DNA from: Verrucomicrobiia bacterium
GTDB taxonomy: Bacteria > Verrucomicrobiota > Verrucomicrobiia > Limisphaerales > Palsa-1400
NCBI GenBank assembly: GCA_036501625.1
Contig: DASXZY010000042.1
Coordinates: 1,929-65,928, forward strand
Direction: 5' to 3'
DNA: 64,000 nt
Shown: piece after piece, positions 1 through 64,000 of the stretch
Position numbering within the stretch: the first letter of the stretch is position 1
Layout of the letters: the number at the start of each line of letters is the position of its first letter
Program-made: the position numbers and the translations under genes
The notes under the pieces: generated by a model
What the model saw: only the letters and a program-made list of their open reading frames with translations
Told to the model about the DNA's origin: nothing
Databases searched by the model: none

Positions 1-227
1 TGTTGTCGGCGTCGCCAGCGGCGGAAATCAAGGGGTTGCGCGTGGAGGCTCCTCTCCGAACCACCCCAACCTGGGAACAATTTCAAGCCATAGTTGCAAA
101 CATCCGTTCCCAGAAGTTTAGCGATACCGCCGAGGACTCCAAAACGTGTCCCGATGAGTCAAACGCAAGCCAGCCGGGGCGGCGAATGAGCTGGGCGGGC
201 GTTGACGCGGCGGTTTGGCAACTCTAA
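1..227 (+). pseudogene. Tyrosine-recombinase (phage-type integrase) N-terminal fragment, cut by window edge and premature stop
   Basis: Frame is open from base 3 to the stop at 225-227. The translation (..LRTTPTWEQFQAIVANIRSQKFSDTAEDS..MSWAGVDAAVWQL*) resembles the N-terminal core-binding part of tyrosine integrases. It ends long before any catalytic R/HxxR/Y region, and an unrelated gene starts at 229. Confidence 0.3.
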
Positions 228-228
228 C

Positions 229-2547
229 ATGCGCGCACTCTATATGCCTAATGGATTAAACTTCAGCCGGAGAATTTTAGCATTTGCGGTTCTCATCCTC
301 TGCCCGCTGGCTTTGTTCGCGGGGGACAATCCGTTCGCCGCGGAGAATGATGTGGCGTGGCGCGGGTTGGGCACGAATGAGAATAGTTCCATGCCCATTG
401 GAAATGGTGACATCGCGGCCAATGTCTGGACGCAACAAAATGGCGACATCGTTCTCCTCGTGGCCAAGGCGGATGCATGGAGCGAAAACGGGCAGTTGCT
501 CAAACTGGGGCGTGTGCGCGTCAAGCTGGCGCCCAATCCATTCGCCTCGCCGGCGGACGTGACGCAAACTCTCAAATTGGAATCGGGCGAGGTCGAGCTT
601 CAATCTGGACGGAATGTCGCGCGGATTTATGTGGATGCGAACCAACCGGTGGTGCGAGTGGAATTGCAAACGGAAACGCCGGTGCAATTGGAGGCGAAGG
701 GGGAATTGTGGCGCGTTAAACAGTATCATCTCGCGCCGCGCGAAGTCTCGCGGGATGGGTTTTTTGAATGGGGGAACAATCCCGACGGCCTTGCTTTCCT
801 CCCTGACACAGTGCTGCCGGCGCGAAACGATTGCGCCGCGTGGTGCCATTTTGATTCCAACAGCATTTACCCGCTGGTTTTTGAACGGGAGCATTTGGAA
901 TCGCTTTTGCCAAAGTATCCCGATCCTCTTTTGCACCGCTGCTTTGGCCTCGCCATGAAAGGGCCGGGGCTGGCCGCCGCCGATGACTTGACACTCAAGA
1001 GCGCCAAAGCCTCGACATCCATGCGGCTCGAAATATACGGACTGACGCGGCAAACGGAGTCGCCTGAAAGCTGGGGCGCCGCGATGGCCGAAACGATCTC
1101 GCCGTCGGAGGCCGTCCGCGGCGCGGCCGCGCGCGAGGAGCATGTGCGATGGTGGCGGGACTTCTGGAATCGAAGCTGGATTCACGTGGCCGGCACGCCC
1201 GAAGCGGCGAAGGTTTCCCAAAGTTACGCCATGCAGCGTTACATGACGGCGTGCGCGGGGCGGGGCGCGCAACCGATCAAATTCAACGGCTCGCTTTTCA
1301 CGGTGGGGCATGATTTGCCGGATGGCGTGACGTCTTCGGAACAGGAGCACGATCCTGATTTTCGAGCCTGGGGCGCCTCGTTTTGGAACCAGAACACCCG
1401 CTTTATTTACTGGCCCCTGCTGGCTTCCGGCGATGACGACCTGCTCGCGCCGTGGTTCAACATGTATGTCCATGCGCTGCCGCTGGCCAAGGATCGGACC
1501 CAGGCTTATTTTCATCATGGCGGCGGCGCGTTCATGGAAACGATTTACTTTTGGGGATTGCCAAACGTGAACGATTTTGGCTGGAACCACAAAGGGCCTG
1601 ATTTGGAAAGCCCATGGATGCGCTACCACATTCAGGGCGGATTGGAAGTCGTGGCGCAAATGCTGGACTATTATGATGACACGCAACAGGCCGATTTCGC
1701 GCGGCAATCCTTGCTGCCCATGGCCGATGCCGTGGTGGCTTATTACGACGAGCATTGGCCGCGCGGCCCCGGCGGCAAAATTGACATGTACCCATCGCAA
1801 TCCATTGAGACTTACCAGGTCAACGCGCGCAATCCGACCCCGGATCTCGCGGGCCTGATGACCGTCCTGCCGCGCCTGCTGGCCCTGCCTGACAGCGTGA
1901 CCGCCGCCGCGCAGCGCGAACGCTGGGCCAAAGTTCTGAAAGACCTGCCGCCGCTTCCGTGGGCCATCACGGACACCGGCAAAATTCCGGCCAACGGCAA
2001 GGGCAGCCTCACTGGCCGGCTCGTCATTCTGCCGGCGGAATCCTACGGCGCCCCCAAAAACCACGAGAACCCGGAGCTTTACACGGTCTTTCCCTACGGC
2101 ATTTACGGCGTTGGCAAAACCAACCTGGGTCTCGCGCGCGACACCTTCGCGGCGCGGCTGTATCCGTTCAACAAATGCTGGGGGCAGGATGGCGTGGAAT
2201 CGGCCATGCTCGGCCTGCCGCTCGAAGCGAAAAAAGCGGTGATCCAGGAATTCACGTCCTACGGCGGCCAGCGGTTTCCGTGGTTTTGGTCGAAGAACAG
2301 CGATTGGATTCCCGACATGGACGACGGCGGCGCGGGCATGATGACGCTGCAACTCATGCTCATGCAATGCGACGGACGGCGCATTCAAATGCTGCCCGCC
2401 TGGCCGCCAGAATGGACGGCCGATTTCAAGTTGCGCGCCCCCTGCCAGACGGCGGTGGAAGGCCGGGTTGAACACGGGAAATTTGAGGTGAAAACCATCC
2501 CCGCGAGCAGAGGTGATGATGTGGTGGCGGCCGGGACGACCCCCTAA
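229..2547 (+). CDS. Secreted GH95-like glycoside hydrolase family protein (DUF5703-type N-terminus)
   Basis: 781-aa ORF (track start is TTG at 202; the ATG at 229 is preferred). It has a hydrophobic signal-like segment (ILAFAVLILCPLALFA). The motif SSMPIGNGDIAANVW and the ~770 aa size fit the GH95/DUF5703 fold family. The antisense 732-aa ORF is Arg/Pro-rich junk. Confidence 0.75.
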   Translation: MRALYMPNGLNFSRRILAFAVLILCPLALFAGDNPFAAENDVAWRGLGTNENSSMPIGNGDIAANVWTQQNGDIVLLVAKADAWSENGQLLKLGRVRVKLAPNPFASPADVTQTLKLESGEVELQSGRNVARIYVDANQPVVRVELQTETPVQLEAKGELWRVKQYHLAPREVSRDGFFEWGNNPDGLAFLPDTVLPARNDCAAWCHFDSNSIYPLVFEREHLESLLPKYPDPLLHRCFGLAMKGPGLAAADDLTLKSAKASTSMRLEIYGLTRQTESPESWGAAMAETISPSEAVRGAAAREEHVRWWRDFWNRSWIHVAGTPEAAKVSQSYAMQRYMTACAGRGAQPIKFNGSLFTVGHDLPDGVTSSEQEHDPDFRAWGASFWNQNTRFIYWPLLASGDDDLLAPWFNMYVHALPLAKDRTQAYFHHGGGAFMETIYFWGLPNVNDFGWNHKGPDLESPWMRYHIQGGLEVVAQMLDYYDDTQQADFARQSLLPMADAVVAYYDEHWPRGPGGKIDMYPSQSIETYQVNARNPTPDLAGLMTVLPRLLALPDSVTAAAQRERWAKVLKDLPPLPWAITDTGKIPANGKGSLTGRLVILPAESYGAPKNHENPELYTVFPYGIYGVGKTNLGLARDTFAARLYPFNKCWGQDGVESAMLGLPLEAKKAVIQEFTSYGGQRFPWFWSKNSDWIPDMDDGGAGMMTLQLMLMQCDGRRIQMLPAWPPEWTADFKLRAPCQTAVEGRVEHGKFEVKTIPASRGDDVVAAGTTP

Positions 2548-3098
2548 TTCGGCTTGGCGGGTGCGTTGGTGCCGGAGGTGTCGGCTTGGAGTTTGTTGAA
2601 ACGGCGGACAAGATCGTTGTATTTTTCCGCGAGGGCGTTGCGCTCGTTCATGCCGTCGTTCAATTTCTGGATGGCGCCGTCGCGTTCGGACAACAATTTT
2701 TTGATGGCGTCGTTTTGCTTTTCGATGCCCGCATTGGCCTCCTTGAGCCTGGCCTCCAATTGATCCACCACCGCTTTGTACTGGCTGATTTCGTTGCTTG
2801 ACACATCGGCGGCCAGGCGCAGCCGGTTGATCTCGTGCTTTTGTTCGAGGATCGTTTGCTCATGGCCCGCGGCGGTTTGCTTCAATTCGTTGACACGAGT
2901 GGAGAGGCCCGCGATTTCGGCGTCCATGCTTTTGATGGAGTTGGTGAAGCCTTGAATGGCGGAGTCGCGCGCGAAAAGGGCCTTTTGCAAAGCGGCGCCC
3001 CCGCTGTGAAGGGCGGTTTGCACATGCCATTGCCACGCGCACAAACCGCATAGCGCGAAGGCCAGGACAACCAGCAGATTTTGCAGAAAATATTTCAT
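2544..3098 (-). CDS. Membrane-anchored coiled-coil protein, last gene of the TonB operon
   Basis: 184 aa with an N-terminal TM helix (LLVVLAFALCGLCAW) followed by a heptad-rich, Q/E/K/L coiled-coil-like sequence. Its start codon overlaps the exbD stop (ATGA at 3095-3098), implying translational coupling. Confidence 0.7.
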   Translation of the reverse strand: MKYFLQNLLVVLAFALCGLCAWQWHVQTALHSGGAALQKALFARDSAIQGFTNSIKSMDAEIAGLSTRVNELKQTAAGHEQTILEQKHEINRLRLAADVSSNEISQYKAVVDQLEARLKEANAGIEKQNDAIKKLLSERDGAIQKLNDGMNERNALAEKYNDLVRRFNKLQADTSGTNAPAKPN

Positions 3099-3517
3099 GG
3101 CGCGGTCGAGGAATCGGCATTGACGGAAAAGGCGACGCGGCGCGCGCCCGACCGCCGCACGAAATCCAGCACGTAGATCATCTGGCCGTGGGTGGAATCG
3201 CGGCTGCCGCTGAGATAGACGGGGACATTCGTATTGACGCTGAGGCGCGCGGACAGCAGGCGGCCCAATTCTGGAAAGCTCAGGGCTTTGCCATCGACGG
3301 ACACCTGCCCGTAGGGATCAACCTTAAGTTTGAGCATGTCGGGCTTGGCCGATGAAGTGATTTGGGTGGCCGTGGGAAGGCTGGCTTTGATCGTGCGCAC
3401 TTTCTGCATTTGCAGGCTGACCATCATGAAGGAAGCGAGCAGGAAAAACATGATGTCAATCAGCGGGATGATCTCCAGCCGCGTGCGCCGGCGGGCCAAT
3501 GGCGAGCGTATTTTCAT
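3095..3517 (-). CDS. exbD: Biopolymer transport protein ExbD/TolR (copy 2)
   Basis: The track ORF 3095-4075 is over-extended. The internal ATG at 3517 gives 140 aa starting MKIRSPLARRRTRLEIIPLIDIMFFLLASFMMVS, the canonical ExbD N-terminus and TM. ATGA overlap with the upstream exbD (3514-3517). Confidence 0.9.
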   Translation of the reverse strand: MKIRSPLARRRTRLEIIPLIDIMFFLLASFMMVSLQMQKVRTIKASLPTATQITSSAKPDMLKLKVDPYGQVSVDGKALSFPELGRLLSARLSVNTNVPVYLSGSRDSTHGQMIYVLDFVRRSGARRVAFSVNADSSTAP

Positions 3518-3939
3518 GGGTTGTCCGCGTTCGTCGCGTTCTCGACCATGAAGGCCACGCGCTGCACGCCCGCGCGCCGCACGGCCTCGAGCACGCCGCA
3601 CATGTCGCCGTGCCGCGTGGCCGTGTCGCCGCTGATGTAAACCGGCACGTTCGTATCCAGGCGGAAGCGGTTGCTCACCGCGGCATTCAATTGGGCCAGA
3701 GTCATGTTTGTTTTTTCGAGCCACGCCTTGCCGGCGGCGTCCACCGCGATGTTGATCATGTCCGGCTTGAAATCGGCGCGCGCGGTCATCGCGGCGGGCG
3801 GGTGAACTTTGATGTTTTGCGTGCGGGCCAATTGCAGGCTGACCATCATGAACGACGCCAGCAGAAAGAACATGATGTCGATCAACGGAATGATCTCGAT
3901 CCGCGAATGCCGGCGCTTGATGGGCGAGGGGAGCTTCAT
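3514..3939 (-). CDS. exbD: Biopolymer transport protein ExbD/TolR (copy 1)
   Basis: 141 aa starting MKLPSPIKRRHSRIEIIPLIDIMFFLLASFMMVS, a paralogue of the downstream copy. 4-nt overlap with exbB (3936-3939). Confidence 0.9.
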   Translation of the reverse strand: MKLPSPIKRRHSRIEIIPLIDIMFFLLASFMMVSLQLARTQNIKVHPPAAMTARADFKPDMINIAVDAAGKAWLEKTNMTLAQLNAAVSNRFRLDTNVPVYISGDTATRHGDMCGVLEAVRRAGVQRVAFMVENATNADNP

Positions 3940-4547
3940 TTGAGCCGCTTGACCATGACCTCGACATTGGTCGCCGCCGCCTCCAATTCAAATTCCAGCC
4001 TCGCCACCCGCGCGCTGAAGAAATTGTAGGGCACCAGCGAAACAATGGCGATGCCCAGGCCGCACGCGGTGGCAATCAGCGCCTCGCCAATGCCGCCCGT
4101 CACGCTGACGACCGACAACTCGGCGCTGCCGACGCTCATGAACGCCCGCATCAGGCCCGTCACCGTCCCCAGCAATCCCAGCAGCGGCGCGAGCGTGACC
4201 AGCGTGTCCATGACGGTCAGGAACCGGCCCGCCCGCTCCAATTCGATGCCCGCGCCCAGCTCCAGCGCGCCTTGCAGGGAGGTGTGCGCGTGATTCAATC
4301 CGCTGTAGATCATGCGCACGACCGGATCGCGCGAGTCTTGGGCGAGTTTGCAGGCGGCGGGCATGTCTCCGTTGTCAAGCGCAGCGAGAACTTCTTCGAG
4401 CTTGCGGGGATCGCGCCGGGCGGCCTCGCGCATCCACCAGAACGCGCGTTCGCCCACCACGGCCACGGCCACCAGGGCGCAGAGGGCGATCGGGTACATC
4501 ATCGGCCCGCCCTCCATGAAGTATTGAAATGCGATATTTGCCATCAT
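3936..4547 (-). CDS. exbB: MotA/TolQ/ExbB proton-channel protein
   Basis: 203 aa with three TM segments. Conserved C-terminal half LAPLLGLLGTVTGLMRAF..GGIGEALIATACGLGIAI typical of ExbB/TolQ. Confidence 0.9.
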   Translation of the reverse strand: MMANIAFQYFMEGGPMMYPIALCALVAVAVVGERAFWWMREAARRDPRKLEEVLAALDNGDMPAACKLAQDSRDPVVRMIYSGLNHAHTSLQGALELGAGIELERAGRFLTVMDTLVTLAPLLGLLGTVTGLMRAFMSVGSAELSVVSVTGGIGEALIATACGLGIAIVSLVPYNFFSARVARLEFELEAAATNVEVMVKRLK

Positions 4548-4574
4548 AATTTTTTATAACAATTGGCGTCTCGT

Positions 4575-5294
4575 TTATTGCTGCCGCAACACAAACTGAA
4601 TGGGCGCGTAAATCTTGTGATTGCCATTGAGAGGCGGCTGCATCCAACGGCGCTCAACCCATTTTCGGGCGGCTGTGTCCAGGATGATTGAGCCGGAGGA
4701 TTTATAAATCTCGGCGGACATGACAGCGCCAGAATCATTGACTGTCAAGAGCAGGATGACCGTGCCCTGCTGGCCCAATTGCCGCGCGATCGGCGGATAC
4801 TCCGGCGCGGGACGCAAGCCGCCGCTGCCCGTGCTTTGCACAACGGCCGGCGTGTCATTCGTGGCCGGCGCCGTTTTCTTTGCCCCATTCCCGCCGCGGC
4901 CGCCACCGCCGCCGGCAGCCGGAGCCTGCGCGAGGGACAAGGGCACGACCAAATCGCCGACCGTGGGCACGGCGAAGTTGATGGCCGGGGTGTCGATCAC
5001 CACGGGTTGAATGGCGGGCGCCCGCGGTTTTTCGCTGTCATCCTGGTTTTCCGTTTCCGCCGCCGCTGCCGCGGGCGGGGCGGGCGTTGGTTCGACCAGA
5101 ACCGCCACCGGCTGTTCCAAGGGCGGCACCGGAATGCTCCCAGGCATCGTGGATTGCGCGCCCAATATCCCGATGACCAGGAACAACAGGCTGATGGAAT
5201 TGGCCCACGCCAGCCGGCGCGGCACGGCCCGTCGTGGCGCGGGCAGGCAAACTCGCGCCAACTCAGATTTTAATTGATAACCGGTTTCTGCCAT
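4575..5294 (-). CDS. tonB: Energy transducer TonB
   Basis: 239 aa with an N-terminal TM anchor, a Pro/Ala-rich spacer (PTPAPPAAAAAE..) and a TonB C-terminal domain motif (PEYPPIARQLGQQGTVILLLTVNDSGAV). Confidence 0.85.
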   Translation of the reverse strand: MAETGYQLKSELARVCLPAPRRAVPRRLAWANSISLLFLVIGILGAQSTMPGSIPVPPLEQPVAVLVEPTPAPPAAAAAETENQDDSEKPRAPAIQPVVIDTPAINFAVPTVGDLVVPLSLAQAPAAGGGGGRGGNGAKKTAPATNDTPAVVQSTGSGGLRPAPEYPPIARQLGQQGTVILLLTVNDSGAVMSAEIYKSSGSIILDTAARKWVERRWMQPPLNGNHKIYAPIQFVLRQQ

Positions 5295-5303
5295 TTGTGC
5301 TGT

Positions 5304-7478
5304 CTAAAATATATAGCTGATGGAGCCAAAAATCCCGCGTCTTTCGCCATATTGCGGCGCATTGACCCCGACCCCGCTGCCAGTGCGCAACGGATAGACG
5401 GCGTCGCCCACGTTGACCACGTCTACGCGCACCTTCAAAAGCGACCGGCCCGGAAGGCGGAAGCTTTCTTCCAGCCCTGCCGCCACCGAATCGTATGCGC
5501 CTACGGAGGAACCGTTGGGAACCGGCACAGCGCTGCCAGCGCTGATTGGGTCGCCGTCCTGGCGCAATCCGCTGCCATAGAGGGCATCCACAAAAACTCG
5601 CGTGGCGAAACGCCTGCCCTCGTTCCAAACATACGCCGCGCCAAAGGAGCCCGTCACGCGCTGGTCGTGATCGAGGTAAATCCAATGGCCATTGACATAG
5701 TTGACAGTCGTTTGGTCCGGCCACAAAAACTGGGCCGAGGCCGTGCCCATCCCTTGCGCGACCGAATAGGCCACGTTCGCGTAGGAGGAAAAGCCGCCAT
5801 GCTCGTAATTGACCGTGAATTCGACCCCGCGCACACGGCCGCGATCGTAGTTGAATGAGGAAAGGATCAACGACTGGCCGAAGAACCCGTCGTCCAATTG
5901 ATTTTGCGCGGTCTTGTAATAGCCATCCACACCCAGCGTCAAACCGGGCACGAACGGCACTTTCTGGCTGATGCCCGCGTCATAATAATTGGCCCGCTCG
6001 GCCCGCACCGGCGAGGCTTGGGAGACGCTCGTCTCGGCCGATGTATTGGCAAAGGCGGCAATGTCGGAGGCGGGAACGGTCTCCAGCGGCGGCGGCGTGA
6101 AGTAACGCGAATAACCAATGTGGAGCGTGGTTGTGTCAAACGGCTTGTAAACCAAATTGGCGCGCGGGCTGAGTTGGTTTTCGTCGTCGCTGGTCGCGGA
6201 ATAAACATCGAATCTTGCGCCGTAATTCAAGGTGAGCGGCTTGACGATCTTCCACTCATCCTGCAAATAAACGCCCGCGAAAATCGCGTGCGTCCATTCA
6301 TTTTGATGGACGGTTCCAATAAAGGGCGCGCCCGTGTCGAAGTTCTCAATGACCGTGGTGTAAGTATCCGCCTGCACGGCCTCGTCCAGAAACGCCGCGC
6401 CGGCGCGAATGGTGTGGTGTTCGCCCCATTGGTAACTGCCATCGAATTGGCCGCCGCCGGAATATAGGAACCGGTTTTCATCCGTCGCCACGCCGCTGTT
6501 GAATTCGAGATCGGCTGGAATGTCATCGGGCATGTAATGCGCGCCGCTGGCCCGGCCGTAAACGGAGAACTGGCCGTTGAAATCGCCGGCAGATTTTTGA
6601 TAAGCCGCCACGCCGTAATAATTTTGCTCGGTTTGATTGTCGTTTAGCGCCGTCGGGGAGAGGCTCGGCAGCGCGGGGCCGTTGGAGGGATAATTCGGTG
6701 TGAGGTTCGGGCTGATGGGGATTTCAAAGGTGGCGTAATTCGCGCTGCCCATCAGCACCAGGCGGCTGCTCGCGTCAATCAAATAGGAACCGTAAAGAAA
6801 AGTTCGATATTGATCGGTGTAATCGTGGATCGGCACGGAACTAGGCGTTGGGTCTTCAATGCCAATGTTGTTATGATCGTAGCTGCCGTCAACGTAATAG
6901 GTCCATTTGCCCGAAGCGCCTTGATATTGGAAGCTGGGACGGATGGTGTCGTAACTGCCGCCATATAGCTCGGCCGAACCGCCATTGGTGATCGCGCTGC
7001 CTTTGGTTTGAATATCGACAATGCCGGCGGTGCGAAACCCGTATTCGGCCGGCAGCGAACCAGTAATGAGTTGCAAATCCTTGACGAAACGCGGATCCAA
7101 TTCGTTGCCGAATCCTGTGATGCCCTCCGGCAGGAGCACGTCGTCGATCCTATATTGCAAATTGGCGTGCTCGCCGCGCAGGTGAACCTGCCCCAGGGAA
7201 TCCTCCGCCATGCCGGGCACCCGCAGGAGCACTTGCTGGAACGGGGCGTTGTCGCCCTGCGCGATGTTCGCGATTTGCTGCGCCGAAATGGCATAGGAAG
7301 TCGCGCCGACGCTGGTGAGAATCTGGCTGCGCGCCTGGTTTAACTGGCCCTCCACCGTCACCGTGCTCAAAACATTCGTTGCTGAGAGGTCATTTGCCGC
7401 CTGTCCCAGCGCGGAAACGGCGGCCATCGAGCCGCACGCCCACGCGATGCCCAAAATATGCTTCTTCGTTGTATTCAT
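5304..7478 (-). CDS. TonB-dependent outer-membrane receptor
   Basis: 724 aa with a signal peptide, a plug-domain start (LSTVTVEGQ..), alternating beta-strand pattern and a terminal aromatic residue (..SISYIF). First gene of the tonB-exbBDD operon. Confidence 0.9.
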   Translation of the reverse strand: MNTTKKHILGIAWACGSMAAVSALGQAANDLSATNVLSTVTVEGQLNQARSQILTSVGATSYAISAQQIANIAQGDNAPFQQVLLRVPGMAEDSLGQVHLRGEHANLQYRIDDVLLPEGITGFGNELDPRFVKDLQLITGSLPAEYGFRTAGIVDIQTKGSAITNGGSAELYGGSYDTIRPSFQYQGASGKWTYYVDGSYDHNNIGIEDPTPSSVPIHDYTDQYRTFLYGSYLIDASSRLVLMGSANYATFEIPISPNLTPNYPSNGPALPSLSPTALNDNQTEQNYYGVAAYQKSAGDFNGQFSVYGRASGAHYMPDDIPADLEFNSGVATDENRFLYSGGGQFDGSYQWGEHHTIRAGAAFLDEAVQADTYTTVIENFDTGAPFIGTVHQNEWTHAIFAGVYLQDEWKIVKPLTLNYGARFDVYSATSDDENQLSPRANLVYKPFDTTTLHIGYSRYFTPPPLETVPASDIAAFANTSAETSVSQASPVRAERANYYDAGISQKVPFVPGLTLGVDGYYKTAQNQLDDGFFGQSLILSSFNYDRGRVRGVEFTVNYEHGGFSSYANVAYSVAQGMGTASAQFLWPDQTTVNYVNGHWIYLDHDQRVTGSFGAAYVWNEGRRFATRVFVDALYGSGLRQDGDPISAGSAVPVPNGSSVGAYDSVAAGLEESFRLPGRSLLKVRVDVVNVGDAVYPLRTGSGVGVNAPQYGERRGIFGSISYIF

Positions 7479-7604
7479 AAAACTTCATTTTACAAGGGTT
7501 AAAACTTTCCCAAAACTGCGCCCGCCCCGGATTTGCCGGCCGCAACACAATATTGGGCCGTCCAAGGCTTAAACTGCTTTTACGAATGGGGAACTAACGA
7601 AGAA

Positions 7605-7919
7605 TCAGGCGGGAGGACCGCGGCTGGGAAGCAAATGAACGTCCGCGGAAATAAAATCGGCGCTGCGGGCCGTTAATTGATAACCAAAAACCGGCCGGGT
7701 GATCGCGGCGTTAACGGTCGTGGCTGGAGCATGAACCTGCCCATGCAGGAACATCGTCACCGCGCAATCATGGCCGGGTCTGGCCGCATCATGATGGAAC
7801 CAGGCGTGAACGGAAGGAGCCGCCGCCATGATTTGCACCAGCAGGAAGATGCCCAGGGAAAAAACACCCATGCCGCTTTTCGCGGCGCGCACGAGCCTTT
7901 TGGCAGGCAGCAAAGTCAC
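7605..7919 (-). CDS. Small His/Cys-containing membrane protein upstream of the TonB-dependent receptor (function unknown)
   Basis: 104-aa ORF with one TM helix (MGVFSLGIFLLVQIMAAAP) followed by SVHAWFHHDAARPGHDCAVTMFLHGQVH. Same strand as the receptor and 126 bp upstream of it. The start codon is uncertain. Confidence 0.45.
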   Translation of the reverse strand: MTLLPAKRLVRAAKSGMGVFSLGIFLLVQIMAAAPSVHAWFHHDAARPGHDCAVTMFLHGQVHAPATTVNAAITRPVFGYQLTARSADFISADVHLLPSRGPPA

Positions 7920-7955
7920 GGCGGATACTATGCACGCTTGCCGCGCGTTGGCAAG

Positions 7956-7999
7956 AGAATTCTGGCCGGAGAATTCTTATATGTGACACCAATTGTCAC
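7956..7999. promoter_or_regulatory. Cluster of inverted repeats between the amidohydrolase stop and the TonB-cluster upstream gene (candidate terminator/operator)
   Basis: AGAATTCT-GGCCGG-AGAATTCT at 7956-7977 and GTGACA-ccaat-TGTCAC at 7983-7999. A further TTGCC-n6-GGCAA lies at about 7938-7954. Confidence 0.3.
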
Positions 8000-8925
8000 T
8001 TCAACCCGTAACAGCGGCGCGCGTTTTCGCTGAACAGGCGGCGTTTTTCTCCGTCGGTGCGGCCGCGCGTGATTTCACGCAGCGCGTCCAGCCATCGCCT
8101 CCATCCGCCCGCCAGCAGGCAGACCGGCCAGTCGCCGCCAAACATCACACGCTCAAAACCAAATGCCTCGAACGCGACATCGATAAACGGACGCAATTGC
8201 TCCGCGCGCCAATTTTTCCAATCCGCGCGCGTGATCGCGCCGGAGACCTTGCACGTCACGTTCGGGAACGAAGCCAGCCGGCGCAAATGCTCCGACCACG
8301 GATGAAGCGAGCCGCGCGCGATGTCCGGGACGCCCAAGTGGTCAAGCACAAAATTCACGGCGGGGCATTGCTCCACCAATTTGGCCGCGGCCGAAAGCTG
8401 CTCTTCCCGCGCGCCGATTTCAAAATTCCATCCTTTGGCGCCAACGAGTTTTACGCCCGCGACAAATTCCGGCCGCGCGCAAAAATCCAGCGCGGGTTCG
8501 CCTTGAACCAGCCGGCGCACGCCCTTGACCAGCGGACAGCGCGCCAGTTTTTCAAGAGCCGGGCCGATTTCCGCGGGCTTCTCCACCGGCGCGAAGGCCA
8601 CGACGGCAGCGATGCGCGGTTCCTCGCGGGCGAGCGACGCCACCCAATCCACCTCCTGCCGCGCTTGCTCCGGCCGGCAGTCCGCCTGGACAAAAACGAC
8701 TTTTTCCACGCCGCATCCGGCGGTTTCGCGGAAGTAATCGACCGGCAGCTTGGCGCCGCCGATGGGGGAGCCATTGAGCCACGGATAATCCAGGCGGGCC
8801 GGGTTCCAAAAATGCGCGTGGGAATCGATGACCGGCAACTCAGAATCGGATTCGGCGGGCGCTCCGAGTGTGTCCGCAAGGCCGGCCGCGGCGGCGCACC
8901 GCAAAAACGCGCGGCGCGTCATCAT
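7996..8925 (-). CDS. Tat-exported amidohydrolase-2 family metal-dependent hydrolase
   Basis: Start ATGATG at 8925 gives [17 protein letters not shown] (twin-arginine signal). [17 protein letters not shown] is the amidohydrolase_2 (TIM-barrel lactonase/decarboxylase-like) signature. ATGA overlap with the yjbQ stop. Confidence 0.8.
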
Positions 8926-9368
8926 TCGCCGATGATTTTCACGAGGACGCGCTTGCGCCGGCCGCCATCGAATTCGCCGTAGAAAATTTGTTCCCACGGC
9001 CCGAAATCCAATTTTCCCTTGGTGATGGCCACGACGACTTCGCGGCCCATGATTTGGCGTTTGAGATGGGAATCGGCATTATCTTCGCCGGTGCGGTTAT
9101 GGTGGTATTGGCCGATGGGTTCGTGCGGCGCCAGCTTCTCCAGCCACACCTCGTAATCGTGGTGCAGCCCGCTTTCGTCATCATTGATGAAGACCGAGGC
9201 GCTGATGTGCATGGCATTGACCAGGCAAAGGCCTTCGAGGATGCCGCTTTTTCGCACCAGCTTTTCCACTGAATCAGTAATGTTGACAAACCCCCGCCGT
9301 CCCGGAAGTTCGAACCACAAATAATCCGTCAAAGATTTCACGCCCCCATCCTGCCAAACCGGAGCCAA
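8922..9368 (-). CDS. yjbQ: YjbQ/UPF0047 family protein (secondary thiamine-phosphate synthase-like)
   Basis: 148 aa. [88 protein letters not shown] matches the highly conserved YjbQ family pattern. Confidence 0.85.
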
Positions 9369-9476
9369 TCTGAAAAGGGGCCAGTTGAACGGCGTCCGGA
9401 GCCTTTCTTCTTGTTTCGATTTCCGGGGCGGATATAGGATGCCGCGGCGGCGCGCGGGCGCTGGCAGAATGTTTAA

Positions 9477-11348
9477 ATGAGTTCAATCCGCACGATGGCG
9501 TTTTCCTCGCTTCACAAAGATGAGAGGGTTTTAAAACACAAGCTGGCCCCGGGAACGGTGCGGCGGTCTTTTGGGCTGGTGCGGCCCTACGCGGGCGTTC
9601 TGGCGTTTTTTATGACGCTGGTTGTGCTGGATGCGGCGGCGGGAACTGTCAATCCGCTCATTTTTCGGCAGTTGATCAACAAGGGCATCCTGCGTCATGA
9701 CGCCCACCGGGTCGTGATGCTGGCTTTGACGGCGGCGGCAATTAGTATTATTGACGGCGGCCTGACTTTTTGGCAGCGCCATTTGGCCGCGAGCATCGGA
9801 TTGCAAATGGTGTATGACCTGCGCACGCGCGTCTTCGGCCACATTCAACAAATGTCGCTCGCGTTCTTCAGCCGCGCGCGCACGGGGGCCTTGGTCAGCC
9901 GGCTCAACGGCGATGTCAGCGGCGTTCGCGACGCCTTCACCGACCTGCTCTCCACCGCGATCGGAAATGTGGTGACCGTCTTGATCGTATTGACCGCGAT
10001 GTTCGCTTTGTCCTGGCAGCTTACGGCCGCGGCGTTGCTGGCGGTGCCGGTGTTCCTGGTGTCGGCCCGCAAGGTGGGGCGGAAACTTCGCGAACTGACC
10101 CGCGAAAATTACGATCGCGCCGCCGAAATGAACAACCTCATGGTCGAGCGATTCAATGTCGCGGGCGCGATGGTCTGGAAGGTTTTTGGCCGCCCCGAAG
10201 AAGAGGCCGCCACCTTCGCCCGCCACGCGGACCGGGTTCGTGTCATTGGGATGGCCATGTCCACCTACGCGCGCATTTTGTTCATCGGTTTGGGATTGAT
10301 GGGGTCATTGGCGGCCGCGGCGGTGTTCGGCTGGGGCGGTGTGCAGGCGGCGCACGGAGCGCTGGACGTCGGCACTGTCGTCGCGCTGGTATCCTATCTC
10401 ATCCGGCTTTATGGGCCGCTGACCGGGTTATCGAGCTTGCAAGTCGATGTCATGACGACGCTCGTTTCGTTCGAGCGCGTGTTCGAGGTGCTGGACTTGA
10501 AGCCGAACATCACTGACGCGCCCAATGCCCGCCCGATTCCCAAAGAGCCGGTGCGGATTGAATTCGATCACGTCCGATTCCGCTACCCGGCGGCGGCGGA
10601 AATTTCCCTGGCCTCGCTCGAATCCGTCGCTGCGCTTGACAAGCATCCCGAAAAGGACGTGCTGCGCGAAATCAGTTTCACGGCCGAGCCCGGCCAGGTC
10701 GTGGCCTTGGTCGGGCCATCCGGCGCGGGGAAGACGACCCTCGTGCAATTGGCCGCGCGCCTTTACGATGTCTCCGAAGGCGCGGTGCGCGTCAACGGCG
10801 TGGACCTGCGCGAAGCCACCGGCGCCTCGATTCGCGACACGGTGGGGATGGTCATGCAGGACTCCCACATGTTCCACGACACCATCCGCGCGAATCTGCA
10901 ATATGCCAAACCCGGCGCGAGCGATCAGGAATTAAACGCGGCCCTGGATGCGGCGCAACTTTTGCCGCTGGTGCAATCGCTGCCCAAGGGATTGGACACG
11001 CTCCTGGGAGACCGCGGCCACCGGCTTTCGGGCGGCGAGCGCCAGCGCCTGGCCATCGCGCGGCTGTTGTTGAAGGCGCCGCGGGTGGTCATTTTGGACG
11101 AGGCCACCGCGCATCTGGATACCGCCGCGGAACGGGCCATCCAACAGGCGTTCGCGACCGCGCTGGAAGGCCGCACTTCGCTTGTGATCGCGCACCGGCT
11201 CTCGACCGTCCAAAACGCGGATCAAATTCTGGTTCTTCAGCAGGGCCGGATTGTGGAACGCGGCCGGCACGACGAATTGCTGCGCGCCAACCAACTCTAC
11301 GCGCAGTTGTATCAGAAACAATTCAAAGAAGTTCCTGCGAAGGGCTAG
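9477..11348 (+). CDS. ABC exporter, fused permease/ATPase (MsbA-like type I exporter)
   Basis: 623 aa with six N-terminal TM helices. Walker [10 protein letters not shown], signature [16 protein letters not shown], Walker [13 protein letters not shown] and H-loop IAHRLSTV. Confidence 0.9.
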
Positions 11349-11354
11349 GCCGGG

Positions 11355-13178
11355 CTAAATCTTCCAATACGGCTTGGCGCTGGCGTCGATTTGCTCGAAC
11401 AACTGGCGCACGCAGGCCGGAATCTCCTCCATCGCCTCCGCGATGCGCGCGCCCAAACGGCTGTCATATTCGCCCAGGCGAAATTGCGAGAACAAGTCGT
11501 TCAGGGCTTTGCGCTGGTCCGGCAGCGTGCTGGCAGGGCTGAGGCGCGCCTCCAATTCCCTGGGCGCCAGCGTGATGGCCGGAAAGCCGCGCGCGATCGC
11601 CCGCGCGTCAAGCAAATATCCTTCCAAGTCGGGAAAATCGAGCGTGACGACCTGCTCTGGCGGCAATTGCAATTGGTCCACAATCGCTTTTCGCGTGCGG
11701 CTGGCCATTTCGCTGCCGTTGCCGAATACGGCGAAGACCAGCGTATGGACGAAGTTGCTCAACGCGATGCGCGTGTTGGCGAAGTAATGCAGCGTGCAGG
11801 CGCCCTCGGCGTCGAGGAATTGAACGTTGATGTGAAAATTAAATCTCCGCGCCCACGCCTCGAAGATCGGCACGTGATCGGCCTGCTCGACAAACACAAT
11901 GGCCTCCGCCTCGAAGCTGAACGAAGGTTTGACACCCAATTGCTCAATGACTTCCGGGGCGTGCTCAGGCGTCACGGCCACCACAGCCGTCGTTTTATCC
12001 GCGTCGCGTTCCACGATGAACAGGGAGGAAAGCGGGCACGAAGCGGCGATGGCGGTGGAATGGGTCGCCACGAAAATGCGTTTGCTCCTGGCTTCTTCGC
12101 GCAGGAAATGGAACAGGCCCAATTGCGCTTTCGGATGCAGATAGGTTTCCGGCTCCTCGACGCAGACCCACGAACCCGGTTTGGCCAGCACGATTTTCGC
12201 CACAATGGCCACCAGCGAGCGCGTGCCAAAACTCATTTGATCAATCGAATAAACCAGATCTTCATCCGCGTCGTCGATCATGCCCAGAGTGGCCTCGTTG
12301 TGAATGGTGGGCGTGTAAAGCTTGCCGAGGCTGGGCACCAGCTTGGAAACTTCCGCCTCGATCTTGCGAAACTGCTTGGGCTTGTTGTTGTAGAGCCAGT
12401 GCATCACGTCGGGCAGGTTGGAGACATCGGCCGTTAGCGTATGGCCGCCGAGAATCGGCGCGCTGGTGGGCATCTTGCGCAGAGGATCGGCCCATTCCAG
12501 GTTGGCGAATTGTTGATAAACGGCCTCGGCCAGCTCGTGCGAAATCGGGAACGCGGCGGCGCCCTCCGGCCGGCCCAGGCGCAATCGGTAAGGCTCCAGC
12601 GTTTCCAGGCGCGGCTCCAGCGGGACTGGCTCGGCCGGAAGTTCGCCGGCGCAACGTTTGCTCAGCGCCTCCATCTGGCCGGACACCGCCTCCAGCATGC
12701 CCGGCGCGCCTTTGACGGAAAAAATCTCAAACAGCCGCTCCCCGGAAATGTTGGGCGTGGAAAGGGCCTCGGTGAAACTGTCGCGCGTGAGGGTCATTTT
12801 CAAAACGAGCACGGAAAGAAACGCGGAGTTGATCACTTCGGCGGCGGCCAATTGCGGATTGCCCGCGTAGAGGCGGTGGATGAAATCAATCCGCCTTTTC
12901 GGAGCGGGCACGAACTCAAAGAGGAACTCGATGGTTTCGTTCTCCTGTTTGCGGTGGATAACTTCGATAAGGCTGCGGCCGCGGAACGCCACCGCCTGCT
13001 CAAAGCTGATGGCCGCCTCGGAAAGGAACTTAAACGCGTCAAGGCAATTGGACTTGCCGGCATTATTGCGGCCCATCAGAAGCGCCAGGTTATTAAGGTC
13101 ATTCAACTCCACGCGCCTGATGCTTTTATAATTGCAGGCAATCACCCGCCTCAGACTAAGATCGACAAGTTCCATCAC
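11355..13178 (-). CDS. OLD/PARIS-like ABC-type ATPase with C-terminal Toprim/DUF4435-like region (candidate single-gene defence nuclease)
   Basis: 607 aa. Walker A GRNNAGKSN near the N-terminus, a long insertion, then Walker B/D-loop WVCVEEPETYLHP and H-loop FVATHS (AAA_15/AAA_21 architecture). The C-terminal ~170 aa begins AIVFVEQADHVPIFEAW, resembling the Toprim/DUF4435 first strand with its Glu. Confidence 0.65.
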   Translation of the reverse strand: MMELVDLSLRRVIACNYKSIRRVELNDLNNLALLMGRNNAGKSNCLDAFKFLSEAAISFEQAVAFRGRSLIEVIHRKQENETIEFLFEFVPAPKRRIDFIHRLYAGNPQLAAAEVINSAFLSVLVLKMTLTRDSFTEALSTPNISGERLFEIFSVKGAPGMLEAVSGQMEALSKRCAGELPAEPVPLEPRLETLEPYRLRLGRPEGAAAFPISHELAEAVYQQFANLEWADPLRKMPTSAPILGGHTLTADVSNLPDVMHWLYNNKPKQFRKIEAEVSKLVPSLGKLYTPTIHNEATLGMIDDADEDLVYSIDQMSFGTRSLVAIVAKIVLAKPGSWVCVEEPETYLHPKAQLGLFHFLREEARSKRIFVATHSTAIAASCPLSSLFIVERDADKTTAVVAVTPEHAPEVIEQLGVKPSFSFEAEAIVFVEQADHVPIFEAWARRFNFHINVQFLDAEGACTLHYFANTRIALSNFVHTLVFAVFGNGSEMASRTRKAIVDQLQLPPEQVVTLDFPDLEGYLLDARAIARGFPAITLAPRELEARLSPASTLPDQRKALNDLFSQFRLGEYDSRLGARIAEAMEEIPACVRQLFEQIDASAKPYWKI

Positions 13179-13235
13179 GCTGGGTTTTAGATAGCCTCTT
13201 TTGTGGAAGTCTCAAGGGTATTCGTGGAACGCGGC

Positions 13236-15416
13236 CTAGTCGCTCGCTGCCTCGGCGGTTTGCCGCGAACGCGCTTCCATCGCGCGGAAACGGGTTTCCA
13301 GTTTGGGGTAATGTTTGATCAGCGCCTGAAAATGCGTGTCCCGCAGCGAAAGCAGGAGCGTCGGCGCCAAGGTGCGCACGGTGGCCGTCCGGGGCATCCG
13401 ATGCAGGAGCGCGATCTCGCCGAAGTAATCCCCGTCGTCCAGGACGGCGATTCTCTTGGGTTCCTCCGCGCCGTTTTGCTTGAGAATCTCGACTTTGCCG
13501 CGGGCGATCAAATAGAACTTATCCCCCATTTCGCCTTCGGTCACGACATCCTGCGCGGCCGGGTAGGATTCGGCCACAAAGTATTGCACGGCCTCTGCCA
13601 GCGCCTCCGGCTCCAGTTCGCTCATCACGGGGTAATCCTGCAAATGCGCCGGATCGATCACGCCATCGTCCCCCTGCTCGTTGATCGTGAACCCGCTTTG
13701 CCGCCGCCAAAGCCTGGCATAAGCGCCGCGGGCCGCCATCAAATTCGCGTGGCTGCCCGCTTCAGCCACCCGTCCGCCTTGCATGAAATAAATGCAATCC
13801 GCGTTCTGCACCGAGGCCAGCCGGTGGGTCACGGAGATCACCGTCCGCCCGGCCGACAAATCGCGCAACGTCGCGTTGATGGCCGCTTCCGTTTCCGGGT
13901 CCAGGGCGGAAGTCGCTTCGTCAAGTAGAAGGATGCGCGGATGCCGCAGCAGGGCGCGCGCGATGGCAATCCGCTGGCGCTGGCCTCCGGAAAGGCGGCC
14001 CCCGCACTCGCCGGCCAGGGTGTCGTATCCTTTGGGCAGCGAGGCGATCCATTCGTGAATTTCCGCCTGGCGGGCCGCGCCTTCCACCTCGTCATCGCTG
14101 GCGGAAGGGAAGCCCAGCCGGATATTCTCCCGCAGGCTCAAGTGGAAAAGGTCGCTGTCCTGGAAGACGACTCCCATCTGCCGCCGCAACGATTCCACCA
14201 TCGTTTGCCGGATGTCCACGCCGTCAAACATAATTGAGCCGGCATTGGGATCGTAGAAACGAACAATCAAATTGAACAGCGTGCTTTTGCCGCTGCCGCT
14301 GCTGCCGACAAAGGCCACAAAGGTGCCGCATCGGATCGTCAAGTCGATTCCGTGCAGGTTTTGCAAGCCGCCGCCGTAACTGAAGGAGACATTGTGAAAG
14401 CGGATGTTCTCGCGCATCGGCGGATGATCGGCCGCGCCCGGCTGATCGCTCACGGCGGCCTCCTCCTTCAGAAGTTCCTGCACCCGGCCCAGGCCGAGGA
14501 CGGATTCCATCAGCACCGGCGTCACCTGGGTCAGAGTCTGGATGGAACGGACGACGTAAAGAAAAATGCCCTGGAACGCTACGATTGTGCCCAGCGTGCG
14601 GTGCCCGCGCGCCACCATCAGCAACCCCAATCCCATCACCAGCACTTCGGCGATCAGAATGATAAGGTTGGGCGAGCGTTCCAGCACGTAGGCGATGAAC
14701 TTGGCTTTGGCCGTCTCCCGCGTCAGCGACTCTGTCAAATCAACAAATCCGTTGATGAAATGCGGCCCCAGCCCGAAGGCCTTGACCACCGGCTGGGCCA
14801 GTACCGTTTGCTGGGCGATGTGTTCCAGTTCCGATTCCTTGTCCTCCACGGGCACGCGGGCGTCCGCCGCCACCTTGACCAGCGGCCGCGGCAATTCAAC
14901 GCACAGCACCAGCGCGCAAACCGTCAGCGCCGCCAGCCGCCATTCCAGAAAAAACAAAATGGTCACGCTGCACACAATTCCGACCGCCCCCAGCAGAAAA
15001 CCGGCCGCCCCGGATGTCACCGCCGATTCCAGCAGCACGAGGTCGCCGGAGAGCCGGGCGATGAGGTCGCGGCTGCGCTGCTGCATGAAGAAGGACATGG
15101 ACATCTGCTGCAAATGGCGGAAGACCGCCTGCCGGGCATCGCGCTTGATGCGCGTGCTCAAGACCGCGAAGCCGTAACCCCGCAGCAAATCCGCGCCGGA
15201 CGCCAGCAGGACGGCCAGGATGAGCGCCCCGGCGATCTTGCTGAAAAAAATGAGGTCCACCCCGGCGGAAATTTTGTCAATAAAATACTTAAGCCCCAGC
15301 GGCCACATGATGCTGAAGGCGACATCGACCATCAGCAGCGCTCCCACCCCGGTGGCGATGCTTCGGTAGGGGGACAGATACCGCGCCAGCACGCGAAGAT
15401 ATTGAAAAAAGGTCAT
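13236..15416 (-). CDS. ABC exporter (permease/ATPase) fused to a C-terminal cyclic-nucleotide-binding domain
   Basis: 726 aa with an N-terminal TM domain. GSSGSGKST, LSGGQRQRIAIARALL, ILLLDEATSALD. The C-terminal ~120 aa carry the cNMP-binding signature (GEMGDKFYLIARGKVEIL..LDDGDYFGEIALLHRMPRTATV). Confidence 0.9.
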   Translation of the reverse strand: MTFFQYLRVLARYLSPYRSIATGVGALLMVDVAFSIMWPLGLKYFIDKISAGVDLIFFSKIAGALILAVLLASGADLLRGYGFAVLSTRIKRDARQAVFRHLQQMSMSFFMQQRSRDLIARLSGDLVLLESAVTSGAAGFLLGAVGIVCSVTILFFLEWRLAALTVCALVLCVELPRPLVKVAADARVPVEDKESELEHIAQQTVLAQPVVKAFGLGPHFINGFVDLTESLTRETAKAKFIAYVLERSPNLIILIAEVLVMGLGLLMVARGHRTLGTIVAFQGIFLYVVRSIQTLTQVTPVLMESVLGLGRVQELLKEEAAVSDQPGAADHPPMRENIRFHNVSFSYGGGLQNLHGIDLTIRCGTFVAFVGSSGSGKSTLFNLIVRFYDPNAGSIMFDGVDIRQTMVESLRRQMGVVFQDSDLFHLSLRENIRLGFPSASDDEVEGAARQAEIHEWIASLPKGYDTLAGECGGRLSGGQRQRIAIARALLRHPRILLLDEATSALDPETEAAINATLRDLSAGRTVISVTHRLASVQNADCIYFMQGGRVAEAGSHANLMAARGAYARLWRRQSGFTINEQGDDGVIDPAHLQDYPVMSELEPEALAEAVQYFVAESYPAAQDVVTEGEMGDKFYLIARGKVEILKQNGAEEPKRIAVLDDGDYFGEIALLHRMPRTATVRTLAPTLLLSLRDTHFQALIKHYPKLETRFRAMEARSRQTAEAASD

Positions 15417-15725
15417 GAAGTATCGATCACGTCATGGTTTTTCCCGTTCGCGCCCGCCGTCCTTGCGCATCATGGCTTCTTCCTGGCACATGCGGGACAA
15501 TTCTTAGCGTTTTTTAAGCCAAACCGCACGGAAAAAACGGCCCCATCTCCGAAGAAGGCGGCTGAGTGCGAGTGATGCATGGTCTGAATTCGCTCTATCC
15601 GCGCCAGCAGAAAACAAAAACTCACATCCTAAACGCCATCTTTGCTTTTCAGTTTTCGAGTGCAGCGGTTTTGCGGAACAAGCGACTGGGGTGGATAGAG
15701 AGCGCAGCCGGAGCAACGCCGCCTC

Positions 15726-16028
15726 TTAAATTCGTGGCATTAGCGCCCAAATGACCCATAACAAAATCAATACCAAACCGAACGCCGCATAAGCTCTGCG
15801 CCGTTTCCACGAAAACAATACTGTAATGAACAGCGAAACGAACACCGGAACAGACGCGTCGAACATGCTCTGGTACCAAAACGTTAGTCCATGAACCGTC
15901 AGTGTCTTAGGGTTACCCCACATGACCAAAATTAGAACAAGGCAAAAAGACTCGACTGTCCATCTCCACAACTTGAAAAATTCAAGTTTCCGATTGCGAG
16001 GGTTGGGAAATGGTTCACCGTGCGGCAT
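15726..16028 (-). CDS. Hypothetical small membrane protein
   Basis: 100-aa ORF with 2-3 hydrophobic helices, in a lower-GC stretch just outside the island's distal att repeat. No recognisable motif. Confidence 0.35.
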   Translation of the reverse strand: MPHGEPFPNPRNRKLEFFKLWRWTVESFCLVLILVMWGNPKTLTVHGLTFWYQSMFDASVPVFVSLFITVLFSWKRRRAYAAFGLVLILLWVIWALMPRI

Positions 16029-16217
16029 ACTTTTTAATTCAGGTCGCCGGGCTTTCGCCTAAATCTTGCCCGGTTTTCATGCGCATGTTCATCAAAGGAG
16101 GACGAATGGTAGTCTTGAGGGTTTGGCGTTGCAAGCCGGCTGGAATTTGGGTAGTGGGTACTTTGAATTTGAGATTTCGCGCTGCCCTGTCCGCTGTGGG
16201 AAATCAGGAACTTATCG

Positions 16218-16259
16218 GCTTCCCTCGTAAAATTGGTGCGCGAGAGAGGACTTGAACCT
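16218..16259. repeat. Distal att repeat (copy of tRNA-Leu 3' end)
   Basis: gcttccctcGtaaaaTtggtgcgcgagagaggacttgaacct matches 25528-25569 with 2 mismatches (16227, 16233). The perfect core 16234-16259 is identical to the last 26 nt of the tRNA, including CCA. Confidence 0.85.
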
Positions 16260-16398
16260 ATTTCAGACTCGTTTTTCATGTTCTCGTTGTTGCTCATATT
16301 TGCCTTTCTTTGATCTATCTTGCTGCGGATGATACGTCGTTATCCCTTTATTTACAAGCACTTTCTTGCATCTTTGCGCAATAATGTGAAGAAAAACG

Positions 16399-16482
16399 CG
16401 TGTCGCGGTGTGTCGCCCGTTTGGCTTGTGTCGGCGATGTGTCGCGATCAAAGCAGGCGGTTTTCTGTGTCGGATTGTGTCG
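16399..16482 (+). promoter_or_regulatory. Array of six (T/C)GTGTCG direct repeats (candidate integrase arm-type sites or iterons)
   Basis: CGTGTCG at 16399. TGTGTCG at 16409, 16427, 16438, 16466 and 16476, all in the same orientation, with pairs spaced 10-11 bp. The same motif recurs at 25492 and 25503 beside the other att end. Confidence 0.5.
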
Positions 16483-16874
16483 GGAGGGGACGGGCGGGGC
16501 GTCCGCTGTCTTGAGCCATCCGGCGTACAATCGCTCGCCGTGGCCTTGCTGGCGCGCGCGGGCGGCGGGAATTGGCGGGCGGCGGACTGCGCTACAGGGC
16601 GAGCGGCCATCGCGTTTAACGCCGGTTACGGTGGACGGCTTGCTCCGAATCGTAACGCGATGCCTGCGCGGCTGGCGCGGCCAGCATCGGATCGCCGGGC
16701 AAGGAATCTCTTTTTTGTGGCCAGACCCCGTCCGGGCAGCCTTCGGCATACCCCCCCCTTCCACGCGTTATCCGGTCACCGGGAGTCCCGCGCGTACACC
16801 CTCACTCGTTTTTGGAAATGCTTCTTGACATAGAGAAGCGGAAATGATTCAAATGCGAACAAATGACTGATTGG

Positions 16875-17183
16875 TCAATTGTTACGGGTCTCATCCCGCA
16901 AACGGAAAGCAAGGTCGGCGGTGATGTAGTCGGTAAGGGACTGTCTGCAAACCTGCTTGTTGTGGGCGTCACACCAAGTTTTAACTGTGACTGCCTTAAT
17001 TGGAATGCGTCTCGTGACCATTCCTTTGTTTTGCAAATCCTTCTCGAATGCTTCGATCTTCGCTCTGAAAGCGCGATAAGTCAGGGGGTCTTGTCTCTCA
17101 GATGCAGGAAGCATGGCAACAACGGCGAGATAGTCTGATTCGTTTTCGTACCACGGGACAGCCATCGGCAAACTTGGTTCCAT
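16875..17183 (-). CDS. Hypothetical cytoplasmic protein (island cargo)
   Basis: 102-aa ORF with no signal peptide, a plausible composition and no recognisable motif. Confidence 0.45.
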   Translation of the reverse strand: MEPSLPMAVPWYENESDYLAVVAMLPASERQDPLTYRAFRAKIEAFEKDLQNKGMVTRRIPIKAVTVKTWCDAHNKQVCRQSLTDYITADLAFRLRDETRNN

Positions 17184-17474
17184 ATTCTTACCTTATTTTA
17201 CAGAACCCTTGTTTGACACCTAGCGGGCAATCTGGCAGGCTGGCAACGCTTGCAGCCACCGCTTGTCCGGTGCTTCCTTGCCGGGGTTCAAGTTCACGGC
17301 AAAGGAAATCTTTTGGCTGTCACGGCTCCAACCGTGGCAGCCTCTTGCTTTCTGGCTCAGGATGCGGCAATTGAACTTGCGGACGCAAGGCGCAAGTCTG
17401 GCGCTGATCTGCCTTTGTTTTGGCTGGCAGGACGGTTAGCGCCGGGCATGATTAGGCCGCAGTCAATCAGGGCG

Positions 17475-18074
17475 ATGATGAAACGAATTCTGATTTGTTT
17501 TGCGATGGTGTTTGCGGACGTTTGCCTTGCGGGGCCGGTCGCGCTCTACGTCTGGAACACGACACAGCACGCCTTCGATTCAGTGTCCCTCGGTTCTTTC
17601 GATGGCTTCCCATACTTAATCTTTGGCGGGCCGGTCGCGGGCGTCACAAACGGTTGCGGCTATCTCTATGACACTACGGAATTGGCATGGCTGCCCATAT
17701 CCCTCCAAGGCGACACCAACGCGGAATATATGGCTTTTGGCGTTGGCGGTGACGGCTCGGACGCATCGTATTTCTTGGACGGCACCAATGCCGGGGCGGT
17801 CACATTGCAAGACTTTGGAGGATACCCGGACGCCTACTTGGGGCCGGATGTTCCGGCAGTTGTCCTGTCCAAGGCGCGGTTGGCGGGCGGCTTTTTCCAG
17901 TTCCAGTTCAACACGGCATCAAACGTCAATTATCAAGTAAATTTCTCTACGAATCTGCGGATATTCGCGCCGCTGGCCGTGGTTGCGGGGACGGCCGGGC
18001 CGATCACGTTTACCGACACAAACAACGCGCGGGCGGTTGGATATTACAGAGTCAGCCTGGCGCTGGTTCCGTGA
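17475..18074 (+). CDS. Secreted hypothetical protein with Verrucomicrobia-type C-terminal tail (island cargo)
   Basis: The ATG at 17475 gives MMKRILICFAMVFADVCLAGP (signal peptide). The C-terminus (GGFFQFQFNTASNVNYQVNFSTNL..GYYRV) shares its pattern with the C-terminus of the GloVer protein at 18854-20278. Confidence 0.6.
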   Translation: MMKRILICFAMVFADVCLAGPVALYVWNTTQHAFDSVSLGSFDGFPYLIFGGPVAGVTNGCGYLYDTTELAWLPISLQGDTNAEYMAFGVGGDGSDASYFLDGTNAGAVTLQDFGGYPDAYLGPDVPAVVLSKARLAGGFFQFQFNTASNVNYQVNFSTNLRIFAPLAVVAGTAGPITFTDTNNARAVGYYRVSLALVP

Positions 18075-18135
18075 CTAGGATTGATGTAAACGCCTGATAC
18101 CCAAGCCGCTGAGGGCTTGCGGGAATGCCCCGGCT

Positions 18136-18495
18136 GTGATTAAGTGCAGCATGAGCGACAACCCAACAGCATGTCCACCGACAACCAAGGGCACGCGGCA
18201 CTTAAACCAAGGAAATGTCCCCGGCAGGCTCAGTCCATATTCACAAGCCGTTGAGTGGCAACGCCGTTTGAATGAAGCTGGAACGGCAGAGGGGATAACG
18301 CCGCAGGCTCTTGCGGCTCTCGCACGCGCCTGGAAGGAACTGGAAGAAATCAAGCGCAAGATCAAAGGCAAGGCCGACCCTAAGCCAGTGGATACGTCCG
18401 CCATCGCCGCCCAGAATCGCCGCCGCCATCGCCAAGGCCAGAACCTCAGTGACCCGGTTGAACCGATAGTGCTGGCGAAGGCTAACGGTCGCTGA
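18136..18495 (+). CDS. Hypothetical basic protein (island cargo)
   Basis: 119-aa ORF (an alternative ATG at 18151 gives MSDNP..). Charged/helical central part (ALAALARAWKELEEIKRKIKGK); no motif recognised. Confidence 0.4.
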   Translation: MIKCSMSDNPTACPPTTKGTRHLNQGNVPGRLSPYSQAVEWQRRLNEAGTAEGITPQALAALARAWKELEEIKRKIKGKADPKPVDTSAIAAQNRRRHRQGQNLSDPVEPIVLAKANGR

Positions 18496-18853
18496 GAGGG
18501 AGTATTTATCCAGCCGTGTGCGGTTGCTGGCGCGAACCGATTCAATGATTTAATCGCGCCTCGATCATCGGAGAAACCCGCCGAATTATAGAGCATTGCC
18601 CCAAGGAGTGTTTTCGGTTACGAATGGGCTGTAACGAGCAACTATGTAAACCGAAGCGAAAACATTTAGCGTAGCTATGGCTACGGTCTCGCTAAGAACC
18701 GCGAATTTTCCGAGTGCGAAGATCAGCCTAAGCGCGCGCCTAAACGGGTGCGGCTTGGCTCATTCTCTACACGGGCGTTGCGCGGTGGCTCTACTGAGGA
18801 TGCGCCAAGTTCGCGCCTTTTTGGTCACAGCCGACAATCCGACGAAATAAATT

Positions 18854-20278
18854 ATGAAAAACGCCATGCCAATATCGTGCTTTGCGGTAGTGGTTTCGAT
18901 GAGCACTTGGTCGCCGGTTCAAGCGCAGTTCAACACCTTCAACTTGCTGCATTCTTTTTATGAGACAAACAGCGAAGGAACCAGTCCGCAAGCCGGTTTG
19001 ATTCTGTCTGGTGATACCCTGTATGGGACGACGTGGCAGGGCGGGAGTGCGGGCTTTGGCACGATATTCAGAATAAGCCTCGATGGCTCAGGTTTTACGA
19101 ATCTTCACACTTTCACAGATGGCGCGGATGGGGCCAATCCGCAGGGAAGCCTGATTTTGGCGGGCAACATCCTTTACGGGACTGCACAAGGAGGGGGCAG
19201 TTGGGGCAATGGCACCGTGTTCTCGATCAATACAGATGGCACGGTTTTTACGAATCTTTATAGCTTCACAGGAGGGGGCGACGGAGCCAGTCCGCAAGGC
19301 ACTCTGACTTTGTCTGCGAGCAATCTGTACGGGACGGCATTTACCGGCGGCATAGCGGGGAACGGCGTCTTGTTCGCGCTTAACACCAACGGCACAGGCT
19401 TCACGAATCTTCACATTTTCAGCGCAACATTATCGGGCACGAACAGCGACGGAGCCAACCCGGATGGTGGCCTGTTCTTATCAGCCGAAACGTTGTATGG
19501 GGCGGCATATGCAGGCGGCAGTGCTAATCAAGGCACCGTGTTCAGAGTGAACACCGACGGCTCGGACTTCACAAACCTTCATAATTTCACTGCAACTTCT
19601 GTTTTTAGTCCTGTTACAAATAGCGATGGAGCCAATCCAGTGGCTGGTGTGATTCTGTCAAACAACACGCTGTATGGGACGGCGCAAATCGGGGGCAGCG
19701 CGGGCTGGGGAACCGTGTTTAGTGTTAATACGGACGGCTCGGATTTTACGAACCTGCATAGTTTCGGCGGCAAATTAGGTTTCAACTCGAGAGTCACCAA
19801 TACGGACGGAGCTTATCCGAATGGCGGTTTGATTTTGTCAGACGACACGCTTTATGGGGCGGCGCTTAATGGCGGCAGCACTGCTAAGGGCACTTTGTTC
19901 ACAATTCACACTGACGGCTCGGATTTTACGAACCTGCACAATTTCACCGGCAGCAGCGACGGAGCGAATCCGTACGGTTCCTTAATTTTATCTGGCAACG
20001 CATTATATGGGACGGCGTCTGAAGGTGGCACCGGGAACCAAGGCACCGTGTTCGCGTTGGCATCGCCAGAGGCTTTTATTCCGCCGATCTTAGGCATTTC
20101 TTCGGCAGGCAATCAATTCGTTCTCTATTGGCCCGCTTCGGCTACGAATTTCATTTTGCAGACAACCTCTAATTTGTCCTCGCCGAACTGGGCAACGGTT
20201 TCCAATGGGGTGCCGATAATCGGCGTCACACTCACTAATGTTTCGCCGGGCGCCTTCTTCCGTCTCCAACAGCAGTAA
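18854..20278 (+). CDS. Secreted Gloeo_Verruco (GloVer) tandem-repeat protein (island cargo)
   Basis: 474 aa with a signal peptide (ISCFAVVVSMSTWSPVQA). About 8 tandem ~45-50-aa repeats of the form F(T)NLHSF.....DGANP.GGLILSGNTLYGT...GG..G.GTVF.(I/V)NTDGS. C-terminal tail QFVLYWPASATNFILQTTSNL..WATV..GAFFRL. Confidence 0.85.
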   Translation: MKNAMPISCFAVVVSMSTWSPVQAQFNTFNLLHSFYETNSEGTSPQAGLILSGDTLYGTTWQGGSAGFGTIFRISLDGSGFTNLHTFTDGADGANPQGSLILAGNILYGTAQGGGSWGNGTVFSINTDGTVFTNLYSFTGGGDGASPQGTLTLSASNLYGTAFTGGIAGNGVLFALNTNGTGFTNLHIFSATLSGTNSDGANPDGGLFLSAETLYGAAYAGGSANQGTVFRVNTDGSDFTNLHNFTATSVFSPVTNSDGANPVAGVILSNNTLYGTAQIGGSAGWGTVFSVNTDGSDFTNLHSFGGKLGFNSRVTNTDGAYPNGGLILSDDTLYGAALNGGSTAKGTLFTIHTDGSDFTNLHNFTGSSDGANPYGSLILSGNALYGTASEGGTGNQGTVFALASPEAFIPPILGISSAGNQFVLYWPASATNFILQTTSNLSSPNWATVSNGVPIIGVTLTNVSPGAFFRLQQQ

Positions 20279-20335
20279 CGAGAGCGGGGGGTGTTCCTTG
20301 ACCCCACCCCATAACACCATGCCGTCCCCGTCATT

Positions 20336-20692
20336 TCAATCAGCGGCGGGTTTTTGCGGATTTTTGGGCAACCGTGCCAAAGCTCGCTGACACAATGGAT
20401 TGGAGATTCCGCGCAACCCAATGATCAGGCTTTCGACGGTGGACTTGTCCGCTCCGAGAAATTCCCCGGCCAGGACTTGGTTTGCGACATGCATCCACAG
20501 TGCGCAATCCGGCGGCAGATTGGCGGCTTTGGCCTCCAGCAAATCCAAAAGTTCGCGCTTGTGCTGGCGCAAGTCAGCTCTGATTTCAGGCGGACAATTG
20601 ACGGGCAAAAGCACTCTCAGCTTGTCGCCAGCGGGTTCAATCCGCCCACCCGCTTGTTTGACGGCCAGCAGGATTTCAGATGGAGTTCTCAT
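20336..20692 (-). CDS. Small protein translationally coupled to the primase (function unknown)
   Basis: 118 aa with a 4-nt overlap with the primase stop (20689-20692). The N-terminal L..L...GG.I...GDKLRV..P...PPEIRADLRQHKRELLDLL pattern resembles docking/helper domains seen next to mobile-element primases. Confidence 0.6.
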   Translation of the reverse strand: MRTPSEILLAVKQAGGRIEPAGDKLRVLLPVNCPPEIRADLRQHKRELLDLLEAKAANLPPDCALWMHVANQVLAGEFLGADKSTVESLIIGLRGISNPLCQRALARLPKNPQKPAAD

Positions 20693-23040
20693 ATCAATTC
20701 CTCGACCAACTCTTTCGTTCTCTCCTTACCCGGGGATTTTGAGTCGTGACAACGTGACAAATCAGCGTTTGCAAGGGTTTCGTCAGGATTTGAACCCGTG
20801 ACATGGTTCGGGGGTGTCACGCTTTCAGAAGTGGGCTTTCCCCCTGTAAAATCAAGGGTTGTCACGGTGTCACGCTTGGCAAGCCCCGAATTGGGCAGGT
20901 AACGCTCAAACGCCTCGTTGAAATCAGCGGTTTCGTAACCTTTAGCCCGGTCGTCAACGATGCGAAGTGTTCGCGGGTTAATGCCGAACGAATGGAGACG
21001 GCGGGCCAACCAAGACTCGGTGATCGGCTTGCCCCGGTTGGCTTCTGGCCACGGTCGGTCGGACATGACACACAGTGCCTCAACGAGCGACTTGGAAAAA
21101 ATGCGGGAGCCGGTTGATTCGGCCAGGACGTGGCGGATGTCTTCCAACAACGTCGTGCCGACACCTTGGGCGTCCATGTCATCACATGAAGTCAGCGCGG
21201 TAAATGCGGCGGCGGCCCGGAGCGGCCAGGCACCACCCGCAATTTCTGCGATGGCAAAGAGCGGTCGCCAGTTGTCGGCCAGCCGATTATGCGCTCCATC
21301 GGGCAAAGCCGGGTCGCACGCCTCAATCTTTTTGAAATTGTCGGCGGCCCAGCGCGCCAGCTTCCGGCAGAGTTCTTTTTCGGCGGCAACACGACGGGAG
21401 GAAAACCGCGCCGCTACTTCACCGGTTTTGGCGCGAGTCAAAACAATGCCGATGCTACGGTCGTGCAAGGTGCCCGGAAGCGTGCCGATGCCACAAAGCA
21501 CGACGGGGGCGAACACGTTGAAAGCGCGGACTTCGTGTTCGTCGCCTTCGCAACGCAAGGCTTGTCCCCCGCGTCGGTGGCCCGCGTTTAAAAGGCCGCG
21601 CAGTTCGTCGCTATCGGGCAACCAAGCGTCGTACTCGTCCGCTAGAACTACAAGCTTATGCTTCTCAATGAGACGAAACAAGACGGCAGGCGTTTGATTC
21701 TCCGTCTGAACGGAGCGCGGAACAAACAACGCGACAACATCACTCAATGTGGTTTTGCCACATCCTTTTTCGGGCGAGCGGATGTTGAGTCGCGGTGTCA
21801 CATCGAACGCCTGAAAAGAATGAGTATGAGCCACCCACAATGCGATTGCATCGGCAGCGCCAGGAGGCAGCGCCACATACCGCGTGACGGCGGCGGCAAC
21901 GGCGGTCAGTATTTCCGCGCCGTCAACGGGTTCTGGCCAGGGTTCAACTTCGGGTATCTCTACGGCGCAACCTTGCAAATGGCCGCCGGTTTCACCGCGC
22001 TGCTTTTCAACCTCGGCGTCCAGGGTCGAAACGCGCACACCAAGTGCATTTGCTTCTGTCTGGCGGCAACGGTCATATTCCGCCGGGGGCAAGTCGGCCA
22101 GGCGCGCGTAGGTATCCGTATCGTTTTCTGTGGGCAGGACGGCAGTGTCAATTTGTTGTTTGACTGTGGGTAGTTCTTCAAGTGCGGCCAAATCGTTGAA
22201 ATCAGTCGGCTTGGTCGTGGCGTCTTTGAATTGCGGCACGGCCAGCCGGGCGCGGATTGCCTTTGCGGCGGCGGTTGCATCCGTCACGCCCGGATTTTTC
22301 CTTGGCGCTTCGGTCCACTGGTCATTGTCGGCGGCGATGATGATTTCGCGTTGCGGCCACAATTCACGCGCCGCCTTCGCTACCGCAATCAGGTTGTGGC
22401 AATTCATGGCGCAGATTACGGCATGGCCGGTTGCCTCATGGAGGCTCACGCCGGTTGCGTAGCCTTCGCAGATGACAAGAGGGCCATCCGCCTTGTCAGC
22501 AAGGGTGAAGAAACATTCCTGTATGCGGCCACCGCCAAGGAAATTCTTTTGACCTTCCGCACCAATGAATTGGAATGAATGAAGTTCGCCGTTGATGTCG
22601 CGGAGTGGCAGCGCAATCGTGCCTCGATGCCCCCGCGCCTCGCCGCAGACCTGAACGCGCTTGGCGGCAAGGTAGGGATGCGAGGCAGACAGCGGTTCGG
22701 CGCGTTTGAGAATCCGGGCGGCTATTTTGCGCGCCTTTTCCCGGCGTTCCTTTTCCCCCCTCTCACGCTCGCGTTTAGCCTCCTGCAAAGACTGGCGGGC
22801 GCGTTGCCATTCCGCTTGCGACAAATGTCCGTTGCGGTCGTGCCAATCTTCATTGATGCCGCGCTTCCAGCACCCAAACGCCCCGGCCATCGGCGGCCCG
22901 GCATACAGCACGTACCAACTGTTTTTCGACTTGTCATCTCCGGCGCGGAAGCGGTGGAGTTTGCCGTCCGCCTCAATTGGCCCGGCGCAGTCTAGGCCAG
23001 CGCGGTGCAGTGCGGCGCGAAAGGAATCAAGGGCGTTCAT
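20689..23040 (-). CDS. Mobile-element DNA primase (Toprim) fused to DUF3631-type P-loop domain
   Basis: The ATG at 23040 (MNALDSFRAAL..) is preferred over the track start at 23094. N-terminal DGKLHRF..KNSWYVLY motif. Toprim region LVICEGYATGVSLHEATG..IIIAADND..DFNDL. C-terminal NIRSPEKGCGKTTLSDVV P-loop as in DUF3631/VirE-like domains. Confidence 0.8.
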   Translation of the reverse strand: MNALDSFRAALHRAGLDCAGPIEADGKLHRFRAGDDKSKNSWYVLYAGPPMAGAFGCWKRGINEDWHDRNGHLSQAEWQRARQSLQEAKRERERGEKERREKARKIAARILKRAEPLSASHPYLAAKRVQVCGEARGHRGTIALPLRDINGELHSFQFIGAEGQKNFLGGGRIQECFFTLADKADGPLVICEGYATGVSLHEATGHAVICAMNCHNLIAVAKAARELWPQREIIIAADNDQWTEAPRKNPGVTDATAAAKAIRARLAVPQFKDATTKPTDFNDLAALEELPTVKQQIDTAVLPTENDTDTYARLADLPPAEYDRCRQTEANALGVRVSTLDAEVEKQRGETGGHLQGCAVEIPEVEPWPEPVDGAEILTAVAAAVTRYVALPPGAADAIALWVAHTHSFQAFDVTPRLNIRSPEKGCGKTTLSDVVALFVPRSVQTENQTPAVLFRLIEKHKLVVLADEYDAWLPDSDELRGLLNAGHRRGGQALRCEGDEHEVRAFNVFAPVVLCGIGTLPGTLHDRSIGIVLTRAKTGEVAARFSSRRVAAEKELCRKLARWAADNFKKIEACDPALPDGAHNRLADNWRPLFAIAEIAGGAWPLRAAAAFTALTSCDDMDAQGVGTTLLEDIRHVLAESTGSRIFSKSLVEALCVMSDRPWPEANRGKPITESWLARRLHSFGINPRTLRIVDDRAKGYETADFNEAFERYLPNSGLAKRDTVTTLDFTGGKPTSESVTPPNHVTGSNPDETLANADLSRCHDSKSPGKERTKELVEELI

Positions 23041-23258
23041 TATTCGATGCCTCCGCGTTGCATCTTCAATAACGCCTGCTCCACAGTCGGCCAATGGAAC
23101 AGCACGCGCCTGCCGGTGACATTCACGTAAGGAATTTTGCCGGACGTTCGCCAGGTCGCCAAAGTTCTCCGGCTGATTGGCAGGCGTTGCAACAGCGTCG
23201 CGGTGTCGATGAAACCCGGCTCATGGCCGGCCAAATTGATCAATTGATCCTTTGCCAT
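23040..23258 (-). CDS. Excisionase/AlpA-type helix-turn-helix DNA-binding protein
   Basis: 72 aa. ATLLQRLPISRRTLATWRTSGKIPYVNVTGRRVLFHWPTVEQAL is the HTH_17/excisionase pattern. Its stop overlaps the primase start (TAATG). Confidence 0.75.
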   Translation of the reverse strand: MAKDQLINLAGHEPGFIDTATLLQRLPISRRTLATWRTSGKIPYVNVTGRRVLFHWPTVEQALLKMQRGGIE

Positions 23259-23394
23259 GCAAACAGATTACACGGCGAGAAATGCCGGTTTGAATTGTGC
23301 CCCGGCAGCATGGGGGGGGTATCTACGCTATCAAAAAGCAGCATCGCGGGCGCTCTACACGATAGTTCGGCAGCAAAAGCGCGTCCGAATCCTG

Positions 23395-24162
23395 TCAAGA
23401 GGCGGGAATTGCTCTTTTTGCACGCTTCTTTGCTTCGTATTCCTTCGCGGCGCGTGCGCGTCCGGCAGCCTTCTTTTTGGCGGTTTTTTCAGGCAACCAC
23501 CATCTAGGATATTCCTCGGAGCAGATATGCCAAGTCAGGTCGTCAATCCCATCGGTAGAATAGAGCGTAAAGCGGGCATCCAGCAATCTTTCACGCTGCT
23601 TTGCGTCTAAGAGGGACGACTCCTGTTGCACGATAGATTTTTTCAGCAATTCGGCGGTCTCTTTTGGTGATAAGCTTCCGGGGACGGATGCCTGGACGAG
23701 AATCACTCCGCGCTTGGCAGCATCGGTTATTTGTTCTTCAAGACGGGCCAATCGCATTCGGATGTCGTTAAGATTAAAGATTTTTGCGCTTTCGGCTGCA
23801 TCAATTTGCCAGGATAGGAATTTTCGGAAACGGGGTTGATTGTCCGCCTTTTTCTTCCCCTTGACGATCAAACGATAGAAGTCATCCAGTGTTGCCGGAA
23901 ACTTTTCTGGCATTGGTGGTTTTTCAAATTCCTTTGAAGCAATCTCTGCTTTACTCTGTGGTCGCGCGCTTTTCTCCAATGAAGATTGGCAATCATGGAG
24001 CAGATGCAGAGCGGCATCTATCGCTTCTTTGTTTGGCAGGGTGGTGAATCGGGATTGTGCAACAAGATGCGCGAGTGCGACGGCGTCTATTGTCGGGGGC
24101 GTCGGAGCGGCGTTTTGCTCTGCGCCTCGCTGCTTATCGAGTTTCGAGTCTGGAATGTTCAT
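23395..24162 (-). CDS. Hypothetical protein (island, between int and xis)
   Basis: The ATG at 24162 (MNIPDSKL..) lies 6 nt downstream of the integrase stop; the track start at 24237 would overlap int. 255 aa, Lys-rich C-terminus, no motif recognised. Confidence 0.55.
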   Translation of the reverse strand: MNIPDSKLDKQRGAEQNAAPTPPTIDAVALAHLVAQSRFTTLPNKEAIDAALHLLHDCQSSLEKSARPQSKAEIASKEFEKPPMPEKFPATLDDFYRLIVKGKKKADNQPRFRKFLSWQIDAAESAKIFNLNDIRMRLARLEEQITDAAKRGVILVQASVPGSLSPKETAELLKKSIVQQESSLLDAKQRERLLDARFTLYSTDGIDDLTWHICSEEYPRWWLPEKTAKKKAAGRARAAKEYEAKKRAKRAIPAS

Positions 24163-24167
24163 GCGTT

Positions 24168-25463
24168 TCAACCGTTCGCGCTCGCGTGCAGCGGGATGAC
24201 ATTGGCACTGGATTTCGACGGCCTGACGGAAAACCATTTTTCCGCCTCAGCTTTCGTGGCCAGTCCCTTGTAATGCGCGTGAATCATGGCCGGGGAATTG
24301 CCCGCCTGGGCGGCGGTCAAGTTTTCGTTGCTGTGCAAGGCGAAATGAAACGAGCAATAGCCGTGGCGCATACCGTTGCGGCGTGACGGGATTTTGAGGG
24401 ACTCACGCAACCGGACAAATGCCCGCATATAGCCGTTAATCCCGGTAGGTTGGTTCCATAAGCGGCCTTCCATCGCCCGAAACGGTTCCAGCCATGCGGC
24501 CAGCGCCGGGCAGATTTCCACCAGACGGCGGCGGCGTGTCTTGGCGTTTTGCGCGGTGATTTCGACATGGCCGGGGATGCCAAAAACATTTTCCCATGTC
24601 AGGCGCAAGGTTTCCTCAAGGCGAAGCCCGGCCAGCCCTTGCAGGGCCATGATGGCACGCAGCGGGCCTTCCGCCGATTCGAGCAAGCCGCGCAATTCAG
24701 CGGGCCGGTAAAAGTCGGTTGCGGCGGCGTCAAGCGGTTCTTTCTGCATGGCGTCGGATTCGATTAAGCGGTGGGTGGGTGAGAGATAATCCTGCCGGAC
24801 ACACCAGCGCAAGAACATGGCTACGGCGGCGCGGCGGTCGTTGCGCGACTTTGGCCCAAGAGCGGTGTGGGTGGCCATGTAGCGGGCCAGAAAATCGCGA
24901 TTCAAGTCGCCAAGGCGATGCCCCGGAAACGTCGCGGCAAATTCCTGTAGCCAGCATTCGACGTGCGAGGCATAGCAAGGCGAGAGTTGAGAGCGTTTGC
25001 CGTCCACCGCTTGCGCCTTGGGTTTCCTGACGGCAAGGAATTCCTTCACGGCGTCGGCCATCAGCTTGGGCTTGACCGTGGCGAGCGTGTGGGCAAAAGC
25101 CTTCACGGACTCGGTTAGGCCGTATCCTTGCGGCAATTGCTTGATGGCGTCCAGAAAGCCCGTGACGGCTTCCAAGGCCGTGAAAGTGCGCCCGGTGTCG
25201 CGGCGGCAGGCGTCTAGGGCGTCGCGAATGGAAAGGGCGGCGGCGGCTTCCTTGCCGGTCAAGGCGGTGACTTGCGAGCCTTGCGCCAATTCCTTCACAA
25301 GGGCATCGGCCCGGCGCTTCACTTCGCTGTAAGATTGGAAACGCTCCATCCGGCGCTTGCCCGCCACGCGCCAAGCCAGCCGGTAAGCCGGATAGCTGGC
25401 GGACTTGCCGTAAATCGTGGCAAGGACTTGTCCCCGATGTCGGATGCGTTTTGGGAATCGCAT
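24168..25463 (-). CDS. int: Tyrosine-type site-specific integrase
   Basis: The track ORF extends to 25613 across the tRNA; the ATG at 25463 (MRFPKRIRHRGQV..) is the plausible start. The C-terminal catalytic region includes ..GLRLEE.., ..HGMRHGYCSF.. and ..MIHAHYKGL (R, HxxR, Y). Confidence 0.85.
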   Translation of the reverse strand: MRFPKRIRHRGQVLATIYGKSASYPAYRLAWRVAGKRRMERFQSYSEVKRRADALVKELAQGSQVTALTGKEAAAALSIRDALDACRRDTGRTFTALEAVTGFLDAIKQLPQGYGLTESVKAFAHTLATVKPKLMADAVKEFLAVRKPKAQAVDGKRSQLSPCYASHVECWLQEFAATFPGHRLGDLNRDFLARYMATHTALGPKSRNDRRAAVAMFLRWCVRQDYLSPTHRLIESDAMQKEPLDAAATDFYRPAELRGLLESAEGPLRAIMALQGLAGLRLEETLRLTWENVFGIPGHVEITAQNAKTRRRRLVEICPALAAWLEPFRAMEGRLWNQPTGINGYMRAFVRLRESLKIPSRRNGMRHGYCSFHFALHSNENLTAAQAGNSPAMIHAHYKGLATKAEAEKWFSVRPSKSSANVIPLHASANG

Positions 25464-25491
25464 GTTCTCTGTTTCGGAATCGGGCGTTTTC

Positions 25492-25509
25492 TGTGTCGTT
25501 TCTGTGTCT
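25492..25509 (+). promoter_or_regulatory. Two TGTGTC(G/T) repeats between the int start and the att repeat (candidate arm-type sites)
   Basis: TGTGTCG at 25492-25498 and TGTGTCT at 25503-25509, 11 bp apart. The 12-mer TTTTCTGTGTCG (25487-25498) is identical to 16461-16472. Confidence 0.5.
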
Positions 25510-25527
25510 AAAACATCCGAATTCTCC

Positions 25528-25569
25528 GCTTCCCTCTTAAAAATGGTGCGCGAGAGAGGACTTGAACCT
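25528..25569. repeat. tRNA-proximal att repeat
   Basis: Partner of 16218-16259; overlaps the 3' 26 nt of tRNA-Leu. Confidence 0.85.
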
Positions 25570-25627
25570 CCACCCCTTTCGGGACCAGATCCTAAGTCTG
25601 GCGTGTCTGCCATTCCACCACTCGCGC
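25544..25627 (-). tRNA. tRNA-Leu (anticodon UAG), CCA encoded
   Basis: Folded by hand. Acceptor stem GCGCGAG/CUCGCGC and U8. D-stem GUG/CAC. Anticodon stem CCAGA/UCUGG with loop CUUAGGA. Long variable arm CCC-GAAA-GGG. T-arm GGAGG-UUCAAGU-CCUCU, discriminator A, CCA. 84 nt. Confidence 0.9.
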
Positions 25628-25821
25628 GCCGACTCAGCGGGAGCCTCCGCCGTGTCGTGCAAGTTTCGCAAAGGGGTTGGCGGGGCGCAAGCAGCCAGTT
25701 CTAACGGGCGGCGCAAAAAAACAACATTTGCCAAATTCAATGTCATGGTTTACCATCAAATAGTGGTTGTGCGCTTTGGCGCGGTGATCTTTGACATTTT
25801 TTGAGAGGTTGCCTGGAGCGG

Positions 25822-26240
25822 GTTGAGGCGGAATATCGGCCGGTTCGGGGCAAAACGCGGGAAAACAAGGCGGCACAAGGCAGCGCTCGCCGGCAACTGT
25901 TGCCGGCAAAGCCCCGAAGTTTTCGGATGGCGGGACCATTGGCGGCATGGAAATTCGGACAAAACGGCGCAAAACGTGGGAAAACAAGATGGCACAAGGC
26001 AGCAATCGCTGGGAACTGGTGCCGGCAAAGCCCCCGAAGTTTTCGGATGGCGAGATTATTGGCGGCATGGAAATTCGGACAAAACGGCGCAAAACGCGGG
26101 AAAACAAGGCGGCACAAGGCAGCAATCGCTGGGAACTGGTGCCGGCAAAGCCCCGAAGTTTTCGGATGGCGAGATTATTGGCGGCATGGAAATTCGGGCA
26201 AAACGGAGCAAACATGGGAAAACACGGTCGAACAAGGCAG
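25822..26240. repeat. Tandem repeat array, ~120-bp unit x ~3.5 copies, non-coding
   Basis: The anchor GGCGGCATGGAAATTCGG recurs at 25941, 26061 and 26180 (periods 120 and 119). Copies 2 and 3 differ by about 3 substitutions and 1 indel. The first copy is degenerate at its 5' side and the last is truncated. Each unit has AAAAC x3 phased at 10 bp and a CCGAA-gtt-TTCGG hairpin. Confidence 0.9.
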
Positions 26241-26402
26241 TTTTCGAAAAATAAGGCGGAAACGGCAAAAGATATGATTTAGATTATTTAGATACTATTT
26301 GCTTGCAAATAAATTTGATAGATAGTAAATGATAGTCAATAGACAGGAAGCTGATAGGCGCGAGAGCGCGGCCGCTGGCTTCCCGCAACGAAAGGAAGTC
26401 TT

Positions 26403-28073
26403 ATGACATCTGATGCCGATTCCGGTTCTGGCCCGGTTCCTCCGGCGCCCATTCCTCCCCCGATTGAATGCTCGCGGCCGGCTGGCTTGCCCGCGGACCC
26501 TTGGGAGCCTTTCCGAAGATGGGCGCGCGTTCTGGCCGCCCGCAATCCGTTTTATATCGTCAGCGCCATGCTGCTGCTGTGGAGCATGCGGCGGCTTTCG
26601 CTTGACTCCAGGATATTCCGCGATGAGCTGCCGCAATTGCTCTTCAACTTCTCCTCCTTCCAGATTTATGAACTGCTGCTGGCGGGGACGGCCATTGGGC
26701 TGGCCCGGCGGCGCGCGTGGTATGATTCCGGGCTGCTGGTGGGATTGGAAAATATGTTTGTCTGCGTGCCCTTCCTCCTCGTCAGCCAGGCCCTCCTGCT
26801 CGAAAACTGGATTGCCGCCGCCTTCTGCCTGGCGGGCGGCGGGCTGGCGGTCGCGCGCATCGCGGCGCTCAAACGCCGCTTAAAGGAGCTTGCGATGCCC
26901 GGCCCGCTGCTCTGGATGGGCGCCGTCCTCCTCTGCTTCAACCTGGCATGGCCGCTGCTGATTCGCCGCCTCCACCAAAATGTCTCCATGCCCGGCTGGG
27001 ATGATCGGGGACTGATGCTGACCTCGCTGGAGTGGAACTGGCTGCTCCCGGCGGCGGCCGCGCTGGGATTATTCTTGACAACGCGGCCCGGCGCGGCTGC
27101 CATGCCGGCGGGCGAGGAACGGCCGTTCTACAATTGGCGCTCCTTTCCCCTGCTGGCGCTGCTGATGTGGGCGGCGGGAACCGGCGTTCATCTTTACTGT
27201 ATCAGTTACGTGTATGGATTGCCCTGGAACATCGCCTTCCTGGCGCCGGGCGCGTGGGTGGCTTCGTGGGTTCTCTGGCGTCAGGCGGGGCGGCTTGTGC
27301 CGGAAGTTGTTCGCGCGACTGTTCAACGCGGCCTGTTGTTTCCGCCAGCGCTCGTTTTGCTGTGCTGCCTGGGCGCCACGCAGCCGTCAGTGTGTTTGAC
27401 ACTGGCCGTTTTGAACGCAGTTGCCTTTGGGGCCGCGGCGGTGGTTCGCCGCGAACGGCTGGCGGTTCACTTGGGAGCGTTTTCCGTGCTGGCGGCGCTG
27501 GGAGCCATCCGGCCCGCGGAGACGGCCCAGATTTTTGGCGGCGGGAGCTTGTTCTACATCGTGGCATGCGCGCTTGTTTCCGCGCGGCCCAGATTGGGCA
27601 TCGCGGGCGGATTTGCTCTTGGAATCGGGCTGGCGTGCGCGTTAGGCGGAACGGCCATGATGCTGAACTTCGCGTTGCAGGCGGCTTTGGTGTTCATCCT
27701 TCTGCACAGCCTGCGCTGGGGCGGCGGCCGGCATTCCGACGCGGCCAAGGCCCGCGCGATTTGCGCCGCCTGCTGGCTCATTCACACCGCGGCCTGGGTG
27801 ATTGCCATGCCGGCCGGCGCGATCGCGGTGACGATGGCCTGCGGTTCGTCGATTCTTATTGTTTACACCTGCGCGCGGTTCGTTTTGGGAACATGGGGGC
27901 CGCGCATCATCGCCTGGAGCGGCGCGGCGGTGATGTGGTGGGGGCCGCTTTATCTGGCCGGGCGGCATTTGCTGCGCGCGCCCGAAGGCGTGCTGGAACT
28001 GCTGGCCAGTTTCGCGCTCTTCGGCCTCGGCACGCGGGCCGCCCTGTGCAAGGCGCGCCGCCGGGCGGCTTGA
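26403..28073 (+). CDS. Polytopic integral membrane protein, function unknown
   Basis: 556 aa with a Pro-rich N-terminus followed by about 12-14 hydrophobic helices. Overlapping alternative-frame ORFs (27032-28162 +, 27907-28770 -) are Arg/Gly/Pro-rich shadows. Confidence 0.7.
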   Translation: MTSDADSGSGPVPPAPIPPPIECSRPAGLPADPWEPFRRWARVLAARNPFYIVSAMLLLWSMRRLSLDSRIFRDELPQLLFNFSSFQIYELLLAGTAIGLARRRAWYDSGLLVGLENMFVCVPFLLVSQALLLENWIAAAFCLAGGGLAVARIAALKRRLKELAMPGPLLWMGAVLLCFNLAWPLLIRRLHQNVSMPGWDDRGLMLTSLEWNWLLPAAAALGLFLTTRPGAAAMPAGEERPFYNWRSFPLLALLMWAAGTGVHLYCISYVYGLPWNIAFLAPGAWVASWVLWRQAGRLVPEVVRATVQRGLLFPPALVLLCCLGATQPSVCLTLAVLNAVAFGAAAVVRRERLAVHLGAFSVLAALGAIRPAETAQIFGGGSLFYIVACALVSARPRLGIAGGFALGIGLACALGGTAMMLNFALQAALVFILLHSLRWGGGRHSDAAKARAICAACWLIHTAAWVIAMPAGAIAVTMACGSSILIVYTCARFVLGTWGPRIIAWSGAAVMWWGPLYLAGRHLLRAPEGVLELLASFALFGLGTRAALCKARRRAA

Positions 28074-28167
28074 CCGGGCGGCGAATCGGGCTACTATGCT
28101 GGTGTTTGATTGCGGGGCGCGCGGCGGCCGCCGTCCCGCTCTCATTCATCTTGACGCTGTGAGTTTC

Positions 28168-29235
28168 ATGCCCGTTTTGAAAACGCCCCGCGGCAAGCCG
28201 GCCTTCTGGCTGCTTGCCGTTGTATTGTCGGCGGCGCTTGCGGCGGCCGCGCAAACTTCCAGCCCGGCCTTCAAGCGCCCGTCCGTGCCGCTGCCCGCGC
28301 CAGTCAATCCCAGCGAGATGCCGGCCGCATTCACCAAGGAGTCTCCGGCCACGCTGGACGATTTGCGCGAGATGCAAGACCGCGTCGCGGAGCTGGTCGC
28401 GCGGGTTTCTCCGGCAGTCGTGGGCGTGGAAGTCGGCAATGCCAGCGGCAGCGGCGTGGTCATTTCTGAAGACGGCCTGGTCTTGACAGCCGGCCACGTG
28501 GCCGATTGGGCGGGCCGCCGCGTGAAGTTCACCTTTCCCAATGGCAAGACCGCGCGCGGCAAAACGCTGGGCGTGGACGAAGACGCGGATACCGGCTTGA
28601 TGCGCATCACCGACCCCGGCGCCTGGCCGCACGCGCCGGTGGGCGATATGAAGCGCGCCCGGCTGGGCGATTGGACGCTGGCGCTGGGCAACCCCGGCGG
28701 ATTCGATTCCAAAAGGTCGCTGGTGGCGCGCCTGGGAAGGATCGTCCGCTTGATGCCGGGCGTGGTGCAAACCGATTGCACGATTTCCCCCGGCGATTCC
28801 GGCGGCCCGCTATTTGACATGTACGGGCGGGTCATCGCCATTCACACGGCGATCGCGACCTCAATGGAGGAGAATTTTCACGTGCCCATCACCGAGTTCT
28901 TTGCGACCTGGAGCGAATTGTCGGCCCCGCTCATCACGCCCAAGCCCCCGCCCGCTCATGAGCCGGCCTACAGCGGGTTGAGCCTGGCGGATGATCCCGA
29001 GGAATGCCGCCTGAGCGCCATCGAGAAAAACAGCCCGGCCGCCAAAGCGGGCCTCAAGCCCGGCGACGAAATCCTGAAAGTGGACGGCCGGCGCATCGAG
29101 GCCGCCGCGATGTTCCGGCGCTGGCTGGCCGAGAGCGCGCCCGGTGAAACGCTGCACTTGGAAATTCAGCGCGGCTCGCAGGACTTTACCGTCTCGATCA
29201 AACTTCAACCCTTGCCGCGCACGCGCAACAAATGA
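28168..29235 (+). CDS. Secreted trypsin-like serine protease with C-terminal PDZ (HtrA/DegP-like)
   Basis: The ATG at 28168 gives MPVLKTPRGKPAFWLLAVVLSAALAAAAQ (signal). Catalytic motifs LVLTAGHV (His), DEDADTGLMRI (Asp) and ISPGDSGGPLFD (Ser). PDZ motif AAKAGLKPGDEILKVDGRRI. Confidence 0.85.
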   Translation: MPVLKTPRGKPAFWLLAVVLSAALAAAAQTSSPAFKRPSVPLPAPVNPSEMPAAFTKESPATLDDLREMQDRVAELVARVSPAVVGVEVGNASGSGVVISEDGLVLTAGHVADWAGRRVKFTFPNGKTARGKTLGVDEDADTGLMRITDPGAWPHAPVGDMKRARLGDWTLALGNPGGFDSKRSLVARLGRIVRLMPGVVQTDCTISPGDSGGPLFDMYGRVIAIHTAIATSMEENFHVPITEFFATWSELSAPLITPKPPPAHEPAYSGLSLADDPEECRLSAIEKNSPAAKAGLKPGDEILKVDGRRIEAAAMFRRWLAESAPGETLHLEIQRGSQDFTVSIKLQPLPRTRNK

Positions 29236-30251
29236 AATCGGCCTTCACATTGTGGCTCGTTCTGCTGGGCCAGGCCGCCCTCGCGCAAACGCTTGAGGAT
29301 TTCCCTCAATTGCCGCGGTCCCGTTATCACAGCGGCCAGGATGTGCTCAACGCCTTCAAGCCCGTCTCCGCCCGGTTGCGCGATTCCGTGGTCGAGTTGA
29401 ACGTGGGCGAAGACCCAGTGGCGCTGGGCGCCGTCGTAGATGCCAGCGGACTCGTCCTGACCAAAGCCAGCGAACTGAAATCCGGCAAACTGACTTGCTG
29501 GCTGGCCTCGGGCAAGGAAGTGGACGCCAAATTGCTGGCCGCCGATGAGGACAACGATGTGGCGCTGGTCCGCGTCCAAGCCGCGGGCCTCAAACCCATA
29601 GAGTGGGCCGCCAAACAATTGGTGGAAGGGCAATGGGCCGTCACGCCCGGCCTGTCCGACACGCCGCAGGCGGTCGGGATCATCAGCGCGCTGACCCACA
29701 CCATCCGGGCCCAGCGAGCGTTCATTGGCATCCGCTGGGACACGTTCTCGGCGCGCCCCGTTGTCTCGCAAGTCGAGCCCGGATTTGGCGCGGAAAAGGC
29801 CGGCGTCAAGCCAGGCGACCTCATCGTGGCTGTCGATCATACAAACGTCACCAATGCGTCCGAGGTGGCCGATATTTTGGGGGAATTCCACGACGGGCAA
29901 ACGGTGCAAATCCGTTTCAAACGCAAGGAAGAAGTATTTGACGCAAGGATCGAATTGATGCTGGCCAAGCCGGGGACGCTCTTCGCCTCCGACGGTCCCG
30001 AAGACAGCCTTCGCGGCGACGTCAGCGCGCGCAACGGGCAGTTTGAGGAAGCCATCGAACACGACACGGTGATCGAGCCGTGGCAATGCGGCGGGCCGCT
30101 GGTCAACCTGGACGGGCAAGTCATCGGGCTGAACATCGCCCGGGCCAGCCGCTTCGCCACCTACGCCTTGCCCGCTCCGCTGGCGCGAAAAATCCTGGCC
30201 AAGCTCAAATCCCAAACCCAACAACCCTCTCCGCCAACCGATGCCCGATGA
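29232..30251 (+). CDS. Secreted trypsin-fold pseudo-protease with PDZ inserted inside the protease domain
   Basis: ATGA overlap with the upstream protease. Signal peptide MKSAFTLWLVLLGQAALAQ. The His motif reads LVLTKASEL (Ser at 29469-29471 where His is expected). The Asp motif DEDNDVALVRV is kept. The Ser motif reads EPWQCGGPL (Cys codon TGC at 30087-30089). A PDZ-like segment (GAEKAGVKPGDLIVAVD..) sits between the GIISA and IEHDTVIEP segments. Confidence 0.8.
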   Translation: MKSAFTLWLVLLGQAALAQTLEDFPQLPRSRYHSGQDVLNAFKPVSARLRDSVVELNVGEDPVALGAVVDASGLVLTKASELKSGKLTCWLASGKEVDAKLLAADEDNDVALVRVQAAGLKPIEWAAKQLVEGQWAVTPGLSDTPQAVGIISALTHTIRAQRAFIGIRWDTFSARPVVSQVEPGFGAEKAGVKPGDLIVAVDHTNVTNASEVADILGEFHDGQTVQIRFKRKEEVFDARIELMLAKPGTLFASDGPEDSLRGDVSARNGQFEEAIEHDTVIEPWQCGGPLVNLDGQVIGLNIARASRFATYALPAPLARKILAKLKSQTQQPSPPTDAR

Positions 30252-31968
30252 CGCGGCCAGCCTGAAGGCAGCCCATGACCGGCTCAAGCTGCTTTACCAA
30301 GTCAGCAACGTCATCCATTCGACACTTGACCCGCAGCAAGCCCTGCAATTGATTCTGCAAGAAGCGGTGCGTGTAATGCGCGCCTCCAGCGGCTCCCTGG
30401 CTCTCATCAACCCCAACAACGGCCTCTTGGAAATCCACGCCTCGGCCGGTTTGCCGCCCAACGCGCCGGAGTTGAAATTGCGCGTCGGCCAGGGCGTGAC
30501 GGGCTGGGTCGCCCGGATGGGCAAACCCGCGCGCGTCGGCGACGTCCGGCAAGATGCCCGCTACGTCATGCTGAATCGGGAAGTGCTTTCCGAACTGGCC
30601 GTGCCGCTCGAAGTGATGGGAGAAATCAAAGGCGTGATCAACGTGGATTCCCGCGATGCCGAGGCGTTCAGCCAGGAAGACCAGGAATTGCTGGAAGAAC
30701 TGGCGGCGCAAGCAGCCAAGGTCATTCAAAACACATGGCTCTTTGAGCAATCGCGCCTCAAGGCCCGGCTGCTGGAGACGCTGGTCAGCGTCAGCCGTTC
30801 CATCAATTCCGCTCTGCACGTCGATGAAGCGCTCCAGCTCATCACGCGCGAAGCGTGCGCGCTGATGGGAGCGCGCATGTGCTCGCTCTTGATGCTTGAC
30901 GCCACCGGCGAATGGCTTGACCTTCGGGCCTCCTACGGCGCGGGGCCGTCTTATCTTGACAAGCCGCCCTTGAGAGTGGACGAGAGTTTCATGGGCGTGG
31001 TGGTGCGCCGCCGGAAACCGATGCAACTGGAGAACGTGCAAGCGTCCGCGCTTTACCAAAACGTGGAGATGGCCCAGCGCGAAGGATTGGTTTCGCTGTT
31101 GAGCGCGCCGTTAATTTTTGGCGGGCAAACGATTGGCACCCTCAACGTTTATGCGGGCGAGCCGCGCAGCTTTTCCAACGAGGAATTTCACATCATCACG
31201 GCCCTGACGGAACTGTCCGCCATCGCCATTGAAAAGGCGCGCCTCTACGAGCGGGTGGTTGACGTCGAGGAGCAATTGCGTCAAAACGAAAAACTTTCCG
31301 CCCTCGGCCTGCTGGCGGCGGAGGTCGCGCATGAAATCCGCAATCCGCTCACGGTCATGAAGATGCTCTACCATTCGTTGAGCCTGGAGTTCTCGCCGGG
31401 CGATCCGCGGGTGCGGGACGACATCATCCTGCGCGAGAAAATGGACCACCTGAACAAAATCGTGGAGCAAATCCTGGACTTCGCGCGCAGTTCCGAGCCG
31501 AAGATGCGCAAGACCAATCTCAATCTATTAGTGAACGACCTGGCCCTGCTCATCCGGCACAAATTGCACAACCAGCAGATTGAGTTTGTCCGCCGGCTGG
31601 CGCCGGCCTTGCCGGAGGTGATGGCGGATGGCACGCAATTGTCTCAGGCCTTTTTAAACTTGACCCTCAACGCGGTCGAGGCCATGCCCCAAGGCGGCAA
31701 GTTCACGATTTCGACCCGCGCCGTCACGCTGCCGCGGCGGGGAGGGCAGCCGTCGCACGTACTGATAGAATTCCGCGACACCGGCCACGGCATGACCAAA
31801 GAGCAGCGCGGACGATGCTTCTCATCGTTATTGAGTTCGACGAAGGAGTCAGGAACCGGCCTGGGCTTGGCCATCGTTGGCCGGGTGGTGGAAACTCACC
31901 GCGGGAAACTGCGCATCTGGTCGCGTCCCGGGCTGGGAACGGCCTTCACGATTACCCTGCCGGTATAA
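30241..31968 (+). CDS. Cytoplasmic GAF-GAF sensor histidine kinase
   Basis: 575 aa with no TM segment. Two GAF-like regions, HisKA H-box AAEVAHEIRNPL, and HATPase motifs (NLTLNAVEAM, RDTGHGM, GTGLGLAIV). Overlaps the upstream gene by 11 nt. Confidence 0.85.
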   Translation: MPDDAASLKAAHDRLKLLYQVSNVIHSTLDPQQALQLILQEAVRVMRASSGSLALINPNNGLLEIHASAGLPPNAPELKLRVGQGVTGWVARMGKPARVGDVRQDARYVMLNREVLSELAVPLEVMGEIKGVINVDSRDAEAFSQEDQELLEELAAQAAKVIQNTWLFEQSRLKARLLETLVSVSRSINSALHVDEALQLITREACALMGARMCSLLMLDATGEWLDLRASYGAGPSYLDKPPLRVDESFMGVVVRRRKPMQLENVQASALYQNVEMAQREGLVSLLSAPLIFGGQTIGTLNVYAGEPRSFSNEEFHIITALTELSAIAIEKARLYERVVDVEEQLRQNEKLSALGLLAAEVAHEIRNPLTVMKMLYHSLSLEFSPGDPRVRDDIILREKMDHLNKIVEQILDFARSSEPKMRKTNLNLLVNDLALLIRHKLHNQQIEFVRRLAPALPEVMADGTQLSQAFLNLTLNAVEAMPQGGKFTISTRAVTLPRRGGQPSHVLIEFRDTGHGMTKEQRGRCFSSLLSSTKESGTGLGLAIVGRVVETHRGKLRIWSRPGLGTAFTITLPV

Positions 31969-31981
31969 ACTCCAGTTCCGC

Positions 31982-32449
31982 TCAGGGAGGACTTGCGAAG
32001 GAAACGGGGAGCGGGCGGTATTGGGCGCCGGGGGCGAAGAGCGAAGGCAGGCTCGGAGCAGGGTTGCTCGCGCTTTCGTTGCCTATCCAACTGGCGACAT
32101 GAAGCGGTTGGGACAAATTGTAACCGGCCGTCATGGCCTCCTCAGGAGCGGCCGAGCGCCAGCCGTTTTTGGGCGCCTGGGCGAATCCCAGCGGCTGCGT
32201 TCTGACGGAATAAAACACGCTGACAGTCAGCGCGCTCAGAGCGGCCATGGCAAAGCCCACGGCAAAAGCCGGGCGAAAAATAAACTGCCCCTGGAACTTC
32301 TCCCAAAAACTCGGCTCGCCTTCGCCACACTCGATGCGGGACATGATGCGGTTCGGCAGGCGGTCGAAATAACCGGGCGGCGGCTGCTCGTGCCGCTTGA
32401 GGGCCATCAATTTCAGCAATGCATCAAAATCTTCAGGCACTGGGTTCAT
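31982..32449 (-). CDS. Single-pass membrane protein downstream of the ECF sigma (putative anti-sigma factor)
   Basis: The track ORF is over-extended; the ATG at 32449 (MNPVPEDFDALLKL..) gives 155 aa with one central TM (FRPAFAVGFAMAALSALTVSVFY). It lies 11 nt after the sigma gene stop. Confidence 0.6.
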   Translation of the reverse strand: MNPVPEDFDALLKLMALKRHEQPPPGYFDRLPNRIMSRIECGEGEPSFWEKFQGQFIFRPAFAVGFAMAALSALTVSVFYSVRTQPLGFAQAPKNGWRSAAPEEAMTAGYNLSQPLHVASWIGNESASNPAPSLPSLFAPGAQYRPLPVSFASPP

Positions 32450-32460
32450 ACTGGCGTTTG

Positions 32461-33138
32461 CTACTTCAAATAATCTGACAAATGGGCCTGCAATTGCTGC
32501 CTGGCATAAAAGAGGCGCGACCGCACGGTGCCGACATTGCAATCCATGATCTTGCCAATCTCCTCGTGGGAAAGCCCCTGAATATCGTGCAATGTCACAA
32601 CCATTCTGTGGTGTTCTGACAGCTTTAACAGGGCCCCGTTCAATTTCTCCTGCAACTCGCTCAGGTTCAGGTCTCTGCGGGGAGTCCGCTCGGAAACGAG
32701 CGCGACGAGGTCCGGGTCGTTTTCCGCGTTGAAATCGACGTCGTTGAGGCTCATCTGCGTCCGGTTCTTGCGCTGCTTGAGAAAGTTGATCGTCTTGTTG
32801 ACGGCGATGCGGTAAATCCAAGTGTAAAAACTCGAATCACCCTTGAAGGATTTAAGCACCCGGTAAGCCTTGATGAACGTCTCCTGCGTCAGGTCGTTGG
32901 CGTCCTCGTGGTTGGACGTCATGTGATAGACAGTGGCGTAGATGCGCTGCTGATACCGGCGCACCAAGGTGTCGTAAGCGCGCATGTCCTCATTCTGCGC
33001 GCCGCGCACCAAGACCAGGTCCTCAACATCCTCCAACTCGACTGCCTCCTGTCGGTCCGCCCTCGGCAGGGCTGTTGATTTTGTCAGTTCAGCTTTCGTA
33101 TGAAATATGGCCTTCCACAAAGGAAAAGCGCTGATCAT
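32461..33138 (-). CDS. ECF-type sigma-70 family RNA polymerase sigma factor
   Basis: 225 aa. Region 2 (YDTLVRRYQQRIYATVYHMTSNHEDANDLTQETFIKAY) and region 4 HTH (LHDIQGLSHEEIGKIMDCNVGTVRSRLFYAR). Confidence 0.9.
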   Translation of the reverse strand: MISAFPLWKAIFHTKAELTKSTALPRADRQEAVELEDVEDLVLVRGAQNEDMRAYDTLVRRYQQRIYATVYHMTSNHEDANDLTQETFIKAYRVLKSFKGDSSFYTWIYRIAVNKTINFLKQRKNRTQMSLNDVDFNAENDPDLVALVSERTPRRDLNLSELQEKLNGALLKLSEHHRMVVTLHDIQGLSHEEIGKIMDCNVGTVRSRLFYARQQLQAHLSDYLK

Positions 33139-34220
33139 TAATATACAACCCCTAAAGCCTCGGTTTGTTCCGCCAGAAATTCAGTCAGCCCAGCCAGGCC
33201 CGCGCGTCCTTCTCCCGGAGGAAGAGGCATCAACGCTTCGCGCGCGGCGACCAGATATTGCTGGATGACCGAACGTGATTCGGCAAAGGCCTCATATTTG
33301 GCCATCAGTTCGACTGCGCCCGCCAAGAAGGCAGGCTCCCAATTGGCCAGCCAGCGCCGCAGACAATCCTGGTCTTCCGCGCTGGCGCGATCCCGCACAA
33401 TGAGAATGGGGAGCGTCATTTTCCCTTTGGCCAAATCAGCGCCCAAAGTCTTGCCGGCCATTGCCTCCGAACCCAGCACGTCTAGGCAATCGTCGTATAA
33501 CTGGTAGGCGGTCCCAAGGGCCAGGCCATACTTGCGCAGGCAGCTCCGCCGCGCCTCAGAAGTCTCGCTGACGTATCCGCCCAAATCGCATGACAGGGCG
33601 AACAATTCCCCCGTCTTCATGGCCAGCATTTTGAAATAATGACCGCGCGAAACATCGAAGTCCCCGCGCGACCGGCTTTGCAAAATCTCGCCCGCGCAAA
33701 CGGTGTTGGCGGCGCTGGCGGCGGCCCGGCAAACTTCGGGCGTCGGGAAGCTGGCCGCCATTTTGAGGGCGTGGGCGAAGAGGCAGTCTCCCAGCAACAC
33801 GGAAGTCTCATTGCCCCAATTGGCCGCCAGCGTCAGGCGGCCGCGCCGCAATTGCGCCTCGTCAATAATATCGTCATGCACCAGCGTGGCCAGATGGATC
33901 ATCTCCACGATGACGGCGGCGGTCCAATGCCCCTCGCGGAGCGCGCCGACGGTCTTGCCGCTGAGGGAAACGAGCATGGGGCGCAATTGTTTTCCCTGAG
34001 CCGTGAGAGCGTATTGGGCCATCGCGGCGATTTGCGGCTCAAAGCCATCCGTCTGCGCGGCCAATTGCCGGGCCACTCCTTGCAAAAAAGGCTCCACCGC
34101 ATCGGCGATCTGTTTCCATCCGGTGCCTTGCGGCATTGACGGCGCGATGCGGTCAGCAACCCGACTGGTTTCAGCGACCAACATGTGTTTGAAGTTAAGA
34201 GCATAACCACCGTGAAGCAA
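33138..34220 (-). CDS. Long-chain polyprenyl diphosphate synthase (trans-IPPS family)
   Basis: First and second Asp-rich motifs LVHDDIIDEAQLRRGR and YQLYDDCLD. The N-terminal start is uncertain (several in-frame Met). The stop overlaps the sigma-factor start (TAATG at 33136-33140). Confidence 0.85.
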   Translation of the reverse strand: MLHGGYALNFKHMLVAETSRVADRIAPSMPQGTGWKQIADAVEPFLQGVARQLAAQTDGFEPQIAAMAQYALTAQGKQLRPMLVSLSGKTVGALREGHWTAAVIVEMIHLATLVHDDIIDEAQLRRGRLTLAANWGNETSVLLGDCLFAHALKMAASFPTPEVCRAAASAANTVCAGEILQSRSRGDFDVSRGHYFKMLAMKTGELFALSCDLGGYVSETSEARRSCLRKYGLALGTAYQLYDDCLDVLGSEAMAGKTLGADLAKGKMTLPILIVRDRASAEDQDCLRRWLANWEPAFLAGAVELMAKYEAFAESRSVIQQYLVAAREALMPLPPGEGRAGLAGLTEFLAEQTEALGVVY

Positions 34221-34294
34221 GTGAAACTTGACATCGCGCCGCCCTGCCGCTGCGCTTGACGGCTAGTTTGGCATCCATTACGTTGCCCTCGCTT

Positions 34295-34930
34295 ATGCAA
34301 AACTTTTTAGTGCCCATGGTCGTGGAACAAACCGGACGCGGCGAACGCGGCTACGACATTTATTCGCGCCTGCTGGTGGACCGCATCGTTTTCCTCGGGA
34401 CACCCGTGGATGACATGGTCGCCAATTTGATCATCGCCCAGTTGCTGTTTCTCCAAATGGCCGACCCCAAAAAGGACATCCATCTTTACATCAATTCGCC
34501 GGGCGGCAGCGTCACGGCCGGACTGGCCATCTACGACACCATGCAGTTCCTGACCTGCGACGTGAACACCTATTGCATCGGCCAGGCTGCCAGCATGGGC
34601 GCCGTTCTTTTGTGCGGCGGCACCAAGGGAAAGCGCTATTCCCTGCCCAACGCCAACATCATGATCCACCAAATCCTCGGCGGCGCGGAAGGCCAGGCGA
34701 CAGACGTGGAAATCCGGGTCAAGTACATGCTCAAATTGAAGCACCGCCTGAACTCCATCATTTCCAAGCATACCGGCCGCGCTTTCGACCAGGTGGAGAA
34801 GGATTGCGACCGGGACAATTTCATGACCGCCGATGAAGCCAAAGCTTACGGCCTGGTGGATGAAGTGGTGCAGTCGCGCAAACAAATTCCGGGTTTGACG
34901 GATCACAAACCTGACGATAAGATACCGTAG
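34295..34930 (+). CDS. clpP: ATP-dependent Clp protease proteolytic subunit
   Basis: The ATG at 34295 is preferred to the TTG at 34256. [49 protein letters not shown] are canonical ClpP motifs with the Ser-His-Asp triad context. Confidence 0.95.
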
Positions 34931-34938
34931 TCTCAAAC

Positions 34939-36219
34939 ATGGCGCGCCCGACCAACATAACGCTTTGCAGCTTCTGCGGGAAATCCCACGCGGATGTGAA
35001 AAAGCTAATCGCAGGCCCTGGGGTGTTTATATGCGACAACTGCATCAACTTGTGCAAGAGCGTCCTGGACAAGGAGCTGTCAGCCGAATCGAAACGGACC
35101 GGGGCTAAATTCGCCGTTCCAAAGCCAGGGGAAATCAAGCAGCACCTCGACCTGCATTGCGTCGGCCAGCACCACGCGAAGAAGACCTTGGCTGTGGCCG
35201 TTCACAATCATTTCAAACGCCTTCTCCAGGAACCGGTTCGCGCTTCCGGCGAGGAATCCACAAGCCCGCATGACGATGTGGAAATCGAGAAGAGCAACAT
35301 TCTGCTGATCGGCCCGACCGGTTCCGGCAAGACGCTTTTGGCCCGCACGCTGGCCCGCATTCTGGACGTGCCCTTCGCCATCGCGGACGCGACGACTTTG
35401 ACGGAGGCGGGCTACGTGGGCGAGGACGTGGAGAACATCATTTTGCGCCTGCTGCAAAACGCCGACTACGATGTCAAGCGGGCGCAGGTCGGAATCGTTT
35501 ATATTGACGAGATCGACAAGATCGCGCGCAAGACCGAGAACGTCTCCATTACGCGGGACGTGTCGGGCGAAGGCGTGCAACAGGCTCTGTTGAAAATCCT
35601 GGAAGGGACGATCTGCAACGTGCCGCCGCAGGGCGGGCGCAAACATCCCCAGCAGGAATATATCCGGGTGGATACCAGCGGCATTTTGTTTGTCTGCGGA
35701 GGCGCTTTCATCGGATTGGAAAAGATCATCCAGCGCCGGCTGGGCAACCGCGTGATGGGTTTTGCGGCCGTCGAGCAAGGCGCCCGCACGACTTCCATCA
35801 ATCGCGACAAAGTGCTGGCCATGGTGGAACCGGAGGATTTGATTTCCTTCGGCTTCATTCCCGAATTTGTTGGGCGGCTGCCGATGACGACCGCGCTGGA
35901 GGAACTGACCGAAGACCAGTTGGTTTCGATTTTGTCCGACACGCGCAACGCGCTGACCAAGCAATATCAAAAGCTGCTCTTCATGGAAGGGATCGAACTG
36001 GCTTTCACGCCCGACGCGCTGCGCGAACTGGCCGCGCAGGCGATCAAGAAAGGCACCGGCGCGCGCGCGTTGCGCAGCTTGCTGGAGAAATTGATGCTGG
36101 ACGTCATGTACGACGCGCCAACCAGCGAGGACATCGCCAGCGTCACCATCACACGGCCCGCGGTGCTCGGCGAAGCGAAGCCCGTGCTGCGGCGCAAGAC
36201 CGATCAGGCAGCCGCCTAA
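34939..36219 (+). CDS. clpX: ATP-dependent Clp protease ATP-binding subunit ClpX
   Basis: N-terminal zinc-binding CSFCGK..CDNC, Walker [12 protein letters not shown], Walker [10 protein letters not shown], and the IPEFVGRLP motif. Confidence 0.95.
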
Positions 36220-36256
36220 TTCACGAGCGGTCCCTCCGGCAGAGCCGCACTATCCC

Positions 36257-37435
36257 GTGGACTTGAACCCGCAAAGATTCATCGCCCGCCATGTCAGCGC
36301 CGTCCCGCGCTCCGGCATCCGCGATTTTTTTGACATCGTCCAGGGGATGAAGGACGTGATCTCGCTGGGCGTGGGCGAGCCGGATTTCGTCACACCCTGG
36401 CATATCCGGGAAGCGGCCATTTACGCGCTGGAACGGGGGCGGACTTCCTACACTTCAAATTTGGGCCTGCTCAAACTGCGAGAAGCCGTATCGCGAAACG
36501 TCGAGAAGAACTTTCAGGTTTCTTACAATCCGAAAACGGAAATCCTCGTCACGGTCGGTGTCAGCGAGGCGATGGACATCGCATTCCGCGCCGTGCTCAA
36601 TCCGGGCGACGAGGTCATTTATCACCAGCCGTGTTACGTCAGTTACGCGCCCGGCATCGTGATGGCAGGCGGCGTGCCGGTGGCGGTGCCTTGCCGGGCG
36701 GAAGACGGGTTTTCCGTGACGGCCGAGGCGATCGAACGCGCAGCGACGCCGCGCAGCAAGTTGCTGGTCTTGAACTTTCCCACCAATCCAACAGGCGGAA
36801 CCATGGAGCGGAAGGAATTGGAGAAGATCGCCGAAGTGGCGCGGCGGCGGGACCTGCTGGTGTTGAGCGACGAGATTTACTCGGAACTGACCTTCGAAGG
36901 CGAACATGCCAGCATCGCGTCGCTGCCGGGGATGAAAGCGCGCGCCATTTTCCTGCACGGGTTTTCCAAGGCCTACGCGATGACCGGCTTTCGCATCGGC
37001 TACGCGTGCGGCCCGGCGGAAGTGATTGAGGCCATGATGCGCATTCACCAGTACTCGATGCTCTGCGCCAGCATCATCAGCCAGGAAGCCGCCATCGAGG
37101 CGCTCGAACACGGCGAGCCCGACACGGCCGAAATGCGCGAGCACTACCGCGCGCGCCGCAATTTCCTGGTGCGCGCCCTCAATGACATGGGCCTGCCTTG
37201 CCGGCTGCCGCGCGGCTCATTTTACGCCTTTCCAAACATCACTTCAACGGGGCTGGATTCGAAGCAGTTCGCGCTGAAATTGCTGGAGCAGGAAAAGGTC
37301 GCGTGCGTTCCGGGCGGCGCCTTCGGGCCGGATGGCGAAGGGTTCGTGCGCTGCTGTTTCGCCACCGCCTTCGACCAGGTTGAAGAGGCGGCTCGACGCA
37401 TGGAACGGTTTGCGGCTAGAATGCGTTCATTATGA
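36257..37435 (+). CDS. Class I/II PLP-dependent aminotransferase (aspartate/aromatic-type)
   Basis: 392 aa. SGIRDFF.., NPTG.., and the PLP-lysine motif GFSKAYAMTGFRIGY. Confidence 0.85.
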   Translation: MDLNPQRFIARHVSAVPRSGIRDFFDIVQGMKDVISLGVGEPDFVTPWHIREAAIYALERGRTSYTSNLGLLKLREAVSRNVEKNFQVSYNPKTEILVTVGVSEAMDIAFRAVLNPGDEVIYHQPCYVSYAPGIVMAGGVPVAVPCRAEDGFSVTAEAIERAATPRSKLLVLNFPTNPTGGTMERKELEKIAEVARRRDLLVLSDEIYSELTFEGEHASIASLPGMKARAIFLHGFSKAYAMTGFRIGYACGPAEVIEAMMRIHQYSMLCASIISQEAAIEALEHGEPDTAEMREHYRARRNFLVRALNDMGLPCRLPRGSFYAFPNITSTGLDSKQFALKLLEQEKVACVPGGAFGPDGEGFVRCCFATAFDQVEEAARRMERFAARMRSL

Positions 37436-37881
37436 AGATTGGCATTGGCTCCGATCACGCGGGGTTCGAATACAAGGAGCGAATCAAGCAAATGCTCATT
37501 GAGATGGGCCACGAGCCGCGCGACTTCGGCACGAACAGCGCGGAATCGGTCGATTATCCTGATTTCATCCGGCCCGTCGCGGAGGCGGTGGCCAAAGGCG
37601 AACTGGAACGCGGCATCGTGCTGGGCGGGTCGGGCAACGGCGAGGCCATTACGGCCAACCGGGTGCGGGGCGTGCGTTGCGCGCTGTGCTGGAACCTGGA
37701 AAGCGCGCGTCTTGGCCGCGAGCATAATGATGCCAATGTTTTGTCGCTGGGACAGCGCATGATTCCGGCGCCGCTGGCCTTGGAAATCGTCCGCATTTTC
37801 CTGGCCGCGCCCTTCGCGGGCGGGCGCCACTTGCGGCGCATCCGCCTCATCGATGCGGGCTGGAACCCATCCCCTGTTTAG
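37432..37881 (+). CDS. rpiB: Ribose-5-phosphate isomerase B
   Basis: MKIGIGSDHAGFEYK..GIVLGGSGNGEAITANRV..RCALCW..ARLGREHNDANVLSLG is the RpiB/LacA/LacB family signature. ATGA overlap with the aminotransferase. Confidence 0.9.
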   Translation: MKIGIGSDHAGFEYKERIKQMLIEMGHEPRDFGTNSAESVDYPDFIRPVAEAVAKGELERGIVLGGSGNGEAITANRVRGVRCALCWNLESARLGREHNDANVLSLGQRMIPAPLALEIVRIFLAAPFAGGRHLRRIRLIDAGWNPSPV

Positions 37882-37891
37882 GAGATGCGTC

Positions 37892-38368
37892 CTAACCTTT
37901 GAAGACAATCATCACCCCGTAATCGCCGAGGACCTGGTGGCTGCCCAGTTCCACATAGCTGTAGGAAATGGCGGTGATGCTGACGATGTTGAGCTGGCCC
38001 ACCTTTTCCAAAAAGGTCGAGACGGTTTCGTCAAACCTATCTTTGCCCACTTCCACGCAATCGCTGCGCTTGAACGTTTTGATGCGCATCGTCTTGTCGC
38101 CTTCCTTGGCGACGATGTCCAGCGGACGGGCGGTTTTTTGAATAAGGGCCTGATCGGGCGCGCGCTCATGCACGGGCACGCTGAAATGTTTTTCGTCCTT
38201 CACAGGCTCCGGCGCGGGCGCGGCCAATACGTGAACGACCGCCGCCGGATCGGGATGGGGAACGCTGATGGAGCTTCCACAAGACGGACAGTCAATGGTT
38301 GATCCCGCGCCGGTGGAATCGACTTCCAACTCCTGGTCGCACACGGGACATTTGAAGCTGATGTCCAT
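37892..38368 (-). CDS. Zinc-ribbon protein with C-terminal alpha/beta domain (unknown function)
   Basis: 158 aa. N-terminal CPVCDQ..(17)..CPSCGS four-Cys ribbon, a Pro/Ala linker and a conserved-looking C-terminal ~80 aa. Confidence 0.65.
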   Translation of the reverse strand: MDISFKCPVCDQELEVDSTGAGSTIDCPSCGSSISVPHPDPAAVVHVLAAPAPEPVKDEKHFSVPVHERAPDQALIQKTARPLDIVAKEGDKTMRIKTFKRSDCVEVGKDRFDETVSTFLEKVGQLNIVSITAISYSYVELGSHQVLGDYGVMIVFKG

Positions 38369-38437
38369 AGTTATCTCACTTTGGTGATTGTTGTCGCGCC
38401 AAGTGTGCCCTATTCGGCTGCCCGAAAGCGAGAAAAA

Positions 38438-38839
38438 TCATTCGTAAGTTGGCTCCAATTGTTTCATCCGCGCATAGACAGGCGAGCCGGGCGCGAGGCG
38501 CGCTTTCACTTTCTGGAAAACGAGCCGCGCTTCTCCCGGATCGCTCGCGCCGGCCAGCACGACATAATCCAGCTCAATCCACGCCCGGCGCGGGTCGTTG
38601 ATCTCATGGGCGTGGGCCGCCAAAAACCGTTTCATGGCCGGCGCGCCGCGTTGTTCGGCGTCCTGCAACTGCGCCTCCAGGTTGCGTGGCAGCCCCGATA
38701 GTTGATCCCCATAGACTGGCGGCGGCGCGGGCGCGGCTCCAGGCGCAGGTTTTGGCTGGAAGGTTCCGAAGTATTGATGAAGCTGCCAGGCGCCCAGCGA
38801 GAGACCGACAATAACGACCAAGCCAATCACGTACTTCAT
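38438..38839 (-). CDS. Hypothetical membrane-anchored protein
   Basis: 133 aa with an N-terminal TM (VIGLVVIVGLSLGAW), a Pro-rich linker and a helical C-terminal part. Confidence 0.55.
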   Translation of the reverse strand: MKYVIGLVVIVGLSLGAWQLHQYFGTFQPKPAPGAAPAPPPVYGDQLSGLPRNLEAQLQDAEQRGAPAMKRFLAAHAHEINDPRRAWIELDYVVLAGASDPGEARLVFQKVKARLAPGSPVYARMKQLEPTYE

Positions 38840-38887
38840 AGTCCCTCCAGGGGTTGCGCGGCGGCGAAATCATTCATGTGTCAATAA

Positions 38888-39769
38888 TTATTTTAGCGGC
38901 TCCGCATCCTGTGCTTGATTGGCCAGGCGCGCAACCAAAATTCTCTCGTGCCCGTTGTCATCCCGGTCGATGGCCTCGATCTCCCATTTTTCATCCTCGA
39001 AAATCCGGCGGGTCGCGGGCGCTCCGTCGCCGTCCAATTCCACCATGACCCGGCCGCCCGGCCGCAAGAGCGCGCCCGCGCCCGCGGCGATGCGCCGGTA
39101 AAAATCCTGCCCGTCGGCGCCGCCGTCCAGCGCGTGGCGAGGCTCGAAATCCCGCACTTCTGGTTCCAGCGTCTCGATGCGGCCGGCCGGGATGTAGGGC
39201 GGGTTAGAAAGGATCAGGTCAAACCGGGCGTCCGCCGCCACCGCGGCAAAGAGGTCGCCCTGGCGAAACTGAATGCGGCCAGAGAGTTCATTTGACAGTG
39301 CGTTCCGCTCCGCCAATTCCAAGGCCGCTTCGGAAATATCGGTTGCGCATATTTTTGCCTCGGCGGCATGGCACGCCACCGCGATGGCCAAACAGCCGCT
39401 GCCCGTGCCAAGCTCCAAGACGTCCGCTGGGCCGCCCCGTTTTTTGAGCCATGTCCAGGCCCGCTCCGCCAGCGATTCCGTTTCCGGGCGCGGGATGAGG
39501 ACGTGGCTGTTGAGCGGGATTTCAAAGCCGCAGAAACAGGCCGAGGCCGTGATGTATTGGCACGGCTCGCGCTGGCCGCGGCGCCGCACCATCGCGCGCA
39601 GAGCGTCCGTTTCTTCGGCGGTCAGGACGCGCTCAAAATTGATGTAGAGCTTCACACGCGGCATCCGCAACATGTGGGCCAGCAACAGTTCCACTTGCAG
39701 CCGCGGCGAGCCGACGCCCTTGCGGGTTAGGAACTCGCTGCCGCGCTGAATGGATTCCAGGATTGTCAT
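38888..39769 (-). CDS. prmC: Release-factor glutamine N5-methyltransferase PrmC/HemK
   Basis: SAM-binding LELGTGSGCLAIA and the catalytic NPPY motif (ILSNPPYIP). Start taken at ATG 39769 (MTILESI..); the track start is 39793. Confidence 0.9.
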   Translation of the reverse strand: MTILESIQRGSEFLTRKGVGSPRLQVELLLAHMLRMPRVKLYINFERVLTAEETDALRAMVRRRGQREPCQYITASACFCGFEIPLNSHVLIPRPETESLAERAWTWLKKRGGPADVLELGTGSGCLAIAVACHAAEAKICATDISEAALELAERNALSNELSGRIQFRQGDLFAAVAADARFDLILSNPPYIPAGRIETLEPEVRDFEPRHALDGGADGQDFYRRIAAGAGALLRPGGRVMVELDGDGAPATRRIFEDEKWEIEAIDRDDNGHERILVARLANQAQDAEPLK

Positions 39770-39874
39770 TTCAACGCCATGATCATGCCTCAACTAAAAA
39801 ATTGTGGACAGTTGTTTTCAGCCTCGGTAGAGTCAACGGGAAATTCCCGATTCTGATGCAACCAGAGCATTTTT

Positions 39875-40537
39875 ATGGAAGTCAAAATTGTTTGCGTCTG
39901 CGGCCAAAAATATGGGTTTGACGTCGAGCCGGTTGGCGGCCGCATGCCGGTCAAAGTGGCCTGCCCAGGCTGCGGCGCGGATGGAACGCCATTAGCCAAC
40001 AGCTTTCTGGCGCAACAATTTCCGGGACAGGCGCCAGCCGTTCCCGTGGCCACGCTGGCCGGGCCTGCCGCCGCCCCGGCCCCGAGACCCGTGGTGAGAA
40101 TCATCCAGCCGCAGGCCGCCATCGCACCGCCCATCAAGGCAGAGCCGGAGGCCATCGCGCCGATGATTGGATCCGGAGCGCCGGTCGGAATCAAAGCGCC
40201 GGCCCGAAAAGAGAAGCAGCAGTCCGGGCAATATAGTTTGGGACTGGGAATTTTGGGCGCATTTCTGGGAGCGGGCTTGGGAGCGGGGTTTATGGTGGGG
40301 TTCGCTATGTTCGCGAATTTCCGGTTTCCATTCATGGGCACCTGCATTGGGGCGCTGACGGGCCTGGGGGCGCGATTGCTGGCCCGGGGAACGGATTCGA
40401 CTCTGGGCGGCATCGCGGCGGCCATCGCACTGGTCGCGACCGGAGGCTCACTTTTTCTGATGTACGGCGGCTTGGCAATAGGGTACCTCATAACAATGGC
40501 GGTCAGCGTCTATTTCGCGTGGAAAGTCGCGGGTTGA
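39875..40537 (+). CDS. Zinc-ribbon / Gly-rich multi-TM membrane protein (unknown function)
   Basis: 220 aa. N-terminal CVCGQ..(21)..CPGCG ribbon, an Ala/Pro-rich linker, then 3-4 Gly-rich TM helices. Confidence 0.65.
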   Translation: MEVKIVCVCGQKYGFDVEPVGGRMPVKVACPGCGADGTPLANSFLAQQFPGQAPAVPVATLAGPAAAPAPRPVVRIIQPQAAIAPPIKAEPEAIAPMIGSGAPVGIKAPARKEKQQSGQYSLGLGILGAFLGAGLGAGFMVGFAMFANFRFPFMGTCIGALTGLGARLLARGTDSTLGGIAAAIALVATGGSLFLMYGGLAIGYLITMAVSVYFAWKVAG

Positions 40538-40592
40538 CGTAAAGCCGCCGGCTCCTTTTTCTCTGTGGCCATTTTCCAGTGTCGGGATTAGC

Positions 40593-41330
40593 GTGCATCC
40601 GATGGAATCATTACTGTCCGCCAAATCCATTCCGCCTTCCGAGAGGCTCATTGTCGCGCTCGACGTCGCCAACGGCGATTTGGCCAGAAAGCTGGTCAAT
40701 GAATTGGGCGATTCGGTTTCTTTTTACAAGGTCGGGCTTGAAATGCTGATGTCCGGCGACTTTTTCGATCTCGTCCAATGGCTTCGGGAGCGCGGCAAGC
40801 ACGTCTTCGCCGACATTAAGTTTTTCGATGTGCCGGAAACGGTCAAGAAGGCGATGTCCCAGGTCAAGCGACTGGGAGTCACCTTCGTTACCGCGCACGG
40901 CAACGACGACATCCTTCGGGCGGCGGTGGAGGTCAAGGGGGACGCCAAAATCCTGGCGGTGACGGTATTGACGAGCCTGGACAAGAACGATTTGGCGGAC
41001 CTTGGCTTTGCGTGCGATGTCGAGGCGCTGGTGCTGTCCCGCGCCCGGCGCGCTTTTGCCCTGGGATGCGATGGCGTCATTTCGTCCGGGCTGGAAGCGT
41101 CGAAATTGCGCACGACGCTCGGCGGCGAGCTTCTCATTGTGACTCCGGGCATCCGCGCCTTCTCGAACCTGGCCGTGCGCGACGACCAAAAGCGAACGGT
41201 CACGGCGGAGGAGGCCTTTATCGGCGGCGCCGACTACATCGTGGTGGGCCGTCCCATCACCAAGAGCGACCAGCCCAAGGCGCAGGCGGAACAGATGCAG
41301 GAAACGATCCGGCGGCTGTTCAGGCCCTAA
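40593..41330 (+). CDS. pyrF: Orotidine 5'-phosphate decarboxylase
   Basis: LIVALDV..FYKVGLE..FADIKFFDVPETV..VTAHG..ILAVTVLTS..IVVGRPI: the canonical PyrF catalytic Asp-Lys-Asp network context. Starts at GTG 40593 or ATG 40602. Confidence 0.9.
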   Translation: MHPMESLLSAKSIPPSERLIVALDVANGDLARKLVNELGDSVSFYKVGLEMLMSGDFFDLVQWLRERGKHVFADIKFFDVPETVKKAMSQVKRLGVTFVTAHGNDDILRAAVEVKGDAKILAVTVLTSLDKNDLADLGFACDVEALVLSRARRAFALGCDGVISSGLEASKLRTTLGGELLIVTPGIRAFSNLAVRDDQKRTVTAEEAFIGGADYIVVGRPITKSDQPKAQAEQMQETIRRLFRP

Positions 41331-41393
41331 AGGCTTTTCGGGCATTTTGCCAAACTTTGCATTGTTGGCATTTTTCATGCTAGTAAGTTGGGC

Positions 41394-41546
41394 ATGAGCA
41401 AAAACACATTATCCCTTGTTGCGCTTATAGTGGTAGGGTTGAGCTGCGTTTGCTGGATCGTCTCGAGGGTGCGGGCATCTATAAGAAACCCCGCGCCATT
41501 GGGTTACCAAGACGAAGAAGGTTTTCATTTTGGCGCGCCGAAATGA
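41394..41546 (+). CDS. Possible 50-aa single-TM micro-protein
   Basis: An ATG..TGA ORF not in the track (below the length cut-off): MSKNTLSLVALIVVGLSCVCWIVSRVRASIRNPAPLGYQDEEGFHFGAPK. One clear TM; no other support. Confidence 0.25.
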   Translation: MSKNTLSLVALIVVGLSCVCWIVSRVRASIRNPAPLGYQDEEGFHFGAPK

Positions 41547-42043
41547 CCGGGTTTAGGCGTAATTAGGCGCATATAAGCGAATTTGCCGGGTTTTAACATA
41601 GCCTCAAAACAGGACAGTGTATGTCTCGGAGTGAGACACGTCTTGTTTGGCATAGGCATTTAGAACGATTCTTTTCCAAACGCGTTTTCCACAACGCCGT
41701 TTCCCACAAAAAGCCCGCCATCAATAATCCGCCTTGCGGGCCAGAAATCGTTGCGCGGGGCAGTTCGGACGGCCAGCCAAACCAAGCGCGTTTGGAGTTT
41801 ATGTTCCAAAAATAACGCAATCTACCTTGTTTTTGTATGTTCTGCCTATTTCAGGCTTGTGCCGCCATCATGGGAGGCGCTCTTTGCGCGTTTAGACAAT
41901 ATGTTGTCATGGCTGCACTGTAGCACACTATTACGTTTTTTATATATAAAATGAATCATTTCATTTTAGATGATTATATTTATTGAATTATCTAATCATA
42001 ATTTCTTGTTTCCTTTTTCGACCGTGCGAGTTAAAAAGGGCGG

Positions 42044-42994
42044 GTGAAAATTCTCGTTTTATCCCTGGCTTTTTTCGTTTGCGAGGCGGGCCCGGCCGCA
42101 GCCGCCGCTGATGTCGATTTCACCTCCCAGATCGCGCCCATCCTTGAGAAATCCTGCATTTCCTGCCACGGCCCCACCAAGCGCAAGGGCGGTTTGCGCC
42201 TTGATTCCAAAGCCCTTGCGATCAAGGGCGGCGACGATGGTGTTGTCCTGGCGCCGGGCGATGCGGCCAAAAGCGATCTTTACCGGCGCATCATTTTGGC
42301 GGCGGGGGCAGATGATGTGATGCCGAACAAGGGCGAGACGCTCTCCAAAGCCCAGACTGATTTGATCCGTGATTGGATCAACCAAGGCGTTCACTGGCCA
42401 GAAACGGCGCTGGCCGCCTCGGCTGCTGAAGCGCCCGCGCCGCCGCGCGAATCGGATGTCCCGGCGGCCGATTTCAAGCCGGGCGCGGCGGAGTTGAAGG
42501 CAACCGCGAGCCTGCAGGGCATGGGCATTGAGTTGTGGCCCGTCGCGGCCGGGTCGCACTGGCACGAGGCCAATCTGCGCGGGCAAAGCGGGAGCGATGT
42601 CGATGCCGCGCTGGCCCAGCTCAAATCCGCCGCCAGCCTGATTATGTTGAATCTGGCCGGGACAAAATTCTCCGCGGCCGGCCTGGCCAATGTGAAGGCG
42701 CTGACCAACCTGGCGCAATTGCATTTGGAGCGCACGCAGGTGCAGGACGGCGACCTCGCCAGCGTCAGCGGGTTGAGCCGGCTGTCGTATCTCAATCTTT
42801 ACGACACGCCAATCACCGACGCCGGCCTGGAGCATTTGAAAGGCTTGACCCATCTCCGCAACCTGCACCTTTGGCAGACGAAGGTGACCGACGCCGGAGC
42901 GGCGGCGCTGCAAAAATCCCTGCCGCATTGCGACATTGACAGAGGCTGGATCGCCCCGGCGGAGGAAACTAAAAAGACGGAGGCTAAGAAATAG
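42044..42994 (+). CDS. Secreted PSCyt1 (Planctomycete cytochrome c-like) domain protein with leucine-rich repeats
   Basis: GTG start and a signal peptide. DFTSQIAPILEKSCISCHGPTKRKGGLRLD is the PSCyt1 CxxCH motif. The C-terminal half has LRR-like periodicity (LxxLxxLxLxxTxVxDxxL). Confidence 0.8.
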   Translation: MKILVLSLAFFVCEAGPAAAAADVDFTSQIAPILEKSCISCHGPTKRKGGLRLDSKALAIKGGDDGVVLAPGDAAKSDLYRRIILAAGADDVMPNKGETLSKAQTDLIRDWINQGVHWPETALAASAAEAPAPPRESDVPAADFKPGAAELKATASLQGMGIELWPVAAGSHWHEANLRGQSGSDVDAALAQLKSAASLIMLNLAGTKFSAAGLANVKALTNLAQLHLERTQVQDGDLASVSGLSRLSYLNLYDTPITDAGLEHLKGLTHLRNLHLWQTKVTDAGAAALQKSLPHCDIDRGWIAPAEETKKTEAKK

Positions 42995-43012
42995 GGAGCG
43001 GAGCTTTTTTAC

Positions 43013-43057
43013 CTTAATCTTAATCCTTCCCCGAAAGAGATTAAGATTACGATTAAG
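43013..43057. repeat. AT-rich palindromic GATTAAGATTA element at a convergent gene junction
   Basis: CTTAATCTTAATC (43013-43025) pairs with GATTAAGATTACG.. (43039-43051) across a 13-nt loop. It shares AGAGATTAAGATTA and GATTAAGATTACGA with 53170-53191. Confidence 0.6.
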
Positions 43058-43074
43058 CCAAAACCAAAATGGCG

Positions 43075-44559
43075 TTACGCCAGAATATCCGTCACCACTT
43101 TGGCGGGTTCCTGGCCGGTTAGGCGCTGGCCGAGGCCTTGGTACATGAAAGTGAACTTTTCGTTGTCGATGCCCAGTTGGTGCAGAATCGTGGCGTGCAA
43201 CTCGTGGATGTGGACGGGGTTTTCGATAATGTTGTAGGACATTTCATCCGTCTTGCCGTAAACGAAACCGGGCTTGATGCCGGCGCCGGCCATCCAGAGC
43301 GAAAAACAGCGGGGATGATGGTCGCGCCCGTAATCGTTTTCTTCCAGCTTGCCCTGGCAATAAATGGTGCGGCCGAATTCGCCGCCCCAGATGACCAGCG
43401 TATCCTCCAACATGCCGCGCTGCTTGAGGTCCTGGATGAGGCCGTAGCCGCCCTGGTCCACGTCTTTGCATTGGGATGCGAGGTCGCGCGGGAGACTGCC
43501 GTGCTGGTCCCAGCCGCGATGAAAAATCTGCACGAAACGAACGCCGCGCTCGGCCAGCCGGCGGGCCATCAAGGCGGAATTGGCGAACGTGCCGCGCACG
43601 CGGGCGTCTTCGCCATATAATTTGTAGGTCGCTTCGGATTCTCCGGAAAGATCGGTCAATTCCGGGATGCTCGACTGCATGCGGAAGGCCATCTCGAATT
43701 GCTGGGTTCGCGTCTGGATTTCCGGGTCGCCCAAGGCGGTGTAGGAGCGTTCATTGAGCACGCTGATGCCGTCCATCATTTCATGGCGCATCTCGCGCGA
43801 AATGCCCGGCGCGTCTTTCAAGTACAAAACCGGGTCGCCTTTGGCGCGCAACGCGACGCCCGCGAATTTGCCGGGCAGGAATCCCGATCCCCACAAACGC
43901 GATGTGATGGCCTGCACGTTTGAATAGGGGCTGGAATGGCTGGCGTGCAGGACGACGAAGGTGGGCAATTCATGATTGAGCGAGCCGAGGCCGTAGGCGA
44001 GCCATGAACCGATGGAAGCCTTGCCGTTAATCATCGAGCCGGTATAAACCAATTGATTGGCCGGTTCGTGGTTGATGGCGTCGGTGTGCATCGAATGGAT
44101 GAAGCAAAGGTCGCCCGCCATTTTAGCCGTCCACGGCAGAAGCTCGCTGACCCACGCGCCGCTGGGGCCGTGCTGGCTGAATTTGAAAACCGACGGCGCG
44201 AGCGGAAAGGTTTGCTGGCCGGAGGTCATGCCGGTGAGCCGTTCGCCCTGCTGCTTGAGCCAGCCTTTAAGGTCTTCCTTGAAACGCGGGCGCAGGCCGG
44301 GCTTATGATCAAAAAGGTCCAATTGCGAAGGCGCGCCGATGAGCGAAATATAAATGGCGCGCTTGGCTTTCGGTGCGATGCGCCAGAGCTGCTCCGATGC
44401 GGCCGCGGTGTCGCTGGCGGAGCCGAAAACGCGCGGGCCGAGCAGTGATGACAAGGCGGCTACGCCCAAACCGGTCGCGCCCTTCCGGAAAAATTGGCGG
44501 CGGGTCAGCGAAGCGTTGACATTATTCAGGAGGGGCGTCCATTGCGGATTAACATTCAT
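43075..44559 (-). CDS. DUF1501 family (sulfatase-fold) protein with Tat signal
   Basis: 494 aa. The N-terminal LTRRQFFRKGATGLGVAALSS twin-arginine signal, the family-typical length and motifs (..HRGWDQHG.., GGEFGRT.., GRDHHP). Confidence 0.85.
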   Translation of the reverse strand: MNVNPQWTPLLNNVNASLTRRQFFRKGATGLGVAALSSLLGPRVFGSASDTAAASEQLWRIAPKAKRAIYISLIGAPSQLDLFDHKPGLRPRFKEDLKGWLKQQGERLTGMTSGQQTFPLAPSVFKFSQHGPSGAWVSELLPWTAKMAGDLCFIHSMHTDAINHEPANQLVYTGSMINGKASIGSWLAYGLGSLNHELPTFVVLHASHSSPYSNVQAITSRLWGSGFLPGKFAGVALRAKGDPVLYLKDAPGISREMRHEMMDGISVLNERSYTALGDPEIQTRTQQFEMAFRMQSSIPELTDLSGESEATYKLYGEDARVRGTFANSALMARRLAERGVRFVQIFHRGWDQHGSLPRDLASQCKDVDQGGYGLIQDLKQRGMLEDTLVIWGGEFGRTIYCQGKLEENDYGRDHHPRCFSLWMAGAGIKPGFVYGKTDEMSYNIIENPVHIHELHATILHQLGIDNEKFTFMYQGLGQRLTGQEPAKVVTDILA

Positions 44560-44569
44560 TGGCAGGGCC

Positions 44570-47500
44570 TCATTTCGTAAGGGATTCGTCCAGATTGAGA
44601 ACTTCGCTGGCCATCAGCGTCCAAGTGGCGAGTTCGGCTGGCGGGACTTTTTTATCAAACGCGGAATCTCCGACCGCCAGCAAAGCCTCGGCGTCCTTCG
44701 GGTTTTCCTGATATTTTTTTAGAAAATCCCCTTCCATCTTGCGCATGAGCGAGCGGTCGCTGGGAGCCAGCGTTCTCGACAGGAGCAATTCGGTGATGTT
44801 GTCCAGGCGCCCATCGAAACTGGGAGAAGCAAGGATCGCGAGGTTGGCGATGTGGCGCGAAGCCTCGACATATTGCGTATCATTGAGCGTCACCAGGGCC
44901 TGCAAAGGCGTGTCGGTGCGGTCGCGTCGCGTGCAGAAAGTTTCGCGGGTGGGGGCGTTGAGGATTTCCATGTTGGGCGGCGGCGCGGTGCGCTTCCAAT
45001 AGGTGTAGAGGGAGCGGCGGTAGAGATCGGCGCCCGTGCCCTGCTTGTAAAATCGAGTGTCAGACTCCTTCATCGCCACGGCTTCCCAAACGCCTTCAGG
45101 CTGATACGGCTTGACCGACGGCCCGCCAATTGTTCGCACGAGCAGGCCGGAGGCGGCCAGAGCCTGGTCGCGGATTTCTTCGGCATCCAGGCGCAGGCGC
45201 GGGCCGCGCGCGAGCCATTTGTTCAGGGGGTCTTTCTCCATTTTTTCCCGCGGCGCGACTTCGGATTGCCGATAGGTCGCGCTCATGACGATCGTCTTGA
45301 CAATGTGGCGGAAATTCCAGCCTGAATCCATGAACTCCACCGCGAGCCAATCCAACAGTTCCTGGTCGGTCGGTCGCGCTCCCATGACGCCGAAATCCTC
45401 GGTTGTTTCGACAATGCCCGTGCCGAACAACTGGGACCACAGGCGATTGACAGTCACGCGCGCAACGAGCGGGTTCTGGCGCGAGATAATCCAGCGCGCG
45501 AGGCCGAGGCGGTTGTGGGGTTCATCGGCGGTCATTGGCGGAAGTGAGGCGGGGGTGGTGGCGATGACTTTGTCGCCTTTGGTGGTGTAATTTCCGCGCA
45601 GCAGGACGTAGGCGAACGGCTCCTCGTCTTTTTTCTCCTGCATGATGAGCGTGGTGCCGCCGCGTTTGCGGATTGGTTCCGTCTCCTCTTCCAGCTTGGC
45701 CAATTGCGCGGCCAGCTTTTGCCGCGGACGGTCATAACCGGCCAGATAAACGTCCTTGATTTCGGCGGCCTTGACCATGGCCGGGCCGCGCGCCAACCCG
45801 CCCAACGCCAGGCGCGCGACTTGATCCGGCTTCAAAGCCTGGCTGTAAAAGCGAACGTCTTGGAGGAACACGCGCCCGCCGGAAAGAACATCGGCCGCGC
45901 CGTCTTTGCCCGTGCGGCCACCCAGGCGGAGGGGGACATCGGCGACGATGTTGGAACCGAGGCTGTTATTGTTGACTCCCACGACCGCTTCCAATCCATC
46001 CACGTAAAGCGTGATCGCGCTGGCGCCTTCGCGTTTGCCGTCGAAGACCGCCATGACGTGATGCCAGCGGCCGGGTTTGAGCGCGTCGTTGGCCGTGATT
46101 TTGAGGGCGCGGTCTGGAAATTGATCGATGATATGAATGGTGGGCCTGCCTTCGCTCAGGAACAGGTCCCAGCCGCGGTAACCGTTGGCGCTGTCCATGC
46201 GCGAGATGACCGAGCCGTTCGGTTTTTTTTCCATCCAGATAAATGCGCCGTAACTGGCCTGGCCGTAACGCGGGACGACTGGCGTTGCTTGCGCAACGAT
46301 GTCGCCGCCCAGGGCCAGCGCCGCAGGACCGAAGGGGCCGGCTTTCCTATCACCCTTGCCTGGCCACTCGATTTTCTTTCCCATGTCCATTCCGGCGCAT
46401 GCCCCGTTGCTTTCCGTCAGCGGCAGTTCAAGAACTGGATTGAGGCCGATGGACGCGACCGCGGGCCTGGCCTTTTCGTTGGCCATCCACTTCTTGAACG
46501 CGGGTTCAGCTTCCTTCTGCCGGGCGGCGATCGCGCCTTTTGTTTGGGCGATGTCCTTCTCGTATTTGGCCCATTGCGCGGCGTCCTGCCGGGAGGGCAC
46601 GAAGAGGGTGGGAAGATTGTTGCCGTTGGGGCCGTCCAAAATGGAACTGGTATTGTTGCGGAAGAAGGCGGTCAGTGAATAATAATCCTTTTGCGTGATC
46701 GGATCGAACTTATGGTCATGGCAGGTCGCGCAACCGGCGGTCAGGCCCAGCCAGACGGCGGTCGTGGTATCGGCGCGGTCCTTGGCGTAAACGGCGGCGT
46801 ATTCTTCGGGAATGGCCCCGCCCTCGCTGGTCGTTTCCAACATGCGGTTGTAACCGGAAGCGACCTTCTGCGCCTCGGTCGCGCTGGGCAGCATGTCGCC
46901 GGCGATCTGCTCGATGGTAAATTGATCGAAGGGCATGTTGGAGCGGTAAGCATCGATCACCCAATCGCGATAAGGCCAGACGCTGCGCGCGTAATCGAGA
47001 TGGATTCCCTGAGTGTCGGCGTAGCGGACGGCGTCGAGCCACAGGCGCGTGAACTGCTCGGCGCTGGCGTCGCTGGCCAGCATGCGGTCCACCGCTTTTT
47101 CGTAAGTCCGGCCGGAGCCGGAGCGGGCGAACTCCTCCACGTCCTTCGGATTGGGCGGCAAGCCGGTCAAATCAAAACTCAGCCGGCGATAAAGGCGCGC
47201 CCGATTTTCCTCCGGATTGGGAGCGAGGCCGTGCTCGGCCATTTTTTTGGCGGTGAAGTTGTCAATTGGATTGCGCGCCCACTTGGCGCCGTCGGCTGGC
47301 ACGGGGGACTTGGCGGGCGGAATGAGGGACCAATGCTTTTCGTATTTCGCGCCTTGCGAAATCCATTCGCGGAGCAAAGCGATTTGGCTGGAATTCAGAG
47401 GATTGGCCTCTGAAACAGGGGGCATCACGTCATCATCAGTCGCGCTGACGCGCCGCACCAATTCCGAGGCGGAAGGGTCGCCCTTGACGATGACCGGCTT

Positions 47501-47791
47501 GCCGTTGTCGCGCGCTTGAAAGGCCATGTCCGGGCGGTCCAGGCGCAGCGGAAATTTTTTGGGCTTGCGCGAGCCTGAATCCGGCCCGTGGCAGTGAAAA
47601 CAATGTTCGGAGAGAATCGGCCCGATCTGGTTGTTGTAGGAGATTGTGTCGGCGGCCGCCAAAGAGCCGGGAAGGCCCGCCAACACGGCCGCGCACAATA
47701 TCCACCGAGGGGCGGAATTGAAAAAATCGCGGCGCCAGAAGGCGCGGTTGCCTCCTTTTTTGCCGCGTGGCCTAGAACTGGACGAAATCAT
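44570..47791 (-). CDS. PSCyt1/DUF1549/LamG/DUF1553 multidomain protein
   Basis: 1073 aa. N-terminal CFHCHGP (PSCyt1), DUF1549 region (NPIDNF..RRLSFDLTGLPP), CATCHDHKFDP (PSCyt2-type), an inserted concanavalin/LamG-like segment (..VFDG..ITLYVDG..LRLGGR..) and a C-terminal DUF1553. 10 nt upstream of the DUF1501 gene. Confidence 0.85.
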   Translation of the reverse strand: MISSSSRPRGKKGGNRAFWRRDFFNSAPRWILCAAVLAGLPGSLAAADTISYNNQIGPILSEHCFHCHGPDSGSRKPKKFPLRLDRPDMAFQARDNGKPVIVKGDPSASELVRRVSATDDDVMPPVSEANPLNSSQIALLREWISQGAKYEKHWSLIPPAKSPVPADGAKWARNPIDNFTAKKMAEHGLAPNPEENRARLYRRLSFDLTGLPPNPKDVEEFARSGSGRTYEKAVDRMLASDASAEQFTRLWLDAVRYADTQGIHLDYARSVWPYRDWVIDAYRSNMPFDQFTIEQIAGDMLPSATEAQKVASGYNRMLETTSEGGAIPEEYAAVYAKDRADTTTAVWLGLTAGCATCHDHKFDPITQKDYYSLTAFFRNNTSSILDGPNGNNLPTLFVPSRQDAAQWAKYEKDIAQTKGAIAARQKEAEPAFKKWMANEKARPAVASIGLNPVLELPLTESNGACAGMDMGKKIEWPGKGDRKAGPFGPAALALGGDIVAQATPVVPRYGQASYGAFIWMEKKPNGSVISRMDSANGYRGWDLFLSEGRPTIHIIDQFPDRALKITANDALKPGRWHHVMAVFDGKREGASAITLYVDGLEAVVGVNNNSLGSNIVADVPLRLGGRTGKDGAADVLSGGRVFLQDVRFYSQALKPDQVARLALGGLARGPAMVKAAEIKDVYLAGYDRPRQKLAAQLAKLEEETEPIRKRGGTTLIMQEKKDEEPFAYVLLRGNYTTKGDKVIATTPASLPPMTADEPHNRLGLARWIISRQNPLVARVTVNRLWSQLFGTGIVETTEDFGVMGARPTDQELLDWLAVEFMDSGWNFRHIVKTIVMSATYRQSEVAPREKMEKDPLNKWLARGPRLRLDAEEIRDQALAASGLLVRTIGGPSVKPYQPEGVWEAVAMKESDTRFYKQGTGADLYRRSLYTYWKRTAPPPNMEILNAPTRETFCTRRDRTDTPLQALVTLNDTQYVEASRHIANLAILASPSFDGRLDNITELLLSRTLAPSDRSLMRKMEGDFLKKYQENPKDAEALLAVGDSAFDKKVPPAELATWTLMASEVLNLDESLTK

Positions 47792-48058
47792 GCAAGCAAG
47801 GTCAATAGACGCAAAATGAGCCTCTAATATTCACCCCGCCGCCCAATTGTCACGCAATCTTTCCATTCGGGGCGCATCATTGTCTCCCAACTCTGCCGCC
47901 GGATGCAAGCAAACTTCTGTATATATATCGCCGAAGTTGCCGAAAAACGGCGCTGGCAGCTAAAGTCCGGGCGGCGGCGGGCCGATATTCCGGGATGGCA
48001 GGAAGCAGGCTGGCATTGCGCCGGCGGCATCGATGGCCCGCTTTCCTGCGCGGCTTTT

Positions 48059-49651
48059 GTGAAAAACTGGACTATCAAAAAACGAATTGCCCTTGGGTTC
48101 GCTTCCATCCTGCTTCTGACCGCTTTGGCCGGAACCGCCGGATTGGGCGCCATCGGGTTTATCCAGCAAAATGCCGGAGCCATCGTCAATGACGCCTTGC
48201 CGGGAGTGACGCTGGCGGGGAAAACCAAATCCCTGGTGGTTCAGCGCCAGTTGGACTTGATGTGCCACCTTTCCGCCAAAACTCCCGCGGAAAAGAAGCA
48301 TTTCGAAGAAGATGCCGCGGCTTGCGCGAGCACCGTCCTCAAATCGCTGGAGGATTTTCAAACGACGGTTTATCGCGCCGACGGGCGCCAGGCTTACCAA
48401 AAAGTGGCCTTGGCGCGCGACGGTTACAGCGCCCTTTACGAGGAGGCGCTGGCGGACAGCCGCGCGGGCCGCGCTGATGCCGCCTTGGCCAAAATTACCG
48501 ACTCTCTGCAACCGGCCTTCTCAGCTTATTTGAAATCGCTCGATGACCTTTTCGAGGCGAACGCGCAGTACGGCCGCCTGGCCAGCGCGCGGATGCAAAG
48601 CGCCACGCGCATGGCTCGTTGGACGGTGACGGGGCTGGCCTTGTTCGCGGTGCTGATGGGCGGATTATTGTCGTGGGCCACCACGGTGGGGCTTAATCGC
48701 CTGCTTTATCGCGTGGCGGAGGAAATCGACCAGGCGTCCGAACAAATTTCTTTGGCTTCCGGCCAGGTTTCAACTTCCGGCCAGACCCTCGCCCAGGGCG
48801 CCAGCGAGCAAGCGGCGTCGCTGGAGGAAACCAGCGCTTCCCTGGAGGAAATCGCCAGCATGACGCGCCGCAACGCCGAACACGCCGATAACGCCAAGAA
48901 GCTCGCCGCGCAAACCCGCTTCGCCGCCGATACCGGTTTCAACGACATGCGCGATATGAGCCAGGCCATGGACGCCATCAAGAGTTCCAGCGACAACATC
49001 GGCAAGATCATCAAGACCATCGACGAGATTGCTTTTCAGACGAACATCCTGGCGTTGAACGCGGCTGTCGAGGCGGCGCGCGCCGGGGAAGCCGGCATGG
49101 GATTCGCGGTGGTGGCAGATGAAGTGCGCAATCTGGCCCAGCGTTCCGCCCAGGCCGCGCGCGAGACGGCCGACAAAATTCAAGACTCCATCACCCGCAG
49201 CCAGCATGGCGTGGAAATCAGCGCGAAAGTCGCGGCCGGTTTGCGCGAGATTGTCGAGAAGGCCCGCACCGTCGATGAATTGCTGGGGCAAATCGCGGCC
49301 GCATCGGTCGAGCAGAGCCAGGGCATCACGCAGGTCAACTCCGCTGTCAACCAATTAGATCAAGTCACCCAAACCAACGCCGGCAGCGCCGAGGAAAACG
49401 CCGGCGCGGCGGAAAATTTGAACACACAGGCGGGCGCGCTGCAATCGGCAGTGTCCTCCCTGGCCGCGCTGGTCGGAGGCCTGGCACGCCCGGCCAATCG
49501 CGTGCTTTTGCCGCTCCACGAACAATCCGCGCCAACGCGCGCGGGCTTTCGCGCCAACGGAAACGGCAACGGACATGACCGCCGGAGGCCGCTCGCGCGC
49601 AAGGCCGCCCAGCCCATGATGGCGGTGGAAGACGGTTTTAAGGAATTCTAA
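48059..49651 (+). CDS. Methyl-accepting chemotaxis protein
   Basis: The in-frame GTG at 48059 ([14 protein letters not shown]..) precedes TM1. A four-helix-bundle sensor region and a second TM follow, then the highly conserved signalling hairpin ([43 protein letters not shown]). Confidence 0.85.
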
Positions 49652-49689
49652 AAAGCGGACCCGGCGTTTTGCCCGCTGCCGTTTCTTTT

Positions 49690-49917
49690 TTAGCAAGGCC
49701 GCGATACCGGCGAGCGCGAGTAAAAAGAGAACCGCGACGCTCGCGCATCAGGCAATAGGCGTGAATCTGCCAGCGTGTCTTCCGGCAGGCCTCCCCCCAG
49801 AGTGGAAAGAAAAAGCCGGCGATCCTCGTTATCGCGGAAGATGTCTTCACGCCGGTCGCCGCGATTGAGCGCGTGATAAATGGCTCCGGCATATTCGATG
49901 CGCAACGGGCGCGGCAT
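49690..49917 (-). pseudogene. Remnant of an IS200/REP-associated (Y1, RAYT-like) transposase gene, frameshifted and truncated
   Basis: MPRPLRIEYAGAIYHALNRGDRREDIFRDNEDRRLFLSTLG is in one frame (from 49917). The family motif continues in another frame (..WQIHAYCLM, ending ~49746), implying a frameshift near 49790 and loss of the rest of the gene. Confidence 0.55.
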
Positions 49918-49993
49918 AGAGCCATTTTTTTTGCATCGCCAGTGCGCCTGCAAGAACAAAGCGCAAAAAGTGAGGACTGACACGAAATGGCGC

Positions 49994-50446
49994 TTATTCA
50001 ACTCCCGTGGCGAGGTTTTTCCTCTCTTTGGCCGCGCGAAGAAGCATCGCCGTGAGACCAATAACCATGCCAGCATACAAGCCTAGATGAGTCCACCAGA
50101 CTTGCCGAAACCGGCTGATCTTTCCAGCGTCAAGCAGAGTGTCCAATTGCGCAGAGAATCGGGCCGGATCAAATTTGGAAAACCCAAGCGGCAAGGCAAT
50201 GCCGCAGAGAATCGCCCCGGTGATAGGCATCCATAGCATTCGCAACAGGCGCGAACATTTGCCCGGAGGATGCGCTGATTTTCTCCGGCTGGCATATAAG
50301 CAAATTGCGCCTCCAATTACCCCGGCGGAGAACCCAACTTGCAGTCCGAGCAGCCCGGCCTGCAATCGCAAGTCCGGGCCTTCCTCCAAACCCTTCCCCA
50401 AAGTGAAATACTCCGGAGAAAGCAAGGAAGTAATCAGATCATTCAC
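49994..50446 (-). CDS. Hypothetical membrane protein
   Basis: 150 aa with about 4 hydrophobic segments, in a lower-GC patch next to the transposase remnant. Confidence 0.45.
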   Translation of the reverse strand: MNDLITSLLSPEYFTLGKGLEEGPDLRLQAGLLGLQVGFSAGVIGGAICLYASRRKSAHPPGKCSRLLRMLWMPITGAILCGIALPLGFSKFDPARFSAQLDTLLDAGKISRFRQVWWTHLGLYAGMVIGLTAMLLRAAKERKNLATGVE

Positions 50447-50553
50447 AAATCCGATGGTGGCTCCAACCGCGCCGGTGGACAGTCGCCGATTCGTTTATAA
50501 TTGCTGCAAACACGTGCCGGCCTCATTCCTGACTTTTTGCACTTTTGACGATT

Positions 50554-52326
50554 TCAGGGCTTGGCCCGCTGGCGTTTCTTTTTCAGTTCTTCGCGGAGTT
50601 TCTTCAGCGGGAGCGTGTTGATGACGTCTCCGGCTTCCAGCCAGCCTTTGCGGGCGACACCGGCGCCGAGGCGCAGGAATGGCGCGTGCTCGTTGCGATG
50701 CGCGTCGCAATTGATGGCACACTTGACGCCTTTGTCCTTGGCGCGATGCCAGAGGCGCCAATCCATGTCCAGCCGCGCCGGATTGGCGTTCAACTCGATC
50801 CAAGTGCCGTTAGCCGCGCAGGCGTCGATCACGGCCGCCTGATTGATTTTGAAGGCCTCGCGCTCGAGCAAGAGGCGTCCTGTCAAATGGCCTAAAATGT
50901 GAACGAACGGATTCTCCACGGCCGCGATAACTCGCCTGGTCATCTCCTCTTCGCTCTGCGTAAAACCCTGATGCACGCTGGCCACGACCACGTCCAGTTC
51001 CGCCAGCAGGCTGTCCTCAAAATCAAGGCCGGTTGATAAAATATCGACCTCGGCGCCCGTCAATAATTGGAAATCAATGCCCTCGCCGGCCAGCTTTTCA
51101 TTGACAGCGCGGACGGCCGCGAGCTGCTCCCGCAGGCGCTCCGGTTGCAGCCCGTTCGCTTGAAAGGAGGACTTGGAATGATCGGTGATGGCCCAGTAAG
51201 CGCAGCCCAGCTCCATCATGTGGCGGGCGATTTCTTCGAGCGAGCCGCGGCCATCGCTCCAGTTGGAATGATTATGGAGCGAGCCTTTTAATTGCGTCCA
51301 TTCCAGCAGGCGGGGAATTTTGTTTTTCTCGGCGGCGTCGAATTCCCCGGCGTCCTCGCGCAGTTCCGGCGGAATGAAGGCCAGGCCGAGCTTCTGAAAA
51401 ACCTCCTCCTCTGTGGGGCAGGAGACGAGCAATTTGGGATCGCGCGTTTCCACGTCGGAATGGAACAGGCCGTATTCGTTGAGGCGCAAACCGCGCTGGA
51501 TGGCGCGCTGGCGCATGACGATGTTGTGTTCCTTGCTGCCGGTGAAATAGAGCAGCGCGAAGGGGAACTCGGCGTCGCTGACCACGCGCAAATCGGCCTG
51601 GACGCCGCCGGTGAGAATCACGCTGGCCTTGGTCTCGCCTTTGGCCGAGATGCTCAGGACGCCCGGCTGCTTCGTGAAAAAATCAATCACAGCGGCGGGA
51701 TTTTTGGAGGAGGCCAGAAAATCGCAATCGCCGATAATTTCCTTGCAGCGCCGCAGGCTGCCAGCCGTGCCGCAGCGCGTGACATCCGGGTGCGCGCGCA
51801 AGCTTTCCAGGATCGGCTCGGCCGCGGAAAGGGCGGCGCCGAGCAAATGGCGCGAGGCGTATTGGCGGCGAAACTGGATGCCTTCGAGAATTTTGCTTTG
51901 CGTTTTTTCACCGAAGCCGTCCAGCACGGACACCTTGCCATCCTGGCAGGCTTTTTCCAATTGCTCAACGGAGACCAGGCCGAGCTTGTCGTTGAGGGCC
52001 TTGATTTTCTTGGGGCCTAAGCCGGGAATTTGCAGCATGTCCAGCAAGCCGGGCGGGACGGACGCCTTGAGTTCATCGTAATAAGCCAGCTTGCCGGTCG
52101 CGGCCAGTTCGGTGATTTTCTTTTGCAGGGCCTCGCCGATGCCCTTGATGTCGCCGAGCCGGTCTTCGGCGATGATTTTTTCGAGCGGCTCGTCCAGGCT
52201 TTCCAATGTGCGCGCGGCGTTGGCGTAGGCGCGGGTTTTGAAGACGACTTCGCCCTTGAGTTCCAGCAGGGTCCCGATCTCCGAGAGAATTTCCGCGATT
52301 TGTTCTTTCGTCATCGGCTCCAGCAT
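50554..52326 (-). CDS. polX: Family X DNA polymerase with C-terminal PHP domain (PolX)
   Basis: The track ORF (to 53022) is over-extended antisense to thiD; the ATG at 52326 (MLEPMTKEQIAEILSEIG..) fits. HhH motifs (GIGEALQKKI, IPGLGPKK), the Pol-beta-like core and PHP His motifs (HNHSNWSDG.., ITDHS.., HILGH..). Confidence 0.9.
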   Translation of the reverse strand: MLEPMTKEQIAEILSEIGTLLELKGEVVFKTRAYANAARTLESLDEPLEKIIAEDRLGDIKGIGEALQKKITELAATGKLAYYDELKASVPPGLLDMLQIPGLGPKKIKALNDKLGLVSVEQLEKACQDGKVSVLDGFGEKTQSKILEGIQFRRQYASRHLLGAALSAAEPILESLRAHPDVTRCGTAGSLRRCKEIIGDCDFLASSKNPAAVIDFFTKQPGVLSISAKGETKASVILTGGVQADLRVVSDAEFPFALLYFTGSKEHNIVMRQRAIQRGLRLNEYGLFHSDVETRDPKLLVSCPTEEEVFQKLGLAFIPPELREDAGEFDAAEKNKIPRLLEWTQLKGSLHNHSNWSDGRGSLEEIARHMMELGCAYWAITDHSKSSFQANGLQPERLREQLAAVRAVNEKLAGEGIDFQLLTGAEVDILSTGLDFEDSLLAELDVVVASVHQGFTQSEEEMTRRVIAAVENPFVHILGHLTGRLLLEREAFKINQAAVIDACAANGTWIELNANPARLDMDWRLWHRAKDKGVKCAINCDAHRNEHAPFLRLGAGVARKGWLEAGDVINTLPLKKLREELKKKRQRAKP

Positions 52327-52386
52327 AACGGAATGGGTGCCGGATAAAAGTTGGAAAATTCGCGCGGCGCTCGGTAGTCTTTTGGC

Positions 52387-53142
52387 GTGCGCGACCCGGA
52401 AATTCCCGCGGCCCTGACCATCGCCGGCTCCGATAGCGGCGGGGAAGCGGGCTTGCAGGCGGACTTGAAAACATTCGACCGGCTCCGCGTGCATGGCGCC
52501 TGCGTGGTGACTTGCGTGACCGCGCAAAATCAAAGGGCCGTTTCGCGCCTTGAGCCGTGTTCGCCGCGCATGGTGCGGGCGCAATTGGAAGCCGCCGCCT
52601 CCGCGCTGCCCGTGGCCGCCGCCAAAACGGGAATGCTCTACTCGGCCGCCATCACGCGCGAAACGGCTGCGTTCTTCAAGGAGAGCCGTTCCATCCCGCT
52701 GGTGGTCGATCCGGTCATGGTCTCGACGAGCGGACGGCGGCTGTTGCAGCCGGACGGTGTGCGCGCCTTGCAACGGGAATTGCTGCCGCTGGCGGCGCTG
52801 GTGACGCCAAACGTTTCCGAAGCGGAGATTTTGGCGGGCATGGAAATCGAGTCGCCGGAGGATTTGCGCACGGCGGCGCGAAAGATCAGCCGGGAGTTTG
52901 GCTGCGCCGCGCTGGCTAAGGGCGGACATCTGAGCGGGACGGGCGCTGCGGTTGATTTTCTTTGCAGCAAGGAGGGGGAATGGATGTTTTCCGCGCCGCG
53001 CGTTCGCGCCGCGGGATTGCATGGAACCGGCTGCACTTATTCGGCGGCGATAACGGCGTGGCTGGCGCGCGGGCGGTCACTGGCCCAGGCCGTGAAACTG
53101 GCGAAGGAATTTATTACGCGAATGATCTCTGACGTTTCTTAA
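52387..53142 (+). CDS. thiD: Hydroxymethylpyrimidine/phosphomethylpyrimidine kinase
   Basis: ALTIAGSDSGGEAGLQADLKTF.., AKTGML.., VVDPVMV..G, LVTPNVSEAE, GTGCTYSAAI: the ThiD/PfkB family pattern. Confidence 0.9.
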   Translation: MRDPEIPAALTIAGSDSGGEAGLQADLKTFDRLRVHGACVVTCVTAQNQRAVSRLEPCSPRMVRAQLEAAASALPVAAAKTGMLYSAAITRETAAFFKESRSIPLVVDPVMVSTSGRRLLQPDGVRALQRELLPLAALVTPNVSEAEILAGMEIESPEDLRTAARKISREFGCAALAKGGHLSGTGAAVDFLCSKEGEWMFSAPRVRAAGLHGTGCTYSAAITAWLARGRSLAQAVKLAKEFITRMISDVS

Positions 53143-53205
53143 TCCTGCTCGCATTCCTAATACTCAGAAGAGATTAAGATTAAGATTACGAGCAAGATTA
53201 AGATT
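53141..53205. repeat. Second copy of the GATTAAGATTA palindromic element (convergent junction thiD / sensor kinase)
   Basis: AGATTAAGATTAAGATTACGAGCAAGATTAAGATT at 53171-53205. The arm 53141-53161 pairs with 53179-53199 at 17 of 21 positions. Three of the mismatches become G-U pairs on the minus-strand transcript. Confidence 0.55.
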
Positions 53206-53206
53206 T

Positions 53207-56200
53207 TTAGCCGTCCAGGCAGTCTCGGACGGTCTTGGCGAGGACGTGGGGTTGGTAGGGCTTGGGCAGGAAATGGATTCCCCGCCCAAATTGCCCGTTG
53301 CGGCCCAGCAAATCGACGCTGTAGCCGCTGCTGTAAACGACCTTGAGTTCGGGGCGCTGGGCTTGCAGTTGCTCGGCCAGTTCCCAGCCGGAGATGCCCT
53401 CCGGCATCATCATATCGGTCAATAACAAATCAATCTCATCGGATTGCGTCCGCCAGACTTCCAAGGCTTCCTTGCCGTGGCTGGCTTGCAGGACGCGATA
53501 TCCGTAATGGCGCAACAGGCTGGAGACGAGTTCGCGCAAGTTCAAGTCGTCCTCGACCACCAGAATGGTTTCGTGCCCGCCGGGGCTGGTTTTGGCCGGG
53601 CGCGCTGCCTCTTCCGATGCCGCGGGGGCCTGGGAAAGCGGCAGGATTGTTTTGAAGACCGAGCCTTGGCCGATCTCGCTTGCGACCTCAATCCAGCCTT
53701 GGTGATGTTTGACAATGGCGTAAGCGGTGGCCAGTCCCAGGCCGGTGCCTTTGCCAACTTCCTTGGTCGTAAAGAACGGCTCGAAAATCCTATTGACCGT
53801 CGCCTTGGACATCCCCGTGCCGGTGTCGGCCACGGCCAGGCAGGCGAAGTCGCCGCAACGGGCGTCGGGTCGCTGCTGCGCGTAGGCGGCGTCGATTTCG
53901 ACCGTCCCAGTTTTCACGGCCAGGCGGCCGCCATGCGGCATGGCGTCGCGGGCGTTGAGGGCCATGTTGACGATGATCTGCTCGATCATGCCGGCATCGG
54001 CGTAGATGGGAAGCGGCGCGCTGCCGCATTCCAATTTGAGCGTGATCGTTTCACCGAGGAGCCGGTGCAGCATTTGCGCGGCGCCGCGGACGACTTCATT
54101 CAAATCCACATGGCGCAATTGCATGACCTGCTTGCGGCTGAAGGTGAGCAATTGCTTGGTCAAAGTCGCCGCCTGGCCCGCCGCGCCGGTGATTTGCGTC
54201 AGCGACGCCCGCATGTCTTCCGAAAAATTGGATTCAGACAGGATGAGGCCGGCATGGCCTTGAATGATCGTCAGGATATTGTTGAAATCGTGCGCCACGC
54301 CGGCCGCCAGTTGGCCGACGGCTTCCATTTTTTGCGAATGGCGCAATTGCGCCTCCAAGTTCAGGCGCTCGGTCATGTCATGCACAATGACGAGAATGAC
54401 CGGGTCGCCGGAAAAATCGAGGCACTCGACTGAAAGGAGAACATCGCGCAGGACGCCGTCTTTGGTGCGGAGGCGGCAGGAAAAATCGCGCACCGATTTG
54501 GAGTCGCGCAGCTCCTGCAACATGCGCAAACGCAATTCAGGGTCGGGCCAGATGCCCAGTTTGAGAGCGGTCTGGCCCAGCATCTCCCCGCGCTTGTAAC
54601 CGAACAAGCGGAGCATGCTCTCGTTGACATCCAGGTAAATGCCCTGCTCGAACGTGCTCAACGACATGGGCATCGGGCTGGAGCGGAAGGCCTGGGAAAA
54701 ACGCTCTTCCGACCGGCGCAGCGATTCCTGGGCCTGGATTCGCTCCAGCGTCGCGGAGCTAAAGTCGGCCAAAGTCTGGAGCACGGCCAAGTCATCCTGC
54801 TTGTAGGCGTGCTCGGTGTAGCTTTGCACGGAAAGGCAGCCAATGACTTTGGAGCCGCTGCGGATCGGGGTAAACAGGCGTGAAGCCGTCGGCTGGGAAC
54901 AGACGCCAAAGGAGACGAAGGCCGGCTGAGTTGGAGAGGCTGGCCCCTGCACCCACTCCGCGCCATGTTCGATGATGCGTTTGTCGCGCGGAGTCACTTC
55001 GCGGTAGAGGCCAAAAACCTGCGTGCGCTTTCCGTCCACCACGTCATATAGCAGAATCGGGACGGTGTAACGGTAATCGGGCGTGTAGAGTTGCAGGTAG
55101 GCGGCGTCCCAGCCCAGAAGCTGGTCCGCGAGGTCCAGCACCGCCTGGGCGGCTGTAGTGGAGGAATTGGCCGCGCTCAATTGCTGGCCGAGATGGGAAA
55201 GCTGGCGGGCGCGGTTCTCCGCCTGGCGGCGTTCGGCGATTTCCCGTTCGAGCCGGGCCACCGCTTCGGACAATTGGGCCGTGCGCTCCTTGATCTTGCG
55301 CTCCAGTTCCTCCCGGGCCTTGAGCAGAGCGTCCTCCGCCTTGCGCCGCTCGGTGATGTCCAGCGAAAAGGCAATGACTCCGGCCACGTTGCCTTCGGCA
55401 TCCTGATAGGGAACCTTGTCCGTTTGCAGCCAGCGCAATTCGCCATTGGCCCGTTGCAGGAGCTGGATGAAACCGAGCTTGGGCTGGCCGGAGTTGATGA
55501 TCTCCATGTCCTCGCGAAAATACTGGTCGGCAAAACGCGGGCTTAACTCGGAGACCATGTGACCCTCGATGTCCGTGGCCGGCAGGCCGACCAACTCGGC
55601 GCGAAATTTGTTGACGCGCAGGATGCGATTGTTTTTGTCCTTGTAAGTGATGGCGGCGGGGACGGAATTGAAAATGATGCGCGCTTCCTCTTCGAGTTTG
55701 CGCAGGCGCAGATTGGCCTCGGTCAATTCAGCCGTCCGCTCGGCCACGCGGGACTCCAATTCGTCATGGGCCTCCTGCAATTCCTGGCCGGTGCGGATGC
55801 GCTCGAGCGCGCCGCCGCAATGGTCGGCCGCCGCTTGCAGCGACTTGAGCTTGGCCTCGTCGTAAAAGCGCGCGGTGTAGCTTTGCACCGAGAGAATGCC
55901 GATGATGCGGCTGCTGTCGCGCAGCGGCACGAACATGAGCGAAGCGGATGGGCGCGATTTATTGCCGAAGGGCACCAGGGACGGGCCGTCCGGGGCGGGG
56001 GCTTCCTCCCGCAGAAGCAGCTTGGCGCCGTGCTGGACAATCTCCCGCGCCATGGCCGTCGGTTTGCCGGAAACATAGCCGCTTTCGACATCGACGCGCT
56101 GGCCGTCGATGGTGTCAATATTGATGACCGGCTCCATCAGGTCGCGCTCGGCCGAGTAAAGATTGAGGTAAAAGGCGTCCCAGCCAAAAAGTTCGCTGGC

Positions 56201-56443
56201 GGCGTCAGCGATGGTGCGCGCGGCTTCTTCAACGTTCAGGGCGGTGGCGAGCTTGCGGCCCAGCTCGGAAAGGATGCGTTCGCGGGCCAGTTGGGCCTGC
56301 ATGCGAAGCGCATGGCGGCGCCCCTGCGATTTGAGCAGCAACACCCACACCAGGCTGGCCACGCCAAGAAGGCAAACCGCCCCGGCCAATTCCATTGAAT
56401 TGGTCGAATTCCAGCCCGCCGCGATGCCAAAATGCAGTGGCAT
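53207..56443 (-). CDS. Hybrid sensor histidine kinase/response regulator (TM-GAF-PAS-GAF-PAS-HisKA-HATPase-REC)
   Basis: 1078 aa with an N-terminal TM. Two GAF-like and two PAS-like blocks separated by coiled coils. H-box [12 protein letters not shown], HATPase motifs (NARDAM, DTGTGM, GTGLGLA) and a C-terminal receiver ([19 protein letters not shown]). Confidence 0.9.
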
Positions 56444-56517
56444 AAATTCCCATGATTAGACCAAAGACAAACACCCTTGCCAATGCAAGATTTCCCGGAG
56501 GCCCCTTTTTGCTCTAA

Positions 56518-58020
56518 TTATTTTCCCGCGCGCTCTCCGAATGCCCACAGATGCCCGGAGGACCTGATGATAATCGTATTGCGGGCCAGGGCGGGAGTCG
56601 CCTTGACGCTCTCGCCCAGATCGGCGCTGGCCAACTCGGTGAAGGTGTCTCCTGACTTTATGACCGTCACCACTCCGCGATCGGACACTGTGTAAATCCG
56701 TCCGTCCGCGGCGATGGGCGAAGCAAAATAGCCTCCCTGCGCGGCCAGGCGTTCTTCGTAAATGAGGTTGCCGGTGGCCTGGTCGCGGCAGGCCAGAAGA
56801 CCGCCGCTGCGCACCTGGTAAATGCGCTTGCCATAAATCACGGCGGACGCAATTTCCGGTATCCCGCGTGTCTGCTGCCAAACCCGGTTGGAGGCCGTGA
56901 CATCGCCCTTGCCGCCGGCGCGCACAGCCATGATGTTGCTGTTATTCCATGCGCTGTCGATAAAATGCTTGAGCGCGTCCCGCATTTGATCCCAAGCCTC
57001 TTTATTCATGGGTTTCGATTGGTCGATGCCGGTGAAGAATGTCATCGCCTGGCGCAATGTCATATTTCCCGCGCCGCCCGAAGCCTGGCGGTCGGTGAAG
57101 ATGAAGTCGGGCGGCACTTCGTCGAAAGAAATCAGGCCATCGCCATTGCGGTCGTATTTTTTTGCAAATTCCCCGAATGTCGGGGGCAGCTTCATATTGG
57201 AACGCTCGCCTTGCACCGAGGCTGAACTGATGAAGAGCGTCCCATCCGAGCAGGCGGGCGTACTGCAAATCTGTTTTGAAAGACCGTCCGTCCACCAAAC
57301 GAGATTGCCCGTGCGCGAATCGAAGGCGGAGAAGCGCCCCGCGCAAGCCAGGCCGACGCGGTCTTCACCCGATTCGTTCCAGCATACGGGGGTGGCCCAA
57401 GTGATGTTGTAGATGGGGCAGGGCGCTTTCCACAATTCGCGGCCGTCCTTCGCGCCGAAGGCCATGAGCGCCGAATCGTTTCCGTTTTGCTCGAAGACCA
57501 CAACCGCATCGCCCACGCGCACCGGCGAGGTGGAAGTTCCCTGGTCCATAAAAGTCTTCGGCATCGGCAGCGGCTTCCGCCAGGCCTCGCTGCCGTCAAA
57601 ATTGTAGGCGGCCAATCCAAAGGAACCGAAGTAGGAATAGACCCGTTCGCCATCGCATACGGGAGTTGGAGTGGCATCGCTGTTGACTTTATGCACCTTT
57701 TCCAAAACCGGCGCGTCAATCGCCTGCCGCCAGCGGATTTTGCCAGAGCTTAAATCCACGCAAATCGTTTCCAGGCGCGAACCATCGCAACCTGTCAGAA
57801 AAATCAAACCACCGCTGAGGATGGGCGAAGAAAGGCCGCCGCTCGTTTCCGTTTTCCAAAGCAGGTTGGAGTCCGGCCCGAAACGCAAAGGCGGATTCAA
57901 TTGATCCGCGACACCCGCGCCAGCCGGTCCGTGAAATTGCGGCCAGCCAGTTTCGCCATGAGCTGCCAGGCCGCCCATTGCGATCGCCGCTGCCAAGAAG
58001 GGAGACGTGAGGTTTTTCAT
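56518..58020 (-). CDS. Secreted PQQ-like beta-propeller repeat protein with an embedded EF-hand
   Basis: The ATG at 58020 gives MKNLTSPFLAAAIAMGGLAAHG (signal). Repeated ..G.(V/I)Y....G.L.A.D..TG...W motifs. Canonical EF-hand loop DRNGDGLISFDE at 57118-57153. Confidence 0.8.
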   Translation of the reverse strand: MKNLTSPFLAAAIAMGGLAAHGETGWPQFHGPAGAGVADQLNPPLRFGPDSNLLWKTETSGGLSSPILSGGLIFLTGCDGSRLETICVDLSSGKIRWRQAIDAPVLEKVHKVNSDATPTPVCDGERVYSYFGSFGLAAYNFDGSEAWRKPLPMPKTFMDQGTSTSPVRVGDAVVVFEQNGNDSALMAFGAKDGRELWKAPCPIYNITWATPVCWNESGEDRVGLACAGRFSAFDSRTGNLVWWTDGLSKQICSTPACSDGTLFISSASVQGERSNMKLPPTFGEFAKKYDRNGDGLISFDEVPPDFIFTDRQASGGAGNMTLRQAMTFFTGIDQSKPMNKEAWDQMRDALKHFIDSAWNNSNIMAVRAGGKGDVTASNRVWQQTRGIPEIASAVIYGKRIYQVRSGGLLACRDQATGNLIYEERLAAQGGYFASPIAADGRIYTVSDRGVVTVIKSGDTFTELASADLGESVKATPALARNTIIIRSSGHLWAFGERAGK

Positions 58021-58133
58021 GGGGCAACTGGACCACCAATCAAGCAAAAAAACAAGGTTGAAATTCATCCCGCTGTCCCGCTGCCCGCTGTTTTGCCTTG
58101 GCCCGGAGCGGGGGCGGGCTTAACGTGCGCCGC

Positions 58134-58994
58134 ATGAAAGTCCTTATTAAGCTTGCCGTGTGCGCGGCCTCGGTTGCCGCATCCGTCCTTCTTTGCGACG
58201 CGGCCAGGGCTGCCGATGCCGCAAAGAAAATTCTCTTTTTCTCGAAGTCCTCCGGTTTTGAGCATGACATGATCAAGGAGAAGAATGGCCAGCCCAGCGA
58301 AGCGCAAAAGATTCTCGCCGAACTGGGGCGGAAGAATCATTTCGACTTTACGTTCACGAAAGATGGCTCGGTCTTCACGCCGGAGAACATTGCCAGATAC
58401 GATGTGTTCTGTTTCTATACGACAGGGGATTTGACACAGCCCGGCGCCGATCATAACCCGCCCATGACCAAGGAGGGCAAAGAGGCTTTCCTGGACGCCA
58501 TTCGCAACGGCAAAGGTTTCGTCGGCATCCATAGCGCGACGGACACTTTCCATTCGGGCGCGAACGGCGTGGACCCTTACATAAAAATGATCGGCGGCGA
58601 ATTTGTCACGCATGACGGATGGGTGCCGGGGCATCTTATCGTCGAGGATCGGAGTTTTCCGGGCATAAGCGGCGTGCCGGACGATTTCGGGCCTCCGGAA
58701 GAATGGTATTCTTTGAAGAATTTTTCGCCGGGCCTTCACGTGCTGCTGGCGCACAACACAGAAGCGATGGGCCGGAAGGCGCCCTACGACAGGCCCAACT
58801 ATCCCTGCACGTGGGCGCAGTCGTACGGCAAGGGCCGTTCATTTTACACCAGCATGGGGCACCGTTTGGAGGTCTGGCAGACTCCGGTTTTCCAGCAGGT
58901 CCTCGTGGGCGGCTTGCGATGGGCCGCCGGTGATGCCGAAGCAGATGCAACCCCAAATATGGACAAGGTGACCCCACAGGCAAAGGGGCAGTGA
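58134..58994 (+). CDS. ThuA domain-containing protein (secreted)
   Basis: The ATG at 58134 gives MKVLIKLAVCAASVAASVLLCDAARA (signal). KKILFFSKSSGFEHD.., GFVGIHSATDTF.., and W..SYGKGRSFYTSMGH are typical of ThuA-like class-I glutamine amidotransferase-fold proteins. Confidence 0.8.
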   Translation: MKVLIKLAVCAASVAASVLLCDAARAADAAKKILFFSKSSGFEHDMIKEKNGQPSEAQKILAELGRKNHFDFTFTKDGSVFTPENIARYDVFCFYTTGDLTQPGADHNPPMTKEGKEAFLDAIRNGKGFVGIHSATDTFHSGANGVDPYIKMIGGEFVTHDGWVPGHLIVEDRSFPGISGVPDDFGPPEEWYSLKNFSPGLHVLLAHNTEAMGRKAPYDRPNYPCTWAQSYGKGRSFYTSMGHRLEVWQTPVFQQVLVGGLRWAAGDAEADATPNMDKVTPQAKGQ

Positions 58995-59115
58995 GGGGGA
59001 CAGGCCGGGCTCTGTAAAGTGTAAGGTGCGCCGGAAATCTTTACACTTTGAGCAGTCCTGGCGGGTGGCCTGAAACCTCTTGGCGCGGAATCGTTAATGT
59101 GATTTTGGCCGCGTA

Positions 59116-59394
59116 TTGCCCTTCCCGAGCCTCCAATTGGCACGCTGGCTGCTAAGGCAATGCCGCTATCTGGGAGAGGGGCACCCTCCCGGCATCAGTT
59201 TTATTCAGGACCGCTTCGGTGACATCTTCGGCGGCTTTGCGTATCCTGAGAATTCTTTGAACGTAGGTGGCTGGTTCGGCGGCGATATTGTCGTTGACAC
59301 CGCTACTGTTTCGGTCCCCGACGCGTCGTCCTCGCTGATGCTCTTGTCGGGCGCGTGCGCGGCTTTCGGCCTGCTTCGGCGCAAGCTTTCCTGA
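59116..59394 (+). CDS. Short ORF ending in a PEP-CTERM-type sorting tail (possibly a gene remnant)
   Basis: The C-terminus VSVPDASSSLMLLSGACAAFGLLRRKLS has a VP(D/E)P-like motif, a TM and a basic tail. There is no obvious signal peptide and the start is a non-ATG codon (TTG). It is followed by a strong terminator. Confidence 0.4.
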   Translation: MPFPSLQLARWLLRQCRYLGEGHPPGISFIQDRFGDIFGGFAYPENSLNVGGWFGGDIVVDTATVSVPDASSSLMLLSGACAAFGLLRRKLS

Positions 59395-59411
59395 AAATAA
59401 ATCGATCCGCG

Positions 59412-59444
59412 GCGCCAGCGAACCGTCTCGCTGGCGCTTTTTTT
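59412..59444 (+). terminator. Rho-independent terminator
   Basis: GCGCCAGCGA (59412-59421), a 6-nt loop, TCGCTGGCGC (59428-59437), then TTTTTTT (59438-59444). Confidence 0.8.
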
Positions 59445-59499
59445 GGCAGCGTCGAAAAAGCGTTGACAGAATGTTCGCGACGGAGCAGCGTCGCTGCTC

Positions 59500-61788
59500 A
59501 TGGAACGTCCCAAGAGTCTGAACGTCACGATCATGGGCCTTGTCCTCATCGCGCTCGGTTTTCCGGGGCGAATCCTGGCTGGCGAGGCCGCTCCAATTTA
59601 CGGATTCTCCGCCGCCACTTCGCCGGCGGAACTCAAGCTCGAAGAGTCGTTTCGCGCCATGCCGGAAACGAACAATCTCCGCCAATACATGCAGAGGCTC
59701 TCGGCCCATCCGCATCATCTTGGCTCGCCTTATGACAAGCAGAACGCGGAGTGGATTCTCAGCCAGATGAAGTCCTGGGGCTGGGACGCATCCATTGAAA
59801 CCTTTGACGTCCTCTTTCCCACTCCGAAGACGCGCGTGGTGGAAATGACCGAGCCTGTCCATTACATGGCGGCGTTGCAAGAGCCGGCCCTGCCGGCGGA
59901 CCCGACTTCCGCGCAGGCGGACGAGCAACTTCCGACTTACAACGCCTATTCCATTGATGGCGACGTGACGGGCCCGCTGGTCTTTGTCAACTACGGCTTG
60001 CCGGAAGATTATGCGGAATTGAAACGCCGCGGAATCTCGGTCGAGGGCGCCATTGTCATCGCCAAGTACGGACGCTCCTGGCGCGGCATCAAGCCCAAAG
60101 TCGCCGCCGAGAACAAGGCCATCGGCTGCATCCTGTTTTCTGATCCCAGGGACGACGGTTACTCGGCCGGCGACGTCTTTCCGGAAGGCCCCATGCGCAA
60201 TACCAACGGCGTGCAGCGCGGCAGCGTGATGGATTTCGCGACCGCCGGCCCCGGCGACCCTTTGACGCCCGGATATGGCGCGGTCGCCGGCGCCCCAAGG
60301 ATTCCGCGCGCCCAAGCCAAGGCTCTCACGACGATTCCGGTCCTGCCCATCTCCAGTGGCGACGCCTTGCCGTTGCTGGCGCAGCTTGGCGGGCCGGTCG
60401 CGCCGGAAGGGTGGGCCGGTTCGCTGCCGATCACCTACCATCTTGGACCCGGCCCGGCCAAGGTTCATCTGAAGCTGGAGTTCAATTGGAACGAGGTGAC
60501 CGCCTATGATGTCATTTCGCGCATGGCCGGCGCTTCAGCCAGCAATGAGTGGGTCATTCGCGGCAATCATCACGATGCGTGGGTCAACGGCGCTTCCGAC
60601 CCGACCTCCGGCCAGGTTTGCCTGCTGGAAGAGGCTCGCGCCCTGGGACTGCTCGCGCAACAAGGCTGGAAGCCCCGTCGCACCATCATCTATTGCTCGT
60701 GGGATGGCGAGGAGCCGTGCCTGCTCGGCTCGACGGAATGGGTCGAAACGCACGCCGAGGAATTGCGCGCCCATGCCGCCGCCTACGTCAATTCAGATGA
60801 CAACGGGCGCGGCTTTTTGTCGGTGGGCGGGACGCCGTGCCTGGAGAATTTCATCAACGGCGTCGCGCGCGGCATCGATGACCCGGAAGTCAAGATGAGC
60901 ATTTGGCAGCGCAGCCTGGACGCCAGAATCGCCGGCGCGGGCAATGCGGCCGAGCGCCGTGAATTGCGCGCGCGCGCGGACCTTCCGTTAAGCCCGCTGG
61001 GTTCGGGCAGCGATTACTCCAGCTTCCTGGATTTTGCTGGAATCCCCTGCTTGAACGTGGAGTTCCACGGCGAAAGTTCCGACGAAGGCGTCTATCATTC
61101 CATCTACGACGATTTTTATTGGTACACGCATTTCGGCGACACGGATTTTGTTTATGGCCGCGCGTTGGCGCAAACGATTGGCACGGCCGTCCTGCGCCTG
61201 GCGGATGCCGATGTCATTCCCTACGAATTTAACGGCCTGGCCAGCACGGTTGAAAAATACACCGGCGAACTGCAAACCCTTCTGAAGCACAAACAGGAAG
61301 ACATCGAGGAGCGCAAAAAGGAGATTGAGGAAGGTGTTTTCATCGGCGCATCCGATCCGCGGCATCCCGCGGGGCCGCCGAAGGATGAAGCGGTTCCGCC
61401 TGAATTGAATTTCGCGCCGCTGCTCAACGCGGACAAGGCGCTGTCGGCCAGCGCCCAGCGATATCAAAAAGCCTTTGCGGCCGCGCGGCCGAAGTTCGGC
61501 GATGCGGACCGCGCGGCGGACGTCGACGCCGTCAATCATATTCTCCTGCAGGCCGAGCATCAGCTCACCGGCGCCGGCGGCCTGCCCGGCCGCTCCTGGT
61601 ACAAGCACTTGCTCTACGCGCCCGGCGTTTATGCCGGCTACGGCGCCAAGACCATGCCAGGCCCGCGCGAAGGCATTGAACTGGGCCATTACGAGGAAGC
61701 CGAGCGGGAGATCGCCCGCGTGGCTAAAGCCCTCGAATCGGAAGCAGCCCTGCTCGACTCCGCCTCAGGCCTGCTGGCTCGTTTTTAG
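59500..61788 (+). CDS. M28 family metallopeptidase, glutamate carboxypeptidase II / transferrin-receptor-like (PA + M28 + dimerisation domains)
   Basis: 762 aa with a signal peptide. ..NAYSIDGDVTGPLVFVNYG.. (PA domain), RGNHHDAW..GASDP.SG (zinc ligands), SWDGEEPCLLGSTEW, SDYSSFL and HSIYD; the C-terminal helical domain ends in ..YKHLLYAPG...GY. Confidence 0.85.
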   Translation: MERPKSLNVTIMGLVLIALGFPGRILAGEAAPIYGFSAATSPAELKLEESFRAMPETNNLRQYMQRLSAHPHHLGSPYDKQNAEWILSQMKSWGWDASIETFDVLFPTPKTRVVEMTEPVHYMAALQEPALPADPTSAQADEQLPTYNAYSIDGDVTGPLVFVNYGLPEDYAELKRRGISVEGAIVIAKYGRSWRGIKPKVAAENKAIGCILFSDPRDDGYSAGDVFPEGPMRNTNGVQRGSVMDFATAGPGDPLTPGYGAVAGAPRIPRAQAKALTTIPVLPISSGDALPLLAQLGGPVAPEGWAGSLPITYHLGPGPAKVHLKLEFNWNEVTAYDVISRMAGASASNEWVIRGNHHDAWVNGASDPTSGQVCLLEEARALGLLAQQGWKPRRTIIYCSWDGEEPCLLGSTEWVETHAEELRAHAAAYVNSDDNGRGFLSVGGTPCLENFINGVARGIDDPEVKMSIWQRSLDARIAGAGNAAERRELRARADLPLSPLGSGSDYSSFLDFAGIPCLNVEFHGESSDEGVYHSIYDDFYWYTHFGDTDFVYGRALAQTIGTAVLRLADADVIPYEFNGLASTVEKYTGELQTLLKHKQEDIEERKKEIEEGVFIGASDPRHPAGPPKDEAVPPELNFAPLLNADKALSASAQRYQKAFAAARPKFGDADRAADVDAVNHILLQAEHQLTGAGGLPGRSWYKHLLYAPGVYAGYGAKTMPGPREGIELGHYEEAEREIARVAKALESEAALLDSASGLLARF

Positions 61789-61830
61789 GTTTGACGGAGT
61801 CCGGCCCAGCAAGTTTCTCTGTTTTCCGCG

Positions 61831-64000
61831 TCAATAAGGAGCGTATAACTCCGCGCCGCCAAAGAAATCGCCGCCGGAATCGTCACCGCCCGCGATCAGC
61901 ACAAATCCGTTCGGCAACAACGTTGACGTGTGCCAGCGGCGCGCGGTGTTGAGCGAGGCGGCGGCCTCCCATGTCCCGGCAGCCGGATTGAACAACTCCG
62001 CGCTGGCGAGAACGCCGTTCGCGCCCAAGCCTCCGGCCGCGAGAACCAGTCCGCTTGGCAGGAGCGTCGCGGTATGATATTCGCGCGCGGCATTGAGCGG
62101 ACCGGTGGCCGTCCATGTCCCGCTGGCCGGATTATACAATTCCGCGCTAGCCAGATAGCTGGCCGCATCGTCTCCGCCGGCGGCCAGCACCATCCCGTTG
62201 GGGAGCAAAGTCGCCGTGTGCCATTCTCTGGGAGTATTGAGCAAACCGGCAACCGACCAAATGCCGGCGGCGGGATTGTATAATTCCGCGCTGGCCAGCA
62301 CGCCGGACGCGCCGCCGCCGCCTGCGACCAGCACCTGGCCATTCGGAAGCAGAGTGGCCGAATGGTAAACGCGCGCGGCATGGAGCGAGCCGGTGCGCGT
62401 CCACGTTCCATTGGCCGAGTTGTACAATTCCGCGCTGGCGAGAATCCCGGCGGAGTAGTTATAGCCGCCTGCCACCAGCACCAAACCGTTGGGGAGCAAA
62501 GTCGCCGTGTGCCAGACCCTGGCGTCATTCATCGCGCCCGTATTGGTCCAGGCTCCCGTGATTGGATTATACCGCTCGGCGGATGCAAGGGGGCCGCCGT
62601 CGCCGCCGCCCGCGTTTTCTCCGCCCGCGACCAAAACCGAATCATTGGGCAGCAAGGTCGCCGTGTGCGAGTAGCGCCCGGTATTGAGCGAGCCGGTGTT
62701 TGTCCATGCCCCGGTATTGGGGCTGTCCGCCAGGTTGAACAACTCCGAGTCGGCAATGGGAGGTATGGTGTAATTATAACCGCCGGCCGCCAGCACCTGC
62801 CCGTTGGGCAGCAAGGTCGCCGTCCCCACGGTGCGCGAGAGGTTCATCGATCCTGTCACGTCAAATTTTGTGTCCGCCGGAGGGGCCGCGTACAGTTCCG
62901 CGCTGGCAAGAGTCGCCCTGGCAGCCTCGCCTCCGGCCATGAGCGCCAAGCCGTCAGGCAGCAGCGTCGCCGTATGATACAAGCGCGCGGTGTTGAGAGA
63001 ACAGGTCCAGTCCCATGTGCCATGGAGCGGGTCGTACAATTCCCCGCTGGCCAAAAGGCCCATGGCAAAGTTTTCGCCGCCTGAGACAAAGACCAATCCA
63101 TTGGGCAGCAGCGTCGCCGAATGGGCTTCGCGCGCCGTATTGAGCGGATTGCAATTCGTCCACCTCCCCGAGACAGGATTATACAATTCCGCCGAGCTAA
63201 TCGTATTGCCGGAAGCGCCGATGCCGCCGGCAGCGAGGACCAGGCCGTTGGGCAGCAGGGTCGCGGTGTGCCAATCTCTGGCCATATTCAGCGAGCCGGT
63301 GACGGCCCACGTCCCCGCCGTGGGATTATATATTTCCGCATTGGAAATGGAATTGCCGGAGGCGTTAACCCCGCCGGCGGCAAGCACAAACCCGCTGGGC
63401 AGCAAGGTCGCCGTATGATAGGCGCGCGCGGCATGGAGAAAGCCGCTGCTGGCCCATTTTCCCGTGGCCGGGTTGTATAACTCGGACGTCGAAAGAGGAC
63501 GATTTCCGGTTCCCAATCCGCCGGCCGCCAGAACCAGGCCGTTCGGCAATAACGTGGCCGTGGGATATTCGCGCGCGGCGGTGAGGGCGCCGGTGGCCGT
63601 CCAGGCGCCGGTGGCCGGATTATACAATTCCGCGGTGGTGATGGGTGTTCCGCCCGCGTTCATTCCGCCCGCCGCGAGCACCAAGCCGCTGGGCAGCAGG
63701 GTGGCCATATGATTCGCGCGCGCGGTTTTCATGGAACCGGTGGCCGTCCATGCTCCCGTGGCCGGATTATACAACTCCGCGCTGGCGAGGACGCCATTCG
63801 CATCGGTTCCTCCAGCGGCCAAAACCAGGCCGTTGGGCAGGAGCGTCGCGGTGGAACCCTGGCGCGCGGTATTCAGCGCGGTGCCGGGCGAAAGCTGGCA
63901 CGAGCCGGACTGCACCAAATCGTTGATCAAATCCTGCCCGGATGGCGTGCCCAATCCGGTGCAAAGATCGTATCCTGGCGCCGCGGAAAACCTGGCGGGA
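61831..64000 (-). CDS. Kelch-type beta-propeller repeat protein, 14 tandem blades; 5' end runs off the window
   Basis: The reading frame stays open to base 64000 (the track start at 63954 is a TTG inside it). Fourteen ~48-aa repeats of the form HTATLLPNGLVLAAGG......LASAELYNPATGTWT.TGSLNTAR. Confidence 0.85.
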   Translation of the reverse strand, partial: PARFSAAPGYDLCTGLGTPSGQDLINDLVQSGSCQLSPGTALNTARQGSTATLLPNGLVLAAGGTDANGVLASAELYNPATGAWTATGSMKTARANHMATLLPSGLVLAAGGMNAGGTPITTAELYNPATGAWTATGALTAAREYPTATLLPNGLVLAAGGLGTGNRPLSTSELYNPATGKWASSGFLHAARAYHTATLLPSGFVLAAGGVNASGNSISNAEIYNPTAGTWAVTGSLNMARDWHTATLLPNGLVLAAGGIGASGNTISSAELYNPVSGRWTNCNPLNTAREAHSATLLPNGLVFVSGGENFAMGLLASGELYDPLHGTWDWTCSLNTARLYHTATLLPDGLALMAGGEAARATLASAELYAAPPADTKFDVTGSMNLSRTVGTATLLPNGQVLAAGGYNYTIPPIADSELFNLADSPNTGAWTNTGSLNTGRYSHTATLLPNDSVLVAGGENAGGGDGGPLASAERYNPITGAWTNTGAMNDARVWHTATLLPNGLVLVAGGYNYSAGILASAELYNSANGTWTRTGSLHAARVYHSATLLPNGQVLVAGGGGASGVLASAELYNPAAGIWSVAGLLNTPREWHTATLLPNGMVLAAGGDDAASYLASAELYNPASGTWTATGPLNAAREYHTATLLPSGLVLAAGGLGANGVLASAELFNPAAGTWEAAASLNTARRWHTSTLLPNGFVLIAGGDDSGGDFFGGAELYAPY

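What the first reader, a model, noticed from the sequence alone, without database searches (positions are those of the whole stretch)
11355..13178. Stand-alone OLD/PARIS-like ABC ATPase with a Toprim/DUF4435-like tail: candidate single-gene anti-phage nuclease
The 607-aa protein has the split ABC-ATPase layout of the AAA_15/AAA_21 (OLD, Gabija GajA, PARIS AriA) group. Walker A GRNNAGKSN lies at the N-terminus, followed by a ~290-aa insertion, then Walker B WVCVEEPETYLHP and H-loop FVATHS. A C-terminal ~170 aa follows, opening with AIVFVEQADHVPIF, which is the position and shape of the Toprim/DUF4435 first strand with its catalytic Glu. A clear DxD motif could not be located by eye. No partner gene (a UvrD-like GajB or a separate AriB) is adjacent, so this would be either a class-1 OLD or a fused AriA-AriB type. 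It sits 57 bp downstream of, and co-oriented with, the cNMP-regulated ABC exporter, which is an odd neighbourhood for a defence gene.
Basis: partly seen in the sequence, partly recalled or inferred. Interest (0 to 1): 0.6.

Follow-up and report, generated by a model that had tools for sequence, protein, structure and literature searches.

The report
OLD-family ATPase with degenerate nuclease site
The gene encodes a real OLD-family ATPase with a Toprim tail, but its lineage has lost the metal-binding DxD motif and is inherited vertically among housekeeping genes, so it is probably not a classic anti-phage nuclease.

Summary
The ORF is real. It lies on the minus strand at 11355-13175 and encodes 606 aa. 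The ATPase half matches Pfam AAA_15/AAA_21, and every ABC motif is invariant in relatives.

The 207-aa tail has no Pfam hit. Its AlphaFold model best matches the Toprim plus helical C-terminal regions of class 2 OLD nucleases (6nk8, 6njw). A profile search links it to about 240 clusters whose distant members hit Pfam OLD-like_TOPRIM.

The active site is degenerate:
- Relatives outside the clade carry FVEGxxD and FDGDTE. The window has FVEQADH and FGNGSE.
- Both DxD aspartates are glycines, and the BpOLD E404 equivalent is His.
- 125 of 149 tail alignments from clade members read FGNG, and only one Verrucomicrobiota member keeps a DxD.

The tail is still under purifying selection (dN/dS 0.03-0.24). 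The clade is confined to Verrucomicrobiota MAGs. It has no close relatives on phages, plasmids or viral contigs, and within subclades it keeps synteny with housekeeping genes. The ABC-exporter neighbourhood is not conserved.

Verdict: a vertically inherited OLD-family ATPase lacking the canonical two-metal site. It most likely binds or senses nucleic acid rather than cutting it. It is a new variant of a known kind, of moderate interest.

The parts
11355..13175 (-). Coding sequence of the 606-aa OLD-family protein. The ATG is at 13175 and the stop codon at 11355-11357. An in-frame GTG at 13178 is one codon upstream.
   Evidence: ORF list and translation. Homologues start at MEL.... dN/dS is 0.03-0.29.
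13047..13073 (-). Walker A / P-loop GRNNAGKSN (residues 35-43).
   Evidence: G35, N37-N43 and K41 are invariant in 23 homologues. N-terminal matches to AAA_15, AAA_29 and SMC_N.
12276..13010 (-). Insertion of about 245 aa inside the ABC ATPase (residues about 56-300), at the position of the OLD dimerisation domain. The model shows a beta-rich part (82-165) and helices (210-279).
   Evidence: The two Pfam stretches flank it. Full-length AF2 secondary structure. Domain position as in TsOLD (PMC7049728). The fold of the insert was not compared separately.
12219..12239 (-). ABC signature-like motif QMSFGTR (residues 313-319).
   Evidence: Q313, M314, S315, G317, T318 and R319 are invariant.
12132..12170 (-). 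Walker B and D-loop WVCVEEPETYLHP (residues 336-348).
   Evidence: E340, E341, P342, E343, H347 and P348 are invariant. Aligns with IIEEPEMYLHP of T. scotoductus OLD 6p74.
12054..12071 (-). H-loop FVATHS (residues 369-374 are VATHST; H372 is the catalytic His position).
   Evidence: H372 is invariant. It lies at the end of the AAA_21/AAA_15 matches.
11640..11909 (-). Toprim-fold domain (residues about 423-512): four parallel strands alternating with helices.
   Evidence: AF2 tail model with pLDDT 81 and pTM 0.80. Foldseek top 5 are all class 2 OLD C-terminal regions. Transitive link to Pfam PF20469.
11874..11888 (-). First Toprim motif, E430-Q-A-D-H434. The catalytic Glu is kept. The Gly that follows it in relatives is Gln. 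The position of BpOLD E404 is His.
   Evidence: E430 is invariant. Relatives outside the clade have E-G-x-x-D. Alignment of the family profile to 6nk8 FVEGDAE.
11715..11723 (-). G485-N486-G487, occupying the position of the Toprim DxD motif (BpOLD D455-L-D457) just after strand beta-3.
   Evidence: Relatives have FDGDTE and the window has FGNGSE. FGNG is in 125 of 149 tail alignments from clade members. 6nk8 TDLD aligns to the family DGD. Strand 479-484 in the model.
11358..11639 (-). C-terminal helical bundle (residues about 513-606). It carries D516-L-E518 at the position of BpOLD T506-x-E508, and R554-K555 in the conserved NxK motif, a tentative K562 equivalent.
   Evidence: Helices in the AF2 model. 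The whole tail aligns over about 210 columns with 6nk8/6njw, which include the helical domain. The position-119 Glu is near-invariant in the family and kept in most clade members. The K assignment is inferred from sequence only.

Best explanation
The gene encodes a member of the OLD family. It has an N-terminal ABC ATPase split by an inserted domain, followed by a C-terminal OLD-type Toprim domain and a helical bundle.

The protein belongs to a clade found only in Verrucomicrobiota MAGs that descends from ordinary stand-alone OLD-like proteins with an intact DxD. This clade has lost the canonical metal-A site: both DxD aspartates are glycines, the Gly after the catalytic Glu is lost, and the E404-equivalent acid is His. 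The rest of the tail and all ATPase motifs remain under purifying selection.

The most likely mode of action is that ATP binding and hydrolysis drive head engagement and conformational change, as in other OLD and ABC proteins. The remodelled Toprim-helical module then binds nucleic acid without canonical two-metal cleavage, acting as a sensor, clamp or scaffold. Because the gene is inherited vertically in stable chromosomal positions next to housekeeping genes, a cellular role in genome or RNA maintenance or signalling is more likely than an autonomous abortive-infection nuclease.

Shown: the architecture, the fold, the motif states, the selection, the phyletic restriction and the synteny. Inferred: ATPase competence, nucleic-acid binding, loss of processive nuclease activity and a non-defence role.
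For: Architecture:
- Pfam AAA_21 and AAA_15.
- The full-length AF2 model best matches TsOLD 6p74 (E 1.9e-14), then GajA and the Retron-Eco8 OLD.
- The tail model best matches the class 2 OLD C-terminal regions 6nk8 and 6njw (E 7.5e-5 to 4.4e-4, about 210 columns).

Homology of the tail:
- A profile search gives 239 clusters at E<=1e-3.
- Seven of the ten distant members scanned reach the Pfam cut-off for OLD-like_TOPRIM, and two more fall just below it.

Motif states:
- All 26 relatives from outside the clade in alignment A3 have E31, and at least 90% of its rows have G32, D35 and D86-G-D88. The window has E, Q, H and G-N-G.
- The family profile aligns FVEGetD and fDGDt with FVEGDAE and TDLD of 6nk8, which are E400/E404 and D455/D457 (residue roles from PMC6755086).
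- In the clade census, 125 of 149 read FGNG. Among Verrucomicrobiota members only L034 keeps a DxD (FDSD).

Consequence of losing these residues:
- BpOLD and TsOLD metal-A triple mutants lose processive cleavage.
- Each single P2 Old metal-A mutant (E398A, D453A, D455A) abolished host killing.

Selection:
- dN/dS is 0.03-0.24 in the tail and 0.06-0.29 in the ATPase.
- All ATPase motifs are invariant.

Inheritance:
- About 30 GTDB species carry it. All are Verrucomicrobiota MAGs except three contigs that are probably mis-binned.
- Subclades keep PNP_UDP_1, PFK, YebC, or LysR plus a hybrid kinase next to the gene.
- Its identity is similar to that of housekeeping neighbours.
- L034 (DxD kept) and L036 (DxD lost) share upstream genes.
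- An NJ tree nests the clade inside a DxD-intact family.
- No close relatives occur in phage, plasmid or IMG/VR collections.
- GC content equals that of the flanks.

Precedent: the Sulfolobales Cran1 clade is a lineage-restricted, vertically inherited OLD clade with a non-defence role (PMC12796447).
Against: - No biochemistry was done. E430, E518 and a Lys/Arg in the helical domain are retained, and H434, D433 and D516 could form a remodelled single-metal site.
- Metal-A triple mutants of BpOLD and TsOLD still nick plasmids, so residual nickase or RNase activity is not excluded.
- Class 1 OLD genes are typically single genes outside defence islands (PMC10568477). A housekeeping neighbourhood is therefore weak evidence against defence.
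- Whether the gene is 'core' was not tested by presence/absence across complete genomes. Only loci that contain the gene were examined.
- In one genome (L001/L002/L019) the gene sits beside an AAA_15 plus DUF4276 pair, which resembles a defence module.
- The K562 equivalent and the nucleic-acid-binding role are inferred, not shown.
Confidence: 0.6

Rival explanations
1. It is a functional class-1-type OLD anti-phage or abortive-infection nuclease. It would cleave DNA or tRNA through a remodelled active site built from E430, D433/H434, D516/E518 and K555.
For: - OLD architecture and fold.
- Stand-alone gene, as for class 1 OLDs (PMC10568477).
- E430 is invariant, and E518 and K555 are mostly conserved.
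- Metal-A triple mutants of BpOLD and TsOLD retain nicking.
- Strong purifying selection on the tail shows that it does something.
- One relative neighbours an AAA_15 plus DUF4276 pair.
Against: - The DxD is replaced by G-x-G in nearly all clade members.
- Single DxD substitutions abolish P2 Old function in vivo.
- The DxD and the E-G-x-x-D motif are kept in about 70 other family representatives, so their loss here is specific to this clade.
- Distribution is restricted to one lineage, with conserved housekeeping synteny and housekeeping-like evolutionary rates.
- There are no close relatives on phages, plasmids or viral contigs.
Confidence: 0.22
2. It is an accessory ATPase of the neighbouring ABC exporters, for example a regulatory or energising subunit of the cNMP-regulated exporter.
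For: - It lies 57 bp downstream of, and co-oriented with, the cNMP-domain ABC exporter. No terminator-like site was found in the gap.
- Small ABC_tran genes lie upstream in L008 and L009.
Against: - None of 37 related loci shares the window's exporters next to the gene.
- Relatives sit next to PNP, PFK, YebC, LysR and other unrelated genes.
- The ATPase is of the OLD/SMC-like AAA_15/AAA_21 type, not a transporter NBD: ABC_tran scores E 0.042, below the cut-off.
- The tail is an OLD Toprim.
Confidence: 0.03
3. It is a fused PARIS-type AriA-AriB protein, or the sensor half of a split system whose effector nuclease is encoded elsewhere. The dead Toprim would serve as a docking or regulatory module.
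For: - PADLOC AriA profiles hit the ATPase at 1e-23.
- The DxD-intact sister P0122 hits the fused AriAB profile over residues 342-550.
- Stand-alone tail proteins of about 200 aa exist in the wider family.
- Catalytically dead domains often keep binding roles (a general principle cited in PMC12065111).
Against: - No DUF4435/AriB match in the tail.
- AriA hits cover only the ATPase, and the AriAB profile is not among the window protein's best 25 PADLOC hits.
- No conserved neighbouring effector gene occurs in any of about 40 loci.
Confidence: 0.1

Closest known systems
Class 1 OLD nucleases (P2 Old; Thermus scotoductus OLD, PDB 6p74)
   Same: Single stand-alone gene. N-terminal ABC ATPase with an inserted domain, then a C-terminal Toprim. 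This is the best full-length structural match (E 1.9e-14) and the best PDB sequence match (2.2e-5). It has the same EEPExYLHP Walker B/D-loop.
   Different: TsOLD and P2 Old keep E, DxD and the metal-B ligands, and need them for function. The window protein has G-N-G in place of DxD and His in place of the second acid. [quoted passage not shown]
Class 2 OLD / Gabija GajA C-terminal region (B. pseudomallei 6nk8, X. campestris 6njw; B. cereus GajA)
   Same: The tail (Toprim plus helical bundle) aligns over its whole length with these C-terminal regions. The family profile aligns its E-G-x-x-D and DGD motifs with E400/E404 and D455/D457 of 6nk8.
   Different: There is no UvrD-like GajB gene next to it here or in relatives. 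Metal-A aspartates are absent. GajA profiles stop matching at about residue 450 in the window protein, whereas they run through the Toprim of the DxD-intact sister P0122.
Cran1 / clade U11 OLD-family ATPases of Sulfolobales (PMC12796447)
   Same: A lineage-restricted OLD clade with no sign of a defence context, as in Sulfolobales, where the gene tree recapitulates the species tree. It gives a precedent for a cellular, non-defence role of an OLD protein.
   Different: Cran1 is archaeal and a potent nickase in vitro. The window clade is bacterial and lacks the DxD. No sequence with the clade's motifs is in that paper's dataset.
Uncharacterised stand-alone OLD clade (probably 'U4' of PMC12796447, Dataset EV1)
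   Same: U4 sequences carry ELGIRPSD..IIFVEG.. and EEPE.H.HP motifs like the DxD-intact relatives of the window protein. The window clade nests inside this family in an NJ tree.
   Different: Assignment to U4 rests on motif resemblance only, not on a joint phylogeny. U4 members shown keep the catalytic motifs, and the window clade does not.
PARIS AriA/AriB and HEC-01A ABC ATPases
   Same: The ATPase half scores best against the PADLOC HEC-01A (1.7e-33) and AriA (1.3e-23) profiles.
   Different: Those profiles cover only the ATPase. There is no DUF4435 or AriB-like gene or domain, and no second gene of a HEC-01 pair, at the locus.

Membership tests
OLD family (ABC ATPase + Toprim) | N-terminal ABC ATPase with Walker A, signature, Walker B, D-loop His and H-loop | tested here: met
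   Pfam AAA_21 at 74.7 bits and AAA_15 at 73.9 bits, both above cut-off. All motif residues are invariant in 23 homologues.
OLD family (ABC ATPase + Toprim) | C-terminal Toprim fold (four-stranded parallel sheet between helices) | tested here: met
   AF2 tail model with pLDDT 81 and b-a-b-a-b-a-b order. The five best PDB matches are OLD C-terminal regions. Transitive profile link to PF20469. There is no direct Pfam hit for the window tail itself.
OLD family (ABC ATPase + Toprim) | Invariant Toprim glutamate (BpOLD E400) | tested here: met
   E430 is invariant in the clade and in the wider family. It aligns to the Glu of FVEG in 6nk8.
OLD family (ABC ATPase + Toprim) | Conserved Toprim glycine after beta-2 | tested here: met
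   G458 (tail G59) is invariant in alignment A3 and near-invariant in the clade.
OLD family (ABC ATPase + Toprim) | DxD metal-binding motif after beta-3 (BpOLD D455/D457; TsOLD D431/D433; P2 D453/D455) | tested here: not met
   The window has G485-N-G487. 125 of 149 tail alignments from clade members read FGNG. Relatives read FDGDT. Mapping to 6nk8 TDLD.
OLD family (ABC ATPase + Toprim) | Metal-B ligands (BpOLD E404, T506, E508) and catalytic Lys/Arg | tested here: inconclusive
   The E404 position is H434 (H, Y, Q, D or A in the clade). The T506-x-E508 position is D516-L-E518, and the E is kept in most members. A K/R in the NxK motif is kept, but its equivalence to K562 was not checked on a superposition.
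OLD family (ABC ATPase + Toprim) | Metal-dependent nuclease activity | not testable with these tools
   Needs purified protein. Mutational data for other OLDs predict loss of processive cleavage.
Class 1 OLD | Single gene without a conserved partner | tested here: met
   No conserved neighbour across about 40 loci.
Class 2 OLD / Gabija GajA | UvrD/PcrA-like helicase gene (GajB) immediately downstream | tested here: not met
   The downstream gene is a convergent ABC exporter. No helicase lies next to the gene in relatives.
Class 3 OLD (retron effector) | Adjacent reverse transcriptase and retron ncRNA | tested here: not met
   Neighbours are ABC exporters. The only Rfam hit in the window is a tRNA. 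The NCBIfam retron Eco8 effector model scores 42 bits against a cut-off of 250.
PARIS (AriA/AriB or fused AriAB) | DUF4435-type Toprim effector, adjacent or fused | tested here: not met
   No DUF4435 hit in the tail even at E<=10. AriA profiles match only the ATPase.
Anti-phage defence gene (general) | Patchy, horizontally spread distribution, or linkage to defence islands or mobile elements | tested here: not met
   Restricted to Verrucomicrobiota MAGs. Housekeeping synteny is conserved within subclades. No close relatives on phages, plasmids or IMG/VR. GC content equals the flanks. Presence/absence across complete genomes was not tested.
Cran1-like non-defence OLD ATPases (U11) | Lineage-restricted vertical inheritance | tested here: met
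   Synteny blocks are kept within subclades, and L034 and L036 share upstream genes. This is an analogy only: the clade is bacterial, and no sequence with its motifs is in that paper's dataset.

The most novel reading that the evidence does not exclude
A whole verrucomicrobial lineage has converted an OLD-type ATPase-nuclease, normally a suicide or defence enzyme, into a nuclease-dead, ATP-driven nucleic-acid-binding factor with a conserved cellular role. The catalytic site decayed stepwise and at least twice independently, while the rest of the Toprim module stayed under strong constraint. This would be a bacterial counterpart of archaeal Cran1, but without the cutting activity.
Probability: 0.4. 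Interest if true: 0.6.

Novelty: new variant of a known kind. Interest (0 to 1): 0.45.

Why it matters
OLD-family proteins are studied almost only as anti-phage nucleases (P2 Old, Gabija, Retron-Eco8, PARIS), and the Toprim acidic residues are treated as universally conserved. A clade that keeps the ATPase and the Toprim scaffold under purifying selection while discarding the DxD offers three things.

- It is a natural separation-of-function variant. It can show what the ATPase-Toprim scaffold does apart from cutting, such as sensing, DNA binding or oligomer switching.
- Together with Cran1, it supports the idea that OLD proteins have been recruited to cellular roles.
- It is a caution for automated defence-system annotation. 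PADLOC-type ATPase hits (HEC-01A, AriA, GajA, Old) would flag this gene as defence even though its effector site is degenerate.

Tried and rejected
- Direct sequence searches of the tail found nothing useful. Pfam on the tail alone and on 23 clade tails at E<=10 gave only one marginal OLD-like_TOPRIM hit at 0.15. A clade-tail profile against PDB sequences gave no hit. The link needed a profile search of 1.84 billion representatives plus structure prediction.
- A promoter/terminator scan gave nothing above shuffled expectation. Co-transcription with the exporter is therefore undecided.
- The ABC-exporter association was rejected after comparing flanks of 37 related loci.
- I considered whether the missing DxD was an alignment artefact and rejected it. 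The G-N-G follows the modelled beta-3 strand (479-484), where the DxD lies. The flanking F and the trailing S/T-E align with FDGDTE of relatives. The same register aligns to TDLD of 6nk8.
- I considered decay or pseudogenisation of the tail and rejected it on dN/dS.
- I looked for the clade in the Cran1 paper's dataset by motif. RNNAGKSN had no match, and the single FGNGS match lies in the N-terminal part of an unrelated archaeal sequence.
- A literature search for 'inactive Toprim' returned no paper containing the phrase.
Full report
**Observation.** The ORF is real and lies on the minus strand at 11355..13178 (GTG, 607 codons).
- Homologues begin at the next codon, the ATG at 13175 (MELVDL...), so the product is 606 aa.
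- The upstream co-oriented gene (13236..15416) is an ABC exporter with a C-terminal cNMP-binding domain, and the gap is 57 bp.
- The downstream gene (9477..11348) is a convergent ABC exporter.
- GC content of the gene (0.60-0.62) equals that of its flanks.

**ATPase half.**
- Pfam AAA_21 (1.8e-20) and AAA_15 (2.5e-20) match above their cut-offs, each in two stretches that flank a long insertion.
- PADLOC's best hits (HEC-01A, AriA, NsnB, mad3, GajA, Old) all cover only the ATPase.
- NCBIfam gives only sub-threshold hits.
- By sequence, the best solved relatives are T. scotoductus OLD (6p74, 2.2e-5) and GajA.
- In 23 homologues the P-loop, QMSxGTR, EEPE, H347-P348 and H372 are invariant, so the ATPase looks competent. 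This is an inference from the motifs.

**Tail.** Residues 400-606 have no Pfam hit, and 23 clade tails give nothing better than one OLD-like_TOPRIM hit at E 0.15.
- An AlphaFold2 model of the tail (pLDDT 81, pTM 0.80) shows b-a-b-a-b-a-b followed by a helical bundle.
- Its five best PDB matches are all C-terminal regions (Toprim plus helical domain) of class 2 OLD nucleases from B. pseudomallei and X. campestris. E-values run from 7.5e-5 to 4.4e-4 and TM is about 0.5 over about 210 columns. The next hits are above 0.02.
- The full-length model (pLDDT 80) best matches TsOLD, GajA and the Retron-Eco8 OLD.
- A profile of the tail against 1.84 billion representatives found 239 clusters at E<=1e-3.
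- Of ten distant members scanned, seven reach Pfam's gathering score for PF20469 OLD-like_TOPRIM in the aligned region, and two more fall just below it.
- The tail is therefore an OLD-type Toprim by both fold and transitive homology.

**The active site is degenerate.** Relatives from outside the clade read FVEGxxD ... G ... (V/I)FDGDTE ... (S/E)xE. The window reads FVEQADH ... G ... VFGNGSE ... DLE. The family profile aligns its FVEGetD and fDGDt with FVEGDAE and TDLD of 6nk8. According to Schiltz et al. 2019, those are E400/E404 and D455/D457 (metal A: E400, D455, D457; metal B: E404, T506, E508).

| BpOLD residue | Window residue | State |
|---|---|---|
| E400 | E430 | kept |
| E404 | H434 | changed to His |
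| D455 | G485 | changed to Gly |
| D457 | G487 | changed to Gly |
| E508 | E518 | kept |

- The G-N-G follows the modelled beta-3 strand (479-484), where the DxD belongs.
- Of 149 tail alignments from clade members, 125 read FGNG and most of the rest FGxx. Among Verrucomicrobiota members only L034 keeps a DxD (FDSD).
- About 70 other family representatives keep both E-G-x-x-D and DxD.
- Metal-A triple mutants of BpOLD and TsOLD lose processive cleavage but still nick. Each single metal-A substitution in P2 Old (E398A, D453A, D455A) abolished its in vivo activity.

**The tail is not decaying.** Pairwise dN/dS among orthologues is 0.03-0.24 in the tail and 0.06-0.29 in the ATPase. The replacement motif FGNG is itself conserved. 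So is the YxANxR/K motif, which is shared with DxD-intact relatives.

**Distribution and inheritance.**
- All 120 listed homologues (56-84% identity, about 606 aa) come from metagenomes or MAGs. Every organism name given is Verrucomicrobiota, Verrucomicrobiae or Limisphaerales.
- A scan of 185,579 GTDB species representatives found about 30 full-length copies. All are in Verrucomicrobiota MAGs except three contigs binned elsewhere, which carry verrucomicrobial synteny and are probably mis-binned.
- The window's own neighbourhood is not conserved. None of 37 related loci shares the ABC exporters.
- Within subclades the gene keeps fixed neighbours (gene identities):
  - PNP_UDP_1 immediately downstream, with PFK-GH26 upstream, in ten or more loci.
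  - YebC/TACO1 downstream in four loci.
  - A response regulator with HDOD and HD domains upstream in three loci.
  - LysR plus a hybrid kinase upstream in L034 and L036.
- Its identity between genomes resembles that of those neighbours. For L001 versus L021, the values are PFK 92%, ThiF 92%, CinA 86%, GH26 75% and the OLD-like gene 86%.
- L034 (DxD kept) and L036 (DxD lost) share upstream genes, so the loss happened in place.
- An NJ tree places the verrucomicrobial clade inside the DxD-intact family, with P0122 as sister. It suggests at least two losses of the DxD, after an earlier loss of G32 and D35 that L034 also shows. This tree is rough and has no support values.
- Phage, plasmid and IMG/VR collections hold no relative above about 28% identity over more than a short fragment. 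The one higher value is 51% over about 50 residues around the P-loop.
- DxD-intact relatives L034 and L038 are also stand-alone genes among regulatory and housekeeping genes.

**Interpretation.** The protein is an OLD-family member by architecture and fold, but it fails one defining feature, the DxD. It works most plausibly as an ATP-driven nucleic-acid-binding or sensing protein without canonical two-metal cleavage. Vertical inheritance points to a cellular role, as recently shown for the archaeal OLD protein Cran1, which however is an active nickase. A remodelled one-metal nickase or RNase cannot be excluded, because E430, E518 and a Lys are retained and metal-A mutants of other OLDs still nick. 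The transporter-partner idea is refuted by the lack of synteny. The wider DxD-intact family resembles the uncharacterised clade U4 of the Cran1 study by motif. No sequence with the window clade's motifs is in that dataset, and a full-text search found no paper using the phrase 'inactive Toprim'.

**Verdict.** This is a new variant of a known kind, of moderate interest.

Noticed in passing
P0165, P0177, P0179, P0185, P0191, P0193 and others (not in the window): About 25 representative clusters of 840-950-aa proteins carry the same OLD-type Toprim plus helical tail, with the DxD intact, at their C-terminus. In the five scanned with Pfam the N-terminal ~700 aa had no hit above cut-off, and the two scanned with PADLOC (P0165, P0177) had none. 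This architecture has not been explored.
   Followed up: partly
P0168, P0176, P0196, P0240 (not in the window): Proteins of about 200 aa consist of the tail domain only, with OLD-like_TOPRIM hits down to 1e-10. They could be split, AriB-like stand-alone forms or gene fragments. Their genomic context could not be looked up.
   Followed up: no
L001 6161-7926 (same in L002 and L019): An AAA_15/AAA_21 ATPase (364 aa) plus DUF4276 (224 aa, a Toprim-superfamily domain according to PMC12065111) pair lies between GH26 and the OLD-like gene in one genome. In L020 the same GH26-to-OLD gap is under 100 bp, and the L021 and L023 gaps are similarly short, so the pair looks like a defence-type insertion next to the homologue.
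   Followed up: partly
L017 (labelled Baltobacteraceae), L035 and L039 (labelled Saccharimonadales): MAGs assigned to other phyla carry copies 59-79% identical to the window protein, with the verrucomicrobial PNP_UDP_1 or PFK neighbours. These contigs are probably mis-binned.
   Followed up: partly
L034 5559-7385, L036, L037: The catalytic site seems to have decayed stepwise. L034 keeps a DxD (FDSD) but has already lost the Gly and the E404-equivalent acid. Two separate subclades (FGNG type and LNSPS/LGSGT type) lack the DxD, which suggests independent losses. This rests on a rough NJ tree only.
   Followed up: partly
window 13236-15416 (-) and 9477-11348 (+): Two ABC exporter genes (transmembrane domain plus NBD) flank the gene. 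The upstream one has a C-terminal cyclic-nucleotide-binding domain fused to the NBD. It was not examined further.
   Followed up: no
window 11391-12437 (+) and 12441-13190 (+): Long antisense ORFs (348 and 249 aa) lie inside the gene and recur opposite the homologues in other loci. They are most simply shadow ORFs of a GC-rich gene.
   Followed up: partly
window 25547-25627 (-): A tRNA gene is the only Rfam family reaching its gathering score in the 64-kb window.
   Followed up: no
L013 7688-10001 versus window 27934-30293: In L013, genes just downstream of the OLD-like homologue match window genes that lie about 15 kb away from the window copy. Their identity is about 62%, against 77% for the OLD-like protein. 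This indicates local rearrangement, and that the OLD-like gene is more conserved than these neighbours.
   Followed up: no

Follow-up and report, generated by a model that had tools for sequence, protein, structure and literature searches.

In the Myxococcus phage Mx8, attP lies inside the 3' end of intP. The archaeal SSV-type ('suicidal') integrases also carry attP inside the integrase ORF, and there integration splits off the 5' part of the gene and inactivates the enzyme, an arrangement that a review states to be confined to archaea (PMC8371274). State-dependent switching of the int promoter has been documented for ICEKp1, ICEclc and ICEEc1, which sit directly 3' of a tRNA gene with int adjoining the tRNA and in which int is driven by a far-end promoter only when the ends have been joined (PMC13023037). 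The window analysed here, 64 kb of DNA from an uncultured Verrucomicrobiia bacterium, holds a mobile element of about 9.3 kb (16234-25543) that is site-specifically inserted in the 3' end of a tRNA-Leu(UAG) gene. Taken whole, we regard an integrated, mobile and replicating island with an attP-spanning integrase ORF as the probable explanation of this locus.

The intact tRNA-Leu gene that serves as the integration target (25544-25627, minus strand; anticodon tag, equivalent to UAG) was identified by tRNA calling and was the sole match in an Rfam scan of 14000-28000. The segment is bracketed by a 48-nt direct repeat with 92% identity and a spacing of 9310 (16212-16259 versus 25522-25569), and the 42-bp version of this repeat (16218-16259 versus 25528-25569) contains exactly two mismatches. 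Within it lies a perfect 26-nt core, TGGTGCGCGAGAGAGGACTTGAACCT (16234-16259 = 25544-25569), which is the 3' terminus of the tRNA-Leu, CCA included; the number of 26-mer repeats expected by chance in 64 kb is about 5e-7. In the distal copy, attR (16212-16259, minus strand), the core repeats the terminal 26 nt of the tRNA gene, while in the proximal copy, attL (25522-25569, minus strand), it lies inside the tRNA gene itself. These coordinates bear out the first-pass annotation, which had placed the 9.3-kb segment between repeats at tRNA-Leu(UAG) and had equated the 26-bp core with the tRNA 3' end and its CCA. That the repeat might belong to a larger segmental duplication had also been considered; the duplication proved to be limited to the 48 nt. 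GC content is 0.564 in the island compared with 0.603 in the rest of the window and falls to 0.549 in the cargo part, matching the lower GC that had been noticed for the distal cargo. Site-specific recombination by a tyrosine recombinase probably placed the element in the tRNA gene's 3' end, the incoming DNA bringing along a duplicate of the terminal 26 nt.

The candidate recombinase is encoded next to attL (24168-25463, minus strand) as a 431-aa form starting MRFPKR, which was defined by gene calling, by its match to phrog_1 (E 8e-18) and by the family alignment; the Pfam score of the protein stayed under threshold (16.9 versus 27.1 bits). The catalytic residues R281, K308 and R366 and the Tyr in GNSPAMIHAHY are kept across the family and align to the R, K, R and Y of P2 Int (PDB 5DOR), while both catalytic-site His positions are occupied by Asn in all family members. 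The first-pass annotation had named absence of the R-H-R-Y catalytic residues as an argument against the integrative element; R, K, R and Y are kept, and the protein is a divergent tyrosine integrase. Its presumed binding sites are arranged in the same orientation at both ends of the element, with two arm-type repeats beside attL and five to six beside attR, at positions that are equal in four elements. In the window, the distal cluster comprises six repeats of (T)GTGTCG on the plus strand (16400-16482; CGACACA in int orientation), with pairs 10-11 bp apart. The motif reads CGACACA in the window and in the sister element L002, CCGCACAG in L004 and L021, and TTGCACA in L023. Residues 1-40 of the window integrase are 82.5% identical to those of L002 and 51% identical to those of L004 and L021, and for residues 121-431 the pattern is reversed, so that in these alignments the arm-repeat sequence tracks integrase residues 1-40; L021 has arm repeats and a different replication module. 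Int would bind the arm repeats via its N-terminal domain and recombine within the 26-bp core.

The end of the element that lies farthest from the tRNA carries a conserved ATG (16295-16297, minus strand) that begins the sequence MSNNEN..., is preceded by GAAAGGCAAAT and, in the window as it stands, opens an outward-facing 87-aa ORF running over attR (16034-16297). GAAAGG is conserved 7-8 nt before this ATG. Upstream of it, a conserved outward-facing block (16329-16398, minus strand), kept in L002, L004 and L023, contains the palindrome TTGCGCAA and a predicted sigma-70-like promoter (TTGTAA-17-TATCAT, 16357 to 16329). At the opposite end, the attL arm (25464-25543, minus strand) is open in the integrase frame and includes two arm-type repeats (TTTCTGTGTC twice, plus strand, 25488-25508). 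When the two ends are joined in silico, a single ORF begins at the far-end ATG, behind the predicted promoter, crosses the att core and continues into the integrase to give a 479-aa protein, and from this frame a 48-aa N-terminal extension is predicted to be translated. As in ICEKp1, ICEclc and ICEEc1, the element lies directly 3' of a tRNA gene with int adjoining it, and a far-end promoter, here predicted from sequence, would drive int only once the ends are joined (PMC13023037). Unlike in those elements, the start codon and 13-17 codons are also located at the far end; the reading frame itself therefore crosses attP, and consequently the circular form would encode a longer integrase. The circle, and the circle alone, would express Int from the far-end promoter as the 479-aa form, which would favour re-integration. 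Integration leaves an entire 431-aa ORF in place, which has an internal ATG and retains every domain. No terminator was found between the tRNA and int, and in the integrated state the 431-aa Int would be obtainable only by read-through from the tRNA gene.

A simpler reading would be that only the promoter is switched, as is documented with an unchanged protein for ICEKp1 and ICEclc, that the 48 codons spanning attP form, together with the far-end ATG, an untranslated leader, and that Int is always the 431-aa protein, in which case the junction peptide ...NESEIGSSPLSR... would not be made. The extension is of low complexity and poorly conserved past its first six residues, and part of it is constrained as DNA (arm repeats and att core) and not as protein, both of which fit such a leader. 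Against it, an in-frame ORF crosses the att core in all four elements that are available with both ends, in spite of four different tRNA cores. In these elements (the window, L002, L004 and L023) the int frame runs uninterrupted across the circular junction for 48-53 codons, the other frames contain 2-5 stops each, and the lengths of the junction ORF vary by multiples of three only; in shuffled sequences, an open junction frame arises by chance at 0.06-0.12 per element. MSNNEN is moreover preserved through synonymous changes, and the conserved GAAAGG at the far-end ATG contrasts with the internal start, where MRFPKR has no evident ribosome-binding site, no such site is conserved across elements, and the start codon is GTG in L023. 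On balance, we consider a switch of the promoter only to be possible but rather doubtful.

The element encodes a replication module on the minus strand. It consists of a 72-aa HTH_17/excisionase-like protein (23040-23258), whose profile match lies below threshold, a 783-aa replicase (20689-23040) with a Toprim primase (EGYATG motif), a P-loop (GCGKTT) and a DUF3631/RepAM domain, and a conserved 118-aa primase partner (20336-20692). Gene calls confirmed the order int, 255-aa gene, HTH, primase and 118-aa ORF, all on the minus strand, and the TAATG overlap between the HTH and primase genes and the ATGA overlap between the primase and 118-aa genes were both read directly in the sequence, so that the integrase/HTH/Toprim-DUF3631 primase core of an integrative element stands as first described. 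The replicase matches Toprim_3 plus DUF3631 (E 7e-41) and appears composite: one half matches phage and plasmid primases and the other DUF3631 proteins of small Streptomyces plasmids, with plasmids of 13-14 kb from Streptomyces providing the best plasmid matches of residues 373-716. In an AF2 model of the 118-aa partner (pLDDT 89), an N-terminal beta-hairpin docking domain, which superposes on NRPS docking domains (6ewt, TM 0.79, rmsd 1.5 A), is followed by a helical domain. DUF3631 corresponds to RepAM, the initiator of pMEA300-type actinomycete integrative elements (AICEs), which are likewise inserted in tRNA genes and replicate after excision with this initiator, sometimes in association with a primase (PMC3218068). 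The element described here differs from AICEs in its phylum, in the fusion of a Toprim primase, and not a Prim-Pol, to the initiator, and in lacking an FtsK/SpoIIIE-type Tra protein: Pfam searches found no FtsK_SpoIIIE domain in any island ORF, and the combination of integrase, RepAM/RepSA and Tra that defines an AICE is incomplete. The HTH protein would act as an excisionase and/or as a regulator of the replicase operon, and the excised circle would replicate like a plasmid with the primase/RepAM-type protein and its partner.

Relatives with an uninterrupted locus, which the first-pass annotation had proposed to look for, were found. In two related metagenome contigs, tRNA-Leu(tag) lies 147 and 138 bp from the start of the flanking ABC-transporter gene with no island between, whereas in the window this distance is 10,128 bp. 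The ABC-transporter orthologues share 78% and 76% amino acid identity with that of the window, and the two tRNA genes, whose 3' ends face the ABC gene, are 98.8% and 97.6% identical to the window tRNA. The segment is thus an insertion relative to related genomes. The two contigs derive from other species, and their flank upstream of the tRNA is not syntenic with the window. In both assemblies of the source organism the element is integrated, and an exact-match scan of IMG/VR for the attP junction of an excised form returned no match. The uniformly integrated state would suit a fixed, immobile remnant, or a repeat that arose by chance or by segmental duplication, as would the atypical integrase with its two His to Asn exchanges and the additional DNA of about 680 bp (15560-16233) between attR and the conserved spacer beside the host gene. 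We nevertheless consider such an origin very improbable: the 26-bp core is perfect, the core genes are all intact and translationally coupled, neither the far-end promoter nor its ATG is damaged, every integrase of the family has the same Asn substitutions, the site is empty in relatives and nothing beyond the 48 nt is duplicated.

A mobile island with this gene content could also be a phage satellite of the P4, PICI or minimalist PICMI kind, which would be excised on induction by a helper, replicated by its primase and packaged in helper capsids. An int, AlpA-like HTH and primase-helicase core is common to P4, PICI and PICMI (PMC10085698). With P4 (NC_001609), the element shares its character as a small tRNA-Leu-integrating element of 9-12 kb, a lambda-type integrase whose attP is surrounded by arm repeats, a replicase gene preceded by that of a small HTH protein, a variable cargo slot adjoining int, and an EGYATx Toprim motif in a primase/NTPase replicase some 780 aa long. 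The Toprim core is homologous to that of P4 alpha (38% identity over 111 aa, E 2e-18), the P-loop region is more distantly similar (25% over 172 aa, E 0.004), and the lengths are nearly equal (783 versus 777 aa). It differs from P4 in the DUF3631/RepAM-type C-terminal half of the replicase, in its host phylum, Verrucomicrobiota, P4-like elements being essentially enterobacterial (PMC10085698), and in having no counterpart of psu, delta, sid, epsilon or cI. The P4-like or satellite label of the first-pass annotation found no support, alpha being the one P4 protein for which a counterpart could be detected. When the island was searched by tblastn with P4 psu, delta, sid and epsilon, no hit fell below E 0.1, and Pfam, PHROG and NCBIfam gave no match; Int and the HTH protein are functional analogues of P4 Int and Vis without pairwise similarity to either. 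Membership of the P4-like satellites was rejected on the seven core components of SatelliteFinder, of which alpha was found and psu, delta, sid and epsilon were not. PICI membership (five core components) was rejected as well: integrase, regulator (alpA/stl) and primase-replicase are present, and for the small terminase and a capsid-morphogenesis gene no island ORF gave a match. PICIs and PICMIs resemble the element in being small, in lacking structural genes and in their left-hand module of Int, AlpA-like regulator and primase-replicase; they differ from it in that no terS, capsid-morphogenesis or other packaging function was detected here, and these three components alone amount to the SatelliteFinder 'Type C' level, which its authors judge unreliable (PMC10085698). 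No island ORF matched terS, terL, capsid-morphogenesis or structural genes in Pfam, PHROGs or NCBIfam. Further hints of a satellite come from the sizes of four of five delimited family members, which fall within 9267-9610 bp, from L033, a distant 8.7-kb DUF3631 element at a tRNA-Leu in IMG/VR that bears a large terminase, and from the 255-aa protein, which is predicted to consist of long helices throughout, like scaffold-type proteins. Its model, however, matched no viral or solved structure, IMG/VR contains essentially no close relatives of the element, a relaxase is found instead in one sister element, and no helper phage is known. We therefore regard a satellite lifestyle as unlikely.

Searches with Pfam, NCBIfam and PHROGs found no relaxase, coupling protein, terminase, capsid-related gene or recognisable oriT in the element, which, having no transfer genes of its own, must hitch-hike. 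Conjugative mobilisation is slightly favoured as the route because a MobA/MobL relaxase is encoded between the repeats of one sister element, L004, which belongs to the same integrase clade and has a 63% identical primase. An integrative mobilisable element of this kind would excise, replicate like a plasmid and be transferred by a co-resident conjugative machinery via an unrecognised oriT. Consistent with this reading, the N-terminal half of the primase has matches among the primases of more than 3600 conjugative plasmids, actinomycete integrative conjugative elements use DUF3631/RepAM as their initiator, and SGI1-type mobilisable islands likewise replicate after excision (PMC7826253). It is weakened by the missing relaxase, coupling protein and oriT, by the occurrence of a relaxase in just one of about seven sister elements inspected and by a window without a conjugative element, and as a full account of the element we hold it to be possible, at well below even chances.

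The cargo is wholly variable. Adjacent to int, a variable slot encodes the 255-aa all-alpha protein (23395-24162, minus strand; GC 0.50). The distal part encodes a 102-aa protein with a weak match to phrog_4753 (16875-17183, minus strand) and, on the plus strand, a protein called as 274 aa (17250-18074) without homologue in sister elements, a 114-aa protein (18151-18495) and a 474-aa secreted-type protein with seven GloVer repeats (18854-20278; TIGR03803, E 4e-82). The true start of the 17250-18074 protein is probably at MMKRILICF..., which resembles a signal peptide. A defence-system search of the island cargo found none; the first-pass annotation had pointed out that such slots are hotspots for defence and other accessory systems.

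Primase homologues number 1147 at E<=1e-10, and sister elements bounded by their own tRNA 3'-end repeats occupy tRNA-Leu(UAA) (Leu-taa, 9368 bp), tRNA-Leu(GAG) (Leu-gag, 9610 bp), tRNA-Asn (Asn-gtt, about 12.7 kb) and tRNA-Gly (Gly-ccc, 9267 bp). What these elements have in common is limited to int, HTH, primase and the 118-aa gene, and no cargo gene is shared. The element belongs to a large, previously undescribed Verrucomicrobiota family with a fixed core and freely exchanged cargo. We tentatively propose, at somewhat less than even confidence, that these elements form a widespread family of small integrative replicons in Verrucomicrobiota with attP within the int coding sequence, in which promoter, ribosome-binding site and the full-length (479-aa) integrase gene would come together only on the excised circle, constituting a built-in directionality switch; the family could additionally represent a phage-satellite lineage not yet described. 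As in the SSV-type integrases, attP would lie within the int ORF, as judged from sequence in four of four elements, whereas here the cut falls in the 48-aa N-terminal extension and leaves the complete 431-aa ORF, and the integrase has no sequence relationship to the SSV-type enzymes (Pfam PF16795). If correct, the arrangement would amount to a non-destructive bacterial equivalent of the 'suicidal' integrases that have been described as exclusive to archaea.

ARAGORN detected a sole tRNA gene in the window, a tRNA-Leu (anticodon tag) on the minus strand at 25544-25627, and an Rfam scan of positions 14000-28000 gave no further match besides this gene. A repeat finder returned a two-copy family at 16212-16259 and 25522-25569 (48 nt, 92% identity, spacing 9310), which contains the 42-bp repeat with two mismatches described in the first-pass annotation. 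The perfect 26-nt core claimed there, corresponding to the 3' end of the tRNA including CCA, was borne out, and gene calls and sequence confirmed the order and size of the genes as well as both overlaps (TAATG and ATGA). By chance, a 26-nt repeat would be expected approximately 5e-7 times in 64 kb. The GC content of the island is 0.564, compared with 0.603 for the remainder of the window. The predicted attP junction of the circle, formed when the element ends join, reads ...CCTCTTAAAAA + 26-nt core + ATTTCAGACTCG..., and the predicted empty attB of the host consists of the tRNA followed by ATTTTACGAGGGAAGCC. The non-coding DNA immediately upstream of the tRNA-Leu gene holds a tandem repeat at 25846-26240 (119 bp x 3.3 copies, 90% matches).

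An empty site in relatives had been proposed as a check, and we searched for it using orthologues of the left-flank gene, which encodes an ABC transporter with a cNMP-binding domain (13236-15416), and retrieved the contigs of the closest ones. In two contigs, L028 and L030, the tRNA adjoins the ABC gene with no island between them. In L028, the ABC orthologue shows 78% amino acid identity, the tRNA-Leu(tag) is 98.8% identical to that of the window, and 147 bp separate the tRNA end from the ABC start, with the 3' end of the tRNA towards the gene; L030 has the same orientation, with 76% amino acid identity for the ABC orthologue, 97.6% identity for the tRNA-Leu and a distance of 138 bp. The same interval measures 10,128 bp in the window, of which 9,310 bp are repeat-bounded, and the spacer of L028 and L030 aligns with the final ~115 bp upstream of the ABC start in the window. 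Both empty sites belong to related species rather than to the strain of the window, and the opposite side of their tRNA is without synteny to the window. Two more orthologous ABC loci carry a tRNA-Ser at that position or no tRNA. Looking up the flanking proteins by exact match yielded no locus beyond the source contig and an identical Logan contig, each of which carries the island, and a genome-collection scan with the flanking ABC protein gave one uninformative Opitutaceae locus (61% identical, no tRNA nearby). When metagenomes were scanned with a 58-nt piece of the tRNA, none of the six contigs found shared the flanks of the window; the tRNA is followed by unrelated DNA in four of them and by related elements in the other two (L019 and L021). 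An exact search for the attP junction in IMG/VR gave no match. The segment is an insertion, a genuine and apparently intact integrative and replicative island.

Between attR, the distal repeat copy, and the conserved tRNA-ABC spacer, the window contains a further ~680 bp (within 15417-16233; GC 0.50) that are wholly missing from the empty sites in L028 and L030 and include a 100-aa membrane-like ORF (15726-16028). This stretch may be a remnant of an earlier element, because its first ~16 nt, right after the core (ATTTTACGAGGGAAGCC), match the integrase-proximal element ends in L019 and L021. A decayed third tRNA copy at 15563-15640, suggested by a MAFFT alignment, was rejected, its local alignment score being no better than that of shuffles. 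In L028, where the 3' site of tRNA-Leu(tag) is empty, the 5' side of this tRNA is occupied by a different island of ~6.3 kb (3410-9853). A 39-nt duplicate of the tRNA 5' end delimits this island, which encodes PF00589 integrase, HTH_3, RadC, KfrA-like and PemK proteins, with Mrr_cat and N6_N4_Mtase genes just past it. Comparison with the 3'-side island of the window therefore indicates that tRNA-Leu(tag) is targeted from both sides by unrelated elements.

Searches with the primase returned 1147 homologues at E<=1e-10, nearly all on metagenome contigs, and the few with a named source were labelled Verrucomicrobia or Chthoniobacterales. The window primase itself is recorded by NCBI as coming from an uncultured Verrucomicrobiae genome. 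Judged by these homologies, the island is a member of an undescribed Verrucomicrobial family with more than 1000 relatives. Five members could be delimited by their repeats: the window element in Leu(tag) with 9310 bp between repeats, L002 in Leu(taa) with 9368 bp, L023 in Leu(gag) with 9610 bp, L027 in Gly(ccc) with 9267 bp and a different integrase at its other end, and L004 in Asn(gtt) with about 12.7 kb and a MobA/MobL relaxase inside. In L019 and L021, a related integrase immediately follows the tRNA, that of L021 being 77% identical at the DNA level. The att ends of the elements in L025 and L026 were looked for and not found, and IMG/VR scans with the integrase gave no close relative. 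All-against-all comparison showed that the elements have in common the integrase, an HTH_17 protein, the primase and the 118-aa gene; the same comparison gave no counterpart of the window cargo genes in any sister element.

The integrase (24168-25463, minus strand) scored 16.9 bits with Pfam, below threshold, and matched phrog_1 at 8e-18. The first-pass annotation had named the R-H-R-Y catalytic residues as a check, and the integrase keeps R, K, R and Y. Alignment to the P2 integrase (PDB 5DOR) and six family members identified R281, K308, R366 and the Tyr in GNSPAMIHAHY. Both histidine positions are asparagine in all aligned members, and we therefore regard this substitution as a family trait and not as decay. 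The first 40 residues of the window integrase are 82.5% identical to L002 and 51% to L004/L021, while over residues 121-431 the identity is 54% with L002 and 68-75% with L004/L021. We read the protein as a mosaic in which the arm-binding module is L002-like and the core-binding/catalytic module L021-like; the tRNA target of L021 is that of the window.

Short repeats lie near both element ends. The window contains five exact copies of TGTGTCG in 75 bp (16409-16482) and a sixth, GTGTCG, at 16400, compared with 5.5 copies of TGTGTCG expected for the whole window, and two copies of TTTCTGTGTC at 25488-25508. Every element carries two repeats 11 bp apart on the tRNA-proximal side, ~32-47 nt past the tRNA (in tRNA orientation), and five to six repeats in pairs on the distal side, 150-220 nt ahead of the distal core, in one orientation throughout. 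The window and L002 have the motif CGACACA, L004 and L021 have CCGCACAG, and L023 has TTGCACA; the motif varies with the first 40 residues of the integrase. Such repeats could also be replication iterons, but L021 keeps them with an IstB-like ATPase instead of the window-type primase. Since the repeats occur without this primase and their motif follows the N-terminus of the integrase, they are best read as putative arm-type integrase sites. With the arm-repeat sequence tracking the first 40 residues and the core target tracking the remainder, the family offers a natural experiment in the modular swapping of integrase specificity.

To us, the most interesting feature is that a predicted reading frame, with its putative promoter and start codon, crosses attP, as is visible only when the sister elements are considered. 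In all four elements compared (window, L002, L004 and L023), a conserved block between the distal repeats and attR comprises the palindrome TTGCGCAA and a sigma-70-like promoter (TTGTAA-17-TATCAT in the window; TTGACA-17-TAATCT in L023), which is followed by GAAAGGCAAAT and then an ATG, both facing out of the element. When the ends were joined in silico with one repeat copy, this far-end ATG was in frame with the integrase in each of the four, leaving 48 (window), 48 (L002), 53 (L004) and 53 (L023) codons open across the junction via four different tRNA cores. The two other junction frames contain 2-5 stops each, and the probability that a shuffled junction sequence is open is 0.06-0.12 per element. 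Three elements retain MSNNEN as the first six codons, with synonymous changes in the DNA. In the integrated state, the far-end start leads into an 87-aa ORF (16034-16297) that runs into host DNA and is called as a gene in the JGI annotation. We looked for a terminator between the tRNA and int and found none.

The 783-aa replicase (20689-23040) combines a Toprim domain with an EGYATG motif, a P-loop (GCGKTT) and DUF3631 (E 7e-41), a domain that has been equated with RepAM (PMC3218068), which initiates replication of actinomycete integrative elements of the pMEA300 type. Matches to the N-terminal half of the replicase comprise primases of phages and of more than 3600 conjugative plasmids, and those to its C-terminal half are DUF3631 proteins from Streptomyces plasmids of 13-14 kb; no solved structure showed a sequence relationship to the primase. 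The DUF3631 'primases' of these genomes are best annotated as replication proteins of integrative elements. The 118-aa protein (20336-20692) is translationally coupled to the primase and co-conserved with it at 54-70% identity. Its model (pLDDT 89) contains, at its N-terminus, a beta-hairpin docking domain of the kind found in NRPSs (6ewt, TM 0.79, rmsd 1.5 A), which suggests that it may bind a short tail of the replicase. The 72-aa protein (23040-23258) resembles HTH_17 and excisionase-like proteins at sub-threshold scores. Several sisters have a second HTH_17 gene (76-93 aa) adjoining the attR arm repeats (L002:8778-9056; L023:16117-16398) besides the primase-proximal one; a second copy near attR was absent from the window, whose single HTH_17 protein is 54-65% similar to the far-end paralogues versus 53% to the primase-proximal one. 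The 255-aa protein (23395-24162) occupies a slot whose content varies between elements and has ~115 uncharacterised relatives; its model is all-helical and confident (pLDDT 90), but PDB and BFVD gave no similar fold, and none of 46 homologues matched Pfam.

The cargo consists of a 474-aa protein, made of 153-180-nt DNA repeats, in which seven GloVer repeats were recognised (TIGR03803, E 4e-82), and three proteins of unknown function. The first-pass annotation had named the cargo slots of such elements as hotspots for defence systems; PADLOC gave no significant match to a defence system in the window cargo. The two larger cargo proteins (18854-20278 and 17250-18074) have a similar C-terminal beta-rich segment (...FFRLQQQ / ...YYRVSLALVP). 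The L025 element also encodes a repeat protein (524 aa, 51-nt repeats), and secreted repeat proteins may be recurrent cargo. In sisters, an Mrr_cat/NA-iREase1 nuclease gene and Gp49(HigB-like)/HTH pairs (L001:7300-8094, L002:1516-2162, L004:8126-8750) sit between the integrase and a variable ~290-aa gene; the int-adjoining slot sometimes holds toxin-antitoxin or nuclease genes, which it does not in the window. Outside the island, a 607-aa ABC-type ATPase (AAA_15/AAA_21; 11355-13178, minus strand) flanked by two ABC-transporter genes gave matches to HEC-01A (E 2e-33), AriA (PARIS) and GajA/Old, which are candidate defence ATPases; it is missing at that position in L028, L030 and a third locus, L031.

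The first-pass annotation was right in its anatomy, and its label 'P4-like or satellite' is an unproven resemblance. With P4 alpha, the Toprim core shares 38% identity (E 2e-18) and the P-loop region gives a weak alignment, but no other P4 protein has a detectable counterpart in the island, which falls short of the SatelliteFinder definitions of both P4-like elements (seven components) and PICIs (five components). The island reaches only the three-component level, deemed unreliable by the SatelliteFinder authors (PMC10085698). The RepAM domain is common to the island and AICEs, whose FtsK-type transfer protein the island does not have. Archaeal SSV-type 'suicidal' integrases have attP inside the integrase ORF, an arrangement described as exclusive to archaea (PMC8371274); in contrast, the integrase gene of our island is still complete after the cut, and its sequence is unrelated to theirs. 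Hints to a transfer route come from the relaxase in L004, a large terminase in L033, a distant DUF3631 element in IMG/VR, and the size of four of the five delimited elements (9.27-9.61 kb); the window element has neither relaxase nor terminase. L033:1-8690 (UViG_3300032770_000814) is an 8.7-kb contig that begins at a tRNA-Leu(taa) and encodes a PF00589 integrase, a 963-aa DUF3631 protein, the terminase (Terminase_6N/6C), an Adhesin_E protein and a resolvase. Genes for a portal or capsid are absent from this contig, which may represent either a satellite-like relative of the replicon type or part of a prophage.

We propose that Int recombines inside the 26-bp core, aided by the arm sites, and that the HTH protein would act as excisionase and/or regulator of the downstream replicase operon. 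The excised circle would replicate by means of the primase/RepAM protein and its 118-aa partner, and would join int to a promoter, ribosome-binding site and start codon, yielding a 479-aa protein. In the chromosome, int would have available only tRNA read-through and an internal ATG without evident ribosome-binding site. Such a switch would bias the element to stay in when integrated and to integrate when excised. For ICEKp1, ICEclc and ICEEc1, experiments have shown that the transcription of int is switched by this logic (PMC13023037); the attP-spanning frame suggests that circle and integrated state may be distinguished at the protein level, beyond transcription alone. Mobile elements of Verrucomicrobiota are almost undescribed, and the member found in the window has clear boundaries and is apparently intact. 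Its family offers a defined core, a defined att architecture, several tRNA targets and cargo that changes from element to element.
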